Source of the DNA: an uncultured Eubacteriales bacterium
Lineage (GTDB): Bacteria > Bacillota > Clostridia > Oscillospirales > CAG-272
Assembly: GCA_949451655.1 (NCBI GenBank)
Contig: CASTST010000003.1
Coordinates: 1 to 53,317, forward strand
Reading direction: 5' to 3'
Length of the DNA: 53,317 nucleotides
In this document: one piece after another, positions 1 to 53,317 of the stretch
How the letters are laid out: each line of letters starts with the position of its first letter
Position numbering within the stretch: the stretch's first letter is position 1
Notes under the pieces: generated by a model
What the model saw: the letters and a program-made list of their open reading frames with translations, nothing else
Databases searched by the model: none
What the model was told of the DNA's origin: nothing
Position numbers and translations under genes: made by a program

Positions 1-210
1 AGTCACAATCGCTTCGCTTGGCTGTGACAGCCCCCTTTGCACAAGGGGGCCTTTTAACGCAAGTGCTTGCTTCGCGACAGCTCCCTTTACTGGGGGGAGC
101 CTTATGAATTTTGATGCTACGTAACAGCTTCTTTGCTGGGAGGAGGCTTGGGTTTGAATGGCGCTTGACCCTATGAAGCCGTGCGGATCCTCACATGGAG
201 CCTTTTTTGG
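1..210. repeat. Cluster of GC-stem hairpin modules (E-type units of the mosaic intergenic repeat family), cut by the window edge
   Basis: Successive units of the form CGC..GACAG + CYCCC-TTTGCACAA-like loop-GGGRG + CCTTTT, e.g. 28-51 CAGCCCCCTTTGCACAAGGGGGCC. The same module recurs in eight other intergenic clusters. Confidence 0.8.
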
Positions 211-303
211 CTGGATACGCGAAATGCTCCAAGGTTTTTTACCAACTTCTGCCCACTGTCAAGCAAGCGCCGGTAAAATCTGCAAAAAAATTTGCAAAAT
301 CTA

Positions 304-332
304 TTGCAAAACAAAGGATTTTATGATATAAT
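304..332 (+). promoter_or_regulatory. Sigma-A type promoter for tRNA-Trp
   Basis: TTGCAA (304-309), 17-bp spacer, TG-n-TATAAT (324-332). It lies about 30 nt upstream of the tRNA 5' end. Confidence 0.7.
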
Positions 333-362
333 AAAATGCGTTATCGATACTGATAACAATAT

Positions 363-438
363 AGGGGTATAGCTCAGTTGGTAGAGCAGTGGTCTCCAAA
401 ACCACGTGTCCAGAGTTCGAGTCTTTGTGCCCCTGCCA
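363..438 (+). tRNA. tRNA-Trp (anticodon CCA), 76 nt, CCA end encoded
   Basis: Manual cloverleaf fold. Acceptor AGGGGTA/TGCCCCT, D-arm GCTC..GAGC, anticodon stem GTGGT/ACCAC with loop CTCCAAA, T-arm CAGAG-TTCGAGT-CTTTG, discriminator G, then CCA. Confidence 0.95.
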
Positions 439-443
439 TCTGA

Positions 444-496
444 AAACACCATTGAAATCCGAACCCCTGTGTTTGGACACCAATGGTGTTTTTGAT
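444..496 (+). terminator. Rho-independent terminator (tRNA trailer)
   Basis: Stem AACACCATTG (445-454) pairs with CAATGGTGTT (481-490) and is followed by a T-run. Confidence 0.75.
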
Positions 497-566
497 ATAA
501 ACCCAGTATTTATGCGGCTTTTCGAGGTCGCATTTTCTTTTTGCAATCTGGACTCAAAAGAAAAAA

Positions 567-1865
567 TGTGAAATTTACAAGATGAATCACTGAAACCTAA
601 CCTTTTCGAACCCGTTAGTCTATTCGCACGTGTCTTATAAATCCGCTTGTTTTAAGGCGTATTCTTGTTCCTTTTGTTCTGGAGTCTTGTACTGTAGCTT
701 TTTATGTGGACGCTTTGTATTGTAAAATATTATATATTTGTCCACTGCATCACGAAACTCCTTTTCCGATTTGTATTTTGTTCTGTAAAGTTCTTCTCTC
801 TTCAGAGAAGAAAAGAACGATTCCATAACGGAATTGTCATACGGAACATAAGGTCGGGAAAAAGAATGCGTAATATTTAAAGACTTCAAGTAATCCTCCA
901 TTGTTTTAGAAGCGTAGTTGAATCCTCTGTCGGTATGAAAAATCAAATTTGTATTCGGTTGTCTTTTTGCATATGCTTGCTGGAAAGTTGACTTTACGAG
1001 TTGCGTGCTGTTTTTCTTTCCCACCTTATAGCCGATTACCAAGCGGGCGTATAAATCCATGACCACACAGATATAAAAGGCTTTGTCATGAAATTTGAAA
1101 TATGTAACATCGCTTACCCAAATCACATTTGGTGCATTCGGATCAAACTCTTGATTGAGACAATTTTTTTGCTTTCGCTTTTCCTCATCGTATAGTTTCT
1201 TTGCCACTTGACGGATGCTGCCGATTCCCATATCTTTCATAAGAGTACGTACCATTTCTTCACTTACTTTGATACCTTCATTTCGAATAACAGCGGTTAT
1301 TTTACCTGCACCAAAGATTTGATTGCTTTCATCATAAATTTCCCGTATTCGTATACGCAGTTCTTCTTTGCGCCTTGAATACCAAGTATTGTCTTTCTTG
1401 TTGCGAAAAATATGATTGTAGAATGTACCTCTCGAAATGTCCAATGCATCGCAGATTATATGAACATTATATTTCCCGTGCAACTGCTCGGCGGCATACA
1501 GTTTTTCTTTTAGTGGTGACTTGGCTGTACAAGTAACCGATTGCAGGAGTTCGATCATTCCCTCTAAACGCTTTACTTTATTTTCGAGCAAATGAAAGTT
1601 TCGAACATTGCTAACTTTTCGTTTGCTGTTGACTTGTTCTTCTCGATATACCTTCAGCCAACTGTAAAATGTGCTTTTTGGTACTCCAGTATCTGCAATA
1701 ATATTGGCTGCTGTTTCTCCACCGGATATAAAACGGTCAATACCCGCTTGCTTTTCTTCGTCAGTGTATTTACACATCATATAATCATCTCCTTCAAGAT
1801 GATTATATCATGTGGATTACAATTAATAAACTACAATATATATGGTTGTTGATTGAAAAATGACA
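567..1865 (-). mobile_element. IS3-family insertion sequence (boundaries approximate)
   Basis: It contains one 381-aa HTH+DDE transposase ORF. Candidate weak terminal inverted repeats start with TGTG at 567 and end with TGACA at 1861-1865 (about 13 of 24 matches by eye). The ~1.3 kb size fits IS3. Confidence 0.5.
635..1780 (-). CDS. IS3-family transposase, HTH and DDE (rve) domains fused in one frame
   Basis: N-terminal HTH (GVPKSTFYSWLKVYREE) followed by a heptad region. DDE signature: WVSDVTYF ... FHTDRGFNY ... MESFFSSLKRE. The tail YNTKRPHKKLQYKTP is typical of IS3 OrfB. Confidence 0.9.
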   Translation of the reverse strand: MMCKYTDEEKQAGIDRFISGGETAANIIADTGVPKSTFYSWLKVYREEQVNSKRKVSNVRNFHLLENKVKRLEGMIELLQSVTCTAKSPLKEKLYAAEQLHGKYNVHIICDALDISRGTFYNHIFRNKKDNTWYSRRKEELRIRIREIYDESNQIFGAGKITAVIRNEGIKVSEEMVRTLMKDMGIGSIRQVAKKLYDEEKRKQKNCLNQEFDPNAPNVIWVSDVTYFKFHDKAFYICVVMDLYARLVIGYKVGKKNSTQLVKSTFQQAYAKRQPNTNLIFHTDRGFNYASKTMEDYLKSLNITHSFSRPYVPYDNSVMESFFSSLKREELYRTKYKSEKEFRDAVDKYIIFYNTKRPHKKLQYKTPEQKEQEYALKQADL

Positions 1866-1957
1866 CAAAATATGATATAAATATAGTTGAAAGAATATAA
1901 GCTTGTTTTATCAGTAGAAAAAATTTTTTATAATAAAAAATGAAAGGATAAAAATGT

Positions 1958-4540
1958 ATGAATTTATTTGAGAGCGGTTCTGATTGGAGAAGATGGGATT
2001 TGCACTTACATACTGCAAGCTCATATGATTACGTATATAAAAACACGGATTGTGATGAAATATTAGCTCAAAAACTACAAGATAATAATATTGCAGCTGT
2101 AGCAATAACTGATCATTTTATAATAGACAAGGATAGAATTACCAATCTAAGAAAATTAGCTCCTGATACGGTATTCTTTCCTGGTGTAGAGTTGCGCACA
2201 GATAAAGGTGATACCAATATTCATATAATTCTAATATTTTCGGACAAATCTAATCTTGACGAACTTGCGGAAGATTTCAATGCGTTCAAAAGAGAGGCTC
2301 AAAACAAAGATGATGACGAAAGTATATATTGGGATTATAATTCACAAATAATTCCCTTTGCAGCAAAACATGATGCTTTGATTTCAATACACGCAGGAAG
2401 AAAGACAAACGGAGTTGACGATAGAATTTCTAATTCTCTGCCCCATAATCAAGCTGTTAAAGAGGAGTACGCTACAACGATATCTATGTTCGAAATGGGA
2501 CAAGTTCGAGATTTTGATGAATATAGAAAACATGTTTTCCCTGATATCGGGGTTAAGCCAATGGTAATTGGATCGGATAATCATGATGCACGAAATTATA
2601 ATCCTGCGAACAAACTGTGGATAAAAGCCGATGTTACATTTAATGGCTTAAAACAAATAATTTATGAACCAGAAGAACGTGTGTGCATCTCTGATACAAA
2701 ACCTGAATGTAAACCTGCCTATTATGTAATTGATAGAGTGGTTTTAGATGATGAAGAATTTTCAAATGAGCCTATTTATTTTAATGATAAGTTAACATGT
2801 ATCATTGGCGGGAAATCTACTGGCAAATCAATTCTCCTTCATAATATGGCTAAGGCTATTGATGAAAATCAAGTTCAGGTAAAAGAGCTGATTGTAAACA
2901 CTTCCACCAAAGAACTGACCAATACATCGGTTTATTGGTCTGATGGTGAAAATGATGGCGATAGACATATTATCTATATTCCGCAATCATATCTGAATTG
3001 TTTAAGTGACAAACAAGAGGTCACAACAGAAATAGATAATATGATTCAAAGTGTCATCTTTAATAATAAAAAGGCTAAGGCATCATTTGACAAAATGCTG
3101 AATGCAATAAAAGAAAAACGTTCGGAGCTAAATGTTAAAATTCTAAATTTGCTGGATATTCATAAAGAAATAGTTGAGTTAGAGGATGAAAAAAAGAATC
3201 TTGGAGATAGAAGCGGAATAGAAAAAGAAATTAAAAACCTTCAAGAACAGAAAGATGCGCTTTCCAAAGAATTAGAGATTTCTGATGAGGATATAACAAA
3301 ATATGAAACTGCATTAGCTGAAAGTTCTAACAAATTAAAACTATTAAACAAAGTGAATCAAGAGATATTATCACTTAAATCTATAACGACAATTGTTGAA
3401 CCCGCCGTTATTAGTTCGGATAATTTTTCTTATGATACTTTAAGAAAAGTCGACGAAACCAAAACTCAAATAATCGATGAAGCTAATAAAGTATGGACTT
3501 CGAAGAAAGAAGACCTTTTAAATGAATTAATCGACAAGCAAAAGCAACTGCAGGACGAAAAAGAAAAACATGATGCAGTTGTTAAAGAATTACAGCCTAA
3601 AATCCAAGGCAATAAAGCTATTGCTGAATTTTCTTCTAAAATATTAGCAGAAAAAGATAAACTTGCAGCATTTAATACTTTGGATGAAAAACTAAAAGCC
3701 AAAAAAGCTGAAGAGCAAATAATGATAGCTGAAATATATTCAATACCATTTCAAATAAAAGAACTGCGTAATGAATATGCGAGTGTTATAAATAACGAAG
3801 CAACTTTTAGAGGGCATGAAATAGAGTTTAAAGTCGAAGTACCGTTCAAAAAAGAGGAGTTTTTGAAAATAATTGAGACTGATTTCGTTATTAAAACTGT
3901 GAAATTCAAAGAAACAATAAAAATGGATTCTTTTGCTGAAGAAGATTACAATGAAGAAAAACTCAAAGAGATTATTGAAAAATTGTTATCGGGTGTGCTT
4001 GAAACCAAAGTTGGACATAACATTGAATCGATATTGAGAGATATTAATGATGACTGGTATAACATCAAATACAAGGTTATCATGGATAACGATAACATAG
4101 ATGTAATGTCTCCGGGTAAAAAAGCATTAGTATTGCTAAAGCTTTTAATCGATTTGGCAGAAAGCAAATGTCCTATTTTGATTGATCAGCCTGAAGATGA
4201 CCTTGACAATAGATCGGTGTTCGATGAATTGATTCCATTCATACGTCGTAAGAAAAAAGAGAGACAGATTATTGTTGTAACGCATAACGCCAATGTTGTT
4301 CTCGGCGCGGATGCAGAAGAAATAATAATAGCCAATCAAACCGGCAGCAAATCCGAGAATAAAGAAAAACGATTTGAATATCGCTCAGGTGCTATCGAAA
4401 ATGACAATCCTGTTTTCACTATAGATGGAAGCATAGAAAGTGGTATACTCAATTCAAAAGGTATACAACAGCATATTTGCGATATTCTCGAAGGTGGCGA
4501 AATTGCATTTGAAAAGAGAAAGAATAAATATAGAATTTAG
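1958..4540 (+). CDS. PHP-domain phosphoesterase fused to a Rad50/SbcC-like coiled-coil ABC-type ATPase (Ppl / TrlF-like)
   Basis: PHP metal-ligand motifs WDLHLHT, ITDH, GVE, SIHAG, GSDNHD. Walker A IIGGKSTGKS. A K/E-rich coiled-coil insert of about 350 aa. Signature-like SPGKKAL, Walker B ILIDQPEDDLD, H-loop VVTHN. RBS AAAGGA upstream. The gene is AT-rich. Confidence 0.8.
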   Translation: MNLFESGSDWRRWDLHLHTASSYDYVYKNTDCDEILAQKLQDNNIAAVAITDHFIIDKDRITNLRKLAPDTVFFPGVELRTDKGDTNIHIILIFSDKSNLDELAEDFNAFKREAQNKDDDESIYWDYNSQIIPFAAKHDALISIHAGRKTNGVDDRISNSLPHNQAVKEEYATTISMFEMGQVRDFDEYRKHVFPDIGVKPMVIGSDNHDARNYNPANKLWIKADVTFNGLKQIIYEPEERVCISDTKPECKPAYYVIDRVVLDDEEFSNEPIYFNDKLTCIIGGKSTGKSILLHNMAKAIDENQVQVKELIVNTSTKELTNTSVYWSDGENDGDRHIIYIPQSYLNCLSDKQEVTTEIDNMIQSVIFNNKKAKASFDKMLNAIKEKRSELNVKILNLLDIHKEIVELEDEKKNLGDRSGIEKEIKNLQEQKDALSKELEISDEDITKYETALAESSNKLKLLNKVNQEILSLKSITTIVEPAVISSDNFSYDTLRKVDETKTQIIDEANKVWTSKKEDLLNELIDKQKQLQDEKEKHDAVVKELQPKIQGNKAIAEFSSKILAEKDKLAAFNTLDEKLKAKKAEEQIMIAEIYSIPFQIKELRNEYASVINNEATFRGHEIEFKVEVPFKKEEFLKIIETDFVIKTVKFKETIKMDSFAEEDYNEEKLKEIIEKLLSGVLETKVGHNIESILRDINDDWYNIKYKVIMDNDNIDVMSPGKKALVLLKLLIDLAESKCPILIDQPEDDLDNRSVFDELIPFIRRKKKERQIIVVTHNANVVLGADAEEIIIANQTGSKSENKEKRFEYRSGAIENDNPVFTIDGSIESGILNSKGIQQHICDILEGGEIAFEKRKNKYRI

Positions 4541-4561
4541 CAGTAAGGAGGATAATATCAT

Positions 4562-5836
4562 ATGCAGGAAATAAAATGCCCAAAATGTGGAGAGGTGTTT
4601 CAGGTCGATGAGTCTGGTTATGCCGCTATTGTTAAGCAAGTTCGTGATAAAGAATTTGAAAAAGAGATATTAGAGCGACAGAATGTTTATCAAAACGAAA
4701 GGGATTCTGCAGTCAAAATCGCAGTAACAAAGATTGAGTCCGAAAAAGATAAAGAAATATCGGAGTTGCGTGCAATACTTAAAACCGAGAAGACAGAAAA
4801 GCAATTAGAAATTGAAAAAATTGAATCTGTTAAAGATAAACAACTTGCAGAAAAAGAATTAGAAATTTCCAGATTAAAGGGTGAACTCGAACTTAATAAA
4901 ACTAGCACAGACTTGACTGTTAAGAATGCGGTTCAGGAAAAAGAAACAACGATTCTTGAACTTAAAAGTCAAATTAAGCTTAAGAACAATGAATGGGAAT
5001 TGAAAGAAAAGTCTCTTTGTGAAAAGCACGCTGATGAAATTAAACGTCGAGAAGATGAAATTGCATATTATAAAGACTTTAAAGCTCGACAGTCTACAAA
5101 GATGATTGGCGAAAGTTTGGAACAACATTGTGAAACGGAATTTAATAAATTAAGAGCTACTGCGTTTCAGAATGCTTACTTTGAAAAAGATAATGATATT
5201 ACAACAGGTAGCAAAGGTGACTTTATCTACAGGGAATTTTCTAATGATGGTATAGAATTCATTTCAATTATGTTCGAAATGAAGAATGAAATGGATACTA
5301 CAGCAACAAAACATAAGAATGAGGATTTTTTTAAGGAACTAGATAAAGATAGAAAAGAAAAAAATTGTGAGTATGCTGTTTTGGTTACAATGCTTGAATC
5401 AGATAATGAGTATTACAATTCAGGAATTGTAGATGTTTCTTATAAATATCCTAAAATGTATGTTGTGATACCACAATTCTTTATACCTATCATTACTATT
5501 TTAAGAAATGCTGCATTAAACTCTCTGCAATATAGACACGAACTGGAGTCAGTTCGTAATCAAAATATTGATATTACGCATTTCGAAGAGGACATAAACG
5601 ACTTCAAGGATAAGTTTTCTAGAAATTTTAGATTAGCTAGTGACAAATTCAAAAAAGCTATCGATGAGATTGATAAAACTATTGACCATCTTCAAAAAAC
5701 AAAAGAAGCTTTGCTTTCATCTGAAAATAATTTAAGATTAGCAAACACCAAAGCTGAAGATCTTACGATAAAGCGATTAACAAAGGGTAATCCTACTATG
5801 GCAGCAAAGTTTGCCGAACTAGACAACAAAATATAA
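4562..5836 (+). CDS. DUF2130-like protein: N-terminal CxxC knuckle, coiled coil, C-terminal PD-(D/E)xK-like nuclease fold
   Basis: The start [33 protein letters not shown] matches my recollection of DUF2130 N-termini. The C-terminal core has GDFIY ... IMFEMKNE (D...ExK). A strong RBS AAGGAGG lies 21 bp after the previous stop, so the two genes are likely co-transcribed. Confidence 0.7.
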
Positions 5837-5840
5837 ATTG

Positions 5841-5900
5841 TGAAAACACTATTGAAATTCCGCGATTCTATGGTTTGAACTCAATGGGGTTTTGCTTTAT
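5841..5900 (+). terminator. Terminator-like hairpin that is a diverged second copy of the tRNA-Trp trailer
   Basis: TGAAAACACTATTGAAAT (5841-5858) matches TGAAAACACCATTGAAAT (441-458) at 17 of 18 positions. The distal arm CAATGGGGTTTTG corresponds to CAATGGTGTTTTTG. Confidence 0.55.
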
Positions 5901-5923
5901 AACGGCGATATTTTAGTGATTTT

Positions 5924-6040
5924 TTAAAATTGGCTCTTTCCTTCTATTTCCTTATGTTTTGGAGTCTTGTACGCTGAGAGTTCAACTCCAACACGAAACC
6001 GCTGAAAATATCTTTTCCGTCCCGATTGGGCAGAGAGAAG
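5924..6040 (-). pseudogene. Remnant of the 3' end of a second IS3-family transposase
   Basis: The DNA block TGTTTTGGAGTCTTGTAC (about 5953-5970) matches TGTTCTGGAGTCTTGTAC near the stop of the intact transposase (about 682-699). The translated tail ..RFRVGVELSAYKTPKHKE resembles the IS3 OrfB C-terminus. No upstream DDE domain is present. Confidence 0.35.
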
Positions 6041-6333
6041 CGGCAGTTTTCGGCAGAAGATTGTCGCTTTCTCATATTTTATAAATAAAGTATATATTAG
6101 CCAACTCGTTTGTAGACTGGATATGCACCTAATAGCAATACCCAAATTTCGCATTTCATATATTCATAATTATAGTTACCTGACAGCCGTTGCAAATCCG
6201 AGCTTCATCCTTTTGGGAAGTTCGGATTTATCGTTGTTTTCAATACAAAAATAAGCCAGCGCACGAGGTTGCGTATCCCTTGATAATCATAAATTCATAT
6301 AAAACAGCTTCTTCAACTGAAAAGGAATGAAAA

Positions 6334-7719
6334 ATGAATCAAGATAAAAATTTTTTAGAAACTGAATCAGTCGGCAAACTGCTGCTGAAGCTGGCACTGC
6401 CCACTGTTGCAGCACAAGTTATCAACATGCTCTATAACATCGTTGACCGTATATATATCGGACACATTGCAGACGTAGGATCCCTTGCACTAACCGGCGT
6501 GGGCGTCTGTATGCCGCTGATTATGATTGTTACTGCATTTTCCGCTTTTGCAGGGTATGGCGGCGCGCCCCGTGCTTCCATTTTCATGGGAAAAGGCGAT
6601 CATATCTCCGCAGAAAAAACGCTTGGAAACTGCTTTGTTCTGCAAATTTTCCTATCCGTTCTTCTGACCGGCGCGCTGCTCCTTTGGAACCGGGATTTGC
6701 TGCTGGCGTTCGGCGCAAGCGAAAACACCATCCCATTCGCTGTAGATTATATGAACATCTACGCACTGGGCACTATTTTTGTCCAGCTTACCTTAGGAAT
6801 GAACGCATTCATCACCGCCCAGGGATTTGCCAAAACCGGCATGCTGTCCGTTTTGATCGGAGCCGCTGCAAACATCATATTAGACCCCATTTTCATATTT
6901 GGTTTGGACATGGGCGTGCGCGGTGCGGCACTTGCAACAGTTCTTTCCCAAACTGCCTCCTGTATATGGGTGCTTCTGTTCCTGTTTGGCAGAAAAACCA
7001 ACCTGCGAATCCGAAAAATCCATCTGCGTCCCCAGGCGGAAATTATTCTTCCAGTATTTGCGCTGGGATCGTCTGTATTTATCATGCAAGCAAGCGAAAG
7101 CATTATATCTGTTTGTTTCAATTCTTCCCTGCTTCGCTATGGTGGAGATATCGCAGTTGGCGCTATGACGATCCTCACCAGCGTTATGCAGTTTGCCATG
7201 CTTCCCCTGCAGGGACTGGGACAGGGCGCACAGCCTATCATCAGTTACAACTACGGCGCCGGCAACAGCGCACGGGTTAAATCTGCATATTGGCTGCTGC
7301 TGCGGGCGGATTTATGCTATTCCACCCTATTGTGGCTTCTTATTATGATCTTTCCCCAAGGCTTTGCCGCCATGTTCACCGCAGATGCAGCACTGATCGC
7401 CTTTACCAAAACCGCACTGCGAATTTATGCAGGGTGCCTCCTTTTGTTCGGCATTCAAATGGCATGCCAAATGACCTTTACTTCCATTGGCTATGCCAAA
7501 GCCTCTATCATCGTAGCGGTAACGAGAAAATTTATTTTACTGATTCCCCTGATTTACATACTGCCCGGTATTTTGCCAATCAGCAAAACAATGGCAGTTT
7601 ACACGGCAGAGCCTGTTGCAGACTTTCTTGCAGTAACCTTTACATCCGTTTTGTTTGTGTTCCAATTCAGAAAAGCTATGAATCAGCTTCCCACCGCACC
7701 GAAAGCGGAGGAAAAATAA
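6334..7719 (+). CDS. MATE family efflux transporter
   Basis: 461 aa with about 12 predicted TM segments. The N-terminus ..LLKLALPTVAAQVINMLYNIVDRIYIGH is typical of MATE/NorM-DinF proteins. Confidence 0.9.
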   Translation: MNQDKNFLETESVGKLLLKLALPTVAAQVINMLYNIVDRIYIGHIADVGSLALTGVGVCMPLIMIVTAFSAFAGYGGAPRASIFMGKGDHISAEKTLGNCFVLQIFLSVLLTGALLLWNRDLLLAFGASENTIPFAVDYMNIYALGTIFVQLTLGMNAFITAQGFAKTGMLSVLIGAAANIILDPIFIFGLDMGVRGAALATVLSQTASCIWVLLFLFGRKTNLRIRKIHLRPQAEIILPVFALGSSVFIMQASESIISVCFNSSLLRYGGDIAVGAMTILTSVMQFAMLPLQGLGQGAQPIISYNYGAGNSARVKSAYWLLLRADLCYSTLLWLLIMIFPQGFAAMFTADAALIAFTKTALRIYAGCLLLFGIQMACQMTFTSIGYAKASIIVAVTRKFILLIPLIYILPGILPISKTMAVYTAEPVADFLAVTFTSVLFVFQFRKAMNQLPTAPKAEEK

Positions 7720-7748
7720 ATATATTACAGAAAGCATGTGGATTATTT

Positions 7749-8465
7749 ATGCATACAATATACGAAACCAAAACAACCAGACAGCGAGAGGCACTGAAAG
7801 ACTTCTTCGGCGGGTTTGAAGGTGAACAAGTCCCGGAAGAGTTATTGGACCGTCTGTTTCAATATGAAGAACTAATGATTAAGTATCGCTCGGCTATCCG
7901 GGAGATTACAACAAAGCTTGAAATTCTGAATGATGAATTATCTTCCTCAACAAAGCAAAATCCCATTGAAAGCATACAGTCCCGGATTAAGCGCCCCCAA
8001 AGCATCGCTGGAAAGCTGCGGCGGCTGCACCAGCCGGTGGCGGTAGAATCTATTGCACGGAATTTAAACGATGTAGCAGGAATTCGTGTAATCTGCCCGT
8101 TCATCAACGATATATACGCAGTGGAAAAAATGCTGCTCCAGCAGGATGATGTGCGTCTGATTGCCCGAAAGGATTATATTCGCAGCCCAAAGGAAAGCGG
8201 ATACCGCAGCCTGCATTTGGTAGTGGAAATTCCCGTATTCTTTTCCATGCGAAAAGAATTTATTCGGGTGGAAATACAGATTCGCACAGTAGCTATGAAT
8301 TTTTGGGCAAGCCTGGAGCATCAGATACGGTACAAAAACGATTCCCCGCAGGTTCAGGAAATTGCAAGTGATCTGAAAGAATGCGCGGATACTATCGCAC
8401 GAACAGATGAAAAAATGCAGGCGCTGCGGCAGCGGATTTTGACCCATACGGAAGAAGTATTATAA
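7749..8465 (+). CDS. Small alarmone synthetase (GTP pyrophosphokinase, RelP/RelQ type)
   Basis: RelA/SpoT synthetase-domain motifs: IQSRIKRPQSIAGKL, DVAGIRVIC, GYRSLHLVVE, VEIQIRTVAMNFWASLEH. The start is set at the first ATG after the MATE stop, giving 238 aa. Confidence 0.85.
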   Translation: MHTIYETKTTRQREALKDFFGGFEGEQVPEELLDRLFQYEELMIKYRSAIREITTKLEILNDELSSSTKQNPIESIQSRIKRPQSIAGKLRRLHQPVAVESIARNLNDVAGIRVICPFINDIYAVEKMLLQQDDVRLIARKDYIRSPKESGYRSLHLVVEIPVFFSMRKEFIRVEIQIRTVAMNFWASLEHQIRYKNDSPQVQEIASDLKECADTIARTDEKMQALRQRILTHTEEVL

Positions 8466-8502
8466 TATGAACTCTTCGGAACAACACTTGCACAAACAAA
8501 AA

Positions 8503-9065
8503 CTCCCGCGGCAAAGGGGTGCCGATGTAATCGGTGGGGGATTGTATACACGAACTGCCGATTTACAGATTATGCAAAATGATAGCAAGGACACTCCCTC
8601 AGTCTCCGCTCCGCGGAGCCAGCCCCCTTTGCACAAGGGGGCCTTTTTGTTTAAATTGGCTTGTGGGACAGCACTCGACACAGCACCACCCAATCATTAA
8701 CCCCTGTGCAAAACTTCAGTTGGCGTAGCTTCTTCCAACTATTAAGCCCCCTTGTGCAAGGGGCAGTCACGCCGCACCATGCCAGACTTAGCCCCCTTGT
8801 GCAAGGGGCGGTCACGCCGCGCCACACCAGACTTAGCCCCCCTTGTGCAAAGGGGGGTGCCGATGTAATCGGCGGGGGGATTGTATACACGAACTGCCGA
8901 TTTGCAGATTATACAAAATGATAGCAAGGACAATCCCTCAGTCGCTCCGCGACAGCTCCCTTTGCACAAGGGAGCCTTTTTGTTTGTACTATACGGAAGT
9001 TCCCTTTGATGGGGGCTTTTTTGTACTTGATTCGTGTTATCTTCCCTATACCGAGGAGGCTTTTT
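8503..9065 (+). repeat. Mosaic repeat cluster: two core elements plus 45-bp tandem A-type units and degenerate E-type hairpins
   Basis: Core copies at 8503-8649 and 8836-8982. Tandem 45-bp units at 8746-8790 and 8791-8835 (GCCCCCTTGTGCAAGGGGC.GTCACGCCGC..). The core architecture is described in the findings. Confidence 0.85.
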
Positions 9066-9136
9066 AAGTTGAAAATAAATTTTATTTCTGCCTTTTGGGT
9101 AAAATAAAAGAAAACGATCCGGGGGGAAAAGACAAA

Positions 9137-9982
9137 ATGCGGGAACGAATTTTATCTGACATTGCAATAAAACGTTTTGAAAAGCATCTGCAAAAGGAAG
9201 AAAAAAGCAAAAATACAATTGAAAAGTATCTGCGGGATGTGCGGGCGTTTATAAGATTTACAGGCAAAAGCAGCATTATCAAGGAAACGGTGATCGCCTA
9301 CAAAACACAGCTGATCCAAAATAACTACGCCGCCCACAGCATCAATTCCATGCTGGCAAGCATCAACAGCCTGTTCTCATTTCTTGGCTGGACGGACTGC
9401 AAGGTGAAATCTATCAAGCTCCAGCGACAAATCTACTGCCCTGAAGAAAAGGAACTGACCAAAGCGGAATATCTACGTCTTGTAAGCACAGCAAATAGCA
9501 GAGGCAACAAACGGCTTGGTCTCATTTTGCAGGCAATCTGCGGCACGGGAATCCGCGTGAGCGAGCTTCCGTTTATCACCGTAGAATCTGTCAAAGCTGG
9601 TGAAGCAGCCGTTTCGCTCAAGGGCAAGATGCGGTCCGTCTTTATTGTGCGAGATCTGCAAAAGAAACTGCTCCGCTATGCAGCAGAGCAGAAAATCAAA
9701 ACAGGATCAATATTTATTACCCGTACCGGCAAACCCATGAGCCGCACAAACATCTGGCGGGAAATGAAAAACCTTTGCATCCAGGCACATGTCAATCCCG
9801 GAAAAGTATTTCCCCATAATCTGCGGCATTTGTTCGCCCGCACCTTTTACGGCATTGAAAAAGATATTGCAAAACTTGCCGACATTCTCGGTCACAGCAG
9901 CATCAATACCACAAGAATCTATATTGTCACCACCGGAAATGAGCACCGCCGCCGCATGGAAAATATGAAGTTGATTTTATGA
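9137..9982 (+). CDS. Tyrosine site-specific recombinase (XerC/D-like integrase family)
   Basis: Catalytic signature GTGIRVSEL (Arg), HNLRHLFA (His-x-x-Arg), GHSSINTTRIY (His ... Tyr). An N-terminal SAM-like domain is present. The start is chosen at the ATG preceded by GGGGGGAAAAG; the ORF track alternative is 9095. Confidence 0.85.
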   Translation: MRERILSDIAIKRFEKHLQKEEKSKNTIEKYLRDVRAFIRFTGKSSIIKETVIAYKTQLIQNNYAAHSINSMLASINSLFSFLGWTDCKVKSIKLQRQIYCPEEKELTKAEYLRLVSTANSRGNKRLGLILQAICGTGIRVSELPFITVESVKAGEAAVSLKGKMRSVFIVRDLQKKLLRYAAEQKIKTGSIFITRTGKPMSRTNIWREMKNLCIQAHVNPGKVFPHNLRHLFARTFYGIEKDIAKLADILGHSSINTTRIYIVTTGNEHRRRMENMKLIL

Positions 9983-10000
9983 AAAAATCACTGAAAAGTC

Positions 10001-10030
10001 ATTTACAACATAAACTGCATTATGTTGTAA
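10001..10030. promoter_or_regulatory. Left lox-like recombination site (IRL)
   Basis: TTTACAACATA-AACTGCAT-TATGTTGTAAA: 11-bp perfectly palindromic arms around an asymmetric 8-bp core. It begins 19 bp after the recombinase stop. Confidence 0.75.
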
Positions 10031-10180
10031 ACAGAACAGAAAGAAGTCGGCATAATTCTATTTATAATTTAAAAACAGACGCAAAAAAAGAATCTCTGCC
10101 ATAAGCCAAAAAATTACTTAGAAGCGAGATTTTACATTCGACATTTTCTTCTTACATACGCTTTTTTATATCAAAATTTA

Positions 10181-10208
10181 TTGCATTTTTTCATGTCTGT
10201 GCTATAAT
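10181..10208 (+). promoter_or_regulatory. Strong sigma-A promoter inside the putative invertible segment, currently facing the polysaccharide operon
   Basis: TTGCAT (10181-10186), 16-bp spacer, TG-C-TATAAT (10200-10208). Confidence 0.7.
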
Positions 10209-10251
10209 AGATTGTGTACAATAGGGTATATATTTCTGAAAGCATTCACCG

Positions 10252-10279
10252 TTACAACATAATGCAGTTTATGTTGCGG
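10252..10279. promoter_or_regulatory. Right lox-like recombination site (IRR), inverted relative to IRL
   Basis: TTACAACATA-ATGCAGTT-TATGTTGCGG. 25 consecutive nt (10252-10276) equal the reverse complement of the 25 nt at 10005-10029 in IRL, so the 8-bp core is flipped. The outer arm degenerates after 7 nt. Confidence 0.75.
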
Positions 10280-10306
10280 ATGCAGGGGAGGAGTGTTCAT
10301 TATAAT

Positions 10307-12598
10307 ATGGGAACCGTATTATTCAAACACAATTCTGACGCATATGAATCGGCACTTGCATTGTTGAAGCGAGAGAAAAAAGCCGCAGTCATTCATCCTA
10401 CAGGAACGGGGAAATCCTTCATCGGTTTCAAGCTGTGCGAGGATCACCCCGATATTACTGTCTGCTGGCTTTCTCCTTCCGAATACATTTTTCAAACCCA
10501 GCTCGAAAATTGGGTGGCAGCAGGCGGTACACAACTTGAAAATATCATTTTTATAACCTACGCCAAATTGATCCTGATGAGCGAAGAAGAACTGAATACC
10601 ATTCACCCCGGATATATCATTCTGGATGAATTTCATCGGGCAGGTTCCGAAATCTGGGGGAGCAGCGTCAAAAAACTGCTTATGCTATATGCAGGCACAC
10701 CGATTCTTGGACTTTCCGCAACCAATATCCGGTATCTTGACAATCAGCGCGATATGGCTGACGAACTGTTCGATGGTCACATCGCCTCAGAAATGACACT
10801 CGGCGAATCCATCGTGCGCGGCATTTTAAACGCGCCCAAATATGTGCTCTCCGTATTTTCCTATCAAAAAGATCTGGAAAGATATAGGGCAAAAATAAAA
10901 CGTTCTAAAAACAAGGCGGTTCGGGATGAAGCAGAGCAGTATCTCGAAGCGCTGCGCCGCGCCCTCGCAAAAGCGGACGGAATGGAGGAAATCTTTCAGA
11001 AACATATGGATGATCCCCATGGGAAATATATCGTTTTCTGCGCAAATGCGGAGCATATGCGGGAAATGATGGACAAAGCAAGCGAGTGGTTTCGTTTGGT
11101 TGACAAAAATCCCAATATATATTCCATGTATTCTGAAGATCCCGCGGCAAGAGCCTCTTTTGCCGCATTCAAAGCAGACAATGATGCTTCTCACCTGCGT
11201 CTGCTTTACTGCATTGACGCTTTGAACGAAGGCATTCATCTTGACGATGTAAGCGGCGTGATACTGCTTCGTCCCACTGTATCGCCTATCGTATATAAGC
11301 AGCAGATAGGACGTGCGCTTTCTGCATCCAAAAAGAAAAACGCAGTGATTTTCGATATTGTAATGAACATCGAAAATCTGTACAGTATCGGCATGTTAGA
11401 GGACGAAATGCAGATTGCAATGACCTACTACCGCTCTCTCGGAAACGGCGAGGCAATTGTAAACGAGCACTTCCGCATCATTGATGAGGTGCGCGACTGC
11501 CGCATGCTGTTTGAAAAGTTGAACGACACGCTTCATGCTTCATGGGACATAATGTATGAAAAAGCAGAGGAATATTTTTCGCAAAAGGGCGACCTTGCCG
11601 TTCCCCATCATTACAAAACAGATGAGGGATATTCACTCGGAAACTGGCTTCAAACGCAAAGAAAGGTCCGCTCCGGCGAGCAATACGGAACGCTGACAGA
11701 AGAACGGATTGAAAAGCTTGATGCAATCGGTATGATATGGGACAGCTACCGGGATCTTTCCTGGGAAAGAAACTTTACAGAAGCAAAAGCATATTATGAG
11801 GCTTTCGGTAATCTGAACGTCAGCATCAACTATGTAACACAAACCGGGCTGCGGCTGGGCGCATGGATTTCCAACCTGCGTGCCGCCAGAAAAAACGGAA
11901 GTCAGAGAAAAGACATTTCAGAACAGCGCATCGAGGCGCTTGACAAAATCGGCATGGTATGGGATATGTCGGATATGCTGTGGAATCAATACTACGGCGC
12001 ATGCCTGACATATTACCGCGAGCATGGCAATCTTGATGTGCCTGCCAGATATGTAACCGGCGACGGGCTGCGGCTGGGCAGTTGGATGATCCACGTCCGT
12101 GCATCATATAAAGGAAAAGGCAAAAATTATAAATTAAGCGATGCGCAGATACAGGCGCTGGACGAGATTGGAATGCTCTGGAATGGAAAGCATGACATGC
12201 TCTGGGAAAAAGGGTTTGAAGAGGCACAGAAATACCGCAGAGCCTTTGGAAATCTTGACGTTCCCACCGGATTCAAGACAGAATCGGGATACGCGCTTGG
12301 CAAATGGATTGCACGTCAAAGAGAAAATACCGGCTTGTCCGAATGCAGAAAAAACAAGCTAAGCAGTATCGGCATGATATGGAAAAAACAGGACTCGTGG
12401 GAAAAGCGCTATACCCTTGCCAAAGCATACTACAAGGAACACGGCAATTTGAATGTTCCTGCCAAATATACAGTCGATGGCATTTGGCTCAACAAATGGC
12501 TGAATGAGCAGCGTCAGATATATCTTGGCAAGCGGGGCAGCAAATGCCTGACCCAGGAACAAATTGCTAAGCTCAGTTCATTAGGTGTGATCCGGTGA
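10307..12598 (+). CDS. SF2 DEAD/DEAH-box (ResIII-like) helicase with five C-terminal helicase-associated (HA) domain repeats
   Basis: Motif I HPTGTGKS, motif II ILDEFH, SAT, motif VI QQIGRALS. Then five units of about 70 aa of the type ...HGNLNVP..Y....G..LG.W...QR........L...QI..L..IGM.W. The start is at the ATG after RBS GGGGAGGAG. Confidence 0.8.
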   Translation: MGTVLFKHNSDAYESALALLKREKKAAVIHPTGTGKSFIGFKLCEDHPDITVCWLSPSEYIFQTQLENWVAAGGTQLENIIFITYAKLILMSEEELNTIHPGYIILDEFHRAGSEIWGSSVKKLLMLYAGTPILGLSATNIRYLDNQRDMADELFDGHIASEMTLGESIVRGILNAPKYVLSVFSYQKDLERYRAKIKRSKNKAVRDEAEQYLEALRRALAKADGMEEIFQKHMDDPHGKYIVFCANAEHMREMMDKASEWFRLVDKNPNIYSMYSEDPAARASFAAFKADNDASHLRLLYCIDALNEGIHLDDVSGVILLRPTVSPIVYKQQIGRALSASKKKNAVIFDIVMNIENLYSIGMLEDEMQIAMTYYRSLGNGEAIVNEHFRIIDEVRDCRMLFEKLNDTLHASWDIMYEKAEEYFSQKGDLAVPHHYKTDEGYSLGNWLQTQRKVRSGEQYGTLTEERIEKLDAIGMIWDSYRDLSWERNFTEAKAYYEAFGNLNVSINYVTQTGLRLGAWISNLRAARKNGSQRKDISEQRIEALDKIGMVWDMSDMLWNQYYGACLTYYREHGNLDVPARYVTGDGLRLGSWMIHVRASYKGKGKNYKLSDAQIQALDEIGMLWNGKHDMLWEKGFEEAQKYRRAFGNLDVPTGFKTESGYALGKWIARQRENTGLSECRKNKLSSIGMIWKKQDSWEKRYTLAKAYYKEHGNLNVPAKYTVDGIWLNKWLNEQRQIYLGKRGSKCLTQEQIAKLSSLGVIR

Positions 12599-12643
12599 AC
12601 TGCACCGGCGAGTTGATATGGTTTAAAAGATAGAGGAGATTCA

Positions 12644-14695
12644 ATGTCTGATCAGAAAAAAATACTCGGTAAAGTGAAAAAGCGCCCTGCATTCGAGCAT
12701 TGGCATTTAATTGCGCTTTATCTGATGATTTATGATTTCTGTGCTGTCAGCGGAGCCTATTTTTTAGCATTGTGGCTGCGTTTTGACTGCCATTTTTCTG
12801 AAATTAAGGTTCAGTATTTATCAGCGTGGGTAAAATTTGCGCCGTTTTATGCGGTGATTTGCTGCGTAGTCTTTTGGATGCTTCGGCTGTACCAAAGCCT
12901 TTGGCGTTTTGCAAGCTTCAATGAACTGCGGCGCGTTTCCCTTGCCTCCATTATAACATCGGCATTTCATACGGTTGCCATTACAATAGTTGTGCGGCGC
13001 ATGCCGATTTCCTATTACATTATAGGCGCAGTGATTCAATTTGTGGCAGTACTGTTTATACGCTTTGCTTACCGGTATATTCTGCTTGAGCGCAGCAAAA
13101 GAACAAGGTCGCAGCAAAAGGCGGCGGCAAGCCGTGTCATGCTCATTGGCGCCGGCGTTGCAGGGCAGATGATCCTTCGCGATCTGCACAGCGCCAAAGA
13201 AGTTAATGAACGGGTATGCTGTATTATTGACGATAACAGAAACAAATGGGGACGGTACATAGACGGCGTGCCGATTGTCGGCGGCAGAGACGACATTCTG
13301 GTGAACGTAAAAAAATATAATATTGAAAAGATTTTCCTTGCCATACCCAGCGCCGCTGCGGAACAAAGACGGGATATTCTGGATATATGCAAAGAAACCA
13401 ATTGCATTTTAAAAAACCTGCCCGGCGTGTTCCAATTTGTTGCAGGCAACATAACAGTGGATTCCATGAAAAACATCACTGTGGAAGATCTGCTGGGGCG
13501 CGAACCGATTCAGGTCAATATGGATGAGATCTACGATTTTATCAAGGATAAAGTCATTCTTGTCACAGGCGGAGGAGGATCCATTGGCAGCGAGCTTTGC
13601 CGACAAATCGCAAAGCATCAGCCGCGCCGGCTTATTATCTTCGATATGTATGAAAACAACGCGCACTCTATCGGTCTTGAGCTTAGAAGGAATTATCCTG
13701 ATCTGAAACTGGAAATATTGATCGGCTCCGTGCGGGACAGCCGCCGGATCGACAGTGTTTTTGCAAAATATAAGCCGGATGTGGTATACCATGCCGCCGC
13801 ACATAAGCATGTTCCGCTGATGGAGGACAGCCCGTGCGAGGCAATCAAGAACAATGCAATCGGCACATATAAGACCGCGTACGCGGCAATGATACACGGC
13901 TGCAAACGCTTTGTGCTGATCTCAACGGATAAAGCGGTAAATCCCACCAATATTATGGGAGCGTCCAAGCGGCTGTGTGAAATGATTATACAGGCATTTG
14001 ACCGAAAAATAAAAGAAGGCAAAGCCTCCGAGCTGAAGCCGTTCCATATTCATGCCGAGGGTACCTATGGAGGCGTATGCAGTTCCGCACAGGAAAACAC
14101 AGCATATCAAACCCGGTTCGTTGCTGTACGTTTTGGTAATGTGCTGGGCAGCAACGGTTCTGTAATTCCCATATTTAAGGATCAAATTGCCAAGGGCGGT
14201 CCTGTCACAGTTACGCATCCCGATATCGTCCGCTATTTTATGACGATTCCCGAAGCTGTTTCCCTTGTGCTCCAGGCAGGCGTTTACGCTTGCAGCGGTG
14301 AGATTTTTGTTCTGGATATGGGCTCTCCGGTCAAAATCGACACACTTGCGAAAAACCTGATCCGACTGTCGGGATTGAAACCGGATGAAGATATCAAAAT
14401 TGTTTACACCGGTCTTCGCAAAGGCGAAAAACTGTACGAAGAAAAGCTGATGGCTGAAGAAGGAATGAATACAACACCGAATCATCTGATTCATATCGGA
14501 AAGCCGATCCCATTTGATACGGATGTTTTTCTGGGGCAGCTGCAGAATCTGATGGTTGCCGCTTACAACGGGCAGGAACGTGATATACATAAGCTCGTAG
14601 CCGAAACTGTGACAACATATCATCCAATAGATGTGCACAGCGCTGACGACCGACAGATAAAAACTGCCGCACCAGCTTTAACCGGTGCAGAATGA
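12644..14695 (+). CDS. capD: Membrane-anchored UDP-sugar 4,6-dehydratase (CapD/PglF/WbpM family, Polysacc_synt_2)
   Basis: Four N-terminal TM segments followed by two Rossmann regions (MLIGAGVAGQ; VTGGGGSIGSEL). The motifs YHAAAHKHVP and STDKAVNPTNIMGASKR are typical of this family. Confidence 0.85.
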   Translation: MSDQKKILGKVKKRPAFEHWHLIALYLMIYDFCAVSGAYFLALWLRFDCHFSEIKVQYLSAWVKFAPFYAVICCVVFWMLRLYQSLWRFASFNELRRVSLASIITSAFHTVAITIVVRRMPISYYIIGAVIQFVAVLFIRFAYRYILLERSKRTRSQQKAAASRVMLIGAGVAGQMILRDLHSAKEVNERVCCIIDDNRNKWGRYIDGVPIVGGRDDILVNVKKYNIEKIFLAIPSAAAEQRRDILDICKETNCILKNLPGVFQFVAGNITVDSMKNITVEDLLGREPIQVNMDEIYDFIKDKVILVTGGGGSIGSELCRQIAKHQPRRLIIFDMYENNAHSIGLELRRNYPDLKLEILIGSVRDSRRIDSVFAKYKPDVVYHAAAHKHVPLMEDSPCEAIKNNAIGTYKTAYAAMIHGCKRFVLISTDKAVNPTNIMGASKRLCEMIIQAFDRKIKEGKASELKPFHIHAEGTYGGVCSSAQENTAYQTRFVAVRFGNVLGSNGSVIPIFKDQIAKGGPVTVTHPDIVRYFMTIPEAVSLVLQAGVYACSGEIFVLDMGSPVKIDTLAKNLIRLSGLKPDEDIKIVYTGLRKGEKLYEEKLMAEEGMNTTPNHLIHIGKPIPFDTDVFLGQLQNLMVAAYNGQERDIHKLVAETVTTYHPIDVHSADDRQIKTAAPALTGAE

Positions 14696-14723
14696 GAACC
14701 TCTGAAAAAAGGAAAGTAAGCAT

Positions 14724-15362
14724 ATGTATGAACGTTTTTTCAAACGGCTGATTGATATTATTCTGGCACTGATCGGCTCAGTTGTACTGCTTCCCGTTTC
14801 ACTGATTATTGCCATTGCAATTTTCATTGATGATCCGGGACCGGTCTTTTTCAAACAGAAAAGATTCGGAAAGAATAAAAAATTTTTCATGCTCCACAAA
14901 TTCAGAAGCATGAAAGTAAAAACGCCTGATATTCCAACACATCTGCTTGAAAATCCCGATCAGTACATAACACGCGTCGGACGCTTTATCCGTAAAACAA
15001 GTCTTGATGAACTTCCGCAGATATATTGCGATATCCTGACCGGAAAAATGAGCATTATCGGTCCGCGTCCTGCCCTCTGGAATCAGGATGATCTGATTGC
15101 AGAACGTGACAAGTACGGTGCAAACAATATAAAACCGGGGCTTACCGGCTGGGCGCAGATCAACGGCAGAGACGAACTGGAGATACCGGTCAAAGCGAGA
15201 CTGGACGGCGAATATGTGGAAAAAATGAGCTTTTTGTTTGACTGCAAGTGTTTTTTTGGAACAGTCAGGGCAATACTGAAATCAGATGGCGTTGTTGAAG
15301 GCGGCACCGGTGAAATAGAGAAGAAAAAGAAGGAACAAGAGAAAGAGGCTGTTGTTAAATGA
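14724..15362 (+). CDS. Initiating undecaprenyl-phosphate sugar-phosphate transferase (small bacterial sugar transferase, PglC/CapM-like)
   Basis: One N-terminal TM segment, then FFKQKRFGKNKKFFMLHKFRSM, DELPQ, IIGPRP, KPGLTGWAQ. The C-terminal tail is K/E-rich. Confidence 0.85.
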   Translation: MYERFFKRLIDIILALIGSVVLLPVSLIIAIAIFIDDPGPVFFKQKRFGKNKKFFMLHKFRSMKVKTPDIPTHLLENPDQYITRVGRFIRKTSLDELPQIYCDILTGKMSIIGPRPALWNQDDLIAERDKYGANNIKPGLTGWAQINGRDELEIPVKARLDGEYVEKMSFLFDCKCFFGTVRAILKSDGVVEGGTGEIEKKKKEQEKEAVVK

Positions 15363-16231
15363 GTGAATTGGTCAGTGTTGTTATTGCTACATATAGACGT
15401 GACTCATTCCTTAGAAAGGCAATTGAGTCCTTAACCTTACAAACATATCCGGCAGTTGAAATTATAGTTGTAGATGATAATGCTGACAGGGAATGGAATG
15501 ATATTGTTTCTTCTATTGTATCTGAATTTTCCAATATTAAGTACATTTGCAACGCTGCAAATATGGGTTCGGCAGAAGCAAGAAATATAGGCATTCATAG
15601 CGCCGACGGTATGTATATTACTTTTTTAGATGACGATGATATATATTTGCCTGAAAAAATTGAACATCAGATAAGCGCAATGCAGAAAAACCATGCGGAT
15701 TTCAGTTTGACCGATCTGTTTTTATACAATGAGGACGGCAAATTGATTGACAGAAGAACCAGAAACTATATTCATTGTTATGATAAAGACAGTTTATTAA
15801 AATACCATCTGATGTACCATATGACAGGCACAGATACGATAATGTTCAAAAAAGAATATCTGCTGCGCATCGGCGGATTTCCCAAAATTGATTTGGGAGA
15901 TGAATTTTATCTCATGTGCAGAGCCATTGAAGGCGGCGGGCACTTTGCCTATATTCCCGGATGTTATGTGAAGGCATATGTACATACGGGGGAAACAGGA
16001 CTGTCATCCGGGCAAAGCAAAATTGACGGTGAAAACGCACTGTTTGCACATAAAAAGACGATGATACAGCAGTGGGACAAAAAAACGCAGCGCTATATCA
16101 GGATGCGACATCACGCCGTGCTCGCCTTCGCATATTTGCGCATGGGAAGCAAAGGAAAAGGAATGATTGAAATATGGAAAGCTGTTTTGTGCAGTCCGGT
16201 AAATTGTATCAAGCTGGCATTAAGCAGGTAA
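15359..16231 (+). CDS. Family 2 glycosyltransferase
   Basis: VSVVIATYRR ... VVDDNA ... FLDDDD (GT-A DxD). The start overlaps the previous stop. Confidence 0.85.
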   Translation: MSELVSVVIATYRRDSFLRKAIESLTLQTYPAVEIIVVDDNADREWNDIVSSIVSEFSNIKYICNAANMGSAEARNIGIHSADGMYITFLDDDDIYLPEKIEHQISAMQKNHADFSLTDLFLYNEDGKLIDRRTRNYIHCYDKDSLLKYHLMYHMTGTDTIMFKKEYLLRIGGFPKIDLGDEFYLMCRAIEGGGHFAYIPGCYVKAYVHTGETGLSSGQSKIDGENALFAHKKTMIQQWDKKTQRYIRMRHHAVLAFAYLRMGSKGKGMIEIWKAVLCSPVNCIKLALSR

Positions 16232-16235
16232 CACT

Positions 16236-17426
16236 ATGAAAATATTAGCAATATGCGGTGTATATACAGATCAGTATGAAAAGGATATTTTGCAGAATAC
16301 CAAAGGGTATGCCGATCAATCAGCAAACATTTTTCAAAAAAAACTGATTAACGGGATACAGCAAAACGGCTATAATTATAAGGTAATCTCTGCACCCTTG
16401 ATTGGAGCGTACCCTTTTCGTTATCGGAAAATGTTTTTCAAAGGATTTCCAAAGTCCGATGCAAATGATCAATATGTCCGCTTTAATAATATCTGGGGGA
16501 TCCGAAATATATCCCGCGCAAAATCCTTGAAAAAAGCAATTGGCACGTACTTAAAAAAAGAACAGGAAGATACATTTCTGATTCTGGTGTATTGCGCACA
16601 TACGCCTTTTCTTGAGGCTGCCGAATATGCAAAAAAATTAAAGCCCAAAAGTAAAATCTGCTTTGTCGTTCCCGATCTGCCCCAATATATGAACTTAAAT
16701 GAAGGGCATCGTTTTTTCTATGATATTTTCAAAAAATATGACATTCAAAAAATGCAGAAATATATTGCGGGCGTGGACGCTTTTGTGCTTCTCACAGAAG
16801 CAATGAAGGATGCGCTGTATGTAGGAACCCGCCCATATATGGTAGTAGAAGGGATTGTTGATGAAATTCCTGAAATGCATGAGGAGAAGCCCGCGTCAGA
16901 CGGAATCAAACGAATTGTATATGCAGGGAAAATGAACATAAAGTTCGGGATCAAGGAACTTGTAGACGCTTTCATGAAAATAGAGGATGAAAATTACCGG
17001 CTGATTTTATGCGGCGATGGAGATGCACGAAGCTATGTTGAGGAAAAAATGAAAGCAGATCATCGCATTGACTATAAAGGACAAGTTACCGCAGCAAAAG
17101 CGAAGGAATATATTCAGTCGGCAGATGTGTTGGTAAATCCGCGACCGAACAACGAAGAATATACGAAATATTCATTTCCGTCCAAAACGATTGAATATCT
17201 CTTGAGCGGAAAACCGGTTGTAGCTTATATGCTGGATGGAATGCCAGATATTTACCGCGATTTTATATATAATATTGAAGATTACAGCAGTTTTTCCCAG
17301 GCAATCATTGAAGCAGAACAGCATTATCGTTTTATGCAGGAAAACAGTTTTTTCCAATATGCGCAGGAACATTTGATGAGCAAAAATGTTGTGCATGCAA
17401 TCCAGTGCATGTTTGAAAAATGCTGA
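16236..17426 (+). CDS. GT-B fold glycosyltransferase (GT4-like)
   Basis: C-terminal domain RIVYAGKM..GIKELVDAF ... LILCGDGD ... FPSKTIEYLLSGKPVV (E-x7-E region). Confidence 0.75.
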   Translation: MKILAICGVYTDQYEKDILQNTKGYADQSANIFQKKLINGIQQNGYNYKVISAPLIGAYPFRYRKMFFKGFPKSDANDQYVRFNNIWGIRNISRAKSLKKAIGTYLKKEQEDTFLILVYCAHTPFLEAAEYAKKLKPKSKICFVVPDLPQYMNLNEGHRFFYDIFKKYDIQKMQKYIAGVDAFVLLTEAMKDALYVGTRPYMVVEGIVDEIPEMHEEKPASDGIKRIVYAGKMNIKFGIKELVDAFMKIEDENYRLILCGDGDARSYVEEKMKADHRIDYKGQVTAAKAKEYIQSADVLVNPRPNNEEYTKYSFPSKTIEYLLSGKPVVAYMLDGMPDIYRDFIYNIEDYSSFSQAIIEAEQHYRFMQENSFFQYAQEHLMSKNVVHAIQCMFEKC

Positions 17427-17490
17427 TATTCCCTTCTGTCGCCCTGTTCCATTGCGCGACAGGAATTTTAAATAATAAAAGGAAAGTGAT

Positions 17491-18552
17491 ATGACAGTAT
17501 ACTACATCATAAATTTGTCGATTCTTTTCATAGGATTCCTTTATGCCGGCAGAATAAAAAGTCTAAACAGATTCCTTATTGTGTGTCTTTTTGGTCTTTT
17601 ATTCTTCTTTATGGCGTTCAGAGGAAATTTCACAGCAGATTATGATAATTATTACACCTACTTTTTGCGTGTTGCAGATCATTATTCCATAATAGATATC
17701 CTGAGTTTTAAACACAGGTTTGTTATGGAACATGGATTCGTGTTATTGGGTAAAATCATCAGCTATATATCCACCTCCGAAATATTTTATCACTCCGTAA
17801 TTTCTGCAATACTTTTGTTATTGTATTTCAAAGGCTTTAAAGAATCCAAAAACATTTGGCTGGCAATCTTTATATTTGTCAATCTGGGAGATTATTTCGG
17901 CGCAATGAATCTGTTCCGGCAGGCGCTGAGTGCCGCAGTTATATTCGCAGGGTACAAGCTCCTGATTGATAAAAAATACATTAAGTTTATTCTTGTTGTT
18001 TGTATTGCAGCTACCATTCACACAACCGCGCTGATTTTGATTCCGCTCCTGTTGGTTTGGAAAACACCTATAAAAAGAAATAAAATCATTGCTTTTTCCT
18101 GTGTCACTGTAGCCGCATGGATTGTACTGCCGTATTTCATCCAATTGGTAATGTACCTGTTTCCTGCATATCGGAATTACAGCTACGGCATGGGCGGCGG
18201 AAGTATATACGCATGTTTTGCAATGATTGCAATTTTATTATTTGTCTTATACAGCGTTAAGTTTGAAATCCAGGACTTTGATTACAATTCCACCGAAAAC
18301 ATCATTCTGTTCAACAGTTTGCTGCTGGCATTGATGTTTTTGATCCTTGGCGTGCGGGTATATATGTGTACAAGAATTGTGTATTTCTTCAGACCGTTTG
18401 TATGTGTGCTTGTTGCCAATATATTGTCACAATATAAAAATGCAAAGCATCGGGCAATCTTCACCGTAGCAATCTGCATACTTGCGACTGTATATACAAT
18501 TGCCACATTGTCCGATACAGGCTATAACCCATATTATTTTATCTGGGATTGA
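17491..18552 (+). CDS. EpsG-family polysaccharide polymerase (Wzy-like integral membrane protein)
   Basis: 353 aa with about 10 TM segments. The N-terminal region FRGNFTADYDNYYTYF is typical of the EpsG family. Its position in a Wzx/Wzy-type locus supports the call. Confidence 0.7.
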   Translation: MTVYYIINLSILFIGFLYAGRIKSLNRFLIVCLFGLLFFFMAFRGNFTADYDNYYTYFLRVADHYSIIDILSFKHRFVMEHGFVLLGKIISYISTSEIFYHSVISAILLLLYFKGFKESKNIWLAIFIFVNLGDYFGAMNLFRQALSAAVIFAGYKLLIDKKYIKFILVVCIAATIHTTALILIPLLLVWKTPIKRNKIIAFSCVTVAAWIVLPYFIQLVMYLFPAYRNYSYGMGGGSIYACFAMIAILLFVLYSVKFEIQDFDYNSTENIILFNSLLLALMFLILGVRVYMCTRIVYFFRPFVCVLVANILSQYKNAKHRAIFTVAICILATVYTIATLSDTGYNPYYFIWD

Positions 18553-18566
18553 GAGGCGCCAACCAT

Positions 18567-19775
18567 ATGTATATAGTGGAAATCAACGCAGTTCCATATG
18601 GGTCTACCGGAAAGATTATGTTTGGCATTGCTGACGTTGCGCAAAAATCCGGGAACGTATGCAAATGTGTGCATGGATTTTCATGGCATAAAAACAAATC
18701 GCAGGGCAGCTATATTGTAAGCGGTTTTATATCGAAATCACTGCACATGCTTGCAGCGCGAATATCCGGCTGGAACGGGAGCTTTTCCGTTATCTCCACA
18801 TACCGTTTTATACGTAAACTGAAAAAGCTTTCCCCCGACATCATTCATTTACACAACATACATGGATGGTATCTCAATATTCCGATGCTGTTTCGGTTTA
18901 TCAAAAAAAGCAATATTCCAGTTGTATGGACATTGCATGACTGCTGGGCATTTACCGGGCATTGTCCCCATTTCGTTATGAAACAATGCAACCAATGGAA
19001 AACCCAATGCGATCATTGTTCCCTATACAAAGAATATCCACAAAGCCTTTTTGACAATGCAAAGAAAATGTTTCAATACAAAAAGAAGCACTTTACCGGT
19101 GTAAAGAATTTGACGATAGTCACCCCCTCCCGATGGCTTGCAGATTTGGTAAATCAGTCGTTTTTAAAAGAATACCCGGTTAAAATCATCCATAATGGAA
19201 TTGATCTCAACACTTTTCAGCCAACGGAAGGAAGCTTCCGCGAAAGATATGCAATCGCTCCGGACAAGCATATCGTGCTGGGCGTTGCCCTTGACTGGGG
19301 AAAACGGAAAGGGTTGGATGTATTTGCTGCGCTTTCCAAAAGGCTTGACGCGCGTTACCAAATCGTGCTCGTAGGTACAGACGAAAAAATCGACGAACAA
19401 CTGCCGGAAAATATTCTTACCATACATCGAACGCATAGTGGGAAGGAATTGGCAGAAATATATACTGCTGCGGATGTGTTTGTAAATCCTACCAGAGAAG
19501 ATAATTTCCCCACTGTGAATATTGAATCCATCGCATGCGGCACACCGGTTATTACCTTTCGCACAGGCGGAAGTCCGGAAATGCTTGACGAAACCTGCGG
19601 AAGCGTTGTGGATTGCGACAACATTGACGCGATGGAACAGGAAATCATCCGTGTTTGTAAGGATAAGCCCTATACAAACACGGATTGCCTACGCCGAGCG
19701 GCGGATTTTGATCAAAACAATAAGTTTCGCGAATACATCGAGCTATATGAAAATATAGGAGCAAGTCATGACTGA
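18567..19775 (+). CDS. GT-B fold glycosyltransferase (GT4-like)
   Basis: GVALDWGKRKGLD ... IVLVGTDE ... VFVNPTREDNFPTVNIESIACGTPVITFRTGGSPE. An ATG with a GAGAGG RBS is preferred over the TTG at 18549. Confidence 0.8.
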   Translation: MYIVEINAVPYGSTGKIMFGIADVAQKSGNVCKCVHGFSWHKNKSQGSYIVSGFISKSLHMLAARISGWNGSFSVISTYRFIRKLKKLSPDIIHLHNIHGWYLNIPMLFRFIKKSNIPVVWTLHDCWAFTGHCPHFVMKQCNQWKTQCDHCSLYKEYPQSLFDNAKKMFQYKKKHFTGVKNLTIVTPSRWLADLVNQSFLKEYPVKIIHNGIDLNTFQPTEGSFRERYAIAPDKHIVLGVALDWGKRKGLDVFAALSKRLDARYQIVLVGTDEKIDEQLPENILTIHRTHSGKELAEIYTAADVFVNPTREDNFPTVNIESIACGTPVITFRTGGSPEMLDETCGSVVDCDNIDAMEQEIIRVCKDKPYTNTDCLRRAADFDQNNKFREYIELYENIGASHD

Positions 19776-20586
19776 CCTTCAAAAAGTAGAGTTTGATATA
19801 CTGCAATGTTTCATCCAAATCTGCGACACGCTGCATCTTCCGTATTTCCTTGTATGCGGATCCGCTCTGGGGGCGGTAAAATACGGCGGTTTTATCCCGT
19901 GGGATGATGATGTGGATGTGGCGTTGTCCAGAGACGCATACGAAATATTTCTAAAGAAAGCCCCGGCGCTCCTTCCAAGTCACTTGTTTTTGCAAAATTA
20001 TCAGTCAGACCCCCATTTCACACACTGCTTCAGCAAGCTTAGAAATTCCAATACTACGTACATAGAAAAGTCCGTTGCCCATGCACCGATTCATCATGGT
20101 GTTTGTATTGATATTTTCCCCATTGACGGGTACCCCGCAGGCAGGGTGCCGTCTATCGTATTGGAAATAAGAAAAAAAGTATTTTTGTCCATGATGTCGG
20201 CGAACTATCGTGTTCCCCATTCCTGGAAAGGAACCATATTTGCTGCCCTTGGAAAAATGCTTGGATATTGTAAAAATCCCGATGCAAAGCTCAGAAAATA
20301 TACGAAAGTGATCTCAAAATATCCGGTTCAAACATCTGAAATATGGTGCAATCACGGAAATTGGCAGGGCAAGCTGGAATATGCCCCCCGCTGGCACTAC
20401 GGAAACGGCACATGGGCAGAATTTGAAGGGCTGAAGGTCCGTGTCCCGGAAAACTATGACGCATATCTTACCCAGAAGTATGGTGACTGGCGCGTTGATC
20501 TTCCGAAGGAACAGCAAGTCGGACATCACTATTATGAAGTATGCGATCTTACACGTCCGTACACCGATTATACACAGCATCCCTGA
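19768..20586 (+). CDS. licD: LicD-family phosphotransferase (phosphocholine or polyol-phosphate transfer to glycans)
   Basis: LVCGSALGAVKYGGFIPWDDDVDVAL plus IDIFPIDG, which is the characteristic LicD nucleotidyltransferase-fold signature. Confidence 0.8.
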   Translation: MTDLQKVEFDILQCFIQICDTLHLPYFLVCGSALGAVKYGGFIPWDDDVDVALSRDAYEIFLKKAPALLPSHLFLQNYQSDPHFTHCFSKLRNSNTTYIEKSVAHAPIHHGVCIDIFPIDGYPAGRVPSIVLEIRKKVFLSMMSANYRVPHSWKGTIFAALGKMLGYCKNPDAKLRKYTKVISKYPVQTSEIWCNHGNWQGKLEYAPRWHYGNGTWAEFEGLKVRVPENYDAYLTQKYGDWRVDLPKEQQVGHHYYEVCDLTRPYTDYTQHP

Positions 20587-20646
20587 TAAAGTGAAAACAA
20601 TCCGCACAGGCGGTTTATATAGATAAAAAAAGTAAAGGAGAAGCAA

Positions 20647-23600
20647 ATGAAGAACCAAAAGCTAATGAAAGTTTTAGCAGCGAGTTTAGCTGTCCTTATG
20701 CTGGTTGGTTTTCTTCCGATTTTTGCATTCAGTGCATCGGTGGATTACGTAACCGGAAACGACGACTATTACAAAGTGATCTCAAAAAATGACTGGGATC
20801 TTGCTCCAGGCATTGTTGAATCTGAAATTGTTCTGAACAATGATATCTCCACACGCCGTCAGGTGGCGCATGTGGTGGAAGTAGATATCAACAACCCATA
20901 CACAAAGGTCATCCCCAGCAGCAAGGGCATGACACCGACTCCCGGCAACTATGGAGTACAGATCATGTCCCAGCAGGCAAAGTATGCAGAGGAACACGGC
21001 TACGGCAATGTTGTAGCCGCAATGAATCTGAGCCTCAGCTGGTATAATAGCTCATATTATGTAGAACATCCTGAGCTTGTAGGCGAACCGCTCGGATATA
21101 TGGTTCTGGATGGCAAAATGTATGTCAACAGCCAGGGTCAGACAAGCGGAGCACAGACCTGTGTAGTCATCAACTTTGATGAAAAGGACGGCGAGGCAAG
21201 ACCCTCCGACATGCCCAAGGTAGAAATCCGTTCCACTGCAACTGCCATCACCGGCTGGGAAGAACAGGTAATTCCTGCAAACTTCGGATTCCTTGTCAAA
21301 GACGGAAAAAATCTCTACAGCGAGGACCACGACTCCGACAGCGCATCCCGTTCCTTTGTGGGAATCAAAGAGGATGGAACCTTCGTAATGGTTATGAACG
21401 ATGGACGCCAGTCTCCGTATTCCGCAGGCTTTAACAGCTATGAGATGGCGGAATTCATGCTTTCTCTTGGCTGCGTAACAGCGGTTAACGGCGACGGCGG
21501 CGGATCCTCAACATTCCTGTCCCAGCGTCCCGGTGAGGATCTGAAAATCAACTGTTCTCCTTCAGACGGGTCAGAGCGTCCTACAACGCATGGTATTCTG
21601 GTAATTTCCACAGCCCCTGCAACAGGAGAGTTTGTACGTGCCAGCATTTCTGCTGAAAACGAATATTTTACTCCCGGCAGCACAGTGAAATTCAACGCTG
21701 TAGGTACTGACCTTGTAGGTACTGCTGCTGAAATTCCGGCTGATGTTACATGGCAGCTTGCTGATCCCTCAATGGGAACAATAAGCGACGGAATATTCAT
21801 TTCTAACGGGAAGACAGGAACAGCAACTGCACAAATGGTATGGAATGGAGAGATAGTTGGTGAAGCGTCTGTTCAAATTGTAATTCCCGAAGCTATATCA
21901 TTTGCCCAGGATGTGATTACAGTTCCTTTCGGTAAGGAAATTACTATCAATCTCAAAGCTACTATTAACGGTGGACTGAATGATGTTGTTTTGAAGGAAA
22001 GCGATATAGAGCTTACTCTTGATAACAGCGCATTGGGTACACTTGACGGCTTTAAGTTTACAGCTGTAAACGAAGAAGCAGCACCCGAAAGCTTAAGCGG
22101 CATACTGAATGCAGCTTTGCTTCATGGCGAAGGATTGAAAGCAACGGCTAAACTTAGCCTTGGAAAAGGTTCCAAAATTCTTTATGACTTTGAGGACGGG
22201 GATGCCTCACAGTGGGCTTATTATCCGAACTCCAAATATAACTATATTGAATATGAAGGTTCCACCTCCCTTGCAACAAGAGAAGACGGACAGGTTCACA
22301 GCGGCAATTATGCGTTGCGTTTGAATACTGATTTTTCTGTTACAACTGAAAGCGGTTATCTTTGCGGTTATGTTGGCTTGACAGGAAATGAAAGAATCGA
22401 TTTGAAAGACGCCACTCGAATCGGAATGTGGATATATTTCCCGCATGAAGCAGCTGGACTCAGATGTCATCTACGTGTGGAACCTGTTACAGAAAGAGAT
22501 GCTGACGGAAATATAGTAAAAACTGGCGGCAAGTATAATTCACAATCCATTTTGGACGGAGACAAAGACTGCGGAACTCCCGGTTTTGTTACTTCATTCC
22601 CAGAATCCGGTTGGCATTATGTTTCATTTGATTTGACACAGCTTGGTGATTTGGGCGGATGCATTCCTGCTAATGCAACAATACTTCAATATTATCTTTG
22701 TGACCGCGATGGTGCAAAGTATAATTACAGTCACTTTGACTATAAGTCCTTGATTCAGAACCTTACAATGTACATTGACGATGTAACAATTGACTATTCG
22801 TCTGTTGTTGATGATCGTGAAGCACCCATATTCAGCAGTGTACTTCTCAGCGATAATGGAAGCAATTCGGACGAGCCTATGTCTCTTAATAACGGTTATG
22901 TTTCCAATATGAGTGAGCTTTCCCTCGCTGCACGGGTTGCAGAAAATACAACAAATGCGAACGCTACAGGTATTGACGCTTCTACTGCAAAAGCATATGT
23001 AGATGGAACTGAAGTTGCATGCAAATATACAAATGGTCTAATGACCATTGACACTAAAGATTTTTCAAACGGATCTCATACCATTAAGTTCACAATATGT
23101 GACAGACAAGGGAACTATGCTTCTGCCATTCGCACATTTACAGTCAGTGCAGAAAATAATGACAGATCTACTGTAAAGCTTGTTCCTCATGATGCAGCAC
23201 TTGATAAAATTCTGTTTGGATCTCTTTACTATGTTGATCTGGTGGCAACAGACATAGAGACTGTGCAATCTGTTTCGGTAGACCTCGATCTTAACGATAT
23301 CAGCATTTGGCAGCTTGATCATATGGAGGCGGCTGAGGGCTTTGAAGCATCCTATAGTATCATTGATTCTGACGACAATATTGCAAGAGTAACAATTACA
23401 CGCACAGGAGAAAGTGACGCTACCGGTGAATATTCGGTAGTTTCAATGCCTATCCGCACATGGGAGCTTCCTGCAGTTGAATCTGATTACAATCCTGCCG
23501 GCGTAGTGAGAATGTATGATCAGTATAAAAAGACGAACGAAATATGGCCTGTAGATATTAGTGTAACCGTTAAAGCTGGTACAGTTTTCTTTAACGATGG

Positions 23601-25395
23601 TACAAATAACACTTTTGCCGGCGACAATGTACAAGTTGATACAGAATCCTATGTATGGCACGATCAAAATCCCAAGCCCGATGGATACGCTGTGTGGAAT
23701 GGCGGTCATGATCATAGAGCAGAAACAAAGCAGTACTATGGTGAAGAAACGACTAACCATACAGATGCAGTAGCACTCCCTGATGCTGCAGCTACCTGCA
23801 CAAAGGACGGATACACAGGAAGAACCTACTGTAACGAATGCAAGTCCGTTGTTGACTGGGGCACAACCGTTCCGGCAACCGGACATAGCTTCGTAACTGA
23901 AGGCAATATCAAAATATGTACTGCATGTAATAAATCATACAGTGCTGACGGTCTCACCGGCTGGCAGGTGCTTGCAGGCGAGAACTATTACTTTGGAAGC
24001 TACAGCGAAGTAGTAGACGGTCAATATACTGTAGACGGTCATACCTACACCTTTGCAAACAGCAAGCTTATTGACGGCGCATGGGAAAATGACGGCGTTG
24101 GTCTCACATGCTGGTGGGCAGGAGAACAGCTCTTCAACCGTTGGTTCAAGATTGGAGACAATACCTATCACTTTACCGGTATTTACGCAGATACTGGATT
24201 CAGCCGTATTGCGATCAATACAAATGTTGGATCAAGATATCATATGTTTGATGAACACGGTGTGTTCTGTGATGACTTTAACGGTATTTATATCTTTAAT
24301 AACAATACTTATTACTTGAAAGACGGTATTGCCAATGTCCATGGTCTCGTAGAATACGACGGCGATTACTACTACATCAACAGCAGTTATGTCGCAATCA
24401 AAAATACCGGATATCGTCTTACCGATTCTATGACAAACGGCTTGCTCCCTGCCGGAACATACTATTTCGACGCAGACTGCAAGATGATTCAAATGAAAAA
24501 CGGAATCGTCACAGAGGATAATGGAGATATTCGTTACTACGTGAATGATGTACCCCAATACGCCGGACTTGTTCAGGATAACGCCGGAAATTACTACTAT
24601 ATCAACAGCACCCTGAAGGCTGTAAAGAATACCGCTTACACAATCAGCGCTGCGAAAACAAACGGGCTCCTTCCTGCCGGAACATATAAATTCGGTGCGG
24701 ACGGCAAGATGATTCAGGCGAAAAACGGAATTGTCAAAGACGATAACGGAGACGTTCGTTACTATGTAAATGATGTACCCCAATATGCCGGACTTGTTCA
24801 GGACAGCGACGGAAGCTACTACTATATCAACAGCTCCCTGAAAGCTGTAAGAAATACCGCTTACACTATTGGTACTGCGAAAACAAACGGGCTCCTTCCT
24901 GCCGGAACGTACAATTTCGGTGCGGATGGTAAGATGATCCAGGCGAAAAACGGTCTTGTCAAAGACGATAACGGGGATATCCGCTATTACGTAGATAATA
25001 AGCCCCAATATGCCGGACTTGTTCAGGACGATGCCGGAAATTACTACTACATCAACAGCACCTTGAAGGCTATAAAGAATACTGCCTACACAATCGGCGC
25101 TGCGAAAACAAACGGACTCCTTCCTGCCGGAACATATAATTTTGGTGCGGACGGCAAGATGATCCGGGTGAAAAACGGTCTTGTCAAAGATGATAACGGG
25201 GATATCCGCTATTACATAGATAATAAGCCCCAATATATCGGACTTGTTCAGGACGATGACGGAAACTACTACTATATTAACAGCACCTTGAAGGCTGTAC
25301 GTGGTTCCTCCTATACCATTGGCGCTGCAAAAACAAACGGCCTCCTCCCCGCCGGAACATACCATTTCGGTGCGGACGGAAAAATGATTCCATAA
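20647..25395 (+). CDS. 1582-aa secreted multidomain protein: phosphodiester glycosidase (DUF2233/NAGPA-like) domain, Ig-like and CBM-like domains, Cys-rich segment, C-terminal 75-aa wall-binding-type repeats
   Basis: Signal peptide MKNQKLMKVLAASLAVLMLVGFLPIFAFSA. Segment VGIKEDGTFVMVMNDGRQSPYSAGFNSYEMAEFMLSLGCVTAVNGDGGGSSTF resembles the phosphodiester glycosidase family. CxxC pairs occur around CNECKS..CTACNKS. The C-terminus has about 4.6 repeats. RBS AAAGGAG. Confidence 0.75.
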   Translation: MKNQKLMKVLAASLAVLMLVGFLPIFAFSASVDYVTGNDDYYKVISKNDWDLAPGIVESEIVLNNDISTRRQVAHVVEVDINNPYTKVIPSSKGMTPTPGNYGVQIMSQQAKYAEEHGYGNVVAAMNLSLSWYNSSYYVEHPELVGEPLGYMVLDGKMYVNSQGQTSGAQTCVVINFDEKDGEARPSDMPKVEIRSTATAITGWEEQVIPANFGFLVKDGKNLYSEDHDSDSASRSFVGIKEDGTFVMVMNDGRQSPYSAGFNSYEMAEFMLSLGCVTAVNGDGGGSSTFLSQRPGEDLKINCSPSDGSERPTTHGILVISTAPATGEFVRASISAENEYFTPGSTVKFNAVGTDLVGTAAEIPADVTWQLADPSMGTISDGIFISNGKTGTATAQMVWNGEIVGEASVQIVIPEAISFAQDVITVPFGKEITINLKATINGGLNDVVLKESDIELTLDNSALGTLDGFKFTAVNEEAAPESLSGILNAALLHGEGLKATAKLSLGKGSKILYDFEDGDASQWAYYPNSKYNYIEYEGSTSLATREDGQVHSGNYALRLNTDFSVTTESGYLCGYVGLTGNERIDLKDATRIGMWIYFPHEAAGLRCHLRVEPVTERDADGNIVKTGGKYNSQSILDGDKDCGTPGFVTSFPESGWHYVSFDLTQLGDLGGCIPANATILQYYLCDRDGAKYNYSHFDYKSLIQNLTMYIDDVTIDYSSVVDDREAPIFSSVLLSDNGSNSDEPMSLNNGYVSNMSELSLAARVAENTTNANATGIDASTAKAYVDGTEVACKYTNGLMTIDTKDFSNGSHTIKFTICDRQGNYASAIRTFTVSAENNDRSTVKLVPHDAALDKILFGSLYYVDLVATDIETVQSVSVDLDLNDISIWQLDHMEAAEGFEASYSIIDSDDNIARVTITRTGESDATGEYSVVSMPIRTWELPAVESDYNPAGVVRMYDQYKKTNEIWPVDISVTVKAGTVFFNDGTNNTFAGDNVQVDTESYVWHDQNPKPDGYAVWNGGHDHRAETKQYYGEETTNHTDAVALPDAAATCTKDGYTGRTYCNECKSVVDWGTTVPATGHSFVTEGNIKICTACNKSYSADGLTGWQVLAGENYYFGSYSEVVDGQYTVDGHTYTFANSKLIDGAWENDGVGLTCWWAGEQLFNRWFKIGDNTYHFTGIYADTGFSRIAINTNVGSRYHMFDEHGVFCDDFNGIYIFNNNTYYLKDGIANVHGLVEYDGDYYYINSSYVAIKNTGYRLTDSMTNGLLPAGTYYFDADCKMIQMKNGIVTEDNGDIRYYVNDVPQYAGLVQDNAGNYYYINSTLKAVKNTAYTISAAKTNGLLPAGTYKFGADGKMIQAKNGIVKDDNGDVRYYVNDVPQYAGLVQDSDGSYYYINSSLKAVRNTAYTIGTAKTNGLLPAGTYNFGADGKMIQAKNGLVKDDNGDIRYYVDNKPQYAGLVQDDAGNYYYINSTLKAIKNTAYTIGAAKTNGLLPAGTYNFGADGKMIRVKNGLVKDDNGDIRYYIDNKPQYIGLVQDDDGNYYYINSTLKAVRGSSYTIGAAKTNGLLPAGTYHFGADGKMIP
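24367..25392 (+). repeat. In-frame tandem repeat, period 225 bp (75 aa), about 4.6 copies
   Basis: TAC TAC TA(C/T) ATC AAC AGC recurs at 24367, 24592 and 24817, and by the 225-bp period the two further YYYINS units fall at about 25042 and 25267. The protein unit is YYYINS.LKA.KNTAYTI.AAKTNGLLPAGTY.FGADGKMIQAKNG.VKDDNGD.RYYV...PQYAGLVQD..G. Confidence 0.9.
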
Positions 25396-25406
25396 AATCA
25401 TAAAAT

Positions 25407-25462
25407 GCCCGGTCATCTGACCGGGCAGCCGCACAAATCAGAACCTCCACGCGGTGTGCGGC
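25407..25462 (+). terminator. Two GC-rich hairpins after the large secreted-protein gene (weak or partial terminator, no T-run)
   Basis: GCCCGGTC-ATCT-GACCGGGC (25407-25426), then CCGCACA ... TGTGCGG ending about 25462. Neither is followed by a U-tract. Confidence 0.3.
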
Positions 25463-25522
25463 GGGCAACGGAAAGATCCGGCAAACTCTGATAACCATAA
25501 TTTATTATGGGAGATATAAACT

Positions 25523-26695
25523 TTGAAAATTGTATTTGTTTCAAATTATTTTAATCATCATCAAAAAAGCCTGTCCGAAGCCTTGGATAAGCTTACCGAT
25601 CATAATTTTCATTTTGTTGCAACCTCAAAAATGCGGGAAGAACGCCGCAAATTCGGATACGGAAACTGGGAGCTCCCGGAATATGTTATAGAAGCCTATA
25701 CAGGACAAGACGCCTATACCCGCGCAATGGATGCAATTGACTGCACCGATGCAGTCATCGCGGGATCTGCCCCTGAACTGTATTTAAAACAATATATAAA
25801 GTCCGGCAAGCTTTTGTTCCGATATTCCGAAAGACCGTTCAAAAAAGATGCTTCCCATATTAAATTTCTGCCCCGCTATATAAAGTGGCATCTTCAAAAT
25901 CCGCACAGTAAGCCAATCTATATGCTTTGTGCCAGCGCATATACCTGTGCTGATTACGCAAAATATGGCTTGTGGAAAAACAAATTTTACAAATGGGGCT
26001 ATTTCCCCGAATGCAAAAGATATGAAAATATAGAAAAGCAGATTGCAGCCAAGGAGAAAAAGACCCTTCTATGGTGCGGTCGCTTTCTGGATTGGAAGCA
26101 TCCGGACGACGCGGTAAAAATTGCCGCAAAACTTCGCGATAACGGATATGATTTTCATTTAAATATGATCGGAACAGGCGAAATGGAAATGCTTCTTAGT
26201 CAGATGATACAGGACAATCATCTGGAGGAATATGTATCAGTCCTTGGTTCTATGCCACCTGAGAACGTGCGTGAACATATGGAATGCGCCGGTATATATC
26301 TTTTCACATCGGACAAACAGGAAGGCTGGGGTGCAGTTCTGAATGAGAGCATGAATGCCGGCTGCGCGGTCGTTGCAAGTCACGCAGCAGGCGCGGTGCC
26401 ATTTCTTCTGAAAAACGGCGAAAACGGAGCTATTTACGAATCCGGAAATACCGAAGAACTGTTCCAAAAAGTGAAGGAATTACTAGACAATCCTGATAAG
26501 CAGGAAAGAATGGGCGCAGCAGCATATCACACAATAACAAATGAATGGAATGCAGAAATTGCTGCCCAGCGGCTTATGGATTTATCAGAGCGCATACTGC
26601 ATGGAGAAAAGTCGCCTGATATATATGGAAGCGGCCTGTGCAGCCAAGCAGAAATGATAACAGATACCTGGTATACGGCGGCAAAACAATCATGA
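25523..26695 (+). CDS. GT-B fold glycosyltransferase (GT4-like), TTG start
   Basis: LLWCGRFLDWKHPDDAV ... LNMIGTGEME ... IYLFTSDKQEGWGAVLNESMNAGCAVVAS. RBS GGGAGA precedes the TTG. Confidence 0.75.
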   Translation: MKIVFVSNYFNHHQKSLSEALDKLTDHNFHFVATSKMREERRKFGYGNWELPEYVIEAYTGQDAYTRAMDAIDCTDAVIAGSAPELYLKQYIKSGKLLFRYSERPFKKDASHIKFLPRYIKWHLQNPHSKPIYMLCASAYTCADYAKYGLWKNKFYKWGYFPECKRYENIEKQIAAKEKKTLLWCGRFLDWKHPDDAVKIAAKLRDNGYDFHLNMIGTGEMEMLLSQMIQDNHLEEYVSVLGSMPPENVREHMECAGIYLFTSDKQEGWGAVLNESMNAGCAVVASHAAGAVPFLLKNGENGAIYESGNTEELFQKVKELLDNPDKQERMGAAAYHTITNEWNAEIAAQRLMDLSERILHGEKSPDIYGSGLCSQAEMITDTWYTAAKQS

Positions 26696-28020
26696 TAACA
26701 AAACTGAAACAAAGCTTTTTTAAAAACAGAACGGTCAAAAATGCAGGCTGGCTGATCGGTGAAAAGATAGCGCAGGCACTTATCAACTTGATCGTCAGTA
26801 TTTTAACCACCCGATTCTTAGGACCTGCAAATTACGGGCTTATCAATTACGGCATCGCATATACGGCATTTTTCATGTCGCTTTGTACACTGGGAATCAA
26901 TTCCATCCTTGTAAAAGAATTTACCGATAAAAAATATGACGAGGGCACAATACTTGGAACGACTGTATTTCTTAGAATGGTGTCCAGCGCCTTGTCGATC
27001 GGTATTATTTTTTGTGTCGTCTCCTTTATTGACGCAGATGAACCGACCACAATCCTTGTAACGCTTCTGTGCAGCTTGGGTTTATTTTTTAATGTATTTG
27101 AAGCATTTAATTATTGGTTTCAATCCAGATTACAGTCAAAAGTTACGGCAATCGCATCTTTTATCGCATATGTCATTACAGCCGGATACAAAATTGTACT
27201 GTTGATCCTGAAAAAAGACGTGCAGTGGTTTGCTTTTGCCACCTCGGTAGACTACATTTGCATTGCAGTTGTGCTTCTGATATGTTATCAGAAATACAAT
27301 GGAAGCAAATTGAAGTTTTCCCCCACATGTGCAAAACATCTGTTGGGAAAAAGCTACCACTTTATTCTGACAGGAATGATGGTAGCAATATACGGATATG
27401 TAGATAAATTTATGCTCAAGCATATGATCAGCGAAACAGAGACAGGCTATTATTCTACCGCCGTAACAGTAGCGACCATGTGGTGCTTTGTTTTATCAGC
27501 CATTATCAGCTCTGTGTATCCGTCTATAACAGCCAGTTATAAAGCAGGGAACACGGCGCTATTTGAAAAAAGAAACAAGCAGCTTTATGCCATTGTATTT
27601 TATCTCTCCCTGTTTGTATCCTCTGTTTTCACAATATTCGGCAAGTATGCGATTCTTATTATTTACGGACGTTCCTACTTACCTGCAGCCTCGCCCCTGC
27701 GTATTGCCACATGGTATGTAGCGTTTTCCTATTTAGGGGTAGCGCGCGATGCGTGGGTCGTATGCGAAAACAAGCAGAAATATTTGAAATATATATATTT
27801 ATCCTCGTGCGCTGCAAATGTTGTACTGAACAGTATATTCATTCCCATATGGGGCGCTTCCGGTGCAGCATTTGCATCACTGATCACACAAATGCTGACG
27901 ATTTTTGCTGCCGCATGTATTAAACCGCTCCGCCCCAATGCAAAGCTTATGCTGGATGCAATTCTGCTAAAGGACTTATTACCGAAAAAGGAGAAACAAA
28001 GTGAGCAAATTCACAAATAA
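26692..28020 (+). CDS. wzx: Wzx-type oligosaccharide flippase (MOP superfamily polysaccharide biosynthesis protein)
   Basis: About 12-14 TM segments. The N-terminus KNAGWLIGEKIAQALINLIVSILTTRFLGPANYGL is typical of this family. Its ATG overlaps the previous stop (ATGA). Confidence 0.8.
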   Translation: MITKLKQSFFKNRTVKNAGWLIGEKIAQALINLIVSILTTRFLGPANYGLINYGIAYTAFFMSLCTLGINSILVKEFTDKKYDEGTILGTTVFLRMVSSALSIGIIFCVVSFIDADEPTTILVTLLCSLGLFFNVFEAFNYWFQSRLQSKVTAIASFIAYVITAGYKIVLLILKKDVQWFAFATSVDYICIAVVLLICYQKYNGSKLKFSPTCAKHLLGKSYHFILTGMMVAIYGYVDKFMLKHMISETETGYYSTAVTVATMWCFVLSAIISSVYPSITASYKAGNTALFEKRNKQLYAIVFYLSLFVSSVFTIFGKYAILIIYGRSYLPAASPLRIATWYVAFSYLGVARDAWVVCENKQKYLKYIYLSSCAANVVLNSIFIPIWGASGAAFASLITQMLTIFAAACIKPLRPNAKLMLDAILLKDLLPKKEKQSEQIHK

Positions 28021-29041
28021 AACACTGATGATCACCGGCGGTACCGGTTCCTTCGGGAACGCGGTACTGAACCGCTTTCTCAGTACAGATATAGGCGAAA
28101 TCCGCATATTTTCCCGGGATGAGAAAAAGCAGGATGATATGCGGCACGAATTTCAAACAAAAATGCCCGCAGCGGCGGACAAGATCAAATTCTATATAGG
28201 CGACGTCCGGGACCTTGCGTCTGTAAAAAACGCCATGCATGGCGTAGACTATATATTTCATGCGGCAGCGCTGAAGCAAGTGCCCTCCTGCGAGTTTTTC
28301 CCAATAGAAGCAGTCAAAACAAACGTGATTGGCACAGATAACGTGCTCACTGCTGCGATTGATGAGGGCGTCGCATCGGTAATTTGCCTCTCCACAGATA
28401 AAGCAGCGTACCCCGTCAACGCCATGGGCACATCCAAAGCAATGATGGAAAAAGTTGTCGTTGCCAAAAGCCGCACCACTACAAACACAAAAATTTGCTG
28501 CACACGGTACGGCAACGTAATGTGCTCCAGAGGCAGCGTAATTCCCCTGTGGATCGAGCAGATCAAAGCCGGGAACCCCATAACGGTCACCGAACCGTCC
28601 ATGACGAGATTCATTATGTCTTTGGAAGAAGCGGTGGATCTTGTGCTGTTTGCTTTCGAACATGGAGAATCAGGTGATATACTGGTGCAGAAAGCCCCTG
28701 CATGTACCATTGAAACACAGGCAAAGGCAGTTTGTCGGCTGTTCGGAGGAGATGAAAACGCTATAAAAGTAATTGGTATCCGCCACGGTGAAAAAATGTA
28801 TGAAACACTGCTGACCAATGAAGAATGTGCAGGCGCAGTGGATCTGGGCAGCTTCTACCGTGTACCCTGCGACAAACGCGGACTGAATTACGATAAGTAT
28901 TTTATCAATGGAGACACGGAGCGCAACACGCTGACAGAGTTTAATTCAAACAATACGCACCTGCTCAATGTAGAAGAGGTTATGGAAAAAATCGCTTCCC
29001 TTGCATATATACAGGAAGAACTTCAGGGGTTAAAATGCTGA
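28001..29041 (+). CDS. fnlA: UDP-N-acetylglucosamine 4,6-dehydratase/5-epimerase (FnlA/CapE/WbjB)
   Basis: Near-collinear similarity to S. aureus Cap5E as I recall it: ITGGTGSFGNAV..RF, IRIFSRDEKKQDD, FHAAALKQVPSCEFFP.EAVKTN, LSTDKAAYP.NAMG.SKAMMEK, TRYGNVM.SRGSVIPL. GTG start with an AAAGGAG RBS. Confidence 0.9.
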   Translation: MSKFTNKTLMITGGTGSFGNAVLNRFLSTDIGEIRIFSRDEKKQDDMRHEFQTKMPAAADKIKFYIGDVRDLASVKNAMHGVDYIFHAAALKQVPSCEFFPIEAVKTNVIGTDNVLTAAIDEGVASVICLSTDKAAYPVNAMGTSKAMMEKVVVAKSRTTTNTKICCTRYGNVMCSRGSVIPLWIEQIKAGNPITVTEPSMTRFIMSLEEAVDLVLFAFEHGESGDILVQKAPACTIETQAKAVCRLFGGDENAIKVIGIRHGEKMYETLLTNEECAGAVDLGSFYRVPCDKRGLNYDKYFINGDTERNTLTEFNSNNTHLLNVEEVMEKIASLAYIQEELQGLKC

Positions 29042-29835
29042 TTATGAAAAAACAATTCGTAATAATTACAATGCTGGTGCTGTTCATAATAGTTCTTGCA
29101 GGGTGCTCTGCAAAAAAAGACTCCCCTTCAGACAGCTCCGGCCTTGTAACGGATACGAGCGCAGAGGTTACAGTATACAAAACAAAATACTGCGACCTGA
29201 AATATCCCATAAAATGGGCGGATCAGGTAAAAGCAGAGATTGACGAGAGCGGCGCATATACCGTAAAGTTTGCTTTAAGCGATGGCACTCCAATATTTGA
29301 TCTCATTTTTGACGGACAAACAGGACTGCTTCTCGGAACGCTCACAGGGGACGACACAAATACAGTGATTCGCTTTGTTGACTATCCTATGGAGGAAAAC
29401 GACAACCGTTATAATACATTTTGCGCCATGGCAGAAGATGTGAATGTAATTATTGAAAATCTCACCCGTGATTATTCCTTTGCCGCGGGTGAGGAAATTG
29501 TAAAAGAAGATCCTACAACCTTTGAGATAAATACATCTGTCACTGTATTGCAGTATCCTGCTAAGTGGCAGGATAAAGTAAATATTGATCTGTCTGATTC
29601 ATCTGCTAAATTTTCATGCGGGGAATACAAACTGTTCGATTTATATTTTGAGGGTGAAGAAGGCTCTCTTTTGGGAACCTATAAAGGGAAGCCCTTTCGC
29701 ATGGTTTCATACGATATAGATCCATCTGCTGTGAGCGGAGAAATGTTTGATGTGCTTTGTGCAATGCAGGAGGATGTAAACGTAATTCTCCAATACCTTA
29801 TGAAAGATACGGAATTTATCATCGCAAACGGATAA
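29035..29835 (+). CDS. Lipoprotein of unknown function with an internal two-fold domain duplication
   Basis: Lipobox VLAGC after a hydrophobic signal. The two halves share YP.KW.D.V ... FDL.F.G..G.LLGT ... CAM.EDVNVI...L. Confidence 0.65.
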   Translation: MLIMKKQFVIITMLVLFIIVLAGCSAKKDSPSDSSGLVTDTSAEVTVYKTKYCDLKYPIKWADQVKAEIDESGAYTVKFALSDGTPIFDLIFDGQTGLLLGTLTGDDTNTVIRFVDYPMEENDNRYNTFCAMAEDVNVIIENLTRDYSFAAGEEIVKEDPTTFEINTSVTVLQYPAKWQDKVNIDLSDSSAKFSCGEYKLFDLYFEGEEGSLLGTYKGKPFRMVSYDIDPSAVSGEMFDVLCAMQEDVNVILQYLMKDTEFIIANG

Positions 29836-29848
29836 AACTGGAGTGCAT

Positions 29849-31045
29849 ATGAATATACTTGTAACAGGATCACGGGGCTTTGTCGGCAAAAATCTTTGTA
29901 CAGCCTTGAAAAGCATCAAAGACGGGAAGGACAAAACCAGACCGGATCTGCACATTGATGCAATATTTGAGTACGACATAGACACAGATCCGGCGCTGCT
30001 GGACGAATACTGCAAAAATGCAGACTTTGTGTTCAACCTTGCAGGAGTAAACAGACCGACAGATCCACGTGCATTCATGGAAGGAAATTTCGACTTTGCC
30101 GAAGTTCTTTTGAACAGCTTGAAGAAATACGGCAACACCTGCCCTGTAATGCTTTCTTCATCTGTTCAAGCAACATTGATCGGTCGCTATGATAATGAAT
30201 ATGGAAGAACCAAAAAAGCAGGAGAAGATCTGTTTTTCGCATACGCCGGAGAGACAGGAGCGACTGTACTCGTGTATCGCTTTCCCAACCTGTTCGGAAA
30301 ATGGTGCAAACCAAACTATAACAGCGCCGTAGCTACCTTCTGCTACAACACGGCAAATGATTTGCCTATAACGATCCATGACCGGGCGACAGAACTCGAA
30401 CTGCTTTATATTGACGATCTGGTATACGAAATGCTCGACGCGCTGGAAGGCAAAGCGCACCGGTGCGAATTTGAGGGGGTAACCGCAGTTCCCTGCAAAA
30501 CGGGCAGGTTCTGCGCTACTCCCATAACCCACCGTGCAACGCTGGGTGAAATCTCCGATCTGCTGGACGTATTCCGGGCACAGCCCAAGACGCTTGTAAT
30601 GCCTGCAATACCAAACGGAAGCTTTGCAAAAAAACTGTACAGCACATATCTTTCCTACTTGCCGCAGGAAAAAGTATCTTTTCCCCTGCAAATGCATACG
30701 GATGCGCGCGGTTCCTTTACCGAACTTCTGAAAACGGCAAACTGCGGACAATTCAGTGTGAATATTTCCAAGCCGGGCATAACCAAAGGGCAGCACTGGC
30801 ATCATTCCAAATGGGAATTTTTTATTGTGGTATCAGGTCACGGGCTGATTCAGCAGAGGAAGCTCGGCGAAAGCAATGTGCTTTCATTTGAAGTGAGCGG
30901 GGAAAAAATCACGGCAGTGCATATGCTGCCGGGATACACGCACAATATTATAAATCTAAGCGATACAGATGATCTTGTGACGCTTATGTGGGCAAACGAA
31001 CCGTTTGATCCGGATCACCCGGATACGTTTGGAGAAAGCGTATGA
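29849..31045 (+). CDS. fnlB: Bifunctional reductase/epimerase of the UDP-L-FucNAc pathway (FnlB/CapF: SDR domain plus C-terminal cupin)
   Basis: MNILVTGSRGFVGKNL, RFPNLFGKWCKPNYNS..ATFCY, STYLSYLP, DARGSFTE, SVNISKPGITKG.HWHH and MW.NE.FDP..PDT all parallel S. aureus CapF. Confidence 0.9.
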   Translation: MNILVTGSRGFVGKNLCTALKSIKDGKDKTRPDLHIDAIFEYDIDTDPALLDEYCKNADFVFNLAGVNRPTDPRAFMEGNFDFAEVLLNSLKKYGNTCPVMLSSSVQATLIGRYDNEYGRTKKAGEDLFFAYAGETGATVLVYRFPNLFGKWCKPNYNSAVATFCYNTANDLPITIHDRATELELLYIDDLVYEMLDALEGKAHRCEFEGVTAVPCKTGRFCATPITHRATLGEISDLLDVFRAQPKTLVMPAIPNGSFAKKLYSTYLSYLPQEKVSFPLQMHTDARGSFTELLKTANCGQFSVNISKPGITKGQHWHHSKWEFFIVVSGHGLIQQRKLGESNVLSFEVSGEKITAVHMLPGYTHNIINLSDTDDLVTLMWANEPFDPDHPDTFGESV

Positions 31046-32082
31046 GGGAAAGTATGGACAAAGTGCAGACAAATCGTTTCACCTACGATATTTTAGATTT
31101 AACAAAATTCATCCTGTCTTTTTTTGTTGTTGCAATTCATGCAGAGATATTTCCAAATGTGCTGTATCCGTGGCTGCGCGTAGCTGTTCCTCTTTTCTTT
31201 ATGATCAGCGCCTTTTTATTATTCACAAGAATGAATAATAAAAGCGAATCGGAACAGCGAATACAGATCCGCAAATTTATAAAACGGAATTTATCATTAT
31301 ATTTTACTTGGTTTATCATTTTAATTCCGTTTACAATATATGTTCGGAAAGCATGGTTTGCGGACGGGGCGATGATCGGAATTCTCAGATGCATCAGAGG
31401 CTTCCTGTTTGGAAGTACATTCAGGGCTTCCTGGTATATTATGGCGTCTGTCATTGCGGTTCCCCTGATTTGGTATTTATCCAAAAAAATAAATCAGTAT
31501 GTGTTGGCTGCATTATCTGCGGTATTATACATTCTTTGTTGCTTGACAAGCAACTATGCGGGCTTGCTGGATACAATCGGGCTTGGAATGATAAACTCGG
31601 TTTCATCCGTTTTTTTTGGCGGAATGGCAACCAGTTTTTTGTCTGCCCTGATCTGGGTAATAGCAGGCAAAGCCTTTGCCGGCAAAAAAGATTTGAGAAA
31701 CTGGAAATTTTCTGCTATACTGTGTATTGTATCTATTGTGCTTCTTTTTATTGAAAAGAAAGCAATTGATATTTTGCAATGTTCCACCGCAAATGATTGC
31801 TATCTGACGCTTATACCCACATGCTGGTTTCTATTTTCATTGCTGTTGCAGCTTAAAAATATACATATAGGAAACGCAAAAGTGCTTAGAAATTGCAGTA
31901 CGCTCATATATGTTACCCATTGTGAAGTCCTCATGTGTGTCTCCTTCGGGATCAAATATTTAGGGTATACAAACAAATTCATCATTTTTGCAATTTCAGC
32001 CGTGCTTCTGATTCTTGGGAGCATGCTGGCAGTGAAAATTTCCAGGCATCCAAAATGCAAATGGCTGACACATTTATGGTAA
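31042..32082 (+). CDS. Acyltransferase-3 family membrane protein (probable polysaccharide O-acetyltransferase)
   Basis: About 10 TM segments. The N-terminal region ILDLTKFILSFFVVAIHA is typical of acyltransferase family 3. Its ATG overlaps the fnlB stop. Confidence 0.7.
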   Translation: MRESMDKVQTNRFTYDILDLTKFILSFFVVAIHAEIFPNVLYPWLRVAVPLFFMISAFLLFTRMNNKSESEQRIQIRKFIKRNLSLYFTWFIILIPFTIYVRKAWFADGAMIGILRCIRGFLFGSTFRASWYIMASVIAVPLIWYLSKKINQYVLAALSAVLYILCCLTSNYAGLLDTIGLGMINSVSSVFFGGMATSFLSALIWVIAGKAFAGKKDLRNWKFSAILCIVSIVLLFIEKKAIDILQCSTANDCYLTLIPTCWFLFSLLLQLKNIHIGNAKVLRNCSTLIYVTHCEVLMCVSFGIKYLGYTNKFIIFAISAVLLILGSMLAVKISRHPKCKWLTHLW

Positions 32083-32143
32083 TTGCATATGCCTGATGAA
32101 AAGCGGATCCGGTGCATCCGGATATGTATGGAGAAAACGTATA

Positions 32144-33331
32144 ATGAATACTATAAAACTGGATTACAGCGACATTCAATTCAAAAACGACGGCAGGCTC
32201 AAACTGCTTATCATCGTGGGCACGCGCCCTGAAATCATCCGCCTGTCGGCGGTGATTACAAAATGCCGCAAATATTTCGACTGTATTCTTGCCCATACGG
32301 GTCAGAATTACGACTACAACCTAAACGGAGTGTTTTTTCACGATTTGAAGCTGGAAGCACCCGAGGTATATATGGACGCCACGGGAGAGGATCTGGGGGC
32401 AACAATCGGCAATATTATCCACTGTTCCTATAAGCTTATGTCCCAGATCAAACCCGACGCGCTGCTGATTCTGGGGGATACCAACTCCTGCCTTTCCGCC
32501 ATACCGGCCAAAAGACTGCATATTCCAATCTTCCATATGGAAGCGGGCAACCGATGCAAGGATGAATGTCTGCCTGAGGAAACAAACCGCAGAATCGTAG
32601 ACATCATATCCGATGTGAATATGGCATACTCAGAGCACGCACGGCGGTATCTCGCAGAGTGCGGACTGCCCAAAGAGCGCACATATGTCACCGGCTCCCC
32701 TATGGCAGAGGTACTGCATGCAAACCTTGCCCAGATTGAAGCAAGCGATATTTTGAAAAGGTTGCATTTAGAAGAAAAAAAGTATATACTATTATCCGCA
32801 CACAGAGAAGAAAACATCGACACGGAAAAAAACTTTTTCTCGCTGTTCTCTGCGGTGAACCGTCTTGCTGAAAAGTATGATATGCCGATTCTGTATTCCT
32901 GCCATCCCAGATCCAAAAAGCGGCTGGAGGAAAGCGGTTTCACACTGGATCCCCGCGTAATACAGCACGAACCGCTGGGCTTTCATGACTACAATCATCT
33001 GCAAATGAACGCCTTTGCCGTGGTGTCAGACAGCGGAACGCTTCCCGAAGAATCCAGCTTTTTCACAAGCATCGGCAAGCCGTTTCCGGCAGTTTGTATC
33101 AGAACCTCTACAGAACGTCCGGAGGCGCTTGACAAGGCATGCTTTGTTCTTGCAGGCATTGATGAAAAGGGGTTGCTTGGTGCAGTTTCCGTTGCTGTGG
33201 ATATGAACGGCTCCAACGATTTCGGCATACCTGTGCCCGATTATACAGACGATAATGTTTCATCAAAGGTTGTAAAAATTATTCAGTCCTATACAGGCGT
33301 GATTGATAAGTTTGTTTGGAGAAAGGCTTAG
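32144..33331 (+). CDS. fnlC: UDP-N-acetylglucosamine 2-epimerase, non-hydrolysing (FnlC/CapG type)
   Basis: IVGTRPEIIRLS, HTGQNYDY.LN, LILGDTNSCLSA, FHMEAGNRC, SAHREENID, SDSGTLPEESS and RTSTERPE parallel CapG/WecB. The start is at the ATG after the GGAGA RBS. Confidence 0.9.
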   Translation: MNTIKLDYSDIQFKNDGRLKLLIIVGTRPEIIRLSAVITKCRKYFDCILAHTGQNYDYNLNGVFFHDLKLEAPEVYMDATGEDLGATIGNIIHCSYKLMSQIKPDALLILGDTNSCLSAIPAKRLHIPIFHMEAGNRCKDECLPEETNRRIVDIISDVNMAYSEHARRYLAECGLPKERTYVTGSPMAEVLHANLAQIEASDILKRLHLEEKKYILLSAHREENIDTEKNFFSLFSAVNRLAEKYDMPILYSCHPRSKKRLEESGFTLDPRVIQHEPLGFHDYNHLQMNAFAVVSDSGTLPEESSFFTSIGKPFPAVCIRTSTERPEALDKACFVLAGIDEKGLLGAVSVAVDMNGSNDFGIPVPDYTDDNVSSKVVKIIQSYTGVIDKFVWRKA

Positions 33332-33837
33332 GCACATCATTGAAAACGGCAAAAAGACAAAGGATCATACTCGCTGTCCTTGCAGCAGTGACCCTCCTTA
33401 TTACACTGTTTATATGGAGCAATTCGCTCAAGGACAGCAAACGCTCAACTTCAGCAAGCGATACTGTAATAGATTTAATTCAGCCTGTGCTTGACAGTAT
33501 CTGTAAAGACGCCAAGCAGCAAAGCTTTTTCGTGCGCAAGCTCGCACACGTATCAGAGTTTGCAGCACTCGGCATTGCTGTCGCGTTTCTGCACAGAAAG
33601 TATACGCAGTATACCCTCCATAAAAGCTTTTATGGTTTTGCCGTTTTTTATGGTCTTGCGGCAGCAGTGACCGATGAATTTATCCAGTCCTTTTCAGACA
33701 GGAGCGACAGCGTAAGAGACGTGCTCATTGATTTTTCCGGTTATTTGATCGGGGCACTGCTTGTAACAGGAATATTTTTGATAATGGATAAAAAGCGCGG
33801 TCACCGGCAAAATCAGGAGATAAACGGTAATACATAA
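33316..33837 (+). CDS. VanZ-like family membrane protein (start codon uncertain, non-ATG)
   Basis: RKLAHVSEFAALGIAV ... DEFIQSFSDRSDSVRDVLIDFSGYLIGAL matches the VanZ-like signature. There are four TM segments. Confidence 0.7.
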   Translation: MEKGLGTSLKTAKRQRIILAVLAAVTLLITLFIWSNSLKDSKRSTSASDTVIDLIQPVLDSICKDAKQQSFFVRKLAHVSEFAALGIAVAFLHRKYTQYTLHKSFYGFAVFYGLAAAVTDEFIQSFSDRSDSVRDVLIDFSGYLIGALLVTGIFLIMDKKRGHRQNQEINGNT

Positions 33838-33894
33838 GCATCCTGAACCATTGGAATAATACAACCGGCGTATCTCCCACATAGCACACAAACT

Positions 33895-34255
33895 AAAAAA
33901 GCCCCCGGCAAAGGAAACTCCCACGATAGCATCAAACTAAAAAGGCCCCCTTGTGCAAAGGGGGCTCCCGCGTTAGCGGGTGGGGGATTGTTTTGCTATC
34001 ATTTTGCAGCATCTTCAAATCGGCAGTATAACTTAAACAATCCCTCCGTCTCACCTACGGTGAGCCACCTCCCTTTGCACAAGGGAGGCTTTAAAAGTTT
34101 GTGTGCTGCGGCGAACCAGCCCCCTTTGCACAAGGGGGCCTTTCTTTTTAGTTTTGGTGCTATCACAGGATACCTCAGGAGTTCGCTTTGCGGTCTCCAA
34201 CACAAGGTTTTGATGCTATCGCAGGAGTTCCCTCTGCTAAGGGAGGCTTTTTCAG
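33895..34255 (-). repeat. Mosaic repeat cluster with one core element in minus orientation plus flanking E-type hairpins
   Basis: Core at 33938-34090, with the central motif read on the minus strand: ACTGCCGATTTGAAGATGCTGCAAAATGATAGCA. Extra hairpins lie at about 34118-34150 and 34225-34255. Confidence 0.85.
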
Positions 34256-34363
34256 TTTGAAAATAGCTTGGAGGGTACTACCTCTCCATGGATTCTTTCA
34301 CGTTTGACGCTGCATTAGTCCAACGTCTTGTGCCATCACCCTTTCGTCTTCTTCAAAACCGGT

Positions 34364-34705
34364 TCACTCCCCGCGCTCTGCTGCCCGTTCCTTCAAAGCA
34401 TGACGTACCAAGAGCTTTCCTTCGTCCAAAAGCAAGTCCTTATATCCCGCAGGCAGTGAACGATACAAGCGCAGCAATGCGTCCTCTTTATGATCCTTGG
34501 TAATTGCAGGCTGATAGTCCAGCAGATAGTCTGTTGTCACATTAAAATATGTGGCAAACAGCTTTAATATTGCAAAATCCGGTTCACGAAAACAGCGGAT
34601 ATAATTTCCAATCGTGGTTGGTGCAAGATTCAAATCCGCTGCAAGCTGCTTTTGCGTAATGTCGTTATCCTCTAATAGTTCCCGTAATATCTCGCCGAAT
34701 TTCAT
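34364..34705 (-). CDS. XRE-family helix-turn-helix transcriptional regulator
   Basis: FGEILRELLEDNDITQKQLAADLNLAPTTIGNYIRCFREPD is a classic HTH_3 sequence. The second ATG is chosen because the GGAGG RBS lies 8 nt upstream of it. Confidence 0.85.
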   Translation of the reverse strand: MKFGEILRELLEDNDITQKQLAADLNLAPTTIGNYIRCFREPDFAILKLFATYFNVTTDYLLDYQPAITKDHKEDALLRLYRSLPAGYKDLLLDEGKLLVRHALKERAAERGE

Positions 34706-34773
34706 ATGCATCCCCTCCTGATCTTACTATAATGCATATTTAATTTTTCATTCAGTAAAAATTACAAATTGAA

Positions 34774-34802
34774 TTGACAAACCACATTTCGAAATGTATA
34801 AT
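34774..34802 (+). promoter_or_regulatory. Consensus sigma-A promoter with an embedded 14-bp palindromic operator candidate
   Basis: TTGACA (34774-34779), 17-bp spacer, TATAAT (34797-34802). The spacer contains the perfect palindrome ACATTTCGAAATGT (34784-34797). Confidence 0.7.
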
Positions 34803-34851
34803 ACCCATGAAGCACCTTTTTCAGATATTTTGCGACATGGAGGGAATGATT

Positions 34852-35352
34852 ATGAAACGAACGATGCGCAGGCACGCTCTGCAAGCATGTTTCGCCCTGT
34901 TATGTGCTATCGCCGCACTTGTCAGCATCTCCTTTATGGAACCAATGGAAGAAACCTCCTATATAGACGCATATCAATTTGTAAAATCGTGGAATACATT
35001 GGCAGGCAGCAAGGACAATTTGACACGGGGCGTAAAAATCAGTTCGGCGGCGGGACGGCATACCTTTCGTCTGGGGAAAGATATATTTCTGCATTACCGC
35101 GTGGAAAAAGCCGGTATCCTCCATAGGAAAATATCGTTTATTTTCTATGAAAATCCACACCTATCCGAACTTGGTATACATGCGTGTACGATTCAGATGC
35201 TGGATATATTGCAAAACAAGCAGGACTGTATCAAATCGTACGAATGTACAGGACAAAAAATACAGGGATTGCTTTTTACATATAATATCGGAAAAAAGAC
35301 GGTGCAAATCACACCGTTTTATGCAAAATTCCCCTTTTCAAACCCTACATGA
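34852..35352 (+). CDS. Hypothetical secreted or membrane-anchored protein
   Basis: RBS GGAGGGA, then MKRTMRRHALQACFALLCAIAALVSISF (signal or anchor). I recognise no other motif. Confidence 0.5.
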   Translation: MKRTMRRHALQACFALLCAIAALVSISFMEPMEETSYIDAYQFVKSWNTLAGSKDNLTRGVKISSAAGRHTFRLGKDIFLHYRVEKAGILHRKISFIFYENPHLSELGIHACTIQMLDILQNKQDCIKSYECTGQKIQGLLFTYNIGKKTVQITPFYAKFPFSNPT

Positions 35353-35394
35353 CGTGATACAATAACGCTGATACAGCGATATTCAAAGAAAGGC

Positions 35395-36297
35395 ATGGTA
35401 ACAAACCGCATGAAACTGGAGCTGTGTAACATTACAAAATCCTTCGGAGAAAAGCAGGTGCTGGATGGTATTACCTTTGAGGCGCAGAGCGGTAAGGCAT
35501 TCGGATTGCTCGGCAGAAACGGAGCCGGAAAAACCACTTCTATCCGTATTTTAATGGACGTATTTCCCCCAGACAGCGGAGAAGTTCTCATAGATGGACG
35601 CCCTATTGATTATAAAAAGGTGCAGATCGGCTATCTGCCGGAGGAGCGAGGACTATATCCTAAAAAATTGATTATAGATCAGCTCGTATACTTTGCACAG
35701 CTAAAAGGAATGCATCGCCGGGATGCTGTAGCGGCAGTAGATTTCTGGCTGGAGCGGCTGGGCATGTCAGAATACCGGAACAGACGGCTGGACACCCTCT
35801 CCAAAGGAAATCAGCAAAAGATTCAGCTCATCACCGCGCTGGCACACGATCCGGACATTGTAATTCTGGATGAACCTTTTTCCGGGCTGGATCCGGTGAA
35901 CGCAATGCTGCTCAAAGATGTTGTGAAAGAACAGATCTCTAAGGGAAAAATCGTTCTTTTCTCCAGCCATCAGATGAACTATATAGAAGAATTTTGCGAC
36001 AACATCGCCATATTGGCAAGCGGCAAGGTCGCTCTGACAGGAAATCTCCATGATATCAAACGGAATTATGTACGGGACCGTCTGGTTGTGCAAACGGAAA
36101 ATCCTGAGGCAGTCAAAAAGGATTTCGGCGACTGCTGCACCGATATACCCGGCGGCGGACTGATGATTCAGCTTGCAGATCCGGGCGAGAAAAAAGCAAT
36201 GATGCGCCGTTTGGTGGACACATACGATATCGACAGCGTCAAGGTATTTGAACCTTCTTTGAACGATATTTTTGTACAGTATGCGGGAACCAAATAA
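35395..36297 (+). CDS. ABC transporter ATP-binding protein (ABC-2 / NatA-like exporter subunit)
   Basis: Walker A GRNGAGKTT, Q-loop, signature LSKGNQQK, Walker B IVILDEPFSGLD, H-loop SSHQM. Confidence 0.9.
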   Translation: MVTNRMKLELCNITKSFGEKQVLDGITFEAQSGKAFGLLGRNGAGKTTSIRILMDVFPPDSGEVLIDGRPIDYKKVQIGYLPEERGLYPKKLIIDQLVYFAQLKGMHRRDAVAAVDFWLERLGMSEYRNRRLDTLSKGNQQKIQLITALAHDPDIVILDEPFSGLDPVNAMLLKDVVKEQISKGKIVLFSSHQMNYIEEFCDNIAILASGKVALTGNLHDIKRNYVRDRLVVQTENPEAVKKDFGDCCTDIPGGGLMIQLADPGEKKAMMRRLVDTYDIDSVKVFEPSLNDIFVQYAGTK

Positions 36298-36313
36298 AGG
36301 AGGGGTGATAATT

Positions 36314-37561
36314 ATGAATCAATTTGGTAAAATTCTCAGGTTTGAGCTGAAATATTACTTTAAAAACAAAATTTTTGTGGGCGTTACAGTAGCACTGGCG
36401 CTTTTGATTGCCGCGGTCATGTTCTTTCCCCGGATTTCCGAAGCTATGCAGTCCGGAGAAACAGAAGGCGGCGAAACCGAAGCAAATCCAATCATGCTGG
36501 TACAGGTAGAAACAGCAGAAGATACAGATATGATACGAACTGCTTTTGCCGCCGCATTTCCGGGATATGATGTGCAAGTCACAGACAAAAGCGCAGCAGA
36601 AGTGCAGGATCAGATTACTGCCGGTGAAGCGGAATGCGCTTTTATAATCACTTCCCCTACTGCATATTCCTACTATGTAAACACTTTGTCCATGTATGAC
36701 ACAAACACAGAAATCGCAGGCAGCGTACTGCAAAATCTGTATCGAATGAACGCAATGATTGGCAGCGGAATGACGCCGGAAGAAGCGGACAAAGCAATCA
36801 ACGTAGAAATAGACGGCGATGTGGTCAATCTTGGCAAAGACCAGTTTCAAAATTATTTTTACACATATATTATGATTTTTGCGTTGTATATGGTTATTCT
36901 TCTGTACGGTCAGATGGTGGCAACCAACGTGGCGACGGAAAAAAGCTCCCGTGCAATGGAGCTGCTTATTACCAGTGCCCGCCCCACCAGTATGATGTTC
37001 GGCAAGGTGGTCGCCTCCTGTCTTGCAGGGCTGGTGCAGCTTGTGGTAGTATTCGGATCGGCGTTTCTGTTTTATAATGTAAACAAATCTTACTGGGCAG
37101 ACAATAGTATTGTGCAGTCTATTTTCAACATCCCGGTAGATTTGCTGGTTTACATGCTGATTTTCTTCATTTTAGGATTTTTCATTTATGCATTCCTGTA
37201 TGGTGCAATCGGCTCCACCGCATCCAAACTGGAAGACATCAACACTTCTGTCATGCCGCTGACATTCTTGTTCATCATTGGATTTGTTGTAGTTATCTCC
37301 TCCATTTCCTCCGGGAACGTGGACAACACAATTATAAAGATTTGTTCCTACGTACCGTTTACGTCCCCCATGGCAATGTTTGCACGCATCGCCATGAGCA
37401 GTACCGTAGCGTGGTATGAAATCGTGATTTCTATTGGAATCCTGACCGGATCCGTTTTGGGAATCGGTGTTCTGTGCGCAAAAATCTATCGGGTAGGCGT
37501 GCTTCTTTACGGAACCACACCAAAGCTTGGATCCGTTTTGAAAGCCGTATGGCGGGCGTGA
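36314..37561 (+). CDS. ABC-2 family transporter permease (NatB-like, large extracytoplasmic loop)
   Basis: One N-terminal TM segment, a soluble loop of about 150 aa, then five or six TM segments with EKSSRAMELLITSARP, which is typical of ABC-2 permeases. RBS AAAGGAGGGG. Confidence 0.8.
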   Translation: MNQFGKILRFELKYYFKNKIFVGVTVALALLIAAVMFFPRISEAMQSGETEGGETEANPIMLVQVETAEDTDMIRTAFAAAFPGYDVQVTDKSAAEVQDQITAGEAECAFIITSPTAYSYYVNTLSMYDTNTEIAGSVLQNLYRMNAMIGSGMTPEEADKAINVEIDGDVVNLGKDQFQNYFYTYIMIFALYMVILLYGQMVATNVATEKSSRAMELLITSARPTSMMFGKVVASCLAGLVQLVVVFGSAFLFYNVNKSYWADNSIVQSIFNIPVDLLVYMLIFFILGFFIYAFLYGAIGSTASKLEDINTSVMPLTFLFIIGFVVVISSISSGNVDNTIIKICSYVPFTSPMAMFARIAMSSTVAWYEIVISIGILTGSVLGIGVLCAKIYRVGVLLYGTTPKLGSVLKAVWRA

Positions 37562-37589
37562 AGCAGGGGTGAGATATCATAAAGTTTCC

Positions 37590-38015
37590 TGCAAAAGGGT
37601 GGTGGCACGCCGTAATCTCTCCACCCCAATCAAGCTCTCTGTACAAGGGAAAGCAATCACGCCGCACCACACCTGACTAAGCCTGTCCAATATGAAAAGC
37701 CCCTCCCGTGCTGGAACCGCATAACGTATATCTAAAGTCCCCTTGTGCAAAGGGGGGTGCCGATGTAATCGGCGGGGGGATTGTCTGCACATGTTGCCGA
37801 TTTACTGATCCTGCGAAATGATCGTATGACAATCCCCCACCCGCTAATGCGGGAGCCCCCTTTGCACAAGGGGGCCTTTTTATTTAGGATATTGCAGGAG
37901 CTTCCTTTGCACATGGGGGGCTTTTATTTAGGATATCGCGGGAGCCCCCTTTACACATGGGAGCCTTTTTATTTAGGATATCGCAGGAGCTTCCTTTGCT
38001 GGGTGGTCTTATTAG
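37590..38015 (+). repeat. Mosaic repeat cluster: degenerate A-type units, one core element, three tandem ~46-bp D+E units
   Basis: Core at 37737-37882. Tandem units TAGGATATCGC(R)GGAGC-YYCCTTTGCACATGGG-GCCTTTTATT lie at about 37884-37928, 37929-37975 and 37976-38014. Confidence 0.85.
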
Positions 38016-38044
38016 AATGGCGCTCCAGCAATTATGCTTACAAT

Positions 38045-38074
38045 AAAAAGCCACCGTTATCCGGTGGCTTTTTT
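38045..38074. terminator. Bidirectional rho-independent terminator
   Basis: AAAAA-GCCACCG-TTATC-CGGTGGC-TTTTTT. Confidence 0.8.
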
Positions 38075-38084
38075 CATAATAAAA

Positions 38085-38582
38085 TCAATTGAAATATGTA
38101 TTATAGTCCGCAGTGTAGAACCATACAAGCGCATCTCCGTCCTGGAGAATATAATCCTTTGCGCCCACAGAAGCCAGTTCGCCATTGACCTGGAACATCC
38201 ATCCGGAGTTTTCTCCTGCATCCATAGCGGACAAGCCACCGATTCCTGTAACATATCCATCAGAGTGAACCAACGAAATATCGTTTTTCTTTGTGATCTC
38301 TGTCAGCACTGTAAAGGCGTCTACTTCGCCGTCGAAGGTATATTCTGTTTCCTTCAGAATCTCCGGGGTTTCCCAGATGTCATCTGTGACAGTATCATCA
38401 CAGATGATTTTTATTGTTGCAGTGTTGGTGTTTTCTGCTGTAGTTTCCTTTTTTTCCTCTACTGTTGTTACAGGATCCTTCTGATCGTCGCCTGTTCCGC
38501 CATTTTGGCAGGAAACAAGGGAACACAGCAGGATCACTGCCAGACACAGTGCCAGAAACCTTGAAATTTTTGTGTTTTGCAT
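38085..38582 (-). CDS. DUF4430-domain lipoprotein
   Basis: Lipobox LVSCQ after a signal sequence. The C-terminal segment GWMFQVNGELASVGAKDYILQDGDALVWFYT is characteristic of DUF4430. Confidence 0.75.
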   Translation of the reverse strand: MQNTKISRFLALCLAVILLCSLVSCQNGGTGDDQKDPVTTVEEKKETTAENTNTATIKIICDDTVTDDIWETPEILKETEYTFDGEVDAFTVLTEITKKNDISLVHSDGYVTGIGGLSAMDAGENSGWMFQVNGELASVGAKDYILQDGDALVWFYTADYNTYFN

Positions 38583-38638
38583 GTTGTATAAATCCTTTCT
38601 TTTTTCATAGTTATATGATCACCCGCGCCTGCCGGCTT

Positions 38639-39544
38639 TTATCCGCAAGCAGCGCAGCGTTCATAATAAAATAAATACTGTTGGGCAAGCCCTGCCCAGT
38701 TTCCGAATACAGTTGGATCCAGCTTGCCGCCGAATCGGGTGTCGATCACCCGCTGCATCCAAACGTCCACCGGAAACGCTTCTGTTTTGTTGAATCCGAA
38801 CAGCAGCGCACAGGCGGATACCTTCGGTCCTACCCCACGCAGACTGCATAGGAGCTCCCGGGCTTCTTCGTAGATTTGCGTGTTCTGCACCTGATCCAGA
38901 GAAAATGCTCCGCTTGCTATTTTGCAGGCAGCTTCCCATATATAGGATGCGCGAAAGCCTGCGCCAAGGGAAAAGATTGCGTCTTTTCCCGCCCCTGCCA
39001 GCGCATCCGGTGTAGGAAATGCCCAACCACCAGTGATCTGTTCTCCATATTCCCGACACAGGGCTTCGATGATTTTGCGGATTCGGGGAATATTGTTGTT
39101 TTGAGAAATAATAAAGGAACAAAGCGCTTCCCACGGTTCTTGGCGTAGAATCCGGATTCCTCTGGATGCTTCCAGCGCTGTTTGCATGTGCTGTCGGGAA
39201 GCGCCGGTCAGTGCTCTTTGAATCTGCTGATTTGCCTGCACATAATCTGCATCCAATCCAAGATATTGCTTCCATATTGTTTGAAAATCCTCCGGACTTG
39301 CATAAACAAAAAGGTGTATTCCATTGTCCGCAAAAGCAACTTGTTTTCCATAGGCGATGCCGGAAACAGCATTTTTACAGTCAGCAGGCGGAAGAGGAAT
39401 TTCATCAGAAAGGGGACCAAATCGAAAGCACTGCCCACAGTCGAATGTGCGGGCGGTGGAAAAGTCTCCTTCGAAGGAGATTTCCAGCCAGTGATTTTCT
39501 TCAGATAGAATCGTAGGTGCGCGCATGGGGTTCCTTTCTGCCAA
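38639..39544 (-). CDS. HhH-GPD DNA glycosylase (8-oxoguanine glycosylase / AlkA-like)
   Basis: An N-terminal OGG_N-like region is followed by the helix-hairpin-helix LRGVGPKVSACALLFGF and the catalytic-region motif FPVDVWMQR. Confidence 0.8.
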   Translation of the reverse strand: MAERNPMRAPTILSEENHWLEISFEGDFSTARTFDCGQCFRFGPLSDEIPLPPADCKNAVSGIAYGKQVAFADNGIHLFVYASPEDFQTIWKQYLGLDADYVQANQQIQRALTGASRQHMQTALEASRGIRILRQEPWEALCSFIISQNNNIPRIRKIIEALCREYGEQITGGWAFPTPDALAGAGKDAIFSLGAGFRASYIWEAACKIASGAFSLDQVQNTQIYEEARELLCSLRGVGPKVSACALLFGFNKTEAFPVDVWMQRVIDTRFGGKLDPTVFGNWAGLAQQYLFYYERCAACG

Positions 39545-39548
39545 TTCG

Positions 39549-39577
39549 TTGACAAAACGGGATATTTATGCTACAGT
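39549..39577 (+). promoter_or_regulatory. Candidate sigma-A promoter
   Basis: TTGACA, 17-bp spacer, TACAGT. It lies 30 nt upstream of the 39607 start. Confidence 0.5.
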
Positions 39578-39606
39578 GAGCTAAAACAGGGGGGAGCATA
39601 GTAGTT

Positions 39607-40311
39607 ATGGAACAGATTTATACAATACCGGTAAACGAGGCGTTTGAAGCAGGGCAGCAGGATCCGACCCTGGGATGTCCTTTTTGCCGCCTGCGGGAAA
39701 AATTATGTAAAGAGGAAATCGAACGGGTGCTTGGTGCGGCAATGATGGAACCGGACACCCGTAAAGAAACCAACGAACACGGTTTTTGTGCCCGTCATAT
39801 GGATCAGATGTTGTCTGCCGGCAAGCGGCTGCCATTAGCACTGATTCTGGAAAGTCACCTTACTGAAATCGCGGATGCTATGAAAAAGCCCGGATTGATG
39901 CCTGCCGTCTCCGGTGCAGATGCGGCGAAAAAACTGGGGAATATGGCGGATGACTGCTATGTATGCAGCCGGGTGGAGTTTCATTTTACGCATATGTTGG
40001 AAACAGCGGCGCTGCTTTGGGAAACCGATGGAACATTCCGCGAAAAGTGCCTGTTCCAGCCGTATTTTTGCCTGCCACATTTTGCCCGTTTTCTGAAAGC
40101 CGCGCGGGAGCGGATGAAGGGAAAAGAGTACGGTGCGTTTTACAAACAGATTCACGAAAAAGAGGCGACATTTTTGGAGAAACTCGGCACAGACGTTAGT
40201 TGGTTTGTTAAAAAGTTTGACTACCGGTATGCGGACGAGCCGTGGAACGACGCGAAAGATGCAATCGAACGTGCGGCTGCCTTTTTGAACGGAAACGAGG
40301 GAACGATATAA
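39607..40311 (+). CDS. Conserved hypothetical cysteine-rich protein (possible metal-binding)
   Basis: Paired Cys/His motifs CPFC, GFCARH, CYVC, CLPHF. I make no firm family assignment from memory. Confidence 0.5.
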   Translation: MEQIYTIPVNEAFEAGQQDPTLGCPFCRLREKLCKEEIERVLGAAMMEPDTRKETNEHGFCARHMDQMLSAGKRLPLALILESHLTEIADAMKKPGLMPAVSGADAAKKLGNMADDCYVCSRVEFHFTHMLETAALLWETDGTFREKCLFQPYFCLPHFARFLKAARERMKGKEYGAFYKQIHEKEATFLEKLGTDVSWFVKKFDYRYADEPWNDAKDAIERAAAFLNGNEGTI

Positions 40312-40389
40312 AATACCGAAGAATTTGTTCTGTAGCTATTTTACCATAAACCAGAGAAAAAGCAAGGACATTTTCGCACCAAAAAATAC

Positions 40390-40930
40390 CTGCGATGGCT
40401 CCCTTTGGTGGGGGAGCCTACCAATCTATACCCTGAGCCTCCCCAGTGAAGGAGTTTGCTTTGCAGCCTCCCGGGGAGGTAGCGCGGCGCATCCCCTCTA
40501 ATGAAAGCCTCCCCTGTGCAAGGGGAGGTGGGTTTTGCGCAGCAAAACTCGGAGGGGTTGTCTTACTACACATACTGCCGATTTATTGATCCTGAAATAT
40601 GATCGTATAACAATCCCTCACCCGCTACGCGGGAGCTCCCTTTGCCGGAGGAGTTTACCAATCTATACCCTAAGCCTCCCCAGTGAAGGAGTTTGCTTTG
40701 CAGCCTCCCGGGGAGGTAGCGCGGCGCATCCCCTCTAATGAAAGCCTCCCCTGTGCAAGGGGAGGTGGGTTTTGCGCAGCAAAACTCGGAGGGGTTGGCA
40801 CATACTATCGATTTTTAACTCCTGTAAAATGACTGTATTACAATCCCTCAGTCGCTTCGCGACAGCTCCCTTTGCCGGGGGGAGCCTTTTATTTGGAAGA
40901 CTTCGCGGGAGCCCCTTTGCCGGGGCACCC
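40390..40930 (+). repeat. Mosaic repeat cluster containing a 237-bp tandem duplication, each copy carrying a core element
   Basis: Units at 40397-40633 and 40634-40870. Core copies at 40507-40655 and 40744-40893. One more E-type hairpin lies at about 40900-40935. Confidence 0.85.
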
Positions 40931-40932
40931 TT

Positions 40933-43900
40933 TTATGTGCAATTGGGCACAGAAATACAATCTCCAAGTGCCAGAGAATACAAATACACCTCGTCAAAAG
41001 GACGACCCAGCATATCCGCACAAAGTTCCCTGTAAAGATTGATCTGCCGCATATGTCTTGACAGCAGCTTATCTGCCGCAAGGGCAGGATTTTCTTTTTC
41101 CTCTGCCGTCAGCCGATCCGTTTTATAGTCGAGCAGTACGGCTCGTCCTTGTTCATCTATAAACATACAGTCAACAACACCCTGTACGGTAATATCTGTT
41201 CCGGACGCTGCAAGCTTGTCACGAAGCACCGGATCCGTTGTGAATCGGGAGGCAGGAAGCACCGCGTTGAATCGGAACTCCCGATACATCTCCCGGGCGC
41301 ACACCATTCTTTCAAATATAGACGTTCGGGTGAAGGCTGTAATTTCCTCCAGCCGCACCAGTTCCGCCTGCTCCTTCGTCAAAAACGCCTGCTCCTGCAA
41401 TAGCGTCAGTTCCGCATCCGCTCCTGTTTCACGCAGCCTGCTGTAATCGCAAAACTGCATATACAAGTGGGTCGCAATACCAGCTTGCGCAGCAGTAGCT
41501 TTACCGGGCTTTGACAGAAATGCAGGCATGGGAATCACCGTGTCCGTCTCCCGCTTTGCCGGAGGCGTTGGATCAATGGTGATTGTCTCCGGTTCCTGCT
41601 GGTTGAGTATATCCGGCTGCAAGGCAGACACAGTAAGCTTTGCAGGAATGTTTGCCAGATGCTCCAGAGGGTACGCAAAGGAAAACCGCTGCCGGAAAGT
41701 TTCCCGCCACACATTCTGCTCCTCGGATGACACCTGCATTCTGTCGTTTTCCGTCCGAACTGCGTCTGTACAAGCCCTCTCATTTTCACCAATCACAAAC
41801 CGGAAGCATCCGGCGTTCATATGCCGTACTGCACCGTCTATGATCCACTGTCCCAGACAATTACAGGAAAGAATTTCATAAACATCCGCCGGATGCGCCG
41901 ACCGTGCATGCGCCTGTTCCAGAACTTTCTCCGGCTCCGTCGCCATGCAGGTAATATACAGCCGCTCTCTTGGGCGGGTCAGCGCCACATACAGCACCCG
42001 CATCTCCTCCTGAATCATCCGTTCCTGCAAGCTTTTGGCCGCGGAACATCGCAGAGGCGTGTCGCACCGGACAAGTCCGCCCGGGTCATACAGCTTCACG
42101 CAGGGACCGCTATCCGGGCAAAACAGCACCCGGTCCGACAGCCCTCTCACATTGAATTTCCGTGCCGTATCCGAAAGAAAGCATATAGGATATTCCAATC
42201 CCTTTGAACGGTGAATCGTGGTTATCGTCACTGCATCCTCTGCAGGAAGCTGCCCGCCTCCGTCCTTTTGCTCCATCAAACCGTTCAGAAGCCGGATAAA
42301 ATCGTGGAGTCCGCCGCCTTGTCTGCCGCACCCTACCGCATGGGACGTAAGCAGCTTCAGAGAACGCCGGATCTGGGTGTTGCTTCGTTTATCATCGCCG
42401 CGGTAATATAAAAATCCAGTATCTCGGACAATCGTCTGCAAAATCTCATCTGCACGCATATATCGGGCGTGCGCCCGCCAATCCTCCACCTGCTCTGCAA
42501 ATGCGGCGCATCGGGTTCCAAGGGGAGTGGCACATGCGGCAGTACGCTGCACGCTGTACCACAGCGGTCCCTTTTCCGTCCCCCGGATATTTACTAAATC
42601 ATCCAATGTAAATCCAAAGAGAGGGCTTTTCATCGCGCCCGCCAGATAGATATCCCGCAGGGGGTTATCGACTGTATTCAACAGGCACAGCATTAAAATC
42701 ACTTCACTGCAGGCAAAAAACGGATCCGCCGCACTGTTTGCCGCTGCAATGCCCCGCCGTGCCAATGCGTCTGCATACGCTGCCGCTTGCCTGCCGGAAC
42801 GCAGCAGAATTGCAATATCCCCCGGGCGCACCGGCGATCCGTCAGACAGGGTTTCACCCTGCAAAAGCGCATGAATCCGTCCGGCAACATATTCTGCCTC
42901 CGCATTTGCAGGAGCGGCTTCTTCGTCATCCTCCGGCGCAGGAATCAGACAGATTTCAACCGGAGCAGAGTCCCCGGACTTTGTACATATTAGTTCATCC
43001 TTCTCATCAAAGGGAGTATCCCCAGCCGCAAACATATATCTGGAAATCAGGTTGGCAAAATCAATTACTGCGCGCCGGGAACGAAAATTTTCCTGCATGA
43101 ATATCGCCTGTCCGCCGTCTCCCGCTTCATAACTGGTTCGGTAATAGGTAAACACCTCGGGACATGCTCCGCGGAATCCGTAAATCGACTGCTTCACATC
43201 CCCGACCATAAACCGGCGGCTGCCGGCAGACACCGCGGAAAACACCTGATCCTGTATACGGTTGGTATCCTGATACTCGTCGATAAAAATATAATCAAAC
43301 TGCCGCCCTGTCTCTATTGCCGCAGGAGTTGGCGCACCTGTATCTGTGCAGAAAATCCTGTTTGCGTATACCTCCAAATCAGCAAAATCTATGCGTCCCA
43401 GTTCCTGCTTTTTTTCCGTATACCGTTTCTCAAAATCTGAAAGCACCCGCGCCGCAGCCCGTACAATCGCGGCATTTTGCTCCATCAATCTTGCCATTTT
43501 CTCTGGATCAGGCAGAAAAAAGAGCCGCCGCAAGCTTTTGATTTCATCACCGAATTCCTGACGGGCTTCTTTAAACTGCACATATTCCTCCGTCTGTTTT
43601 TCTGCCTTCAGCGGAGACAGACGCGGCTGTGTAAAAGTTTCCATCCAAGATCGGACTGCTTCATAGCTATGATCTGCCAAACCGGTCAGTTCTCCGGCAA
43701 GCCGAGCAGATTCCAAAGCCAACGCGCTGTATTTTTCCGTATCAGCGCACGCAGACAATGCAAAAGAAAGCCGTTCAAAAATCTGACGGAAATGCTGTCC
43801 CGCGCGCTGCATCTGCCGGCGGATCGGCACACCGAATACAGACGCAAGAAAATCTCCCGTGCCCGCCTGGGTTTCTTCTGCCCACCGGTACAAACCAGCA

Positions 43901-44487
43901 GCACAATATCCCTCAGATACGATTCCACCCCGCAGAGACAGCAGTGCTGTGTCCAGTGATGTTTCATCCCTTCCTCCGGAAAAGCAGTCTGCAAGGGCTT
44001 CGAATTCCGCCTCGTCCGCATCTGCCAAAACGGGCGAATCAAAAAATGCATCCACCGTTTCCTGCATCAATTCTTTTTGCAGTACTATCGCCTGTGCTTC
44101 TTCCAATATGGAGAAATCCGGCGGCAATCCAAGCTGTGCGTAATAGGGCTGAAGCGAGGAGAGGAAAAAGCTGTGAATGGTGGTAATTTTGGCGCCCGGC
44201 AGTATTGCCAGTTCCCGCAGCAGTCTGCGGTTGCCAGGATCTTTCGCAAGCGTCGCCGTCAGTGCGTCTGCAATCCGGCTGCGCAGTTCCCCTGCTGCCG
44301 CATTGGTAAAGGTAACAATCAGCATCCGGGACAGGCTGACTTCCTCCCCCGAGTCTGTCAAAAGGCGGATGATCCGCTGGGTCAGGGTAGCCGTTTTTCC
44401 GCTTCCCGCAGCGGCGGACAAAATCAGATTGTCACCGTCAAAATCAATTGCCGCCTGCTGCGCGGCAGTCCATGTACGCTCTGCCAT
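40933..44487 (-). CDS. addA: ATP-dependent helicase/nuclease subunit A (AddA)
   Basis: 1184 aa. UvrD-type motif I AAAGSGKTATL, DEYQDT, and a C-terminal PD-(D/E)xK nuclease motif GVVDCMFIDEQGRAVLLDYKTD. Confidence 0.9.
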   Translation of the reverse strand: MAERTWTAAQQAAIDFDGDNLILSAAAGSGKTATLTQRIIRLLTDSGEEVSLSRMLIVTFTNAAAGELRSRIADALTATLAKDPGNRRLLRELAILPGAKITTIHSFFLSSLQPYYAQLGLPPDFSILEEAQAIVLQKELMQETVDAFFDSPVLADADEAEFEALADCFSGGRDETSLDTALLSLRGGIVSEGYCAAGLYRWAEETQAGTGDFLASVFGVPIRRQMQRAGQHFRQIFERLSFALSACADTEKYSALALESARLAGELTGLADHSYEAVRSWMETFTQPRLSPLKAEKQTEEYVQFKEARQEFGDEIKSLRRLFFLPDPEKMARLMEQNAAIVRAAARVLSDFEKRYTEKKQELGRIDFADLEVYANRIFCTDTGAPTPAAIETGRQFDYIFIDEYQDTNRIQDQVFSAVSAGSRRFMVGDVKQSIYGFRGACPEVFTYYRTSYEAGDGGQAIFMQENFRSRRAVIDFANLISRYMFAAGDTPFDEKDELICTKSGDSAPVEICLIPAPEDDEEAAPANAEAEYVAGRIHALLQGETLSDGSPVRPGDIAILLRSGRQAAAYADALARRGIAAANSAADPFFACSEVILMLCLLNTVDNPLRDIYLAGAMKSPLFGFTLDDLVNIRGTEKGPLWYSVQRTAACATPLGTRCAAFAEQVEDWRAHARYMRADEILQTIVRDTGFLYYRGDDKRSNTQIRRSLKLLTSHAVGCGRQGGGLHDFIRLLNGLMEQKDGGGQLPAEDAVTITTIHRSKGLEYPICFLSDTARKFNVRGLSDRVLFCPDSGPCVKLYDPGGLVRCDTPLRCSAAKSLQERMIQEEMRVLYVALTRPRERLYITCMATEPEKVLEQAHARSAHPADVYEILSCNCLGQWIIDGAVRHMNAGCFRFVIGENERACTDAVRTENDRMQVSSEEQNVWRETFRQRFSFAYPLEHLANIPAKLTVSALQPDILNQQEPETITIDPTPPAKRETDTVIPMPAFLSKPGKATAAQAGIATHLYMQFCDYSRLRETGADAELTLLQEQAFLTKEQAELVRLEEITAFTRTSIFERMVCAREMYREFRFNAVLPASRFTTDPVLRDKLAASGTDITVQGVVDCMFIDEQGRAVLLDYKTDRLTAEEKENPALAADKLLSRHMRQINLYRELCADMLGRPFDEVYLYSLALGDCISVPNCT

Positions 44488-44519
44488 TTTTCATCCGCCT
44501 TTCTGTGAATTTTTTAAGC

Positions 44520-44905
44520 TTTAGCTTCTCCTTTACAGGGAGACTTGTGAAGTTTCACTCCCTTTGTCGGGGAAGACTTTACGTAGCCCATATCTCCCTG
44601 TGCAAGAGAATGTGGTACGCCGCTGATACTACACAAAAGAAAGTAGCTCGCTGCCGATACTATAATACTTATGCCCCCTTGTACAAAAGGAGGTGGGCTC
44701 GCTGTCGACACTATAATACTTATGCCCCCCTTGTGCAAAGGGGGGGTGTCGCGATAGCGACGGGGGGATTGTGTATAATACTGCCGATTTGCAGATCCTG
44801 CAAAATGATAACATGACAATCCCTCACCCGCTTCGCGGGAGCTCCCTTTGCACAAGGGAGCCTTTTATGGTTTGAGGTTGACCGCTAGTGCCCTTTGATG
44901 GGGGG
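44520..44905 (+). repeat. Mosaic repeat cluster located between addB and addA
   Basis: Tandem A-type units of about 53 bp at 44643-44695 and 44696-44748. A core element lies at 44724-44867 on the plus strand, antisense to the add genes. Further degenerate hairpins are present. Confidence 0.85.
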
Positions 44906-44989
44906 AAGCTTTTAATATGGGTGATAACGGAGCCAGATCCCTATGGAGCCACGCAGTGGATCTCCACATGGGAGCCTATTATCACTCCT

Positions 44990-47900
44990 TTATTCCATAT
45001 GCCTACACACTGCCCGCATGGGACAACTGTCGCAGGGCATACGACTGCCCCGCCGCACCGGTCTGGAACATGCCTGTCCGCTTTTCACCCGGCTGCCTGC
45101 TTTTTGCAGAGCAGCAGTCAGCCCCTGATATATATTCTGAAATTCTTCTTCTGTTGCAAGACTGCTGCTCTTGGAATAACTTCCGTCCCGATTCACAGTG
45201 ACCGGGATATACTTGCCGGACACATCCTTGTCCATGGCACGGATCACACCGTCATCCTGCAGGATAATCCCACGCCGGGAAATGCTTTTCCGCGCCTCCT
45301 GCCCGGCTGCTTCCCGATCCAGCGGCACCGGAGAAGATGCATCGCCGGGGCGGGCACTGAAATATACCGCTCCTGCCGGAACAAGCTTTTCGCCCGCCGG
45401 TGCAAGCTTTTGATAAAAAGGACTGCCCGCACTGGAGCATATAGAAAACAGATACAGCAGCAGCTGCACGTTGTGTCCTTCCAAAACCTCTTTCAAGGAA
45501 AAATTCTTGCTTCCCGTTTTGTAATCCGCTACCCGAATATATACCTTTCCATCCCGGCGCAGAATATCCAGCCTGTCCACAATACCCCGCATCGTCATAG
45601 CTCCCCCTGCTTCCAGAGGGATACGCAGTGCGGGAAGGGTCTCATCAAAGCCCACAGGCAGTTCAAACGCATACGGCACAAACTCTGCCTGCCCGAATTC
45701 CTCACTAAGGGACTCACCATATAAAATCACACTTCGCTGCAGCCTGCGGAACAGATAGTCTGTTCGCCGACTGGGAGGAGCCCCATGACTGACCGATTCA
45801 ATATACTGGCGGATCAGCCGTTCGGAGCGGCTGACAATGGTTTCCTGCGGGAGAGGAAATCCATCGGAAACAGATTCGCTCATGAAATCTTCCAAAATCT
45901 TATGTACAAAATTGCCCACATCCACCGGACGAATCTCCGCTGTCCGTCCCTCATCCAGCCGAAGCACATACCGGCAGTAATAGGAAAAGGGGCAGTCGCC
46001 AAACATCTCCAGCCGGGATTGTGTCATGGAAAGATCCCCGCCAAACAGTGCCTGTGCCGTATCTGCACCAACGCTGTCCCTATCTGCGGACAGACTTCCC
46101 TGGGGGATGGACCGATCCCCCAGCAAAGCTTCCAACACCGCTCCCTGAGGTGTATCCAAAAGAATGGGGAGCAACCGCCGTCCCGCATTTTCCGACCAAA
46201 CCATGGAAAGGGGATCCGGCTTTGTCAGGTCCGTTCTTTTTGCATTCGGCAGAAGCTGCATAATCCGCGCAGCGCCGGAAGAAGGATGCCATGTGCCATC
46301 CATACAGGGAATCATCACGGTAAGGGTTTCATCCGGGGCACAAGCGGAACGGTAAAAATGAAACAAGGCTTCTCCCTGCCGTGCTACAGAATCGGGCGAA
46401 AGCGCAATTCCCAAACCGGAAAGGGTTTCCTTATCCAAAGTGCCAAAAAAACCGTTATCGGAAGGCACAGCAGGAAATTCGCCGTATACCGCTCCAAGAA
46501 GGATCACATGGTGCACATCATCCAGACGTACACTGTCCGCACTGCCCAGCACCACCCGGTCGATTCCGTCCGGAATCGTTCCGATTTTACATGCCTCTGC
46601 CGTTCGCCGGAGCAGTCCGCCAAACCGTGCCGCGTCCATATCCCCGCCGCCGGTCTGCACGTCTGCCTCTGCCCCCTCCGCAATCGTGTCCAGTATATCG
46701 CATAAAACTGCCCAAACCTGACGAACCTCCTGGGCTGCTGCCGCGTCTCCGTTTCGCTCCAGCCGATCAGCCTCATTCTGCAGGCGCGTATACACATTAA
46801 AATCGCACAGCAGGCGATATGCAGCAGTGCAAACAGATGCGGCTGATCCGGGAAATGCATCCGCAAAAGCATCCAGCACCGGTGCAAGCTGCTCCCTTGC
46901 CTGATTTGCCATAGCAAGCTGCTCCCGCCCCCATGCACTGACCGTTTCCGTATATCCGTCCGGGTTCATGCTCCATCCGTCCGGATCACAAAAAATCCGT
47001 CTGCCCCGGATCCGCCATTTTTCCGTATACTGTTCCAACGCATCGCAGCAGTCCGGACTGACTCCGGTAAGCCCTGTTTTCGCACAGGAGATCACATCCT
47101 CCCGTCTCCATCCTCCTGCCACTACGGAAGCAGCAGTAAGCAGCAAGCGCACTGCCGGCTGCATCACAGCCGTTTTCTTACCGGAAAAATACACGGGAAT
47201 TCCCAAATCCGTGAGAATTGTATCGGTAATGCTGCGCCGCTGCTCCATATCTGCCGCCACCACAGCAATATCCCCATAATGCGCGCCTGCGCGGATCAGT
47301 TTTTGAATCACCGCGCCGACTGCATATGCTTCATCATAAACATCCCCGCAGCGAATGATTTCTACATTGTCGGCATCTCCCTTATAAGGCTGCGCCGTAT
47401 GATCCCACAAGCTGCGGGTGAGAACGCCCAGCGGTCCGGATACGGTGCAGGCAATTTCTCTGCTGTGTACTTCCTGTCCGCACTTTGCGCACAGCCGCGC
47501 CACATCATGGGAGAATGTACGAATATGCTCCAAATGCAGTTCCCCACCGGCTGCATCCGCCCGCAGAGGACAGGCAAAAGTCATAGTAAAGTTCTCCGCC
47601 TGCCGCAGAATCTGCTCTGTAATTTTCATTTCCTTCGGCGTGAGGGTGTAAAAGGAATCAATATACACGTCACATCCTGAAAAGTAATTGTGATTCTGCA
47701 GGGTTTGCACCAGCGCATCGGGAATTTCCTGGGGATCATCATACACCGCATGCAGCAACGTATCATAGGCTGCAAAAATGGCGGAAAGGTCCTGCAGTTT
47801 GTCCCTCAGCGCGCTGCGCTCTCCGCTTTCCCCCAGTTGCTCTGCCGCGTCCTCCAGCATTGCAGGTGTTACAGAATACGCCTTCAATTCATTCACCGCA

Positions 47901-48262
47901 CGCAGCAGAAGCGGGACATACCGATCCTCCCGCTCCTCCCGTTTGTAAATACGGAGGCTGTCCCGGAGAGAAATCAAAGCATTCCACATAACAAGGGTTT
48001 TCTTTGCATCCGTGATATAATGCTTTGCCACACCGCCAAACCGACGGAAAACGCTGTCTGCCAGACGGGTGAAGCTGACGATTTCAATCTGCATCATTGC
48101 GCGGGCAGGCAGGGCGCGGGCACAGCGCCGATCCCAAACCAGCGCCTGCTGCTCGGGGACGATAAGTGTGACCCTGCGGTTCTGTTTTAGAGAAAACGCT
48201 ATCTGATCCAGAACATATGCGCTTTTTTCTTTTGCCGAAAGCCCGAAAACAAGTTCTGTCAT
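44990..48262 (-). CDS. addB: ATP-dependent helicase/deoxyribonuclease subunit B (AddB)
   Basis: About 1090 aa. It has a degenerate N-terminal helicase-like domain. The C-terminal nuclease domain (DRLD ... VADYKTG) carries the Fe-S cysteines C(PFSYY)C ... CDSC..RAVC. It lies immediately upstream of addA on the same strand. The start is set at MTELVFGLS. Confidence 0.88.
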   Translation of the reverse strand: MTELVFGLSAKEKSAYVLDQIAFSLKQNRRVTLIVPEQQALVWDRRCARALPARAMMQIEIVSFTRLADSVFRRFGGVAKHYITDAKKTLVMWNALISLRDSLRIYKREEREDRYVPLLLRAVNELKAYSVTPAMLEDAAEQLGESGERSALRDKLQDLSAIFAAYDTLLHAVYDDPQEIPDALVQTLQNHNYFSGCDVYIDSFYTLTPKEMKITEQILRQAENFTMTFACPLRADAAGGELHLEHIRTFSHDVARLCAKCGQEVHSREIACTVSGPLGVLTRSLWDHTAQPYKGDADNVEIIRCGDVYDEAYAVGAVIQKLIRAGAHYGDIAVVAADMEQRRSITDTILTDLGIPVYFSGKKTAVMQPAVRLLLTAASVVAGGWRREDVISCAKTGLTGVSPDCCDALEQYTEKWRIRGRRIFCDPDGWSMNPDGYTETVSAWGREQLAMANQAREQLAPVLDAFADAFPGSAASVCTAAYRLLCDFNVYTRLQNEADRLERNGDAAAAQEVRQVWAVLCDILDTIAEGAEADVQTGGGDMDAARFGGLLRRTAEACKIGTIPDGIDRVVLGSADSVRLDDVHHVILLGAVYGEFPAVPSDNGFFGTLDKETLSGLGIALSPDSVARQGEALFHFYRSACAPDETLTVMIPCMDGTWHPSSGAARIMQLLPNAKRTDLTKPDPLSMVWSENAGRRLLPILLDTPQGAVLEALLGDRSIPQGSLSADRDSVGADTAQALFGGDLSMTQSRLEMFGDCPFSYYCRYVLRLDEGRTAEIRPVDVGNFVHKILEDFMSESVSDGFPLPQETIVSRSERLIRQYIESVSHGAPPSRRTDYLFRRLQRSVILYGESLSEEFGQAEFVPYAFELPVGFDETLPALRIPLEAGGAMTMRGIVDRLDILRRDGKVYIRVADYKTGSKNFSLKEVLEGHNVQLLLYLFSICSSAGSPFYQKLAPAGEKLVPAGAVYFSARPGDASSPVPLDREAAGQEARKSISRRGIILQDDGVIRAMDKDVSGKYIPVTVNRDGSYSKSSSLATEEEFQNIYQGLTAALQKAGSRVKSGQACSRPVRRGSRMPCDSCPMRAVCRHME

Positions 48263-48365
48263 CTGTCCGCCTCCCCTAAAATAATACTTATTATAATTAT
48301 ACAATATATACACGCCCGAATCAACAGCGTACCGGAAAGGAACATAAAATTTTTACGATTTCATC

Positions 48366-48394
48366 TTGCAAATATGCATATTTTATGCTATACT
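48366..48394 (+). promoter_or_regulatory. Candidate sigma-A promoter
   Basis: TTGCAA, 17-bp spacer (containing the palindrome ATATGCATAT), TATACT. Confidence 0.55.
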
Positions 48395-48448
48395 TCTATC
48401 TATGAAAAATGCAAAAAGGAGGACGTGCTCCGGCACGCAGGAATAACG

Positions 48449-49012
48449 ATGGCTACATATCATGACGGCGCTGAAATCGACCGTTCCACACATTCTATCA
48501 ACTACACAGAATTTACCGTTAAGAAAAAGACGGAAGGCATGCTGATTCTGGCAAAAATCGGTCTGATTCTTCTGTATATCGGAATCGTTGCAGTAATCTG
48601 GGCACTGGCAAGCTGGTGGCTTGGATGTATCAGTCTACTGCTTTCCATTATTACCTGGTATTTTACCTGGCCTTTTGTCAACATTGAATACGAATATACC
48701 ACCGCTTCGGGAGACTTGCAGTTTACCAAGATTTACGGTGGAAAGAAACGCTCCCCCATCCTGGAAAAGAAAATCAAGGATATGGAGTTGATCGCCCCCT
48801 ACACATCTGAATATACAAGCAAATTCCCGTCTATTGCAAAAACATACGACTGCCGCAAAAGTGTAAAGCAGACGGAAGACGTATACTTTGCTGTATTTGA
48901 CGAAAAAGGGGAAAAGCATCAGATTCTGTTCCAGTGCACCAATAAGGCACTGAAAATATTCACAAAGTACAACAAAGAAAATACTGTTACTGTAGACACC
49001 CTTCATTATTGA
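48449..49012 (+). CDS. Hypothetical membrane protein (two adjacent TM helices, then a soluble C-terminal domain)
   Basis: The start is uncertain. The hydrophobic hairpin is MLILAKIGLILLYIGIVAVIWALASWWLGCISLLLSIITWYF. A terminator follows. Confidence 0.55.
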   Translation: MATYHDGAEIDRSTHSINYTEFTVKKKTEGMLILAKIGLILLYIGIVAVIWALASWWLGCISLLLSIITWYFTWPFVNIEYEYTTASGDLQFTKIYGGKKRSPILEKKIKDMELIAPYTSEYTSKFPSIAKTYDCRKSVKQTEDVYFAVFDEKGEKHQILFQCTNKALKIFTKYNKENTVTVDTLHY

Positions 49013-49034
49013 TCCGGTAGTTCTAAAAATGCAG

Positions 49035-49077
49035 CACCCCCGCATAGATTCTTTTAGGAATTTATGCGGGGGTGTTT
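49035..49077 (+). terminator. Rho-independent terminator
   Basis: CACCCCCGCATA (49035-49046) pairs with TATGCGGGGGTG (49063-49074), followed by TTT. Confidence 0.7.
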
Positions 49078-49089
49078 CGCGTGAAAAAT

Positions 49090-49626
49090 ATGAAAAAACG
49101 AATTTACTGTTTTATATTGCTGCTGACATTGCTGCTTTTGTGTGCATGTAATGGGACGGAGAAAAACACAGCGGTACTTTGGTATCAGGAAGGGCCGGCA
49201 GAAATCAACGGAGAAATGCAAATCGAAGGTATCACCTACGCGGTGTCCTTGTCCCTTGGACGGGTAAACGAGGCAGGAGAGCGTGATATTACTTTGTCAT
49301 TCACCGCACCGGAAGAGATGGAAGGAATGACTTTCCGCCTGCGGGGAAAAGATATTTTCGCAGTATACGATACGGTGGAAATTCCCCTCACGAAGGAAGC
49401 GGCAGGAAATCTGTTTGCACCGGCAGCATTGTTTGCATTAGATGAAAAAAACATTACGGAAATACAAAAAGGTGAAGATGGAAAAACGCTGATTAAGGTA
49501 TCTGACGGGCAGAACGCATGGGATATATCCACAGACGCAGAAGGGATCCCCACAAGCATTTCCGCCATTGTAGATGGTAAGAATATCACATTTTCCATTC
49601 TCTCATACGTGCAGACAGATGTGTGA
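49090..49626 (+). CDS. Lipoprotein of unknown function
   Basis: MKKRIYCFILLLTLLLLCAC, i.e. a signal sequence plus a lipobox-like LLCAC. Confidence 0.6.
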   Translation: MKKRIYCFILLLTLLLLCACNGTEKNTAVLWYQEGPAEINGEMQIEGITYAVSLSLGRVNEAGERDITLSFTAPEEMEGMTFRLRGKDIFAVYDTVEIPLTKEAAGNLFAPAALFALDEKNITEIQKGEDGKTLIKVSDGQNAWDISTDAEGIPTSISAIVDGKNITFSILSYVQTDV

Positions 49627-49674
49627 CGATAAGGATGCCCTTGTTAGGATTTGCTGCGCAGTTTACTCACTATC

Positions 49675-49925
49675 AAAAGCCTCTTTAATGTAAAGGGAGG
49701 TGGTATGCCGTTAGCTCTCTCCAACGAAAGCCTCCCCCCGGCAAAGGGAGGTGGCACAGTTTTGCTGTGACTGAGGGATTGTTTATACTATACTACCAAT
49801 TCACAGTTCATGCAAAATGATAGTATTACAATCCCCCACCCGCTTCGCGGGATGCCCCCTTTGCACATGGAGCCTTTAGGGGATTTTGCTCTGCGACAAC
49901 ACCCTTTGCTAAGGGACCTTTTCAT
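49675..49925 (+). repeat. Mosaic repeat cluster with one core element
   Basis: A-type unit at about 49676-49729, core at 49730-49877, trailing E-type hairpin at about 49890-49925. Confidence 0.85.
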
Positions 49926-49944
49926 TTTGCCGGACTGTTACTCT

Positions 49945-49976
49945 AAAAAGGGACGCTATCATAGCGCCCCTTTTTT
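49945..49976. terminator. Bidirectional terminator downstream of mazF
   Basis: AAAAA-GGGACGCTAT-C-ATAGCGCCCC-TTTTTT. Confidence 0.7.
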
Positions 49977-49993
49977 CTACACAGTGAAATCGA

Positions 49994-50404
49994 CTAACCC
50001 GTAATTTCTACAGGAGCAGTGCCGCCCACACCATTATTTACATTCAGACCGAAACTAACAGTAATTGCCTCGTCTACAGCCTGCATCATATGATCGTCCA
50101 AATGCCCCATTTTTTCCTTCAGCCTGCGCTTGTCAATGGTACGAATCTGCTCCAGCAGAACCACTGAATCCCGCTGCAAACCTACCTTTTCCGCATACAC
50201 ATCAATATGCGTGGGCAATCTGGTTTTGCCAAGTTTGCTGGTAATCGCGGCAGCAATCACAGTAGGACTGTATTTATTTCCCACATCATTCTGCACAATC
50301 AATACAGGGCGCAATCCCCCCTGCTCGCTGCCCACTACCGGGCTAAGATCTGCATAATATATATCACCGCGTTTGACTGTCACGTTATCACTCTCCGTTA
50401 TCAT
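49994..50404 (-). CDS. mazF: MazF/PemK-family endoribonuclease toxin (EndoA-like)
   Basis: [47 protein letters not shown] ... LPTHI ... [17 protein letters not shown] is nearly collinear with B. subtilis EndoA (NdoA) as I recall it. A C-terminal extension of about 20 aa is present. An alternative GTG start lies at 50383. Confidence 0.9.
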
Positions 50405-50581
50405 AAACTTCCTTGCATTTCTGTTTTTAGTATTTCCGCAAAGGACACGGTTTTAATCATGAAACAGAGAAAATTTCCCGCAAAAATTTATTTTTCCGCA
50501 TTTCTTAAATAATGCCGTTTACTCCTTACCGGGACTGCTTATTCCGTGCCCCAATATCATCATATTCCCTGTGACCTGCCA

Positions 50582-50610
50582 TTGACAAAAAGCAGTGTAC
50601 AAGGTATAAT
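50582..50610 (+). promoter_or_regulatory. Consensus sigma-A promoter
   Basis: TTGACA (50582-50587), 17-bp spacer, TATAAT (50605-50610). Confidence 0.7.
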
Positions 50611-50691
50611 GATCGCAGAAAAACTTGCTGACGCACGATAGTCTGAAACTCGAACTTTGGGAGTTCATGAAAGAAAGGTTTGGTTGTTAAG

Positions 50692-51285
50692 ATGAAAAAA
50701 AGCACTCTGATCATTCTGATTGTCACAGCTGCACTTTTGATCGCTGCAGCTATAACCTGCACCGCTTTTCTGTTGCTGGACAATTCCGGACAGCAGCCTG
50801 AACAAACAGAAAAACCAACAGACACCGTACATGAAAATGTTGAGTACAGATACAACGAAGATGGACAAATCTCCAAAATCATTTATTACAACAACGATGT
50901 GCTTCAAGGTAGCACGGATTACGTATATATGGAAGACTATACCTGTATCGTCTACTTTGATAAGGATAACAAACAGACAGGGTACGAGCAGACCAATCAC
51001 AACGCCCTGAAGAATCCTACAAAGTATGTAAAAAAAGAAGGGGACACGCTGCTCGAATCAATTGAATATGATTATTTTGACGATCTTGCCACATTGCAGA
51101 AGAAAACCACAAAAACCTATTCAGACGGTGTGGAGCATGCCGAAAAGGAATACTACAATGAAGCTGGGCAAATGACCCGCAAATGCACGTATGAGGATGG
51201 CAATTTAATCAGCGATCTCACCTATACATACAATGAAGCAGGTGAAGCAGTAGACTCTGCTCCTACAACCGCTTCTGAAAATTAA
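50692..51285 (+). CDS. Membrane-anchored protein with YD/RHS-like short repeats
   Basis: N-terminal TM anchor, then repeats of the type Y.YNEDG.....Y (YRYNEDGQISKIIYY, YTYNEAGE, EYYNEAGQMTRKCTYEDG). Confidence 0.6.
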   Translation: MKKSTLIILIVTAALLIAAAITCTAFLLLDNSGQQPEQTEKPTDTVHENVEYRYNEDGQISKIIYYNNDVLQGSTDYVYMEDYTCIVYFDKDNKQTGYEQTNHNALKNPTKYVKKEGDTLLESIEYDYFDDLATLQKKTTKTYSDGVEHAEKEYYNEAGQMTRKCTYEDGNLISDLTYTYNEAGEAVDSAPTTASEN

Positions 51286-51312
51286 ATACCAGGGAAAGGC
51301 ACGATTATCATT

Positions 51313-52170
51313 ATGCAAAGAAAGATCCAACGCGCACTGGCAGCGCTGCTTTGTCTCTCCTGCCTTATCGGACTGCCCGCCTGTAAGTCCAGCAGCAATC
51401 ATCAGAGCGGCAAGGAAACAGACGCAGTGACAGACGGAACTGCATATGAATACAGCGCCGGCGGAAGGGTTTTATCTGCTGTAACGTATGAAGGCGGGGC
51501 AGAAATCAGCCGAATCGAATATGACTACTGGCCAAGCGGCAGTGTGCAGACCATTACTTTTACAGAAGCAGGCAAGCCGGTGGAAACCTGGAACTACATA
51601 TACGGCGACGACGGGATTACTTTGCGCAGTCGGGCGCGGTCATATACTGAGGACGGAGTTCCCTGCTCCGACATTTATGAATATGACGAATCCGGAAAAC
51701 TGCAGAAGCTTTCCACATATGAGGACAATGTATACTGCGGCAGTTTCCAGTATACCTACAATGAAAACGGTGAAACATCCTACAGCTGTCAGGTGGACGC
51801 GAATGATGATGTAATCAATTATACGGAATACGTTTTTAATGATGATGGCACCACCCACGCAGGATATTACTATGAGTATGGCAGTTTGACACGGTACTGG
51901 ATCAACACATATGAAAATGATGTGATTGCTTCTGTCACTTTTTATACCAGCAAGGATGCGGTGTTGTCCGAAACAAAATATGAATATAACAGTGACAACA
52001 AGGTTTCCCGCATGCTGTTTTATGACGCGGAAGGCACCATGGTAAGCTATATGGAATCCCTGTACAATGACGCTGGTGTGCATTACAAAGATATTTACTA
52101 CAAAGACGGTCAGCCCGTATACGGCTATAATTACACCGAAGAAGGCATTTCTACGTATTTTGAATATTGA
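51313..52170 (+). CDS. Lipoprotein with YD/RHS-like short repeats (paralogue of the preceding gene)
   Basis: Lipobox GLPAC. Repeats include YEYDESGKLQKLSTYED, YTYNENGETSY, YEYNSDNKVSRMLFYDAEG. Confidence 0.6.
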   Translation: MQRKIQRALAALLCLSCLIGLPACKSSSNHQSGKETDAVTDGTAYEYSAGGRVLSAVTYEGGAEISRIEYDYWPSGSVQTITFTEAGKPVETWNYIYGDDGITLRSRARSYTEDGVPCSDIYEYDESGKLQKLSTYEDNVYCGSFQYTYNENGETSYSCQVDANDDVINYTEYVFNDDGTTHAGYYYEYGSLTRYWINTYENDVIASVTFYTSKDAVLSETKYEYNSDNKVSRMLFYDAEGTMVSYMESLYNDAGVHYKDIYYKDGQPVYGYNYTEEGISTYFEY

Positions 52171-52178
52171 CTTTCCAC

Positions 52179-52216
52179 AAAAAAGTCCCGCTTCCATACG
52201 GAATCGGGACTTTTTA
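52179..52216 (+). terminator. Rho-independent terminator
   Basis: AGTCCCG (52184-52190) pairs with CGGGACT (52205-52211), followed by TTTTT. Confidence 0.8.
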
Positions 52217-52254
52217 TAGTTTTCCCCAATAAAAAGCCGCAGTGACGCATGTAA

Positions 52255-52830
52255 ACAAAAAAGCCTCCCCCAGTGGCATACCGCAAAGCATCCAACTTAA
52301 AAAGCCCCCTTGTGCAAAGGGGAGTAGCATAACGTTTGCTCTTCGCCAATCAAAAGCCTCCCTTGTGTAAAGGGAGGTGGCATACCGTTAGGTATGTCGG
52401 AGGGATTGTATAAACATATTGCCGATTGAATGATCCTGCAAAATGATAGTAGAAACAATCCCTCACCCGCTCCGCGGGAGCTCCCTTTACACAAGGGAGC
52501 CTCTTCTAAAATCAAGCCCCCTGTGCAAGGGAAGGCGGCACGCCGTAAGCCCTCACCAACGAAAAGCCTCCTTTGTGCAAAAGGAGGTGGCACGCCGTAA
52601 GCCCCCACCAACGAAAGGCCTCCCTTGTGTAAAGGGAGATGGCATACCGTTAGGTATGTCGGAGGGATTGTTTATACTGTACTACCGATTCGAAGCTCAT
52701 GCAAAATGATAGCACAACACACAACAATCCCCCAGTCTCCACTGCGTGGAGCCAGCCCCCTTTGCACAAGGGGGCCTTTTTATGTGGGTACTGCGCGAGA
52801 ACTCCCTTTGCTGGGGACCTTTTAGCTTGT
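52255..52830 (+). repeat. Mosaic repeat cluster: two core elements separated and preceded by ~53-bp tandem A-type units
   Basis: Cores at 52356-52503 and 52617-52781. A-type units such as CAACGAAAAGCCTCCTTTGTGCAAAAGGAGGTGGCACGCCGTAAGCCCCCAC lie at about 52556-52608. Confidence 0.85.
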
Positions 52831-52854
52831 ATTTTGCCCCCTGCTTGTTTATAT

Positions 52855-53317
52855 TTACCGAAGCAGCGCCTGCACCAGCGCGGGCACCTTTGCATAATCC
52901 TCCTCACCGGGATTCCACAAGGATTTTACTTCTTCCTCTACTACGGCGAATCCGGCATCCGCCAGCTTCTCCTTCAAAATCTTTACGCTTTCGCCGCTCC
53001 ATCCGTAACATCCGAATGCAGCCGCTTTTTTATTTTTAAATTTCAGCGATTTTACAAATGCAAGCCACCCGGTGACAGTGCAGAGAATATCATTCCCCTC
53101 TGTAGGCGATCCCACAGCAATTGCCCGGGATTTAAAAATCTCCGTCATAACTTCTGTTTTATCTGCCTTTGCCACATTGAATACCTTCACCACCGTATCC
53201 GGACTCTGGCTGGAAATCTCCTTTGCAATGGTGTGGGCAATTTTCGCAGTGCCGTCCCACATGGTATCATAGCAAACGGTAATCTGATTTTCCTGATACG
53301 TATCCGCCCAGGCAGCA
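52855..53317 (-). CDS. C-terminal flavodoxin-like domain of an FprA-type flavodiiron protein (5' part lies outside the window)
   Basis: The frame stays open to the window edge. ..ITVCYDTMWDGTAKIAHTIAKEI ... AIAVGSPTEGNDIL ... AAFGCYGWSGESV is typical of the FMN-binding domain of A-type flavoproteins. Confidence 0.7.
   Translation of the reverse strand, partial: AAWADTYQENQITVCYDTMWDGTAKIAHTIAKEISSQSPDTVVKVFNVAKADKTEVMTEIFKSRAIAVGSPTEGNDILCTVTGWLAFVKSLKFKNKKAAAFGCYGWSGESVKILKEKLADAGFAVVEEEVKSLWNPGEEDYAKVPALVQALLR

Follow-up and report, generated by a model that had tools for sequence, protein, structure and literature searches.

A two-gene operon encoding a TrlF-family PHP-ATPase and a DUF2130 protein on a small mobile islet, with a likely role in defence

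The window analysed here is a stretch of 53,317 nucleotides from an uncultured Eubacteriales bacterium (assembly GCA_949451655.1, contig CASTST010000003.1). It contains a pair of genes that lie in the same orientation, together with a tRNA gene, an insertion sequence and two copies of a hairpin repeat:

363..438, + strand: tRNA-Trp (CCA) (ARAGORN; Rfam tRNA, 62.9 bits)
409..6032, no strand: block common to the window and locus L001, 99.7% identity (blastn and sequence comparison)
442..492, + strand: hairpin repeat copy 1 (GAAAACACCATTGAAAT...CAATGGTGTTTT), directly 3' of the tRNA; inverted repeat I2
635..1780, - strand: IS3-family transposase, 381 aa, HTH plus rve (Pfam rve 3e-24, rve_3, HTH_21)
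1860..1887, + strand: promoter-like site ATGACA-16-TATAGT, 5' of gene 1 (consensus scan, 10/12 matches; weak)
1958..4540, + strand: gene 1, TrlF-family PHP nuclease fused to an SMC-like ABC ATPase, 860 aa (NCBIfam, PADLOC, fold search)
4545..4551, + strand: Shine-Dalgarno sequence AAGGAGG, 10 nt before the gene 2 ATG (sequence)
4562..5836, + strand: gene 2, DUF2130 protein, 424 aa (Pfam PF09903, E 3.1e-91; AF2 mean pLDDT 74.7)
5842..5893, + strand: hairpin repeat copy 2, immediately past the gene 2 stop codon (motif search, sequence)

The block that holds both genes is also found in a second assembly (GCA_021770205.1, locus L001), where the flanks are unlike those of the window on both sides. 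In the window it begins immediately 3' of tRNA-Trp, and in L001 the same block follows a tRNA-Ser. The true left boundary lies at about 439, as the match over 409-438 is explained by the conservation of the tRNA T-arm alone. An initial annotation of this DNA had described an AT-rich, tRNA-adjacent and horizontally acquired islet, and all three descriptions are supported: the GC content of the 5.6-kb block is 30-35% versus about 45% elsewhere in the window, the tRNA is in place, and the combination of low GC with a near-identical block in different flanks argues for horizontal acquisition. The same annotation called the islet IS-flanked, but only one insertion sequence is present, on the left side, and a tblastn search of the window found no second copy of the IS3 transposase. 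The 17-nt motif of the hairpin repeat occurs twice in 53 kb versus 0.01 occurrences expected, and copy 2 is probably both a terminator and the right-hand repeat of the islet. Altogether, the islet is small and recently mobile, and the two genes have travelled together as its cargo.

The two genes form one operon. As had been proposed, gene 2 begins 21 bp after gene 1 behind a strong ribosome-binding site, and no terminator-like site was found in the gap between them. The promoter-like site 5' of gene 1 comes from a scan in which the number of such sites was not above shuffled expectation.

The TrlF-family label given to gene 1 holds. The protein scores 506.8 bits against NCBIfam NF045780 (TrlF_fam_ATP; cutoff 350), with residues 7-859 aligning to profile positions 2-944 of 944, and it also has the PHP metal-ligand set and the split ABC ATPase motifs of that family. 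Its domains are arranged as follows:

1985..2692, + strand: PHP domain, aa ~10-245 (H16, H18, D52, H53, E78, H89, H145, D207, H209; Foldseek)
2720..3052, + strand: ATPase N-lobe, aa ~255-365 (Walker A GGKSTGKS, 284-291; Q-loop Q343)
3068..3796, + strand: helical coiled-coil insertion, aa 371-613 (AF2 secondary structure, pLDDT mostly 70-94)
3815..4537, + strand: ATPase C-lobe, aa ~620-860 (signature SPGKK, 718-722; Walker B ILIDQPEDDLD, 740-750; H-loop H776)

Across 70 full-length relatives of gene 1, the PHP ligands E78 and D207 are invariant, and H16, H18, H89 and H209 are each found in 55-66 sequences; the window protein has every PHP ligand. The ATPase residues G284, G289 and K290 of Walker A, Q343, G720 of the signature, D743-Q-P-E-D747 of Walker B and D750 are present in all 70 relatives, S291 and H776 in 69, and S718 in 61. 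The Foldseek search with gene 1 recovered JetC, MukB, Smc, Rad50 and LmuB in addition to PHP enzymes, among them the PHP domain of RNase AM (7ug9, target TM 0.57) and that of Pol III alpha. In phmmer, the C-lobe matches the SMC head 1e69 (E 4e-4). The fusion of a PHP domain to an SMC/Rad50-like ATPase, as initially called, is thus confirmed by conserved motifs, by NCBIfam and by folds; among the profile searches, the cutoffs of the TrlF and DUF2130 models were exceeded, and the Pfam PHP model, taken by itself, stayed below threshold on gene 1 (E 0.014). The coiled coil, put at about 350 aa in the annotation, spans only about 245 aa in the AF2 model, with outward helices at 371-475, an apex at 476-491 and return helices at 492-613. 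No cysteine occurs in gene 1 between residues 349 and 737, and the insertion therefore has no Rad50-type zinc hook.

Gene 2 is a typical, strongly scoring member of DUF2130 (PF09903, COG4487), as had been recognised, with 305.6 bits against a gathering threshold of 26.7 and residues 150-408 aligning to profile positions 2-254 of 255. A zinc-ribbon knuckle (aa 2-15, with C6 and C9) is followed by one long helix (17-180), a nuclease-type alpha/beta core (186-333) and C-terminal helices (341-423). When we compared 15 sequences from five phylum- or class-level groups, the D...(D/E)xK triad of the core (D220, E239 and K241) was invariant, the CxxC knuckle already noted in the annotation (C6/C9) was conserved in at least 90%, and gene 2 had all of the invariant residues of the family. 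In the AF2 model the residues of the triad fall on the predicted strands 217-226 and 232-238 or at their ends. The core pLDDT is only 42-82, and the best Foldseek match has an E value of 0.067, below significance, so that the fold search does not confirm a restriction-endonuclease-like PD-(D/E)xK fold; the weak, non-significant matches include EcoT38I, YaeQ, Card1, Can2 and Cap4. Conservation of the core across phyla in the same 15 sequences is about 80%, unusual for a defence gene and in that respect at odds with a defence reading. DUF2130 has been listed in the PD-(D/E)XK superfamily as a member of unknown function (PMC3424549). Only four papers naming the family came up in our literature search; none deals with its function, and we found none linking it to defence or to PHP-ATPases. 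Similarly, no PADLOC v2 model matched gene 2 at E <= 0.1 and none matched a Citrobacter homologue at E <= 0.001, and a Lactococcus homologue gave only weak, coiled-coil-type matches to LmuB. Models and literature thus both agree with the annotation, which knew of no defence system with DUF2130 as an assigned partner.

Several known systems resemble the operon in part. Like SbcCD and Mre11-Rad50, gene 1 joins a metal-dependent nuclease to an ABC ATPase head of the SMC class that is interrupted by an antiparallel coiled coil, and Rad50 (7zr1) is among its fold matches. In gene 1, however, the PHP nuclease is fused in cis, whereas Mre11/SbcD is a separate calcineurin-type subunit; the arm is short and lacks the CxxC zinc hook; and Pfam detects no Metallophos or SbcD domain in either gene. 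With Lamassu (LmuB, LmuA) and Wadjet (JetC) the operon shares the theme of an immunity in which an SMC-like ATPase links the sensing of DNA to an effector nuclease, with partners that vary in a modular fashion within the family. The best structural matches of gene 1 include JetC and LmuB, the similarity to LmuB (9hqx_B) being at the level of the SMC class, but the LmuB profile matches are insignificant (E 0.0023 and 0.0092), kleisin/KITE or LmuC-type subunits are absent, and the effector is fused to the ATPase.

Ppl is said to have been described by Gao et al. in 2020 as a single-gene anti-phage system, and the initial annotation took gene 1 to match it. The resemblance is distant. Both proteins fuse a PHP nuclease to an NTPase with a helical insertion and share a mobile, defence-island lifestyle, but gene 1 scores 112 bits on the Ppl model NF042955, whose equivalog cutoff is 1000. 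In PADLOC, which has no match for gene 2, the gene 1 match to the Ppl model PDLC02208 is partial (E 4e-29), with residues 422-792 aligning to positions 490-850 of 894, about 40% of the profile. Ppl is a validated single-gene system (PMC12904381, PMC11482910), and it acts alone, whereas in the window a second nuclease-type gene is co-transcribed. Mechanistically, Ppl is an ssDNA 3'-5' exonuclease gated by NTP binding, which inhibits it, and by 3'-OH ends, for which E. coli Ppl reportedly depends on phage homing endonucleases (PMC12904381). Ppl thus provides the best mechanistic model available, but since gene 1 is not a Ppl equivalog, carrying this mechanism over to it is an extrapolation.

The TrlF family, of which gene 1 is a full-length member with the same PHP and split ATPase architecture and conserved ATPase motifs, takes its name from the trlG-trlF-trlR temperature-restriction locus of Photorhabdus laumondii, whose deletion allows growth at 36 C (PMC7554251). 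It could be proposed that the operon likewise restricts host growth under stress conditions such as temperature. We consider this highly improbable: every mutation selected in P. laumondii was in trlG and none in trlF (PMC7554251), and the window has neither TrlG (AlbA_2 plus HATPase_c_4) nor the small regulator TrlR, its only co-transcribed partner being DUF2130. Furthermore, the TrlF proteins with TrlG-type partners, found at eight other loci, form a separate clade from gene 1 in which the PHP ligands H89, H209 and D52 are replaced, whereas gene 1 keeps all three. Growth restriction is also not truly a separate function, because the phenotype fits autoimmunity of an abortive defence system as well.

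The company that TrlF relatives keep is that of a defence-island family. Their neighbours include HsdR, HsdS, Eco57I/MmeI-type enzymes, methylases, AIPR, Fic, PDDEXK_1, TrlG and BREX genes, and a TrlF on a Klebsiella plasmid lies near a Gabija-like pair and an Abi gene. The family occurs in 1,093 plasmid records, including many conjugative plasmids of Klebsiella and E. coli. DUF2130 likewise has unrelated defence genes among its neighbours (OLD, NERD-UvrD, PDC-S06, DUF4297-HerA, BREX and HsdR), and defence genes make up only about 10-15% of its immediate neighbours. It is carried on plasmids of lactococci, rhizobia and plant pathogens. A role outside defence, in which an SbcCD- or RmuC-like pair would act on DNA ends or on secondary structures, to the benefit of the host or the element, in repair, recombination or element maintenance, would suit the SbcCD-like layout, the one relative found 14 bp after sbcD-sbcC, the strong conservation of DUF2130 across phyla with some copies among housekeeping genes, and its frequency on conjugative plasmids (30 of 72 records) coupled with its absence from 50,697 phage genomes. 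We nevertheless judge such a role improbable. The distribution is patchy and horizontally transferred; members of the TrlF family are found in the midst of restriction-modification, Abi, Gabija-like and BREX genes; Ppl, the closest relative of the family to have been characterised, protects against phage (PMC12904381); and neither a zinc hook nor an Mre11/SbcD-type domain is present. Of the possible roles of the operon, the likeliest is protection of the host against invading DNA, whether phage or plasmid.

We then asked how often the two families are found together. DUF2130 is the immediate neighbour in five of 80 TrlF loci, directly downstream in each (L004, L005, L009, L030 and L059), an arrangement also seen at the P0195 loci; conversely, TrlF lies directly upstream in three of 80 DUF2130 loci (L111, L120 and L122). 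At least eight Lactococcus plasmids carry the pair in reversed gene order. At L005, a near-identical TrlF has an exchanged DUF2130 allele at its side (82% versus 59% identity). Altogether, the pair is found in at least five TrlF lineages, with less than 40% identity between lineages and in both gene orders, and wherever both genes occur within a span of 6-10 kb, they are direct neighbours on the same strand (P ~4e-4 in one sample and 0.02 in the other, conditional on presence anywhere in the locus). DUF2130 accounts for five of the 1,136 ORFs flanking TrlF, whereas on plasmids, where 76 places were counted in 7.3 Gb, its share is roughly 1 gene in 100,000. The expected conservation of synteny was therefore recovered as a recurrent adjacency in distant lineages, but as a minority state.

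These counts bear on the possibility that the operon holds two independent single-gene modules, with gene 1 acting alone as Ppl does, DUF2130 having a role of its own, defensive or not, and their adjacency reflecting the packing of genes in islands or islets. We regard this as possible, if somewhat doubtful. Both families are overwhelmingly solo, DUF2130 being absent from 75 of the 80 TrlF loci and TrlF from 77 of the 80 DUF2130 loci. TrlF occurs solo on plasmids of Klebsiella and S. aureus, as well as on three mobile elements within the clade of the window protein. Solo DUF2130 genes include homologues that share 66-89% identity with gene 2, a number of them in clearly housekeeping surroundings, and paired and solo proteins show no obvious difference in sequence (the solo P0093 is 78% identical to gene 2). 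At L099 and L100 the DUF2130 gene is split while its TrlF neighbour is intact, and at L110 only remnants of TrlF are left next to an intact DUF2130; neither gene therefore needs the other to persist. The solo loci, the solo homologues and the separate decay do not support taking the two-component module of the annotation as obligate, and the defence neighbours that DUF2130 has apart from TrlF also suit independence. Set against full independence are the strict adjacency of the pair, the excess of DUF2130 around TrlF, the gap without a terminator and the mobilisation of both genes as one cargo. Because the pair recurs in several unrelated bacteria yet its members are mostly found apart, it probably represents an optional two-part variant of a known defence type rather than a fixed new system; the pairing itself is real, though optional.

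The explanation that we favour, with middling confidence, is a Ppl-like defence core that degrades DNA and is optionally supplemented by a DUF2130 nuclease, both encoded in one operon on a mobile islet. Gene 1 would be the autonomous core, its PHP domain a metal-dependent nuclease joined, in the architecture of Ppl, to an SMC/Rad50-like ABC ATPase with an arm of about 245 residues. By analogy with Ppl, the ATPase and arm may recognise DNA ends or structures and may gate the PHP exonuclease with nucleotide. Gene 2 would be an add-on rather than an obligate subunit, and in the mechanism we prefer it would be an endonuclease that makes or recognises breaks, supplying 3'-OH ends from which the PHP exonuclease of gene 1 could degrade. 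By analogy, a PDDEXK_1 nuclease occupies the downstream slot at other TrlF loci (L034 and L048). The domain identities, the operon layout, the mobility, the defence-island setting of the TrlF family and the recurrent adjacency are observed, whereas we infer the defence role, the cooperation of the two proteins and all of the biochemistry. If the two genes act independently, the finding would be an ordinary defence islet with a Ppl-like gene.

TrlF/Ppl-type PHP-ATPases are very widespread, forming about 1,200 clusters at 50% identity (E <= 1e-30), and Ppl is the only one that has been studied. The family swaps partners among TrlG, DUF2130, PDDEXK_1 and restriction enzymes, which suggests the testable idea that a partner endonuclease supplies DNA ends to an end-dependent exonuclease. 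For DUF2130, a strongly conserved nuclease-type family, the pairing provides a first functional lead, and the plasmids of Lactococcus, whose dairy phages are well known, give a natural and tractable system for testing. A broader reading, which we think rather unlikely, is that DUF2130 is an as yet unrecognised modular nuclease partner of coiled-coil ABC-ATPase immunity proteins in general; it adjoins not only TrlF but also AAA_13/PDC-S06 ATPases (in a Lactococcus locus otherwise holding TrlF, and at two further places in metagenomes) and, across a gap of 2 bp, an OLD-family ATPase-TOPRIM nuclease. Its own long coiled coil might then bind to the arm of the ATPase; alternatively, DUF2130 might cleave the DNA sensed by the ATPase. 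Were this true, pairs of an ATPase with DUF2130 would make up a two-component defence family not described before, and a role would be found for one of the better conserved PD-(D/E)xK families that are still uncharacterised.

Both open reading frames proposed in the initial annotation were recovered at exactly the coordinates it had given, and they lie together with a tRNA gene and a transposase at the left end of the window:

363..438, tRNA-Trp gene
635..1780, minus strand, IS3-type transposase (rve, HTH_21)
1958..4540, plus strand, gene 1, PHP domain and split SMC-like ABC ATPase (860 aa)
4562..5836, plus strand, gene 2, DUF2130 protein (424 aa)

Only 21 bp separate gene 1 from gene 2. The sequence has an AAGGAGG ribosome-binding site at 4545-4551, 10 nt 5' of the gene 2 ATG, and no terminator-like site was found between the two genes. 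The first 6 kb of the window have a GC content of 30-35%, compared with ~45% elsewhere. When the first 10 kb were scanned against Rfam, the tRNA alone matched.

We found that gene 1 aligns end to end with the NCBIfam equivalog “TrlF family AAA-like ATPase”, scoring 506.8 bits against a cutoff of 350. The initial annotation had matched this gene to Ppl, a single-gene anti-phage PHP-NTPase protein, as well as to proteins annotated as TrlF-family. The identification as Ppl was rejected, as gene 1 reaches only 112 bits against the NCBIfam Ppl cutoff of 1000; it belongs to the TrlF family, without being a Ppl orthologue. Its score against NCBIfam Spaf_1101 (125 bits) is likewise far under the cutoff of 475. 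The PADLOC Ppl model covers residues 422-792 only (4e-29), PADLOC PDC-M49A matches the N-terminus (1e-10), and the Pfam PHP model alone is sub-threshold (E 0.014). Judged by sequence comparison, gene 1 is a new member of the named TrlF family, which is related to Ppl and is itself without functional characterisation.

The domain reading of the initial annotation, a PHP domain joined to an SMC/Rad50-like ATPase, proved right by both motif conservation and predicted fold. We aligned 70 full-length relatives spanning many phyla: all 70 retain Walker A residues G284, G289 and K290, as well as Q343, signature G720, Walker B D743-Q-P-E-D747 and D750, while S291 and H776 are kept in 69 and signature S718 in 61. 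Among the PHP ligands, E78 and D207 are invariant and H16, H18, H89 and H209 are each present in 55-66 of the 70; gene 1 itself has the complete set. The AlphaFold2 model of gene 1 (mean pLDDT 70) places an N-terminal alpha/beta domain before an ATPase head that is split by two long helices, 371-475 and 492-613. This helical insertion amounts to ~245 aa rather than the coiled coil of ~350 aa previously claimed, and its apex is free of cysteine, so that the zinc hook of Rad50 has no counterpart in gene 1. A Foldseek search of the PDB matched the head and arm to SMC-class ATPases (Wadjet JetC, MukB, Smc, Rad50 and Lamassu LmuB; E 1e-6 to 1e-4) and the N-terminus to PHP enzymes, including RNase AM (7ug9, target TM 0.57), Pol III alpha and PolC. 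A sequence search of solved structures returned a marginal SMC-head match only.

The name TrlF comes from the Photorhabdus “temperature restriction locus”, trlG-trlF-trlR, in which every selected mutation fell in trlG and none in trlF (PMC7554251); TrlF is therefore without a demonstrated function. In our neighbour-joining tree, the TrlF proteins linked to TrlG (an AlbA_2 and HATPase_c_4 protein) form one clade. Members of this clade (L058, L060, L062, L065, L072, L077, L080 and L082, and also L056, L057 and L078) have PHP ligands replaced and all ATPase motifs retained: H89 is leucine in 11 of 11, H209 is lysine or arginine in 10 and D52 is asparagine in nine. For the clade containing the TrlG-linked, canonical TRL-type loci, these substitutions may mean that the PHP site has been remodelled or inactivated.

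Gene 2 matches Pfam DUF2130 at 3.1e-91, as the initial annotation had recognised, and matches nothing in NCBIfam or PADLOC. A 2012 survey placed DUF2130 in the PD-(D/E)XK superfamily, with function unknown and with horizontal transfer (PMC3424549). Our DUF2130 alignment comprised 15 members, drawn from Bacillota (Firmicutes), Actinomycetota and Alpha-, Beta- and Gammaproteobacteria. Across them the core (residues ~170-400) is extraordinarily conserved, with D220, E239 and K241 invariant, and at least 90% of the sequences keep the N-terminal CxxC cysteines; variation is confined to the N-terminal coiled coil, where repeats have expanded. The AlphaFold2 model (mean pLDDT 74.7) consists of a zinc ribbon, a single 164-residue helix, an alpha/beta core and further long helices. 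A fold search with this model, which derives from a shallow alignment of 30 sequences that are all at least 76% identical, gave a best E of 0.067, which is not significant; several restriction-endonuclease-fold proteins are among these weak matches. A sequence search of solved structures returned nothing for gene 2. Because the fold search is not significant, the assignment of gene 2 as a putative nuclease is drawn from motif conservation and the literature. The possibility that DUF2130 is a phage gene was dismissed, as there was no match to it in 50,697 phage records.

We asked whether the two families are associated by sampling from both sides. On the TrlF side, one genome per species was scanned, giving at least 578 relatives, and the best 80 loci were examined; downstream sequence was sufficient to judge in 67 of them. 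DUF2130 is present in five of the 80 (L004, L005, L009, L030 and L059), in every case as the immediate downstream gene on the same strand; searching the +/-10 kb flanks with a broadened profile and with jackhmmer revealed no further copy. The paired TrlF proteins occupy at least two remote places on the neighbour-joining tree. On the DUF2130 side, three of 80 diverse metagenomic loci (54-94% identity) have a TrlF-like gene (L111, L120 and L122), each time immediately upstream. The TrlF of L120 represents a further distinct lineage, being at most 37% identical, in partial alignments, to any other collected homologue. Given presence in the locus, the chance that the second gene would always occupy the adjacent slot is ~4e-4 in the loci sampled from TrlF and 0.02 in those sampled from DUF2130. 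DUF2130 accounts for five of the 1,136 ORFs flanking TrlF, versus roughly one per 100,000 plasmid genes.

In a collection of 72,556 plasmids, 72 records contain DUF2130 and 1,093 a TrlF-like gene, most of the latter being Klebsiella and E. coli conjugative plasmids. The gene order is reversed on at least eight Lactococcus plasmids, where DUF2130 comes first and TrlF is the adjacent gene; the gap is 46 bp in pCV56A, and in the others ~70-100 bp separate the tblastn matches. These pairs adjoin an Eco57I-type R-M gene, and their TrlF is ~33% identical to its nearest relative in our set. The association between TrlF and DUF2130 is real. Of the conserved synteny that the initial annotation had proposed as a check, what held is that DUF2130 lies immediately adjacent to TrlF in at least five lineages that are mutually <40% identical, in both gene orders; what did not hold is generality, with pairs in only 5/80 and 3/80 loci.

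At L005, TrlF is 82% identical to gene 1 and its DUF2130 only 59% identical to gene 2, indicating that the partner allele has been exchanged. Within the clade of gene 1, a 67%-identical homologue retains the pair behind an Eco57I-type methylase; three others, with 59%, 52% and 49% identity, lie on mobile elements and lack the partner. The pairing is clearly optional. DUF2130 homologues 78% and 66% identical to gene 2 are solo, among housekeeping genes. The genes also decay independently: L099 and L100 have DUF2130 split into ORFs of 259 and 151 aa beside an intact TrlF, and L110 has an intact DUF2130, 89% identical to gene 2, with only short TrlF 3'-end remnants upstream. This decay, together with the two-way sampling in which most loci are unpaired, rules out an obligate two-gene system, and the two-component module of the initial annotation cannot be kept in that form. 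The main alternative to the division of labour proposed below is that gene 1 and gene 2 are autonomous neighbours; set beside both the solo loci and the recurrent adjacency, this seems to us possible, if doubtful.

At the 67%-identical locus (L098, 150-8082), TrlF and DUF2130 are preceded by a methylase/Eco57I-type gene (863 aa) and by a gene for a 410-aa protein without a recorded Pfam match. The four genes share a strand, are spaced by 9-20 bp and may form a larger four-gene unit. Another four-gene array on a single strand recurs in many samples, L103-L105 among them: a PLD/helicase DUF3427 protein comes first, then sbcD and sbcC, and 14 bp further on the TrlF homologue (P0240, 49% identical to gene 1).

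Tight neighbours of TrlF include TrlG-like proteins (8 loci) and HsdR-like proteins (5), and Eco57I/MmeI-type enzymes, N6/N4 and C5 methylases and HsdS are also tightly linked; AIPR together with Fic, and Hypoth_Ymh, occur as well. In other loci, PDDEXK_1/Cas4-like nucleases occupy the downstream slot, the position of DUF2130. On the Klebsiella IncFII plasmid pKP29105-2 (L096), TrlF lies between a Gabija-like ATPase and UvrD pair and an Abi gene. TrlF-like genes were found in just seven of the 50,697 phage records, and the closest matches are in small elements of 14-22 kb.

Around DUF2130, ~10-15% of immediate neighbours (n=95) are defence genes (HsdR, BrxC, PglX, a type IIG enzyme, DpdF and PDC-S06) and the others are largely housekeeping. 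Contexts seen on single plasmids are TIR/caspase/Fic, type I R-M, DUF4297 with HerA, and NERD-UvrD. A repair or element-maintenance role for the module, which the unusually high conservation of DUF2130 would favour, appears to us improbable. In Lactococcus the ATPase downstream of DUF2130 is swapped, being TrlF in L. lactis pCV56A and an AAA_13 protein in L. cremoris pG322 that scores 814 bits against the PADLOC candidate PDC-S06; AAA_13/PDC-S06 is also next to DUF2130 in two of the 95 metagenomic neighbours. Both plasmids (L090, NC_017483.1, and L094, NZ_AP024212.1, respectively) have a 376-aa upstream gene and DUF2130 in common. On the Citrobacter freundii plasmid NZ_CP056645.1 (L095, 4118-7410), 2 bp lie between the end of an OLD-family ATPase-TOPRIM nuclease gene and DUF2130; the two belong to a same-strand cluster that also has a WYL protein, a helicase, DUF4391, a DNA methyltransferase and a DEAD/DEAH helicase.

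Ppl is a 3'-5' ssDNA exonuclease, inhibited by NTPs on its PHP and NTPase domains and activated by phage-induced nucleotide depletion and 3'-OH ends from phage homing endonucleases (review PMC12904381); Bas63 gp130 is a phage counter-defence protein against it (PMC11482910). By architecture rather than orthology, gene 1 most likely works along the same lines. That endonuclease-type genes (DUF2130, PDDEXK_1, restriction enzymes) recur beside TrlF suggests that the work is divided: the partner, here the putative DUF2130 nuclease, would make or mark DNA breaks, and from their ends DNA would be degraded by the PHP exonuclease, with the SMC-like ATPase as its gate. In PADLOC v2, NCBIfam and the searchable literature, we found neither a description of the TrlF-DUF2130 pairing nor any DUF2130 function, in agreement with the earlier statement that DUF2130 has no assigned defence partnership. 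Should DUF2130 turn out to partner coiled-coil ABC-ATPase defence proteins generally, the pairing would be of greater interest.

The two genes travel in a discrete block: 409..6032 of the window is 99.7% identical to a stretch of a second assembly (L001, GCA_021770205.1), with flanks that differ on both sides. In both genomes the block starts directly after a tRNA gene, tRNA-Trp in the window and tRNA-Ser in L001. Integration into the tRNA 3' end was rejected, as the overlap at 409-438 is the conserved T-arm only and the tRNAs differ. A ~50-nt hairpin (GAAAACACYATTGAAAT...CAATGGKGTTTT) has just two copies in the 53-kb window (442-492 and 5842-5893; 0.01 expected by chance), which bracket the IS3 transposase, gene 1 and gene 2. 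The two copies could serve as att-like repeats or as element ends, or could represent a duplicated terminator. The islet had been described as IS-flanked, which is inaccurate: with a single transposase copy, a composite transposon with two IS copies is excluded, and a 31-nt repeat at 5942-5972 has no support at the protein level as an IS remnant.

The remaining window is ordinary chromosome, encoding a MATE transporter, a RelA/SpoT-domain protein, a tyrosine recombinase, an HA-domain helicase, a polysaccharide biosynthesis cluster and AddAB. Between the RelA/SpoT-domain and recombinase genes is a cluster of GC-rich palindromic REP-like units (8516-8985; core GCCCCCTTGTGCAAGGGGGC) with direct repeats of 69 and 45 nt; one 51-nt unit is also present in L001 at 11703-11753. 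After the tyrosine recombinase (9095..9982) come a helicase of 794 aa (10214..12598), which has five “helicase-associated” HA domains, and then the polysaccharide biosynthesis cluster; the recombinase and helicase (9095-12598) may represent another mobile or defence-type insertion.

Follow-up and report, generated by a model that had tools for sequence, protein, structure and literature searches.

A mosaic family of palindromic intergenic repeats, probably of the REP/BIME/BOX kind, in a lineage of uncultured gut Clostridia

The contig CASTST010000003.1 (assembly GCA_949451655.1) comes from an uncultured bacterium of the Eubacteriales (GTDB group CAG-272). The stretch of 53,317 nucleotides analysed here, in the following called the window, contains an element of about 145-165 bp in ten copies, with hairpins that differ in sequence between copies and yet stay paired. 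This raises the question of whether the element acts as a structured RNA or is a repeat of the DNA itself. A sequence-only reading of the window had left both possibilities side by side, proposing a structured RNA or an element of MITE or BIME type. It pointed to the covariation of the stems and noted that nine of the ten copies have the orientation of the gene they follow.

The ten stretches listed in that reading can be aligned end to end with a mean column identity of 69%. For the core, which comprises stem C and its loop, a profile HMM trained on copies from outside the window delivered exactly ten matches within the window, and alignment and HMM together confirm the ten cores in position and orientation (Table 1). 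The pattern GGGATTGT-N25-45-AAATGA-N6-20-ACAATCCC was found seven times in the window versus 0 times in 100 dinucleotide-preserving shuffles. By means of an HMM for the arms, 27 arms or partial arms were detected in the window, some of them solo. Sub-modules of the A type and of the D+E type are present in tandem, as had been described, with spacings of 45, 44-45, 51 and 52 nt in the families D11, D2, D9 and D10, respectively. The 237-nt tandem duplication at elements 5 and 6 comprises the positions 40398-40560 and 40635-40797. Elsewhere in the window, a comparison with Rfam at the gathering threshold revealed a tRNA and an HDV-F-prausnitzii ribozyme.

Table 1. Full elements, sub-modules and solo hairpins of the repeat in the window (positions in nt)
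Position	Strand	Feature	Repeat family
1-200		right arm (7-49) of an element truncated by the window start, followed by D+E-type sub-modules	D2
8503-8649	+	full element 1: arm, core 8538-8598, arm; directly after the RelA_SpoT-domain gene	
8745-8834	+	two tandem 45-nt A-type sub-modules (hairpin A and half hairpin)	D11, 91% identical
8836-8982	+	full element 2, core 8877-8937; degenerate E-type hairpins downstream to about 9065	
33938-34090	-	full element 3, core 33984-34044; only core on the minus strand	
34105-34143		additional solo E-type terminal hairpin with T-run	D5
37737-37882	+	full element 4, core 37777-37836	
37849-37999	+	three tandem D+E-type sub-modules, spacing 44-45 nt	D2
40507-40655	+	full element 5, core 40554-40617; first unit of the 237-nt tandem duplication	D7
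40744-40893	+	full element 6, core 40794-40847	
44646-44744	+	two tandem 51-nt A-type sub-modules	D9
44724-44867	+	full element 7, core 44765-44823; between addA and addB, antisense to both	
49669-49877	+	A-type sub-module 49669-49738 and full element 8 (49730-49877, core 49775-49835)	D6, D10
52297-52830	+	array: A-type module, elements 9 and 10 with two 52-nt A-type modules between them, D+E-type module	
52356-52503	+	full element 9, core 52402-52462	
52617-52781	+	full element 10, core 52664-52731	

The element consists of a core of conserved sequence between two inverted arms, each with two GC-rich hairpins. From the outside inwards, an arm is composed of a terminal hairpin with the loop TTGTGCAAA (hairpin A or E), a second hairpin (B or D) and one half of stem C. 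Hairpins A, D and E as well as stem C were recovered by RNAalifold and hairpin B once the arms were aligned in register, which bears out the architecture of five parts given in the sequence-only reading. Its statement that hairpins A and E are inverted copies of each other holds as well. The core is formed by a stem of 8-10 bp, GGGATTGT/ACAATCCC, in its fuller form a long-range pairing of GGGGGATTGT with ACAATCCCYC, which is almost invariant across copies and encloses a loop of about 45 nt. In this loop two conserved blocks, CGATTT and AAAATGAT, are placed about two helical turns apart. The loop itself is near-palindromic: its left half, ATACTGCCGATTTGCAGA, matches ATACTATCATTTTGCAGA, the reverse complement of the right half, at 14 of 18 positions. 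The four differences between the halves (G·T, C·A, G·T and A·A) are fixed, and therefore the core has an orientation.

Four sub-types of the arms can be distinguished (AGGT..CGGA, AGCT..CTGA, GGGT..CGGG and GGCT..CTGG). Each of them is found on both sides of the core, with a preference of only about two to one. Hairpins B and D are therefore one module that occurs in two arms. The repertoire of this second hairpin includes GCCGAT/ATCGGC, GGGTTTTGC/GCAAAACTC, CCCGC/GCGGG and GTCGC/GCGAC, together with a series G(G/T)C-NNNNN..NNNNN-GAC in which the five variable positions stay complementary. In some copies the loop of the second hairpin is flipped, with AAA versus TTT on the same stem, and some carry an extra hairpin nested within the loop of the terminal hairpin. 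On each side, the outermost hairpin is followed by a T-run, reading outward. The outer flanks have an A-rich consensus ...AAAG(C/G)C, mirrored by ...G(C/G)CTTTT, in which no foot motif of the GTAG type was found. Solo arms exist apart from full elements. In two more distant MAGs (L076 and L019) the arms are kept and the loop is different, so the arms predate the core.

For the analysis of covariation, 55 distinct arms of equal length were compared with shuffles and with slid partner columns as controls. In the arm hairpins 95.9% of the cells are paired, compared to 81.3% in shuffles, and changes on both sides were observed in ten of 16 pairs (127 cells). The observed values were reached by 0 of 500 shuffles, and pairing fell to 43-54% when the partner was slid by 1-3 columns. 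The variation of hairpins B and D under maintained pairing, reported from the ten copies, is thus seen in the larger set as well. For stem C, which is conserved in sequence, there is no variation and hence no covariation signal. The imperfect inner hairpin of the loop is paired in 90.2% of the cells versus 90.7% in shuffles, with a double change in one pair. The arms are conserved as structure and the core as sequence, and this inverse pattern merits the attention of specialists. The earlier conclusion from covariation to selection on structure can be kept for the arms, not for stem C and the loop and not in the sense of an RNA function. The covariation of the arms is symmetric between the strands. 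It therefore speaks for selection (or a copying mechanism) in favour of palindromy and is no demonstration of a function as RNA.

A functional RNA should prefer one orientation. The co-orientation of nine of the ten cores with the upstream gene is correct for the window, but it is no general property: among 113 cores with two neighbours called by a crude longest-ORF caller, 30 lie in sense and 28 in antisense orientation between tandem genes, 42 in convergent gaps and 13 in divergent gaps. In these statistics the 28 cores matched by nhmmer on both strands were counted once. The ratio of 30:28 is random, and therefore a strand-specific RNA is not supported. Relative to the majority coding strand of the locus, taken as a proxy for the leading strand, the orientations of the cores are 85:77, and 31:35 in loci with a strong coding-strand bias. 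G-U pairs are tolerated only by RNA or by a single strand of DNA. They occur 255 times on the mRNA-sense strand versus 244 times on the antisense strand. The folding energy of the core is -14.49 versus -14.52 kcal/mol on the two strands, and 70 cores fold better on one strand, 74 on the other. Together with flanks of 60 nt every copy is highly stable, with a mean of about -75 kcal/mol. The comparison of the whole window with Rfam at E<=5 gave no match on the elements, and at E<=10 the region 8400-9100 showed only far-sub-threshold chance matches. The palindromy belongs to the duplex as such, or else both strands make use of it, and the reading as a strand-specific structured RNA is not supported.

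The elements avoid ORFs and prefer the 3' ends of genes, especially convergent gaps. In the sampled loci, an element is present in 37 of 74 convergent, 47 of 275 tandem and 11 of 80 divergent gaps. The terminal hairpins carry the motif of a Rho-independent terminator, a GC-rich stem-loop directly followed by a T-run. On the plus strand this is hairpin E, on the minus strand the complement of hairpin A, and the T-runs point outward. Whichever side a transcript comes from, it therefore passes through the element and reaches a canonical terminator motif at the far end. A scan of the region 33.5-53.3 kb found 69 terminator-like sites versus 22 expected, and every one of the ten best, which are spread over both strands, is the terminal hairpin of an element. 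An example is presented with the RelA_SpoT-domain gene (7290-8465), where element 1 begins 38 nt past the stop codon and no other terminator exists. In an orthologous pair of loci, the gene is followed by an ordinary terminator in L003 and by an array of elements instead in L056. Judged from these motifs and positions, the elements probably supply many of the terminators of this organism. Element 8 is located in a convergent gap adjoining a PemK-family gene, and this gene has a private terminator that lies before the array; an element is therefore not always the sole stop signal. In assembled metatranscriptome contigs, from which transcript ends are not readable, pieces of the element are joined to other sequence, which hints weakly at co-transcription with the neighbouring genes.

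DNA nearly identical to the window is present in rat and mouse gut metagenomes. A scan for the core pattern in one genome per GTDB species matched at least 85 stretches. Among the matches listed, almost all belong to three MAGs (CANPFW01, CANTEM01 and CATLAS01), which are labelled as uncultured Clostridia or Eubacteriales. Two further MAGs, of which one bears the label Oscillospiraceae, were listed with a single copy each, and the few unrelated matches among those listed look like chance. Where they overlap, the window and the CANPFW01 contigs are about 88% identical, and a sister species is thus the source of the window. In the window and about 0.62 Mb of related loci (about 0.67 Mb together) we counted at least 163 unique cores, all outside long ORFs. 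With ten cores in 53 kb, the window itself has a density of one element in every 5 kb or so. Compared to the flanking single-copy genes, the elements have a 75-140-fold word depth in a rat-gut metagenome, so that each genome is estimated to carry roughly a hundred copies or more. The same sample series also yielded a short IMG/VR contig with one copy. The high copy number is confined to one lineage.

The comparison of strains with identical flanking proteins showed how the elements vary. The number of the 45-nt sub-modules ranges from 0 to 3 among strains. Whole elements are gained or lost by recombination between direct copies: one locus (L090) lacks 262 nt that are present in the window, and another (L106) lacks the 237-nt duplication. 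Arrays grow and shrink via tandem slippage or unequal recombination of the 44-52-nt sub-modules and of whole elements. Up to position 40641, inside element 5, the locus L086 agrees with the window at 99.9% identity, and from there it continues into an island with DUF5131, NUDIX and WYL genes. L107 and L109 share an identical AddA protein and an identical element 6 and diverge into other genes exactly after the terminal (outer) hairpin of this element. Synteny between strains thus breaks either inside elements or at their ends. In a comparison across species, L013 carries its orthologous copy as the reverse complement of the one in L085. Copies at the same locus are 82-85% identical versus 96-97% in the flanks, and the stems of their second hairpins are different yet still paired. 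Close strains showed one orientation of the core per locus in all comparisons, and no strand-switch joints were detected in metagenome contigs. Recombination and gene conversion among copies explain the differences between strains and species as well as the random orientation of the cores. No clean pair of an empty and a filled site was found among the loci compared, and all polymorphism seen is explicable by recombination.

These results have to be weighed against several other explanations. A strand-specific structured RNA, that is, a multi-copy small RNA or a cis-acting element of 3'-UTRs with a functional fold of five helices, would account for the strong covariation of the arm hairpins, the very stable fold of every copy and the occurrence of element pieces in metatranscriptome contigs. 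It would also fit the co-orientation of nine window copies with their upstream genes, which is lost in the wider sample. We regard this explanation as very unlikely, considering that G-U pairs and folding energies are symmetric between the strands, that stem C and the loop show no covariation, that the arm types swap sides, that an orthologous copy is inverted between species, that Rfam holds no match and that promoter-like matches inside the element are weak and inconsistent. With its terminal inverted repeats, its small size, its high copy number and its non-coding, intergenic nature, the element resembles a classical MITE, the deletion derivative of an IS with a DDE transposase which is mobilised in trans through these repeats. 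However, a target duplication should show as an excess of direct 2-8-mers, and 92 elements gave no such excess at any offset beyond the inverted repeats. The only direct-repeat signal lay inside the inverted repeats and is a correlation of arm types, not a duplication. Moreover, no longer, autonomous form was found, and the sequences inward of solo arms are mutually unrelated. In the sampled loci there was no transposase ORF: a self-BLAST of all ORFs of the window and the related loci gave no multi-copy ORF, and a Pfam scan detected no transposase among ten genes bracketed by elements, where the genes that could be identified are housekeeping genes, among them those for MnmE, HPr kinase and UDP-galactopyranose mutase. 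A mosaic with independently amplified sub-modules and solo arms is atypical of MITEs as well, and an origin of this type is unlikely.

The conservation of the core as sequence and not as structure, with the CGATTT and AAAATGAT blocks about two helical turns apart, raises the possibility of dispersed binding sites. The near-symmetric core (ATACTGCCGATTTGCAGA / TCTGCAAAATGATAGTAT) would then serve a dimeric DNA-binding or nucleoid-associated protein as its operator, with the arms as no more than a vehicle, and dyad symmetry would explain the indifference to orientation. A parallel is the IHF site in the RIP and RIB BIMEs of E. coli or in the Correia elements of Neisseria. No known motif was recognised in the core, the arms are older than the core judging from the MAGs that keep them around a different loop, and recognition by a transposase could also underlie the conservation; binding sites seem quite unlikely to us. 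Least credible is the proposal that the core is a small invertible promoter segment, which a site-specific recombinase would flip at the inverted GGGATTGT/ACAATCCC repeats. It would make use of the perfect inverted repeats which bound the core, of the variable orientation of the core relative to arm type and genes, of the inverted orthologous copy and of a tyrosine recombinase gene adjoining the first array. But the synapses of known invertases need a segment far longer than about 45 bp, only two of ten loops reach 9/12 promoter matches, close strains share one orientation at each locus without strand-switch joints in contigs, and the recombinase gene, which keeps its syntenic place in the related species, has the look of an Xer-type housekeeping gene. 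We thus consider such inversion extremely improbable. The reverse strand of some loops reads TTTGCA-N18-TATAGT, and this promoter candidate was rejected, with a score of 9/12 in two of ten loops and an unconserved last position of the -10 box. Integron attC sites, Xer/dif sites and DNA-uptake sequences were also considered and rejected in view of the random orientation, the housekeeping nature of the intervening genes and the lack of a matching core-site architecture.

We therefore come back to the reading that we consider likely, a lineage-specific, mosaic family of palindromic DNA repeats similar to REP, BIME, REPIN and BOX elements, which acts at the level of DNA and on transcripts of either strand and is not a strand-specific RNA gene. 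Such an element, selfish or domesticated, would provide stop signals for transcription in both directions and hot spots of recombination. From the alternatives given in the sequence-only reading, this retains the mosaic BIME- or BOX-like element; the structured RNA is not supported, and neither is the classical MITE, for which a target duplication and, in the sampled loci, a parent IS were sought in vain. With the REP, BIME and REPIN elements it shares high-copy extragenic palindromic units, an inverted doublet around a spacer that forms a long hairpin, the occurrence as singlets, doublets and mosaic clusters, the absence of a target duplication and a location mostly after genes. REPs have a role in the stabilisation of mRNA 3' ends and in termination, and in Proteobacteria the REP, BIME and REPIN elements are mobilised by RAYT transposases (IS200-like, Y1/HUH), single-copy enzymes which recognise the hairpins. 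For REPINs, a symmetric organisation with compensatory changes was reported, and such changes are common in them too (PMC3116915). In contrast to these elements, the family described here belongs to an uncultured lineage of Clostridia and not to a proteobacterium, has no recognised sequence similarity to them, carries two hairpins per arm where a REP has one short unit, and lacks a GTAG-type foot motif. The spacer is the part most conserved in sequence here and the least conserved part of REPINs. In the sampled sequence (the window and about 0.62 Mb) no RAYT gene was found, and a phmmer search of the same loci for an IS200-like TnpA, to be taken as a lead only, had no hit.

The BOX elements of Streptococcus pneumoniae (boxA-boxB(n)-boxC) are likewise modular and intergenic, with sub-modules of about 45 nt that are repeated independently and a strong potential for secondary structure, and we know of no transposase for them. 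However, BOX modules are ordered and co-oriented, whereas the arms described here are inverted copies around a distinct core, and no relationship in sequence was recognised. The mosaic nature of BIME and BOX elements is found again in the tandem 44-52-nt modules, their strain-variable number and the solo arms. Correia or NEMIS elements of Neisseria correspond in size (about 100-155 bp), in terminal inverted repeats around a central conserved site (for IHF in Correia), in hundreds of copies per genome, in co-transcription with neighbours and in terminator activity, reported or predicted. They differ by a TA target duplication and a transposon-like source, in contrast to the missing target duplication here. 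Clostridia are generally without IHF. The bcr1 repeats of the Bacillus cereus group are also intergenic repeats of Firmicutes with about 150 bp, a strong folding potential, restriction to a lineage and variability between strains, but are not related in sequence. They are characterised by a defined target duplication and an orientation-dependent expression. In the sequence-only reading the family had not been recognised as a named one, and our literature search found no description of it: there was no occurrence of the exact hairpin sequence and nothing relevant on repeats of Faecalibacterium or Clostridia. By sequence it belongs to none of the families compared, and the most fitting description is that of a new family within a familiar kind of bacterial repeats.

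How such a repeat might be maintained and spread can be outlined from its anatomy. The elements may be tolerated or kept as bidirectional terminators and stabilisers of 3' ends. They would spread via an enzyme that recognises hairpins and leaves no target duplication, for instance an HUH/RAYT-like transposase or another structure-specific recombinase, which may be encoded once elsewhere in the genome and for which the sequence-conserved core would be the recognition site. Recombination and gene conversion between copies would then shuffle the arm types, flip cores and rearrange the genome. We tentatively prefer a spread similar to that of the REPIN-RAYT system, since the family shows no duplication, depends on hairpins and is organised as a symmetric doublet with compensatory changes. 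Going further, it is conceivable, if doubtful, that the element is the non-autonomous half of a new REPIN-like replicator system of Firmicutes, with the core as recognition and cleavage site of a structure-specific recombinase, or that the cores form a genome-wide set of operators for a dimeric DNA-binding protein. A recombinase which copies, flips and exchanges hairpin cassettes would explain the shared repertoire of arm hairpins, the nested hairpins, the flip-flop loops and the synteny breaks at the ends of elements.

To our knowledge, studies of REP, BIME, REPIN, BOX and Correia-type repeats have dealt almost exclusively with Proteobacteria, Neisseria and streptococci. The findings extend the REP-type phenomenon to a lineage of uncultured Clostridia of the rodent gut where it was previously undescribed. 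In kind the result is no surprise, and noteworthy are the cassette-like repertoire of hairpins with nested and flipped forms, the density of the elements and their coincidence with synteny breaks between strains. For work on these genomes it is useful in annotation and assembly: the elements break metagenome assemblies, in which contigs end in them at a depth of about 100-fold. As they mimic structured RNAs in covariation screens, they also present a cautionary case for the discovery of RNAs by covariation. The elements mark the sites where strains differ in gene order, and the split between a core conserved as sequence and arms conserved as structure offers a clean point of departure in the search for the enzyme or protein by which the elements are recognised.

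A strain represented by the locus L086 follows the window at 99.9% identity as far as the middle of element 5 (window 40641), from where a block of DUF5131, NUDIX and WYL genes (L086 3705-6705) takes the place of addA and the second element. It represents an island or rearrangement specific to that strain, with its junction within the repeat. Around element 6, window 40311-40933 was compared with three related loci (L107 5511-5892, L109 12058-12427 and L110 11859-11980). The AddA protein is identical among several strains, yet the genes that follow it differ (DUF3842/DUF436/MBOAT and others), and the outer hairpin of element 6 is the exact point at which they diverge. In one strain (L106 12770-13474), gene calling splits the DUF6062 gene (window 39607-40311) into two ORFs, of 105 and 123 aa; this split, adjoining the repeat array, probably reflects a frameshift or a pseudogene. 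An insertion of 134 nt in another locus (L085 2446-2580, compared with its orthologue L013) is GC-rich and self-complementary and has no relation to the repeat family studied here.

Among the protein genes beside the arrays, the tyrosine recombinase gene lies directly 3′ of the first repeat array, an arrangement whose synteny is kept in a sister species (L030), and it looks like a housekeeping gene of the Xer type. The exact sequence of the PemK-family protein recurs in 45 public-collection blocks, among them another species-level MAG (CATLAS01); this conservation is unusually strong when set against that of its neighbours. Two non-coding RNA genes were detected in the window. The ribozyme starts 33 nt 3′ of an ORF of 1582 aa (20647-25395), which carries four tandem repeats of 225 nt toward its 3′ end (24360-25407). 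The tRNA gene immediately follows the truncated repeat array with which the window begins.

Genes in the window and examples of nested terminal hairpins in related loci
Feature	Locus	Position	Strand	Basis or size
HDV-like self-cleaving ribozyme, F. prausnitzii type	window	25428-25492	+	RF02682, 45.4 bits (gathering score 44)
tRNA gene	window	363-435	+	62.9 bits
Tyrosine recombinase	window	9095-9982	+	Domain content: Phage_integrase, SAM-like N-terminal domain
PemK-family toxin-like gene	window	49994-50404	-	136 aa
Nested terminal-hairpin variant	L086	3990-4040
Nested terminal-hairpin variant	L012	290-330
Nested terminal-hairpin variant	L003	3385-3430

The arms and the GGGATTGT/ACAATCCC stem are the same in two more distant MAGs, Oscillospiraceae SIG495 (L076 144-223) and CAZCQZ01 (L019 1653-1725), which carry a different loop sequence. 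The arm design therefore predates the core present in the window and is also more widely distributed. In variant terminal hairpins, an extra hairpin is nested within the TTTGCACAA loop, as in CCCT-AGGATCCGCTATGCGGCTCCAG-CACAAGGG; this points to insertion of hairpin cassettes into the loops of hairpins, or to their outgrowth from such loops.

Follow-up and report, generated by a model that had tools for sequence, protein, structure and literature searches.

Results

Genes and recombination sites at the locus

The DNA analysed here, a stretch of 53,317 nucleotides from an uncultured Eubacteriales bacterium that we call the window, carries on its plus strand a gene (9137-9982) for an Xer-like tyrosine recombinase of 281 amino acids, the putative invertase of the switch described below. 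The protein has the Pfam domains Phage_integrase and Phage_int_SAM_1, the former (PF00589) with 80.1 bits against a cut-off of 27.1. Its catalytic R-K-H-R-H-Y set is complete (R140, K162/164, H227-x-x-R230, H253 and Y262) and retained in 119 of 120 homologues, which bears out an earlier note on this DNA that had recognized an R..HxxR..H..Y signature. The top NCBIfam models were XerA (134.8 bits, cut-off 220), XerD (115.8, cut-off 329.6) and XerC (109.7, cut-off 335.15), each under its cut-off, and an assignment of the protein to one of these equivalogs was therefore rejected. The same applies to the FimB/FimE-type invertases, whose NCBIfam models matched weakly with 28.1 and 23.3 bits (cut-offs 222 and 221). 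The closest PDB match is XerA of P. abyssi (4a8e, 4e-22).

The stop codon of this gene lies 19 nt ahead of the first of two recombination sites, as the same note had stated. The left site (IRL, 10002-10031) reads TTTACAACATAA-ACTGCA-TTATGTTGTAAA with its centre at 10014-10019, one base away from the position claimed before (10001-10030), and the right site (IRR, 10252-10277) reads TTACAACATAA-TGCAGT-TTATGTTGC with its centre at 10263-10268. The centre of the right site is the reverse complement of that of the left, and the two sites stand in inverted orientation at a centre-to-centre distance of 249 bp. A perfect inverted repeat of 25 nt (10006-10030 and 10252-10276) had been reported correctly; 221 nt separate its arms. 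Each site consists of palindromic arms of about 12 bp around an asymmetric centre of 6 bp (ACTGCA/TGCAGT). While palindromic arms and an asymmetric core had both been rightly predicted, the core is 6 bp and not 8 bp long, since the palindromy of the left site extends over 12 nt on either side of a 6-nt centre. For the same reason, a site of the Cre/loxP or FLP/FRT type, with 13-bp arms and an asymmetric 8-bp spacer, was rejected: the lox-like architecture proposed earlier holds in so far as these are sites for a tyrosine recombinase, but the layout is a dif-like 11/12-6-11/12 instead of 13-8-13. The dif site of E. coli (GGTGCGCATAA-TGTATA-TTATGTTAAAT; PMC3025954) has the same 11-6-11 layout and the same arm bases CATAA and TTATGTT. 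In a comparison of TTACAACATAA-ACTGCA-TTATGTTGTAA with dif, 13 of 22 arm positions are identical, a resemblance in architecture only. A search allowing up to three mismatches returned these two copies and no others in the window, where chance would yield 0 (100 shuffles).

The invertible segment between the perfect repeat arms (10031-10251, 221 nt) stands in the window in what we call the ON orientation. On the plus strand it contains a promoter-like motif facing the downstream helicase gene, TTGCAT-16-TGcTATAAT (10181-10208), composed of a -35 element at 10181-10186, a 16-nt spacer and an extended -10 element at 10200-10208. The motif, already pointed out in the earlier note, is kept among the ON alleles of three lineages. 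It was absent from the list produced by a generic promoter scan of the window because its -35 element agrees with TTGACA at just three of six positions. The motif and its conservation suggest that the segment has promoter activity. A ribosome-binding site, GGGGAGGAG (10285-10293, plus strand), follows 13 nt before the ATG of the helicase gene.

This gene (10307-12598, plus strand) encodes an SF2 helicase (ResIII/DEAD and Helicase_C) with five HA repeats, whose translation contains the motifs GTGKS, DEFH, SAT and QxxGR. Downstream of it lie sixteen co-directional polysaccharide genes (12644-33837, plus strand), among them those for a CapD-like dehydratase and a priming transferase (Bac_transf), which come straight after the helicase gene, a GT2 and three GT1 glycosyltransferases, an EpsG polymerase, LicD, a NAGPA protein of 1582 amino acids, a Wzx flippase, a CapE/F/G-like trio, an acyltransferase and VanZ. 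Together with the helicase gene they form a polysaccharide operon of 17 co-directional genes and 23.5 kb (10307-33837).

Both orientations in natural assemblies

The inversion occurs in nature, with breakpoints within the repeats and with both states in one strain. A second contig of the window strain (L005) is 100% identical to positions 8924-12982 of the window over about 4 kb, save for the segment 10031-10251, which aligns on the opposite strand, likewise at 100% identity; for this strain there is thus one contig in each orientation, the window being ON and L005 OFF. In a contig of a second strain (L004), whose flanks are 96-98.7% identical to the window, the segment is inverted as well: it matches on the plus strand, while both flanks match on the minus strand. 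Contigs from independent samples of a sister lineage, whose recombinase is 89-90% identical, comprise five in the ON and nine in the OFF orientation, two further contigs being too short for a call. In this lineage the centres read ACTTCA/TGAAGT and differ from ACTGCA/TGCAGT of the window by a G-to-T change common to both sites. The presence of both orientations within the same strain in public assemblies shows the segment to be a real flip switch, and the claim that the segment is invertible and currently ON is upheld by these alleles of the same and of related strains.

A cassette family in Clostridia

Relatives of the recombinase are encoded at more than 512 loci in genomes of Clostridia species. 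In most of the best 80 of these loci the site pair begins about 27 nt past the recombinase stop codon, and the spacing and orientation of the sites relative to the recombinase gene are conserved across the family. A scan that started from the sites and placed no constraint on either centre yielded over 120 loci, all of them in Clostridia/Bacillota-type assemblies. Among 118 of these loci, the two centres were exact reverse complements in 117, and the 3' end of a gene of the recombinase family lay within 120 nt of a site in 109. In the pooled set, the centres matched within the pair at 148 of 150 loci and comprised 76 different sequences, 0 of them palindromic. The family sites have conserved arms (ACATAAT) with seven conserved arm positions, whereas the middle four of the six centre positions are variable. 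The spacing of the sites peaks about every 10.5-11 bp.

Of 85 TGnTAnAAT elements, 77 were both located within 80 nt of a site and directed outward, and only five near a site were directed inward. The outward elements occur at mirror-image distances from the site in the ON and OFF classes (35-38 and 46-49 nt). Most family members also carry a minus-strand hairpin with a U-run between the recombinase stop codon and the left site, with energies of, for example, -15.3 kcal/mol (L009) and -11.8 kcal/mol (L023). This element sits where a transcript of the OFF state would need to be stopped. The lineage of the window does not have the insulating hairpin that is common in other members. A search of the OFF-oriented segment revealed no terminator, so that transcription running on from the recombinase gene could yield a basal expression in the OFF state.

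At least four genomes contain two cassettes each. The cargo varies among the cassettes and includes SPFH/zinc-ribbon, VWA, TIR, histidine-kinase and large secreted proteins, polysaccharide cargo being specific to the window lineage within the family. The family is very large, found in hundreds of species and hardly described. Homologues of the helicase led polysaccharide loci in six of six sampled contexts, and lead genes encoding a helicase with HA repeats are widespread at the polysaccharide loci of Clostridia, often behind other invertons. The suggestion that the coupling of a switch to a helicase-led operon might be novel is therefore withdrawn. A second inverton family precedes paralogues of the helicase gene, with no recombinase in the 5 kb upstream of those.

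Discussion

We consider it likely that the locus is a phase-variation switch in which a cis-encoded Xer-like recombinase flips a 221-bp promoter segment in front of a polysaccharide operon. According to this model, the recombinase would bind the palindromic dif-like arms of the two sites, which are inverted relative to each other and lie 249 bp apart, and strand exchange inside the identical 6-bp centres would flip the segment, which is predicted to hold one outward-firing promoter of the sigma-70 type with an extended -10 element. In the ON state, as in the window, this promoter would read across the right site into the ribosome-binding site and ATG of the helicase gene and continue through the co-directional Wzx/Wzy-type operon. 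In the OFF state it would be directed at the recombinase gene's 3' end, and the 30 nt remaining ahead of the ATG contain no promoter for the operon. The anatomy of the sites and the design of the cassette are conserved throughout the family, and an ON/OFF switch for the 23.5-kb surface-polysaccharide operon is the most likely reading.

How far transcription from the switch extends can be judged from the gene order. The intergenic gaps of the operon do not exceed 127 nt, and no canonical plus-strand terminator was detected between its start and position 34119, from which we infer that the whole operon may be transcribed from the switch promoter. It is unlikely that a real inversion switches only the helicase gene, perhaps with the first few genes, while internal promoters drive most of the polysaccharide genes. 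Such an arrangement would be in line with the many weak promoter-like matches within the operon and with the GC-rich stable hairpin at 25406-25427, which lies in the 127-nt gap that separates the NAGPA gene from the glycosyltransferase gene after it and might split the operon into two units. However, this hairpin has no T-run on the plus strand, all remaining gaps are 64 nt or shorter or are overlaps, and the internal matches barely exceed the shuffle expectation (49 versus 37.3, sd 7.0; 32 versus 23.7, sd 4.5). The position of the CapD-like and priming transferase genes immediately behind the helicase gene also argues against a switch restricted to the latter.

The co-localization of the recombinase gene with its sites suggests that the adjacent enzyme catalyses the inversion. 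Flipping by an enzyme from another locus, for example XerC/XerD of the host or the enzyme of a paralogous cassette, with the adjacent gene dispensable or serving another role, appears improbable to us. The arms in the window are similar to the arm of dif that is conserved and bound by XerD, so another Xer-type enzyme could act on them; arms are near-identical between cassettes, of which some genomes have two or more, and the second inverton family does without a recombinase in the 5 kb upstream. Against this stand the proximity of a family recombinase to 109 of the 118 site pairs, the conserved distance between sites and gene with their equally conserved relative orientation, and the catalytic residues kept in nearly all homologues.

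It is very improbable that an assembly artefact accounts for the two orientations, or that homologous recombination between the 25-nt repeats gave rise to them as a rare fixed polymorphism, instead of programmed switching: inverted repeats can confuse assemblers and many contigs end at or within the switch, but both junctions occur in independent JGI, ENA, GenBank and Logan assemblies from different pipelines, the repeat of 25-30 nt is below the typical read length, repeats of 25 nt are poor substrates of RecA, the breakpoints are exact with 100% identical flanks over 4 kb in the ON/OFF pair, the centres covary in the sister lineage, and the promoter geometry is mirror-imaged over about 150 loci.

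A hallmark of gut Bacteroides is the phase-variable capsule, which affects phage resistance, immune recognition and colonization. For the abundant, mostly uncultured gut Clostridia (Oscillospirales, Lachnospirales), hardly anything of this sort is, to our knowledge, established. The natural ON and OFF alleles alone show an Oscillospirales-type bacterium flipping the putative promoter of a 23.5-kb polysaccharide operon. Given its compact and self-contained anatomy, with one small recombinase and two sites of 28-30 bp in about 250 bp in total, the cassette is easy to test, and it could serve as an orthogonal genetic switch. A new lead on the regulation of polysaccharide loci in these bacteria is given by the recurrent first gene for a helicase with HA repeats.

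A wider reading is tentative. Polysaccharide loci whose lead gene encodes an HA-repeat SF2 helicase might follow an unrecognized, Clostridia-wide design, in which they are placed under invertible promoters of at least three families of tyrosine recombinases and sites, with the helicase as a functional counterpart of UpxY/UpxZ of Bacteroides and the Xer-derived cassette as a portable module. If this were true, the helicase would give long operons locus-specific processivity or cross-locus control, the arms would be dif-like family-wide, pair-matched 6-bp centres would keep separate cassettes apart in most genomes, and the site spacing of the cassettes would be held to helical phase.

Comparison with known systems

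The cassette family probably corresponds to inverton group 139 of the PhaseFinderDC catalogue of hCom2, which is linked to invertase group 35 (Microbiome 2025; PMC11892184), an equation based on geometry and taxonomy. Group 139 comprises 33 invertons, 32 of them in the class Clostridia, in 17 strains, with a tyrosine-type recombinase/integrase near almost all of them; the examples given have repeats of 13-25 nt that are 206-228 nt apart, and their orientation ratios shift in culture (PMC11892184). The family described here agrees in its occurrence in Clostridia, the adjacent tyrosine recombinase and the size and spacing of the repeats, and the centre-to-centre distances of 231 and 241 that we calculated from the coordinates in the publication fall on or near its spacing peaks. 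The text of that publication gives no account of dif-like site anatomy, matched variable centres, EPS cargo or a helicase, and the word "helicase" is absent from its main text. The site pair had been thought to be possibly undescribed; the exact pair was indeed not found in the literature searched, but its family is common and was probably catalogued in 2025.

As in the invertible promoters of Bacteroides CPS loci, the inverted repeats here flank a putative promoter ahead of a long polysaccharide operon in a gut commensal, with ON/OFF variation of the surface as the expected outcome and a lead gene that does not encode a biosynthetic enzyme. In Bacteroides, the main CPS invertase, Mpi, belongs to the serine recombinases and serves many promoters in trans; these are promoters of the Bacteroides sigma type, and the operons begin with genes for the NusG-like UpxY and for UpxZ. 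In contrast, the locus described here has a cis-encoded Xer-like tyrosine recombinase, a putative sigma-70 promoter with an extended -10 element and a lead protein composed of ResIII/DEAD, Helicase_C and five HA repeats, and an assignment to the Bacteroides CPS type was rejected.

The fimS element of E. coli, a 314-bp promoter element inverted by FimB/FimE, is likewise a short segment with adjoining tyrosine recombinase genes. Further common features are an OFF bias and a small loop, which imply bending of the DNA. The fimS element has 9-bp repeats and two recombinases and needs IHF/Lrp, whereas one recombinase and dif-like 11/12-6-11/12 sites are present here. The nearest sequence relatives of the recombinase are XerC/XerD-dif and the single-recombinase Xer systems (XerA, XerH, XerS), and the palindromic arms fit a single recombinase working as a homotetramer. 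Unlike the one dif site at the terminus, two inverted sites are found here 249 bp apart, in hundreds of cassettes and at times several per genome, and the outcome is inversion and not dimer resolution.

Mycoplasma Xer1 and C. difficile RecV are also tyrosine recombinases, reported to bring about high-frequency inversions by which surface components are switched in Bacillota/Mollicutes. Xer1 of M. agalactiae reportedly recombines sites within a multigene family, the vpma locus. The RecV switches are reported to be short regulatory segments flanked by inverted repeats upstream of operons, and RecV is a single trans-acting enzyme for several dissimilar, non-adjacent repeats. These descriptions set RecV apart from the family reported here, in which each switch is accompanied by its own adjacent recombinase and a site that is conserved family-wide.

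Anatomy of the switch and the adjacent recombinase

The left site (TTTACAACATAA-ACTGCA-TTATGTTGTAAA) occupies 10002-10031 and the right site (TTACAACATAA-TGCAGT-TTATGTTGC) 10252-10277. The repeat finder joined them as a perfect inverted repeat of 25 nt, whose arms (10006-10030 and 10252-10276) lie 221 nt apart. The left site is present as described in the earlier note, apart from coordinates that were one base off (10001-10030), but its architecture is not lox-like (13-8-13), as its palindromic arms of 12 nt enclose a centre of 6 nt according to the repeat finder. With up to three mismatches allowed, the left and right site were the only copies in the 53-kb window, the expectation from 100 shuffles being 0. 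The promoter reported between the sites was recovered on the plus strand (TTGCAT at 10181-10186, a spacer of 16 nt, TGcTATAAT at 10200-10208); it was missing from the list of a generic promoter scan because its -35 element fits the consensus at three of six positions. Likewise, the ribosome binding site and start codon proposed just past the right site correspond to GGGGAGGAG at 10285-10293 and the ATG at 10307. A search of 8300-10500 against Rfam (E ≤ 1) gave zero matches and therefore no known RNA element in the switch or the leader. No terminator was found in the OFF-oriented segment, and the OFF state may therefore not be tight.

The tyrosine recombinase gene (9137-9982) stops 19 nt ahead of the left site, in agreement with the earlier reading. 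The 281-aa protein carries Phage_integrase and SAM-like N-terminal domains and all catalytic residues (R140, K162/164, H227, R230, H253, Y262). Its nearest curated models are XerA, XerD and XerC, all with scores far under the cut-offs, and its nearest solved structure is XerA of Pyrococcus abyssi. The curated cut-offs rule out an assignment to XerA/C/D as well as to the FimB/E invertases. From sequence and position, we infer that this adjacent enzyme catalyses the inversion.

Natural inversion of the putative promoter segment

The flipped orientation of 10031-10251 was looked for in public contigs and was found in L005 from the same strain, in L004 from a second strain, and in nine contigs of a sister lineage. 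L005, a 25-kb JGI contig retrieved by an exact look-up of the recombinase protein, is 100.000% identical to window positions 8924-12982 save for 10031-10251, which is present as the exact reverse complement. Given identical flanks and an inverted segment, both orientations therefore exist in one strain. When metagenome contigs were scanned for a motif from within the segment, one hit was returned, the GenBank contig JAAGKN010000917.1 (L004), in which the helicase flank (98.7%) and the recombinase flank (96.0%) align with the window on the minus strand and the segment (98.2%) on the plus strand, with the inversion junctions at the repeats. The window is ON, with the promoter facing the helicase, and L005 and L004 are OFF; the nearest species-level relative, a locus retrieved as both L002 and L006 (88.7% nucleotide identity), is ON.

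The recombinase of the sister lineage is 89-90% identical to that of the window, and the order recombinase-switch-helicase is kept in all 16 contigs, which stem from independent runs. Five of them are ON, nine OFF and two too short for a call. The site centre in this lineage reads ACTTCA/TGAAGT instead of ACTGCA/TGCAGT, a single substitution carried by both sites. Covariation of this kind is expected if identical centres are needed for strand exchange. A comparison of ON alleles from three lineages shows conservation over the promoter-proximal ~150 nt of the segment but not over the recombinase-proximal ~70 nt. Contigs ending within ~400 nt past the recombinase stop (about 15 of the 80 from species genomes and 8 of the 16 from the sister lineage) are no more than suggestive of mixed orientation, because contigs also often stop just upstream of the recombinase gene, at repetitive hairpins.

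We conclude that the inversion is real, on the grounds of exact breakpoints, the presence of both states within one strain, covarying centres and a design conserved across the family. The mechanism put forward in the earlier note, an invertible promoter flipped at inverted sites, is the best-supported reading in view of site anatomy, natural inversion, centre covariation and family design.

A family of recombinases with matching sites

Homologues of the window recombinase number in the thousands; among them are over 100 clusters with 76-80% identity, nearly all of exactly 281 aa. In species-representative genomes, more than 512 loci with relatives were found in Acutalibacteraceae, Oscillospiraceae, Ruminococcaceae, Lachnospiraceae and related groups, and in most of the best 80 of these loci the site pair starts ~27 nt past the stop codon. 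A scan starting from the sites instead (ACATAA-N6-TTATGT, a gap of 220-250 nt, ACATAA-N6-TTATGT) yielded at least 120 loci. Among the matches listed, all assemblies were of Clostridia/Bacillota type, the free N6 centres were exact reverse complements in 117 of 118, and a recombinase homologue ended within 120 nt of one site in 109 of 118.

For consensus, centres and promoters, 150 distinct site pairs were pooled. Their half-site consensus is t-a-C-a-ACATAAT, and the centre varies at its middle four positions, with 76 different centres, none of them palindromic, and a match within the pair in 148 of 150. A strictly private centre per cassette was considered and rejected, as two loci of genome CANQQT01 (L059 and L115) both carry TCCGTA; three further genomes hold two cassettes each, with a different centre in each cassette. 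Shared centres could permit recombination between distant cassettes. The centre-to-centre spacing at loci L006-L203 peaks at ~219, 229, 240, 251, 261.5, 272.5 and 294.5 bp (249 bp in the window), a step of ~10.5-11 bp; the p-values for this periodicity are inflated by the shared ancestry that they ignore and are no true probabilities. Such a step suggests that the helical phase of the two sites must stay constant within a small loop of DNA.

Nearly all extended -10 elements (TGnTAnAAT) in the family segments are found within 80 nt of a site and directed outward. In the pooled pairs, 21 of these face the cargo gene and 56 the recombinase; five others are near a site and directed inward, and the remaining three are central. 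Two distances from the site, 35-38 and 46-49 nt, are preferred in the ON class and in the OFF class alike, and the spacing to the best -35 element is mostly 17 nt. Such a mirror-image distribution is what an invertible promoter yields; promoter activity of the segment is predicted. Representative assemblies are biased towards OFF, with 53 OFF, 20 ON, one with elements at both ends and 76 without the strict motif. In most family members, the stretch from the recombinase stop to the left site holds a minus-strand hairpin with a U-run (e.g., 4335-4375 in both L009 and L023, with -15.3 and -11.8 kcal/mol), positioned so that it could terminate OFF-state transcription. This hairpin is lost in the window lineage (9970-10004, -3.8 kcal/mol, no better than shuffles), and OFF-state transcription may therefore run antisense through its recombinase gene.

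Cargo and the polysaccharide operon

A helicase as the typical cargo of the family was rejected, since the helicase/polysaccharide cargo was found only in the window and its nearest relatives. The commonest other cargo is an SPFH protein (Band_7_1) with a double zinc ribbon; VWA, TIR/TPR, LytS-type histidine kinase, zinc-ribbon and membrane proteins and secreted proteins of more than 1000 aa were also found. Loci with diverse cargo include L024, L039, L012, L027 and L058, among others.

In the window, the first gene 3' of the switch (10307-12598) encodes an SF2 helicase with ResIII/DEAD and Helicase_C domains and five HA repeats. It is followed by sixteen co-directional genes reaching 33837, among them those for a CapD-like dehydratase, a priming sugar transferase, one GT2 and three GT1 glycosyltransferases, an EpsG-type polymerase, LicD, a NAGPA-domain protein of 1582 aa, a Wzx-type flippase, a CapE/F/G-like trio, an acyltransferase and VanZ. 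Intergenic gaps do not exceed 127 nt, a GC hairpin within the operon (25406-25427) has no T-run on the plus strand, and the first canonical plus-strand terminator past the operon is at 34119. The switch promoter would thus probably control the whole operon.

The trio at 28001-33331 comprises CapE/FnlA-like and CapF/FnlB-like proteins and a UDP-GlcNAc 2-epimerase (CapG/FnlC-like), from which we presume an N-acetyl-L-fucosamine-type sugar in the polymer; LicD presumably points to a decoration of the phosphocholine or phospho-alditol type. Towards its 3' end (24433-25390), the NAGPA-domain gene repeats a 225-nt (75-aa) unit 4.3 times in tandem, at 84% identity.

The neighbours of the locus are ordinary chromosomal genes (MATE, a small RelA/SpoT synthetase, an ABC transporter, OGG, AddAB). 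A GC-rich hairpin, GCCCCCTTTGCACAAGGGGGC, occurs in sixteen intergenic copies in the window (30, 8622, 8791, 8837, 8955, 33945, 34119, 37737, 37855, 37944, 44725, 44841, 49854, 52304, 52480 and 52755), several of them followed by a T-run. Clusters of it flank the recombinase and EPS locus on both sides (8500-9020 and 33900-34300), accompanied by longer repeats (a 69-nt pair at 8536/8875 and a 45-nt tandem at 8745), and the hairpins look like REP-type elements that may also serve as terminators. At 1-6000, an IS3-family transposase gene (635-1780, minus strand) lies beside a low-GC stretch (30-35% GC versus ~45% elsewhere) with a DUF2130 protein and an 860-aa ORF without Pfam match, a stretch that looks like an acquired island.

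Helicase+HA genes behind other candidate invertible segments

Homologues of the helicase+HA protein number 6182 at E < 1e-30, and the six that were sampled all lie at the start of polysaccharide loci or close to it. A tyrosine recombinase of another kind, the Phage_int_SAM_3 type with 303-313 aa, immediately precedes four of them. In three of the four, all those examined, the short intergenic stretch contains a pair of inverted repeats separated by 133-161 nt, with a TGCTATAAT extended -10 element between them, preceded by TTGACA-17 where checked (P0160 loci; L230). Loci of this kind are L230 (5778-5966), L233 (5822-6014), L234 and L236. The segment of L234 is inverted relative to L233 and L235, with 100% identity on the opposite strand.

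The Lachnospiraceae MAG CANQVH01 has three helicase+HA paralogues, each behind a third type of site, TGTAATGAAGT-N6-ACTTCATTACA (L206, 4423-4447 and 4878-4902; L210, 4570-4596 and 4935-4961; L209, 1-28), with centres that differ among the loci. The promoter in L206 and L210, TTGACA-17-TGcTAGAAT, is directed away from the helicase (OFF), and the L209 contig begins exactly at the site. No Xer-like recombinase was found within 5 kb upstream of these paralogues. Repeats of the TGTAATGAAGT type also bound a 1.5-kb segment with a gene for a 381-aa integrase, upstream of a helicase+HA polysaccharide locus, which is inverted between two assemblies (L227, 3071-4574; L228, 1791-3294). A literature search on HA-domain helicases and polysaccharide loci found no paper linking them. 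Possibly new as leads are the position of the helicase+HA gene at the head of phase-variable polysaccharide loci and the helical phasing of the distance between the sites.

Comparison with known systems

Bacteroides CPS loci, fimS, C. difficile RecV switches and Mycoplasma Xer1 are well-known cases of invertible promoters with a recombinase adjacent or acting on them. The site motif of the family is not mentioned in DeepInverton or in the C. difficile genome-wide study in which it was sought, and the recombinase/site family has been catalogued at most superficially in the literature. By its layout and its CATAA...TTATGTT bases, the family site resembles the dif sequences of E. coli and B. subtilis (PMC3025954). 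A dif-like site fits a Xer-like enzyme, and palindromic arms fit one recombinase binding both.

Among published items, inverton group 139 from a defined gut community, linked to invertase group 35, comes closest (PMC11892184). As described there, the group comprises 33 invertons, 32 of them in Clostridia, in 17 strains and with adjacent tyrosine recombinases; the examples given have repeats of 13-25 nt placed 206-228 nt apart, and orientation ratios shift in passaging. In geometry and taxonomy, the two features compared, group 139 and the family described here agree, and the two may be the same.
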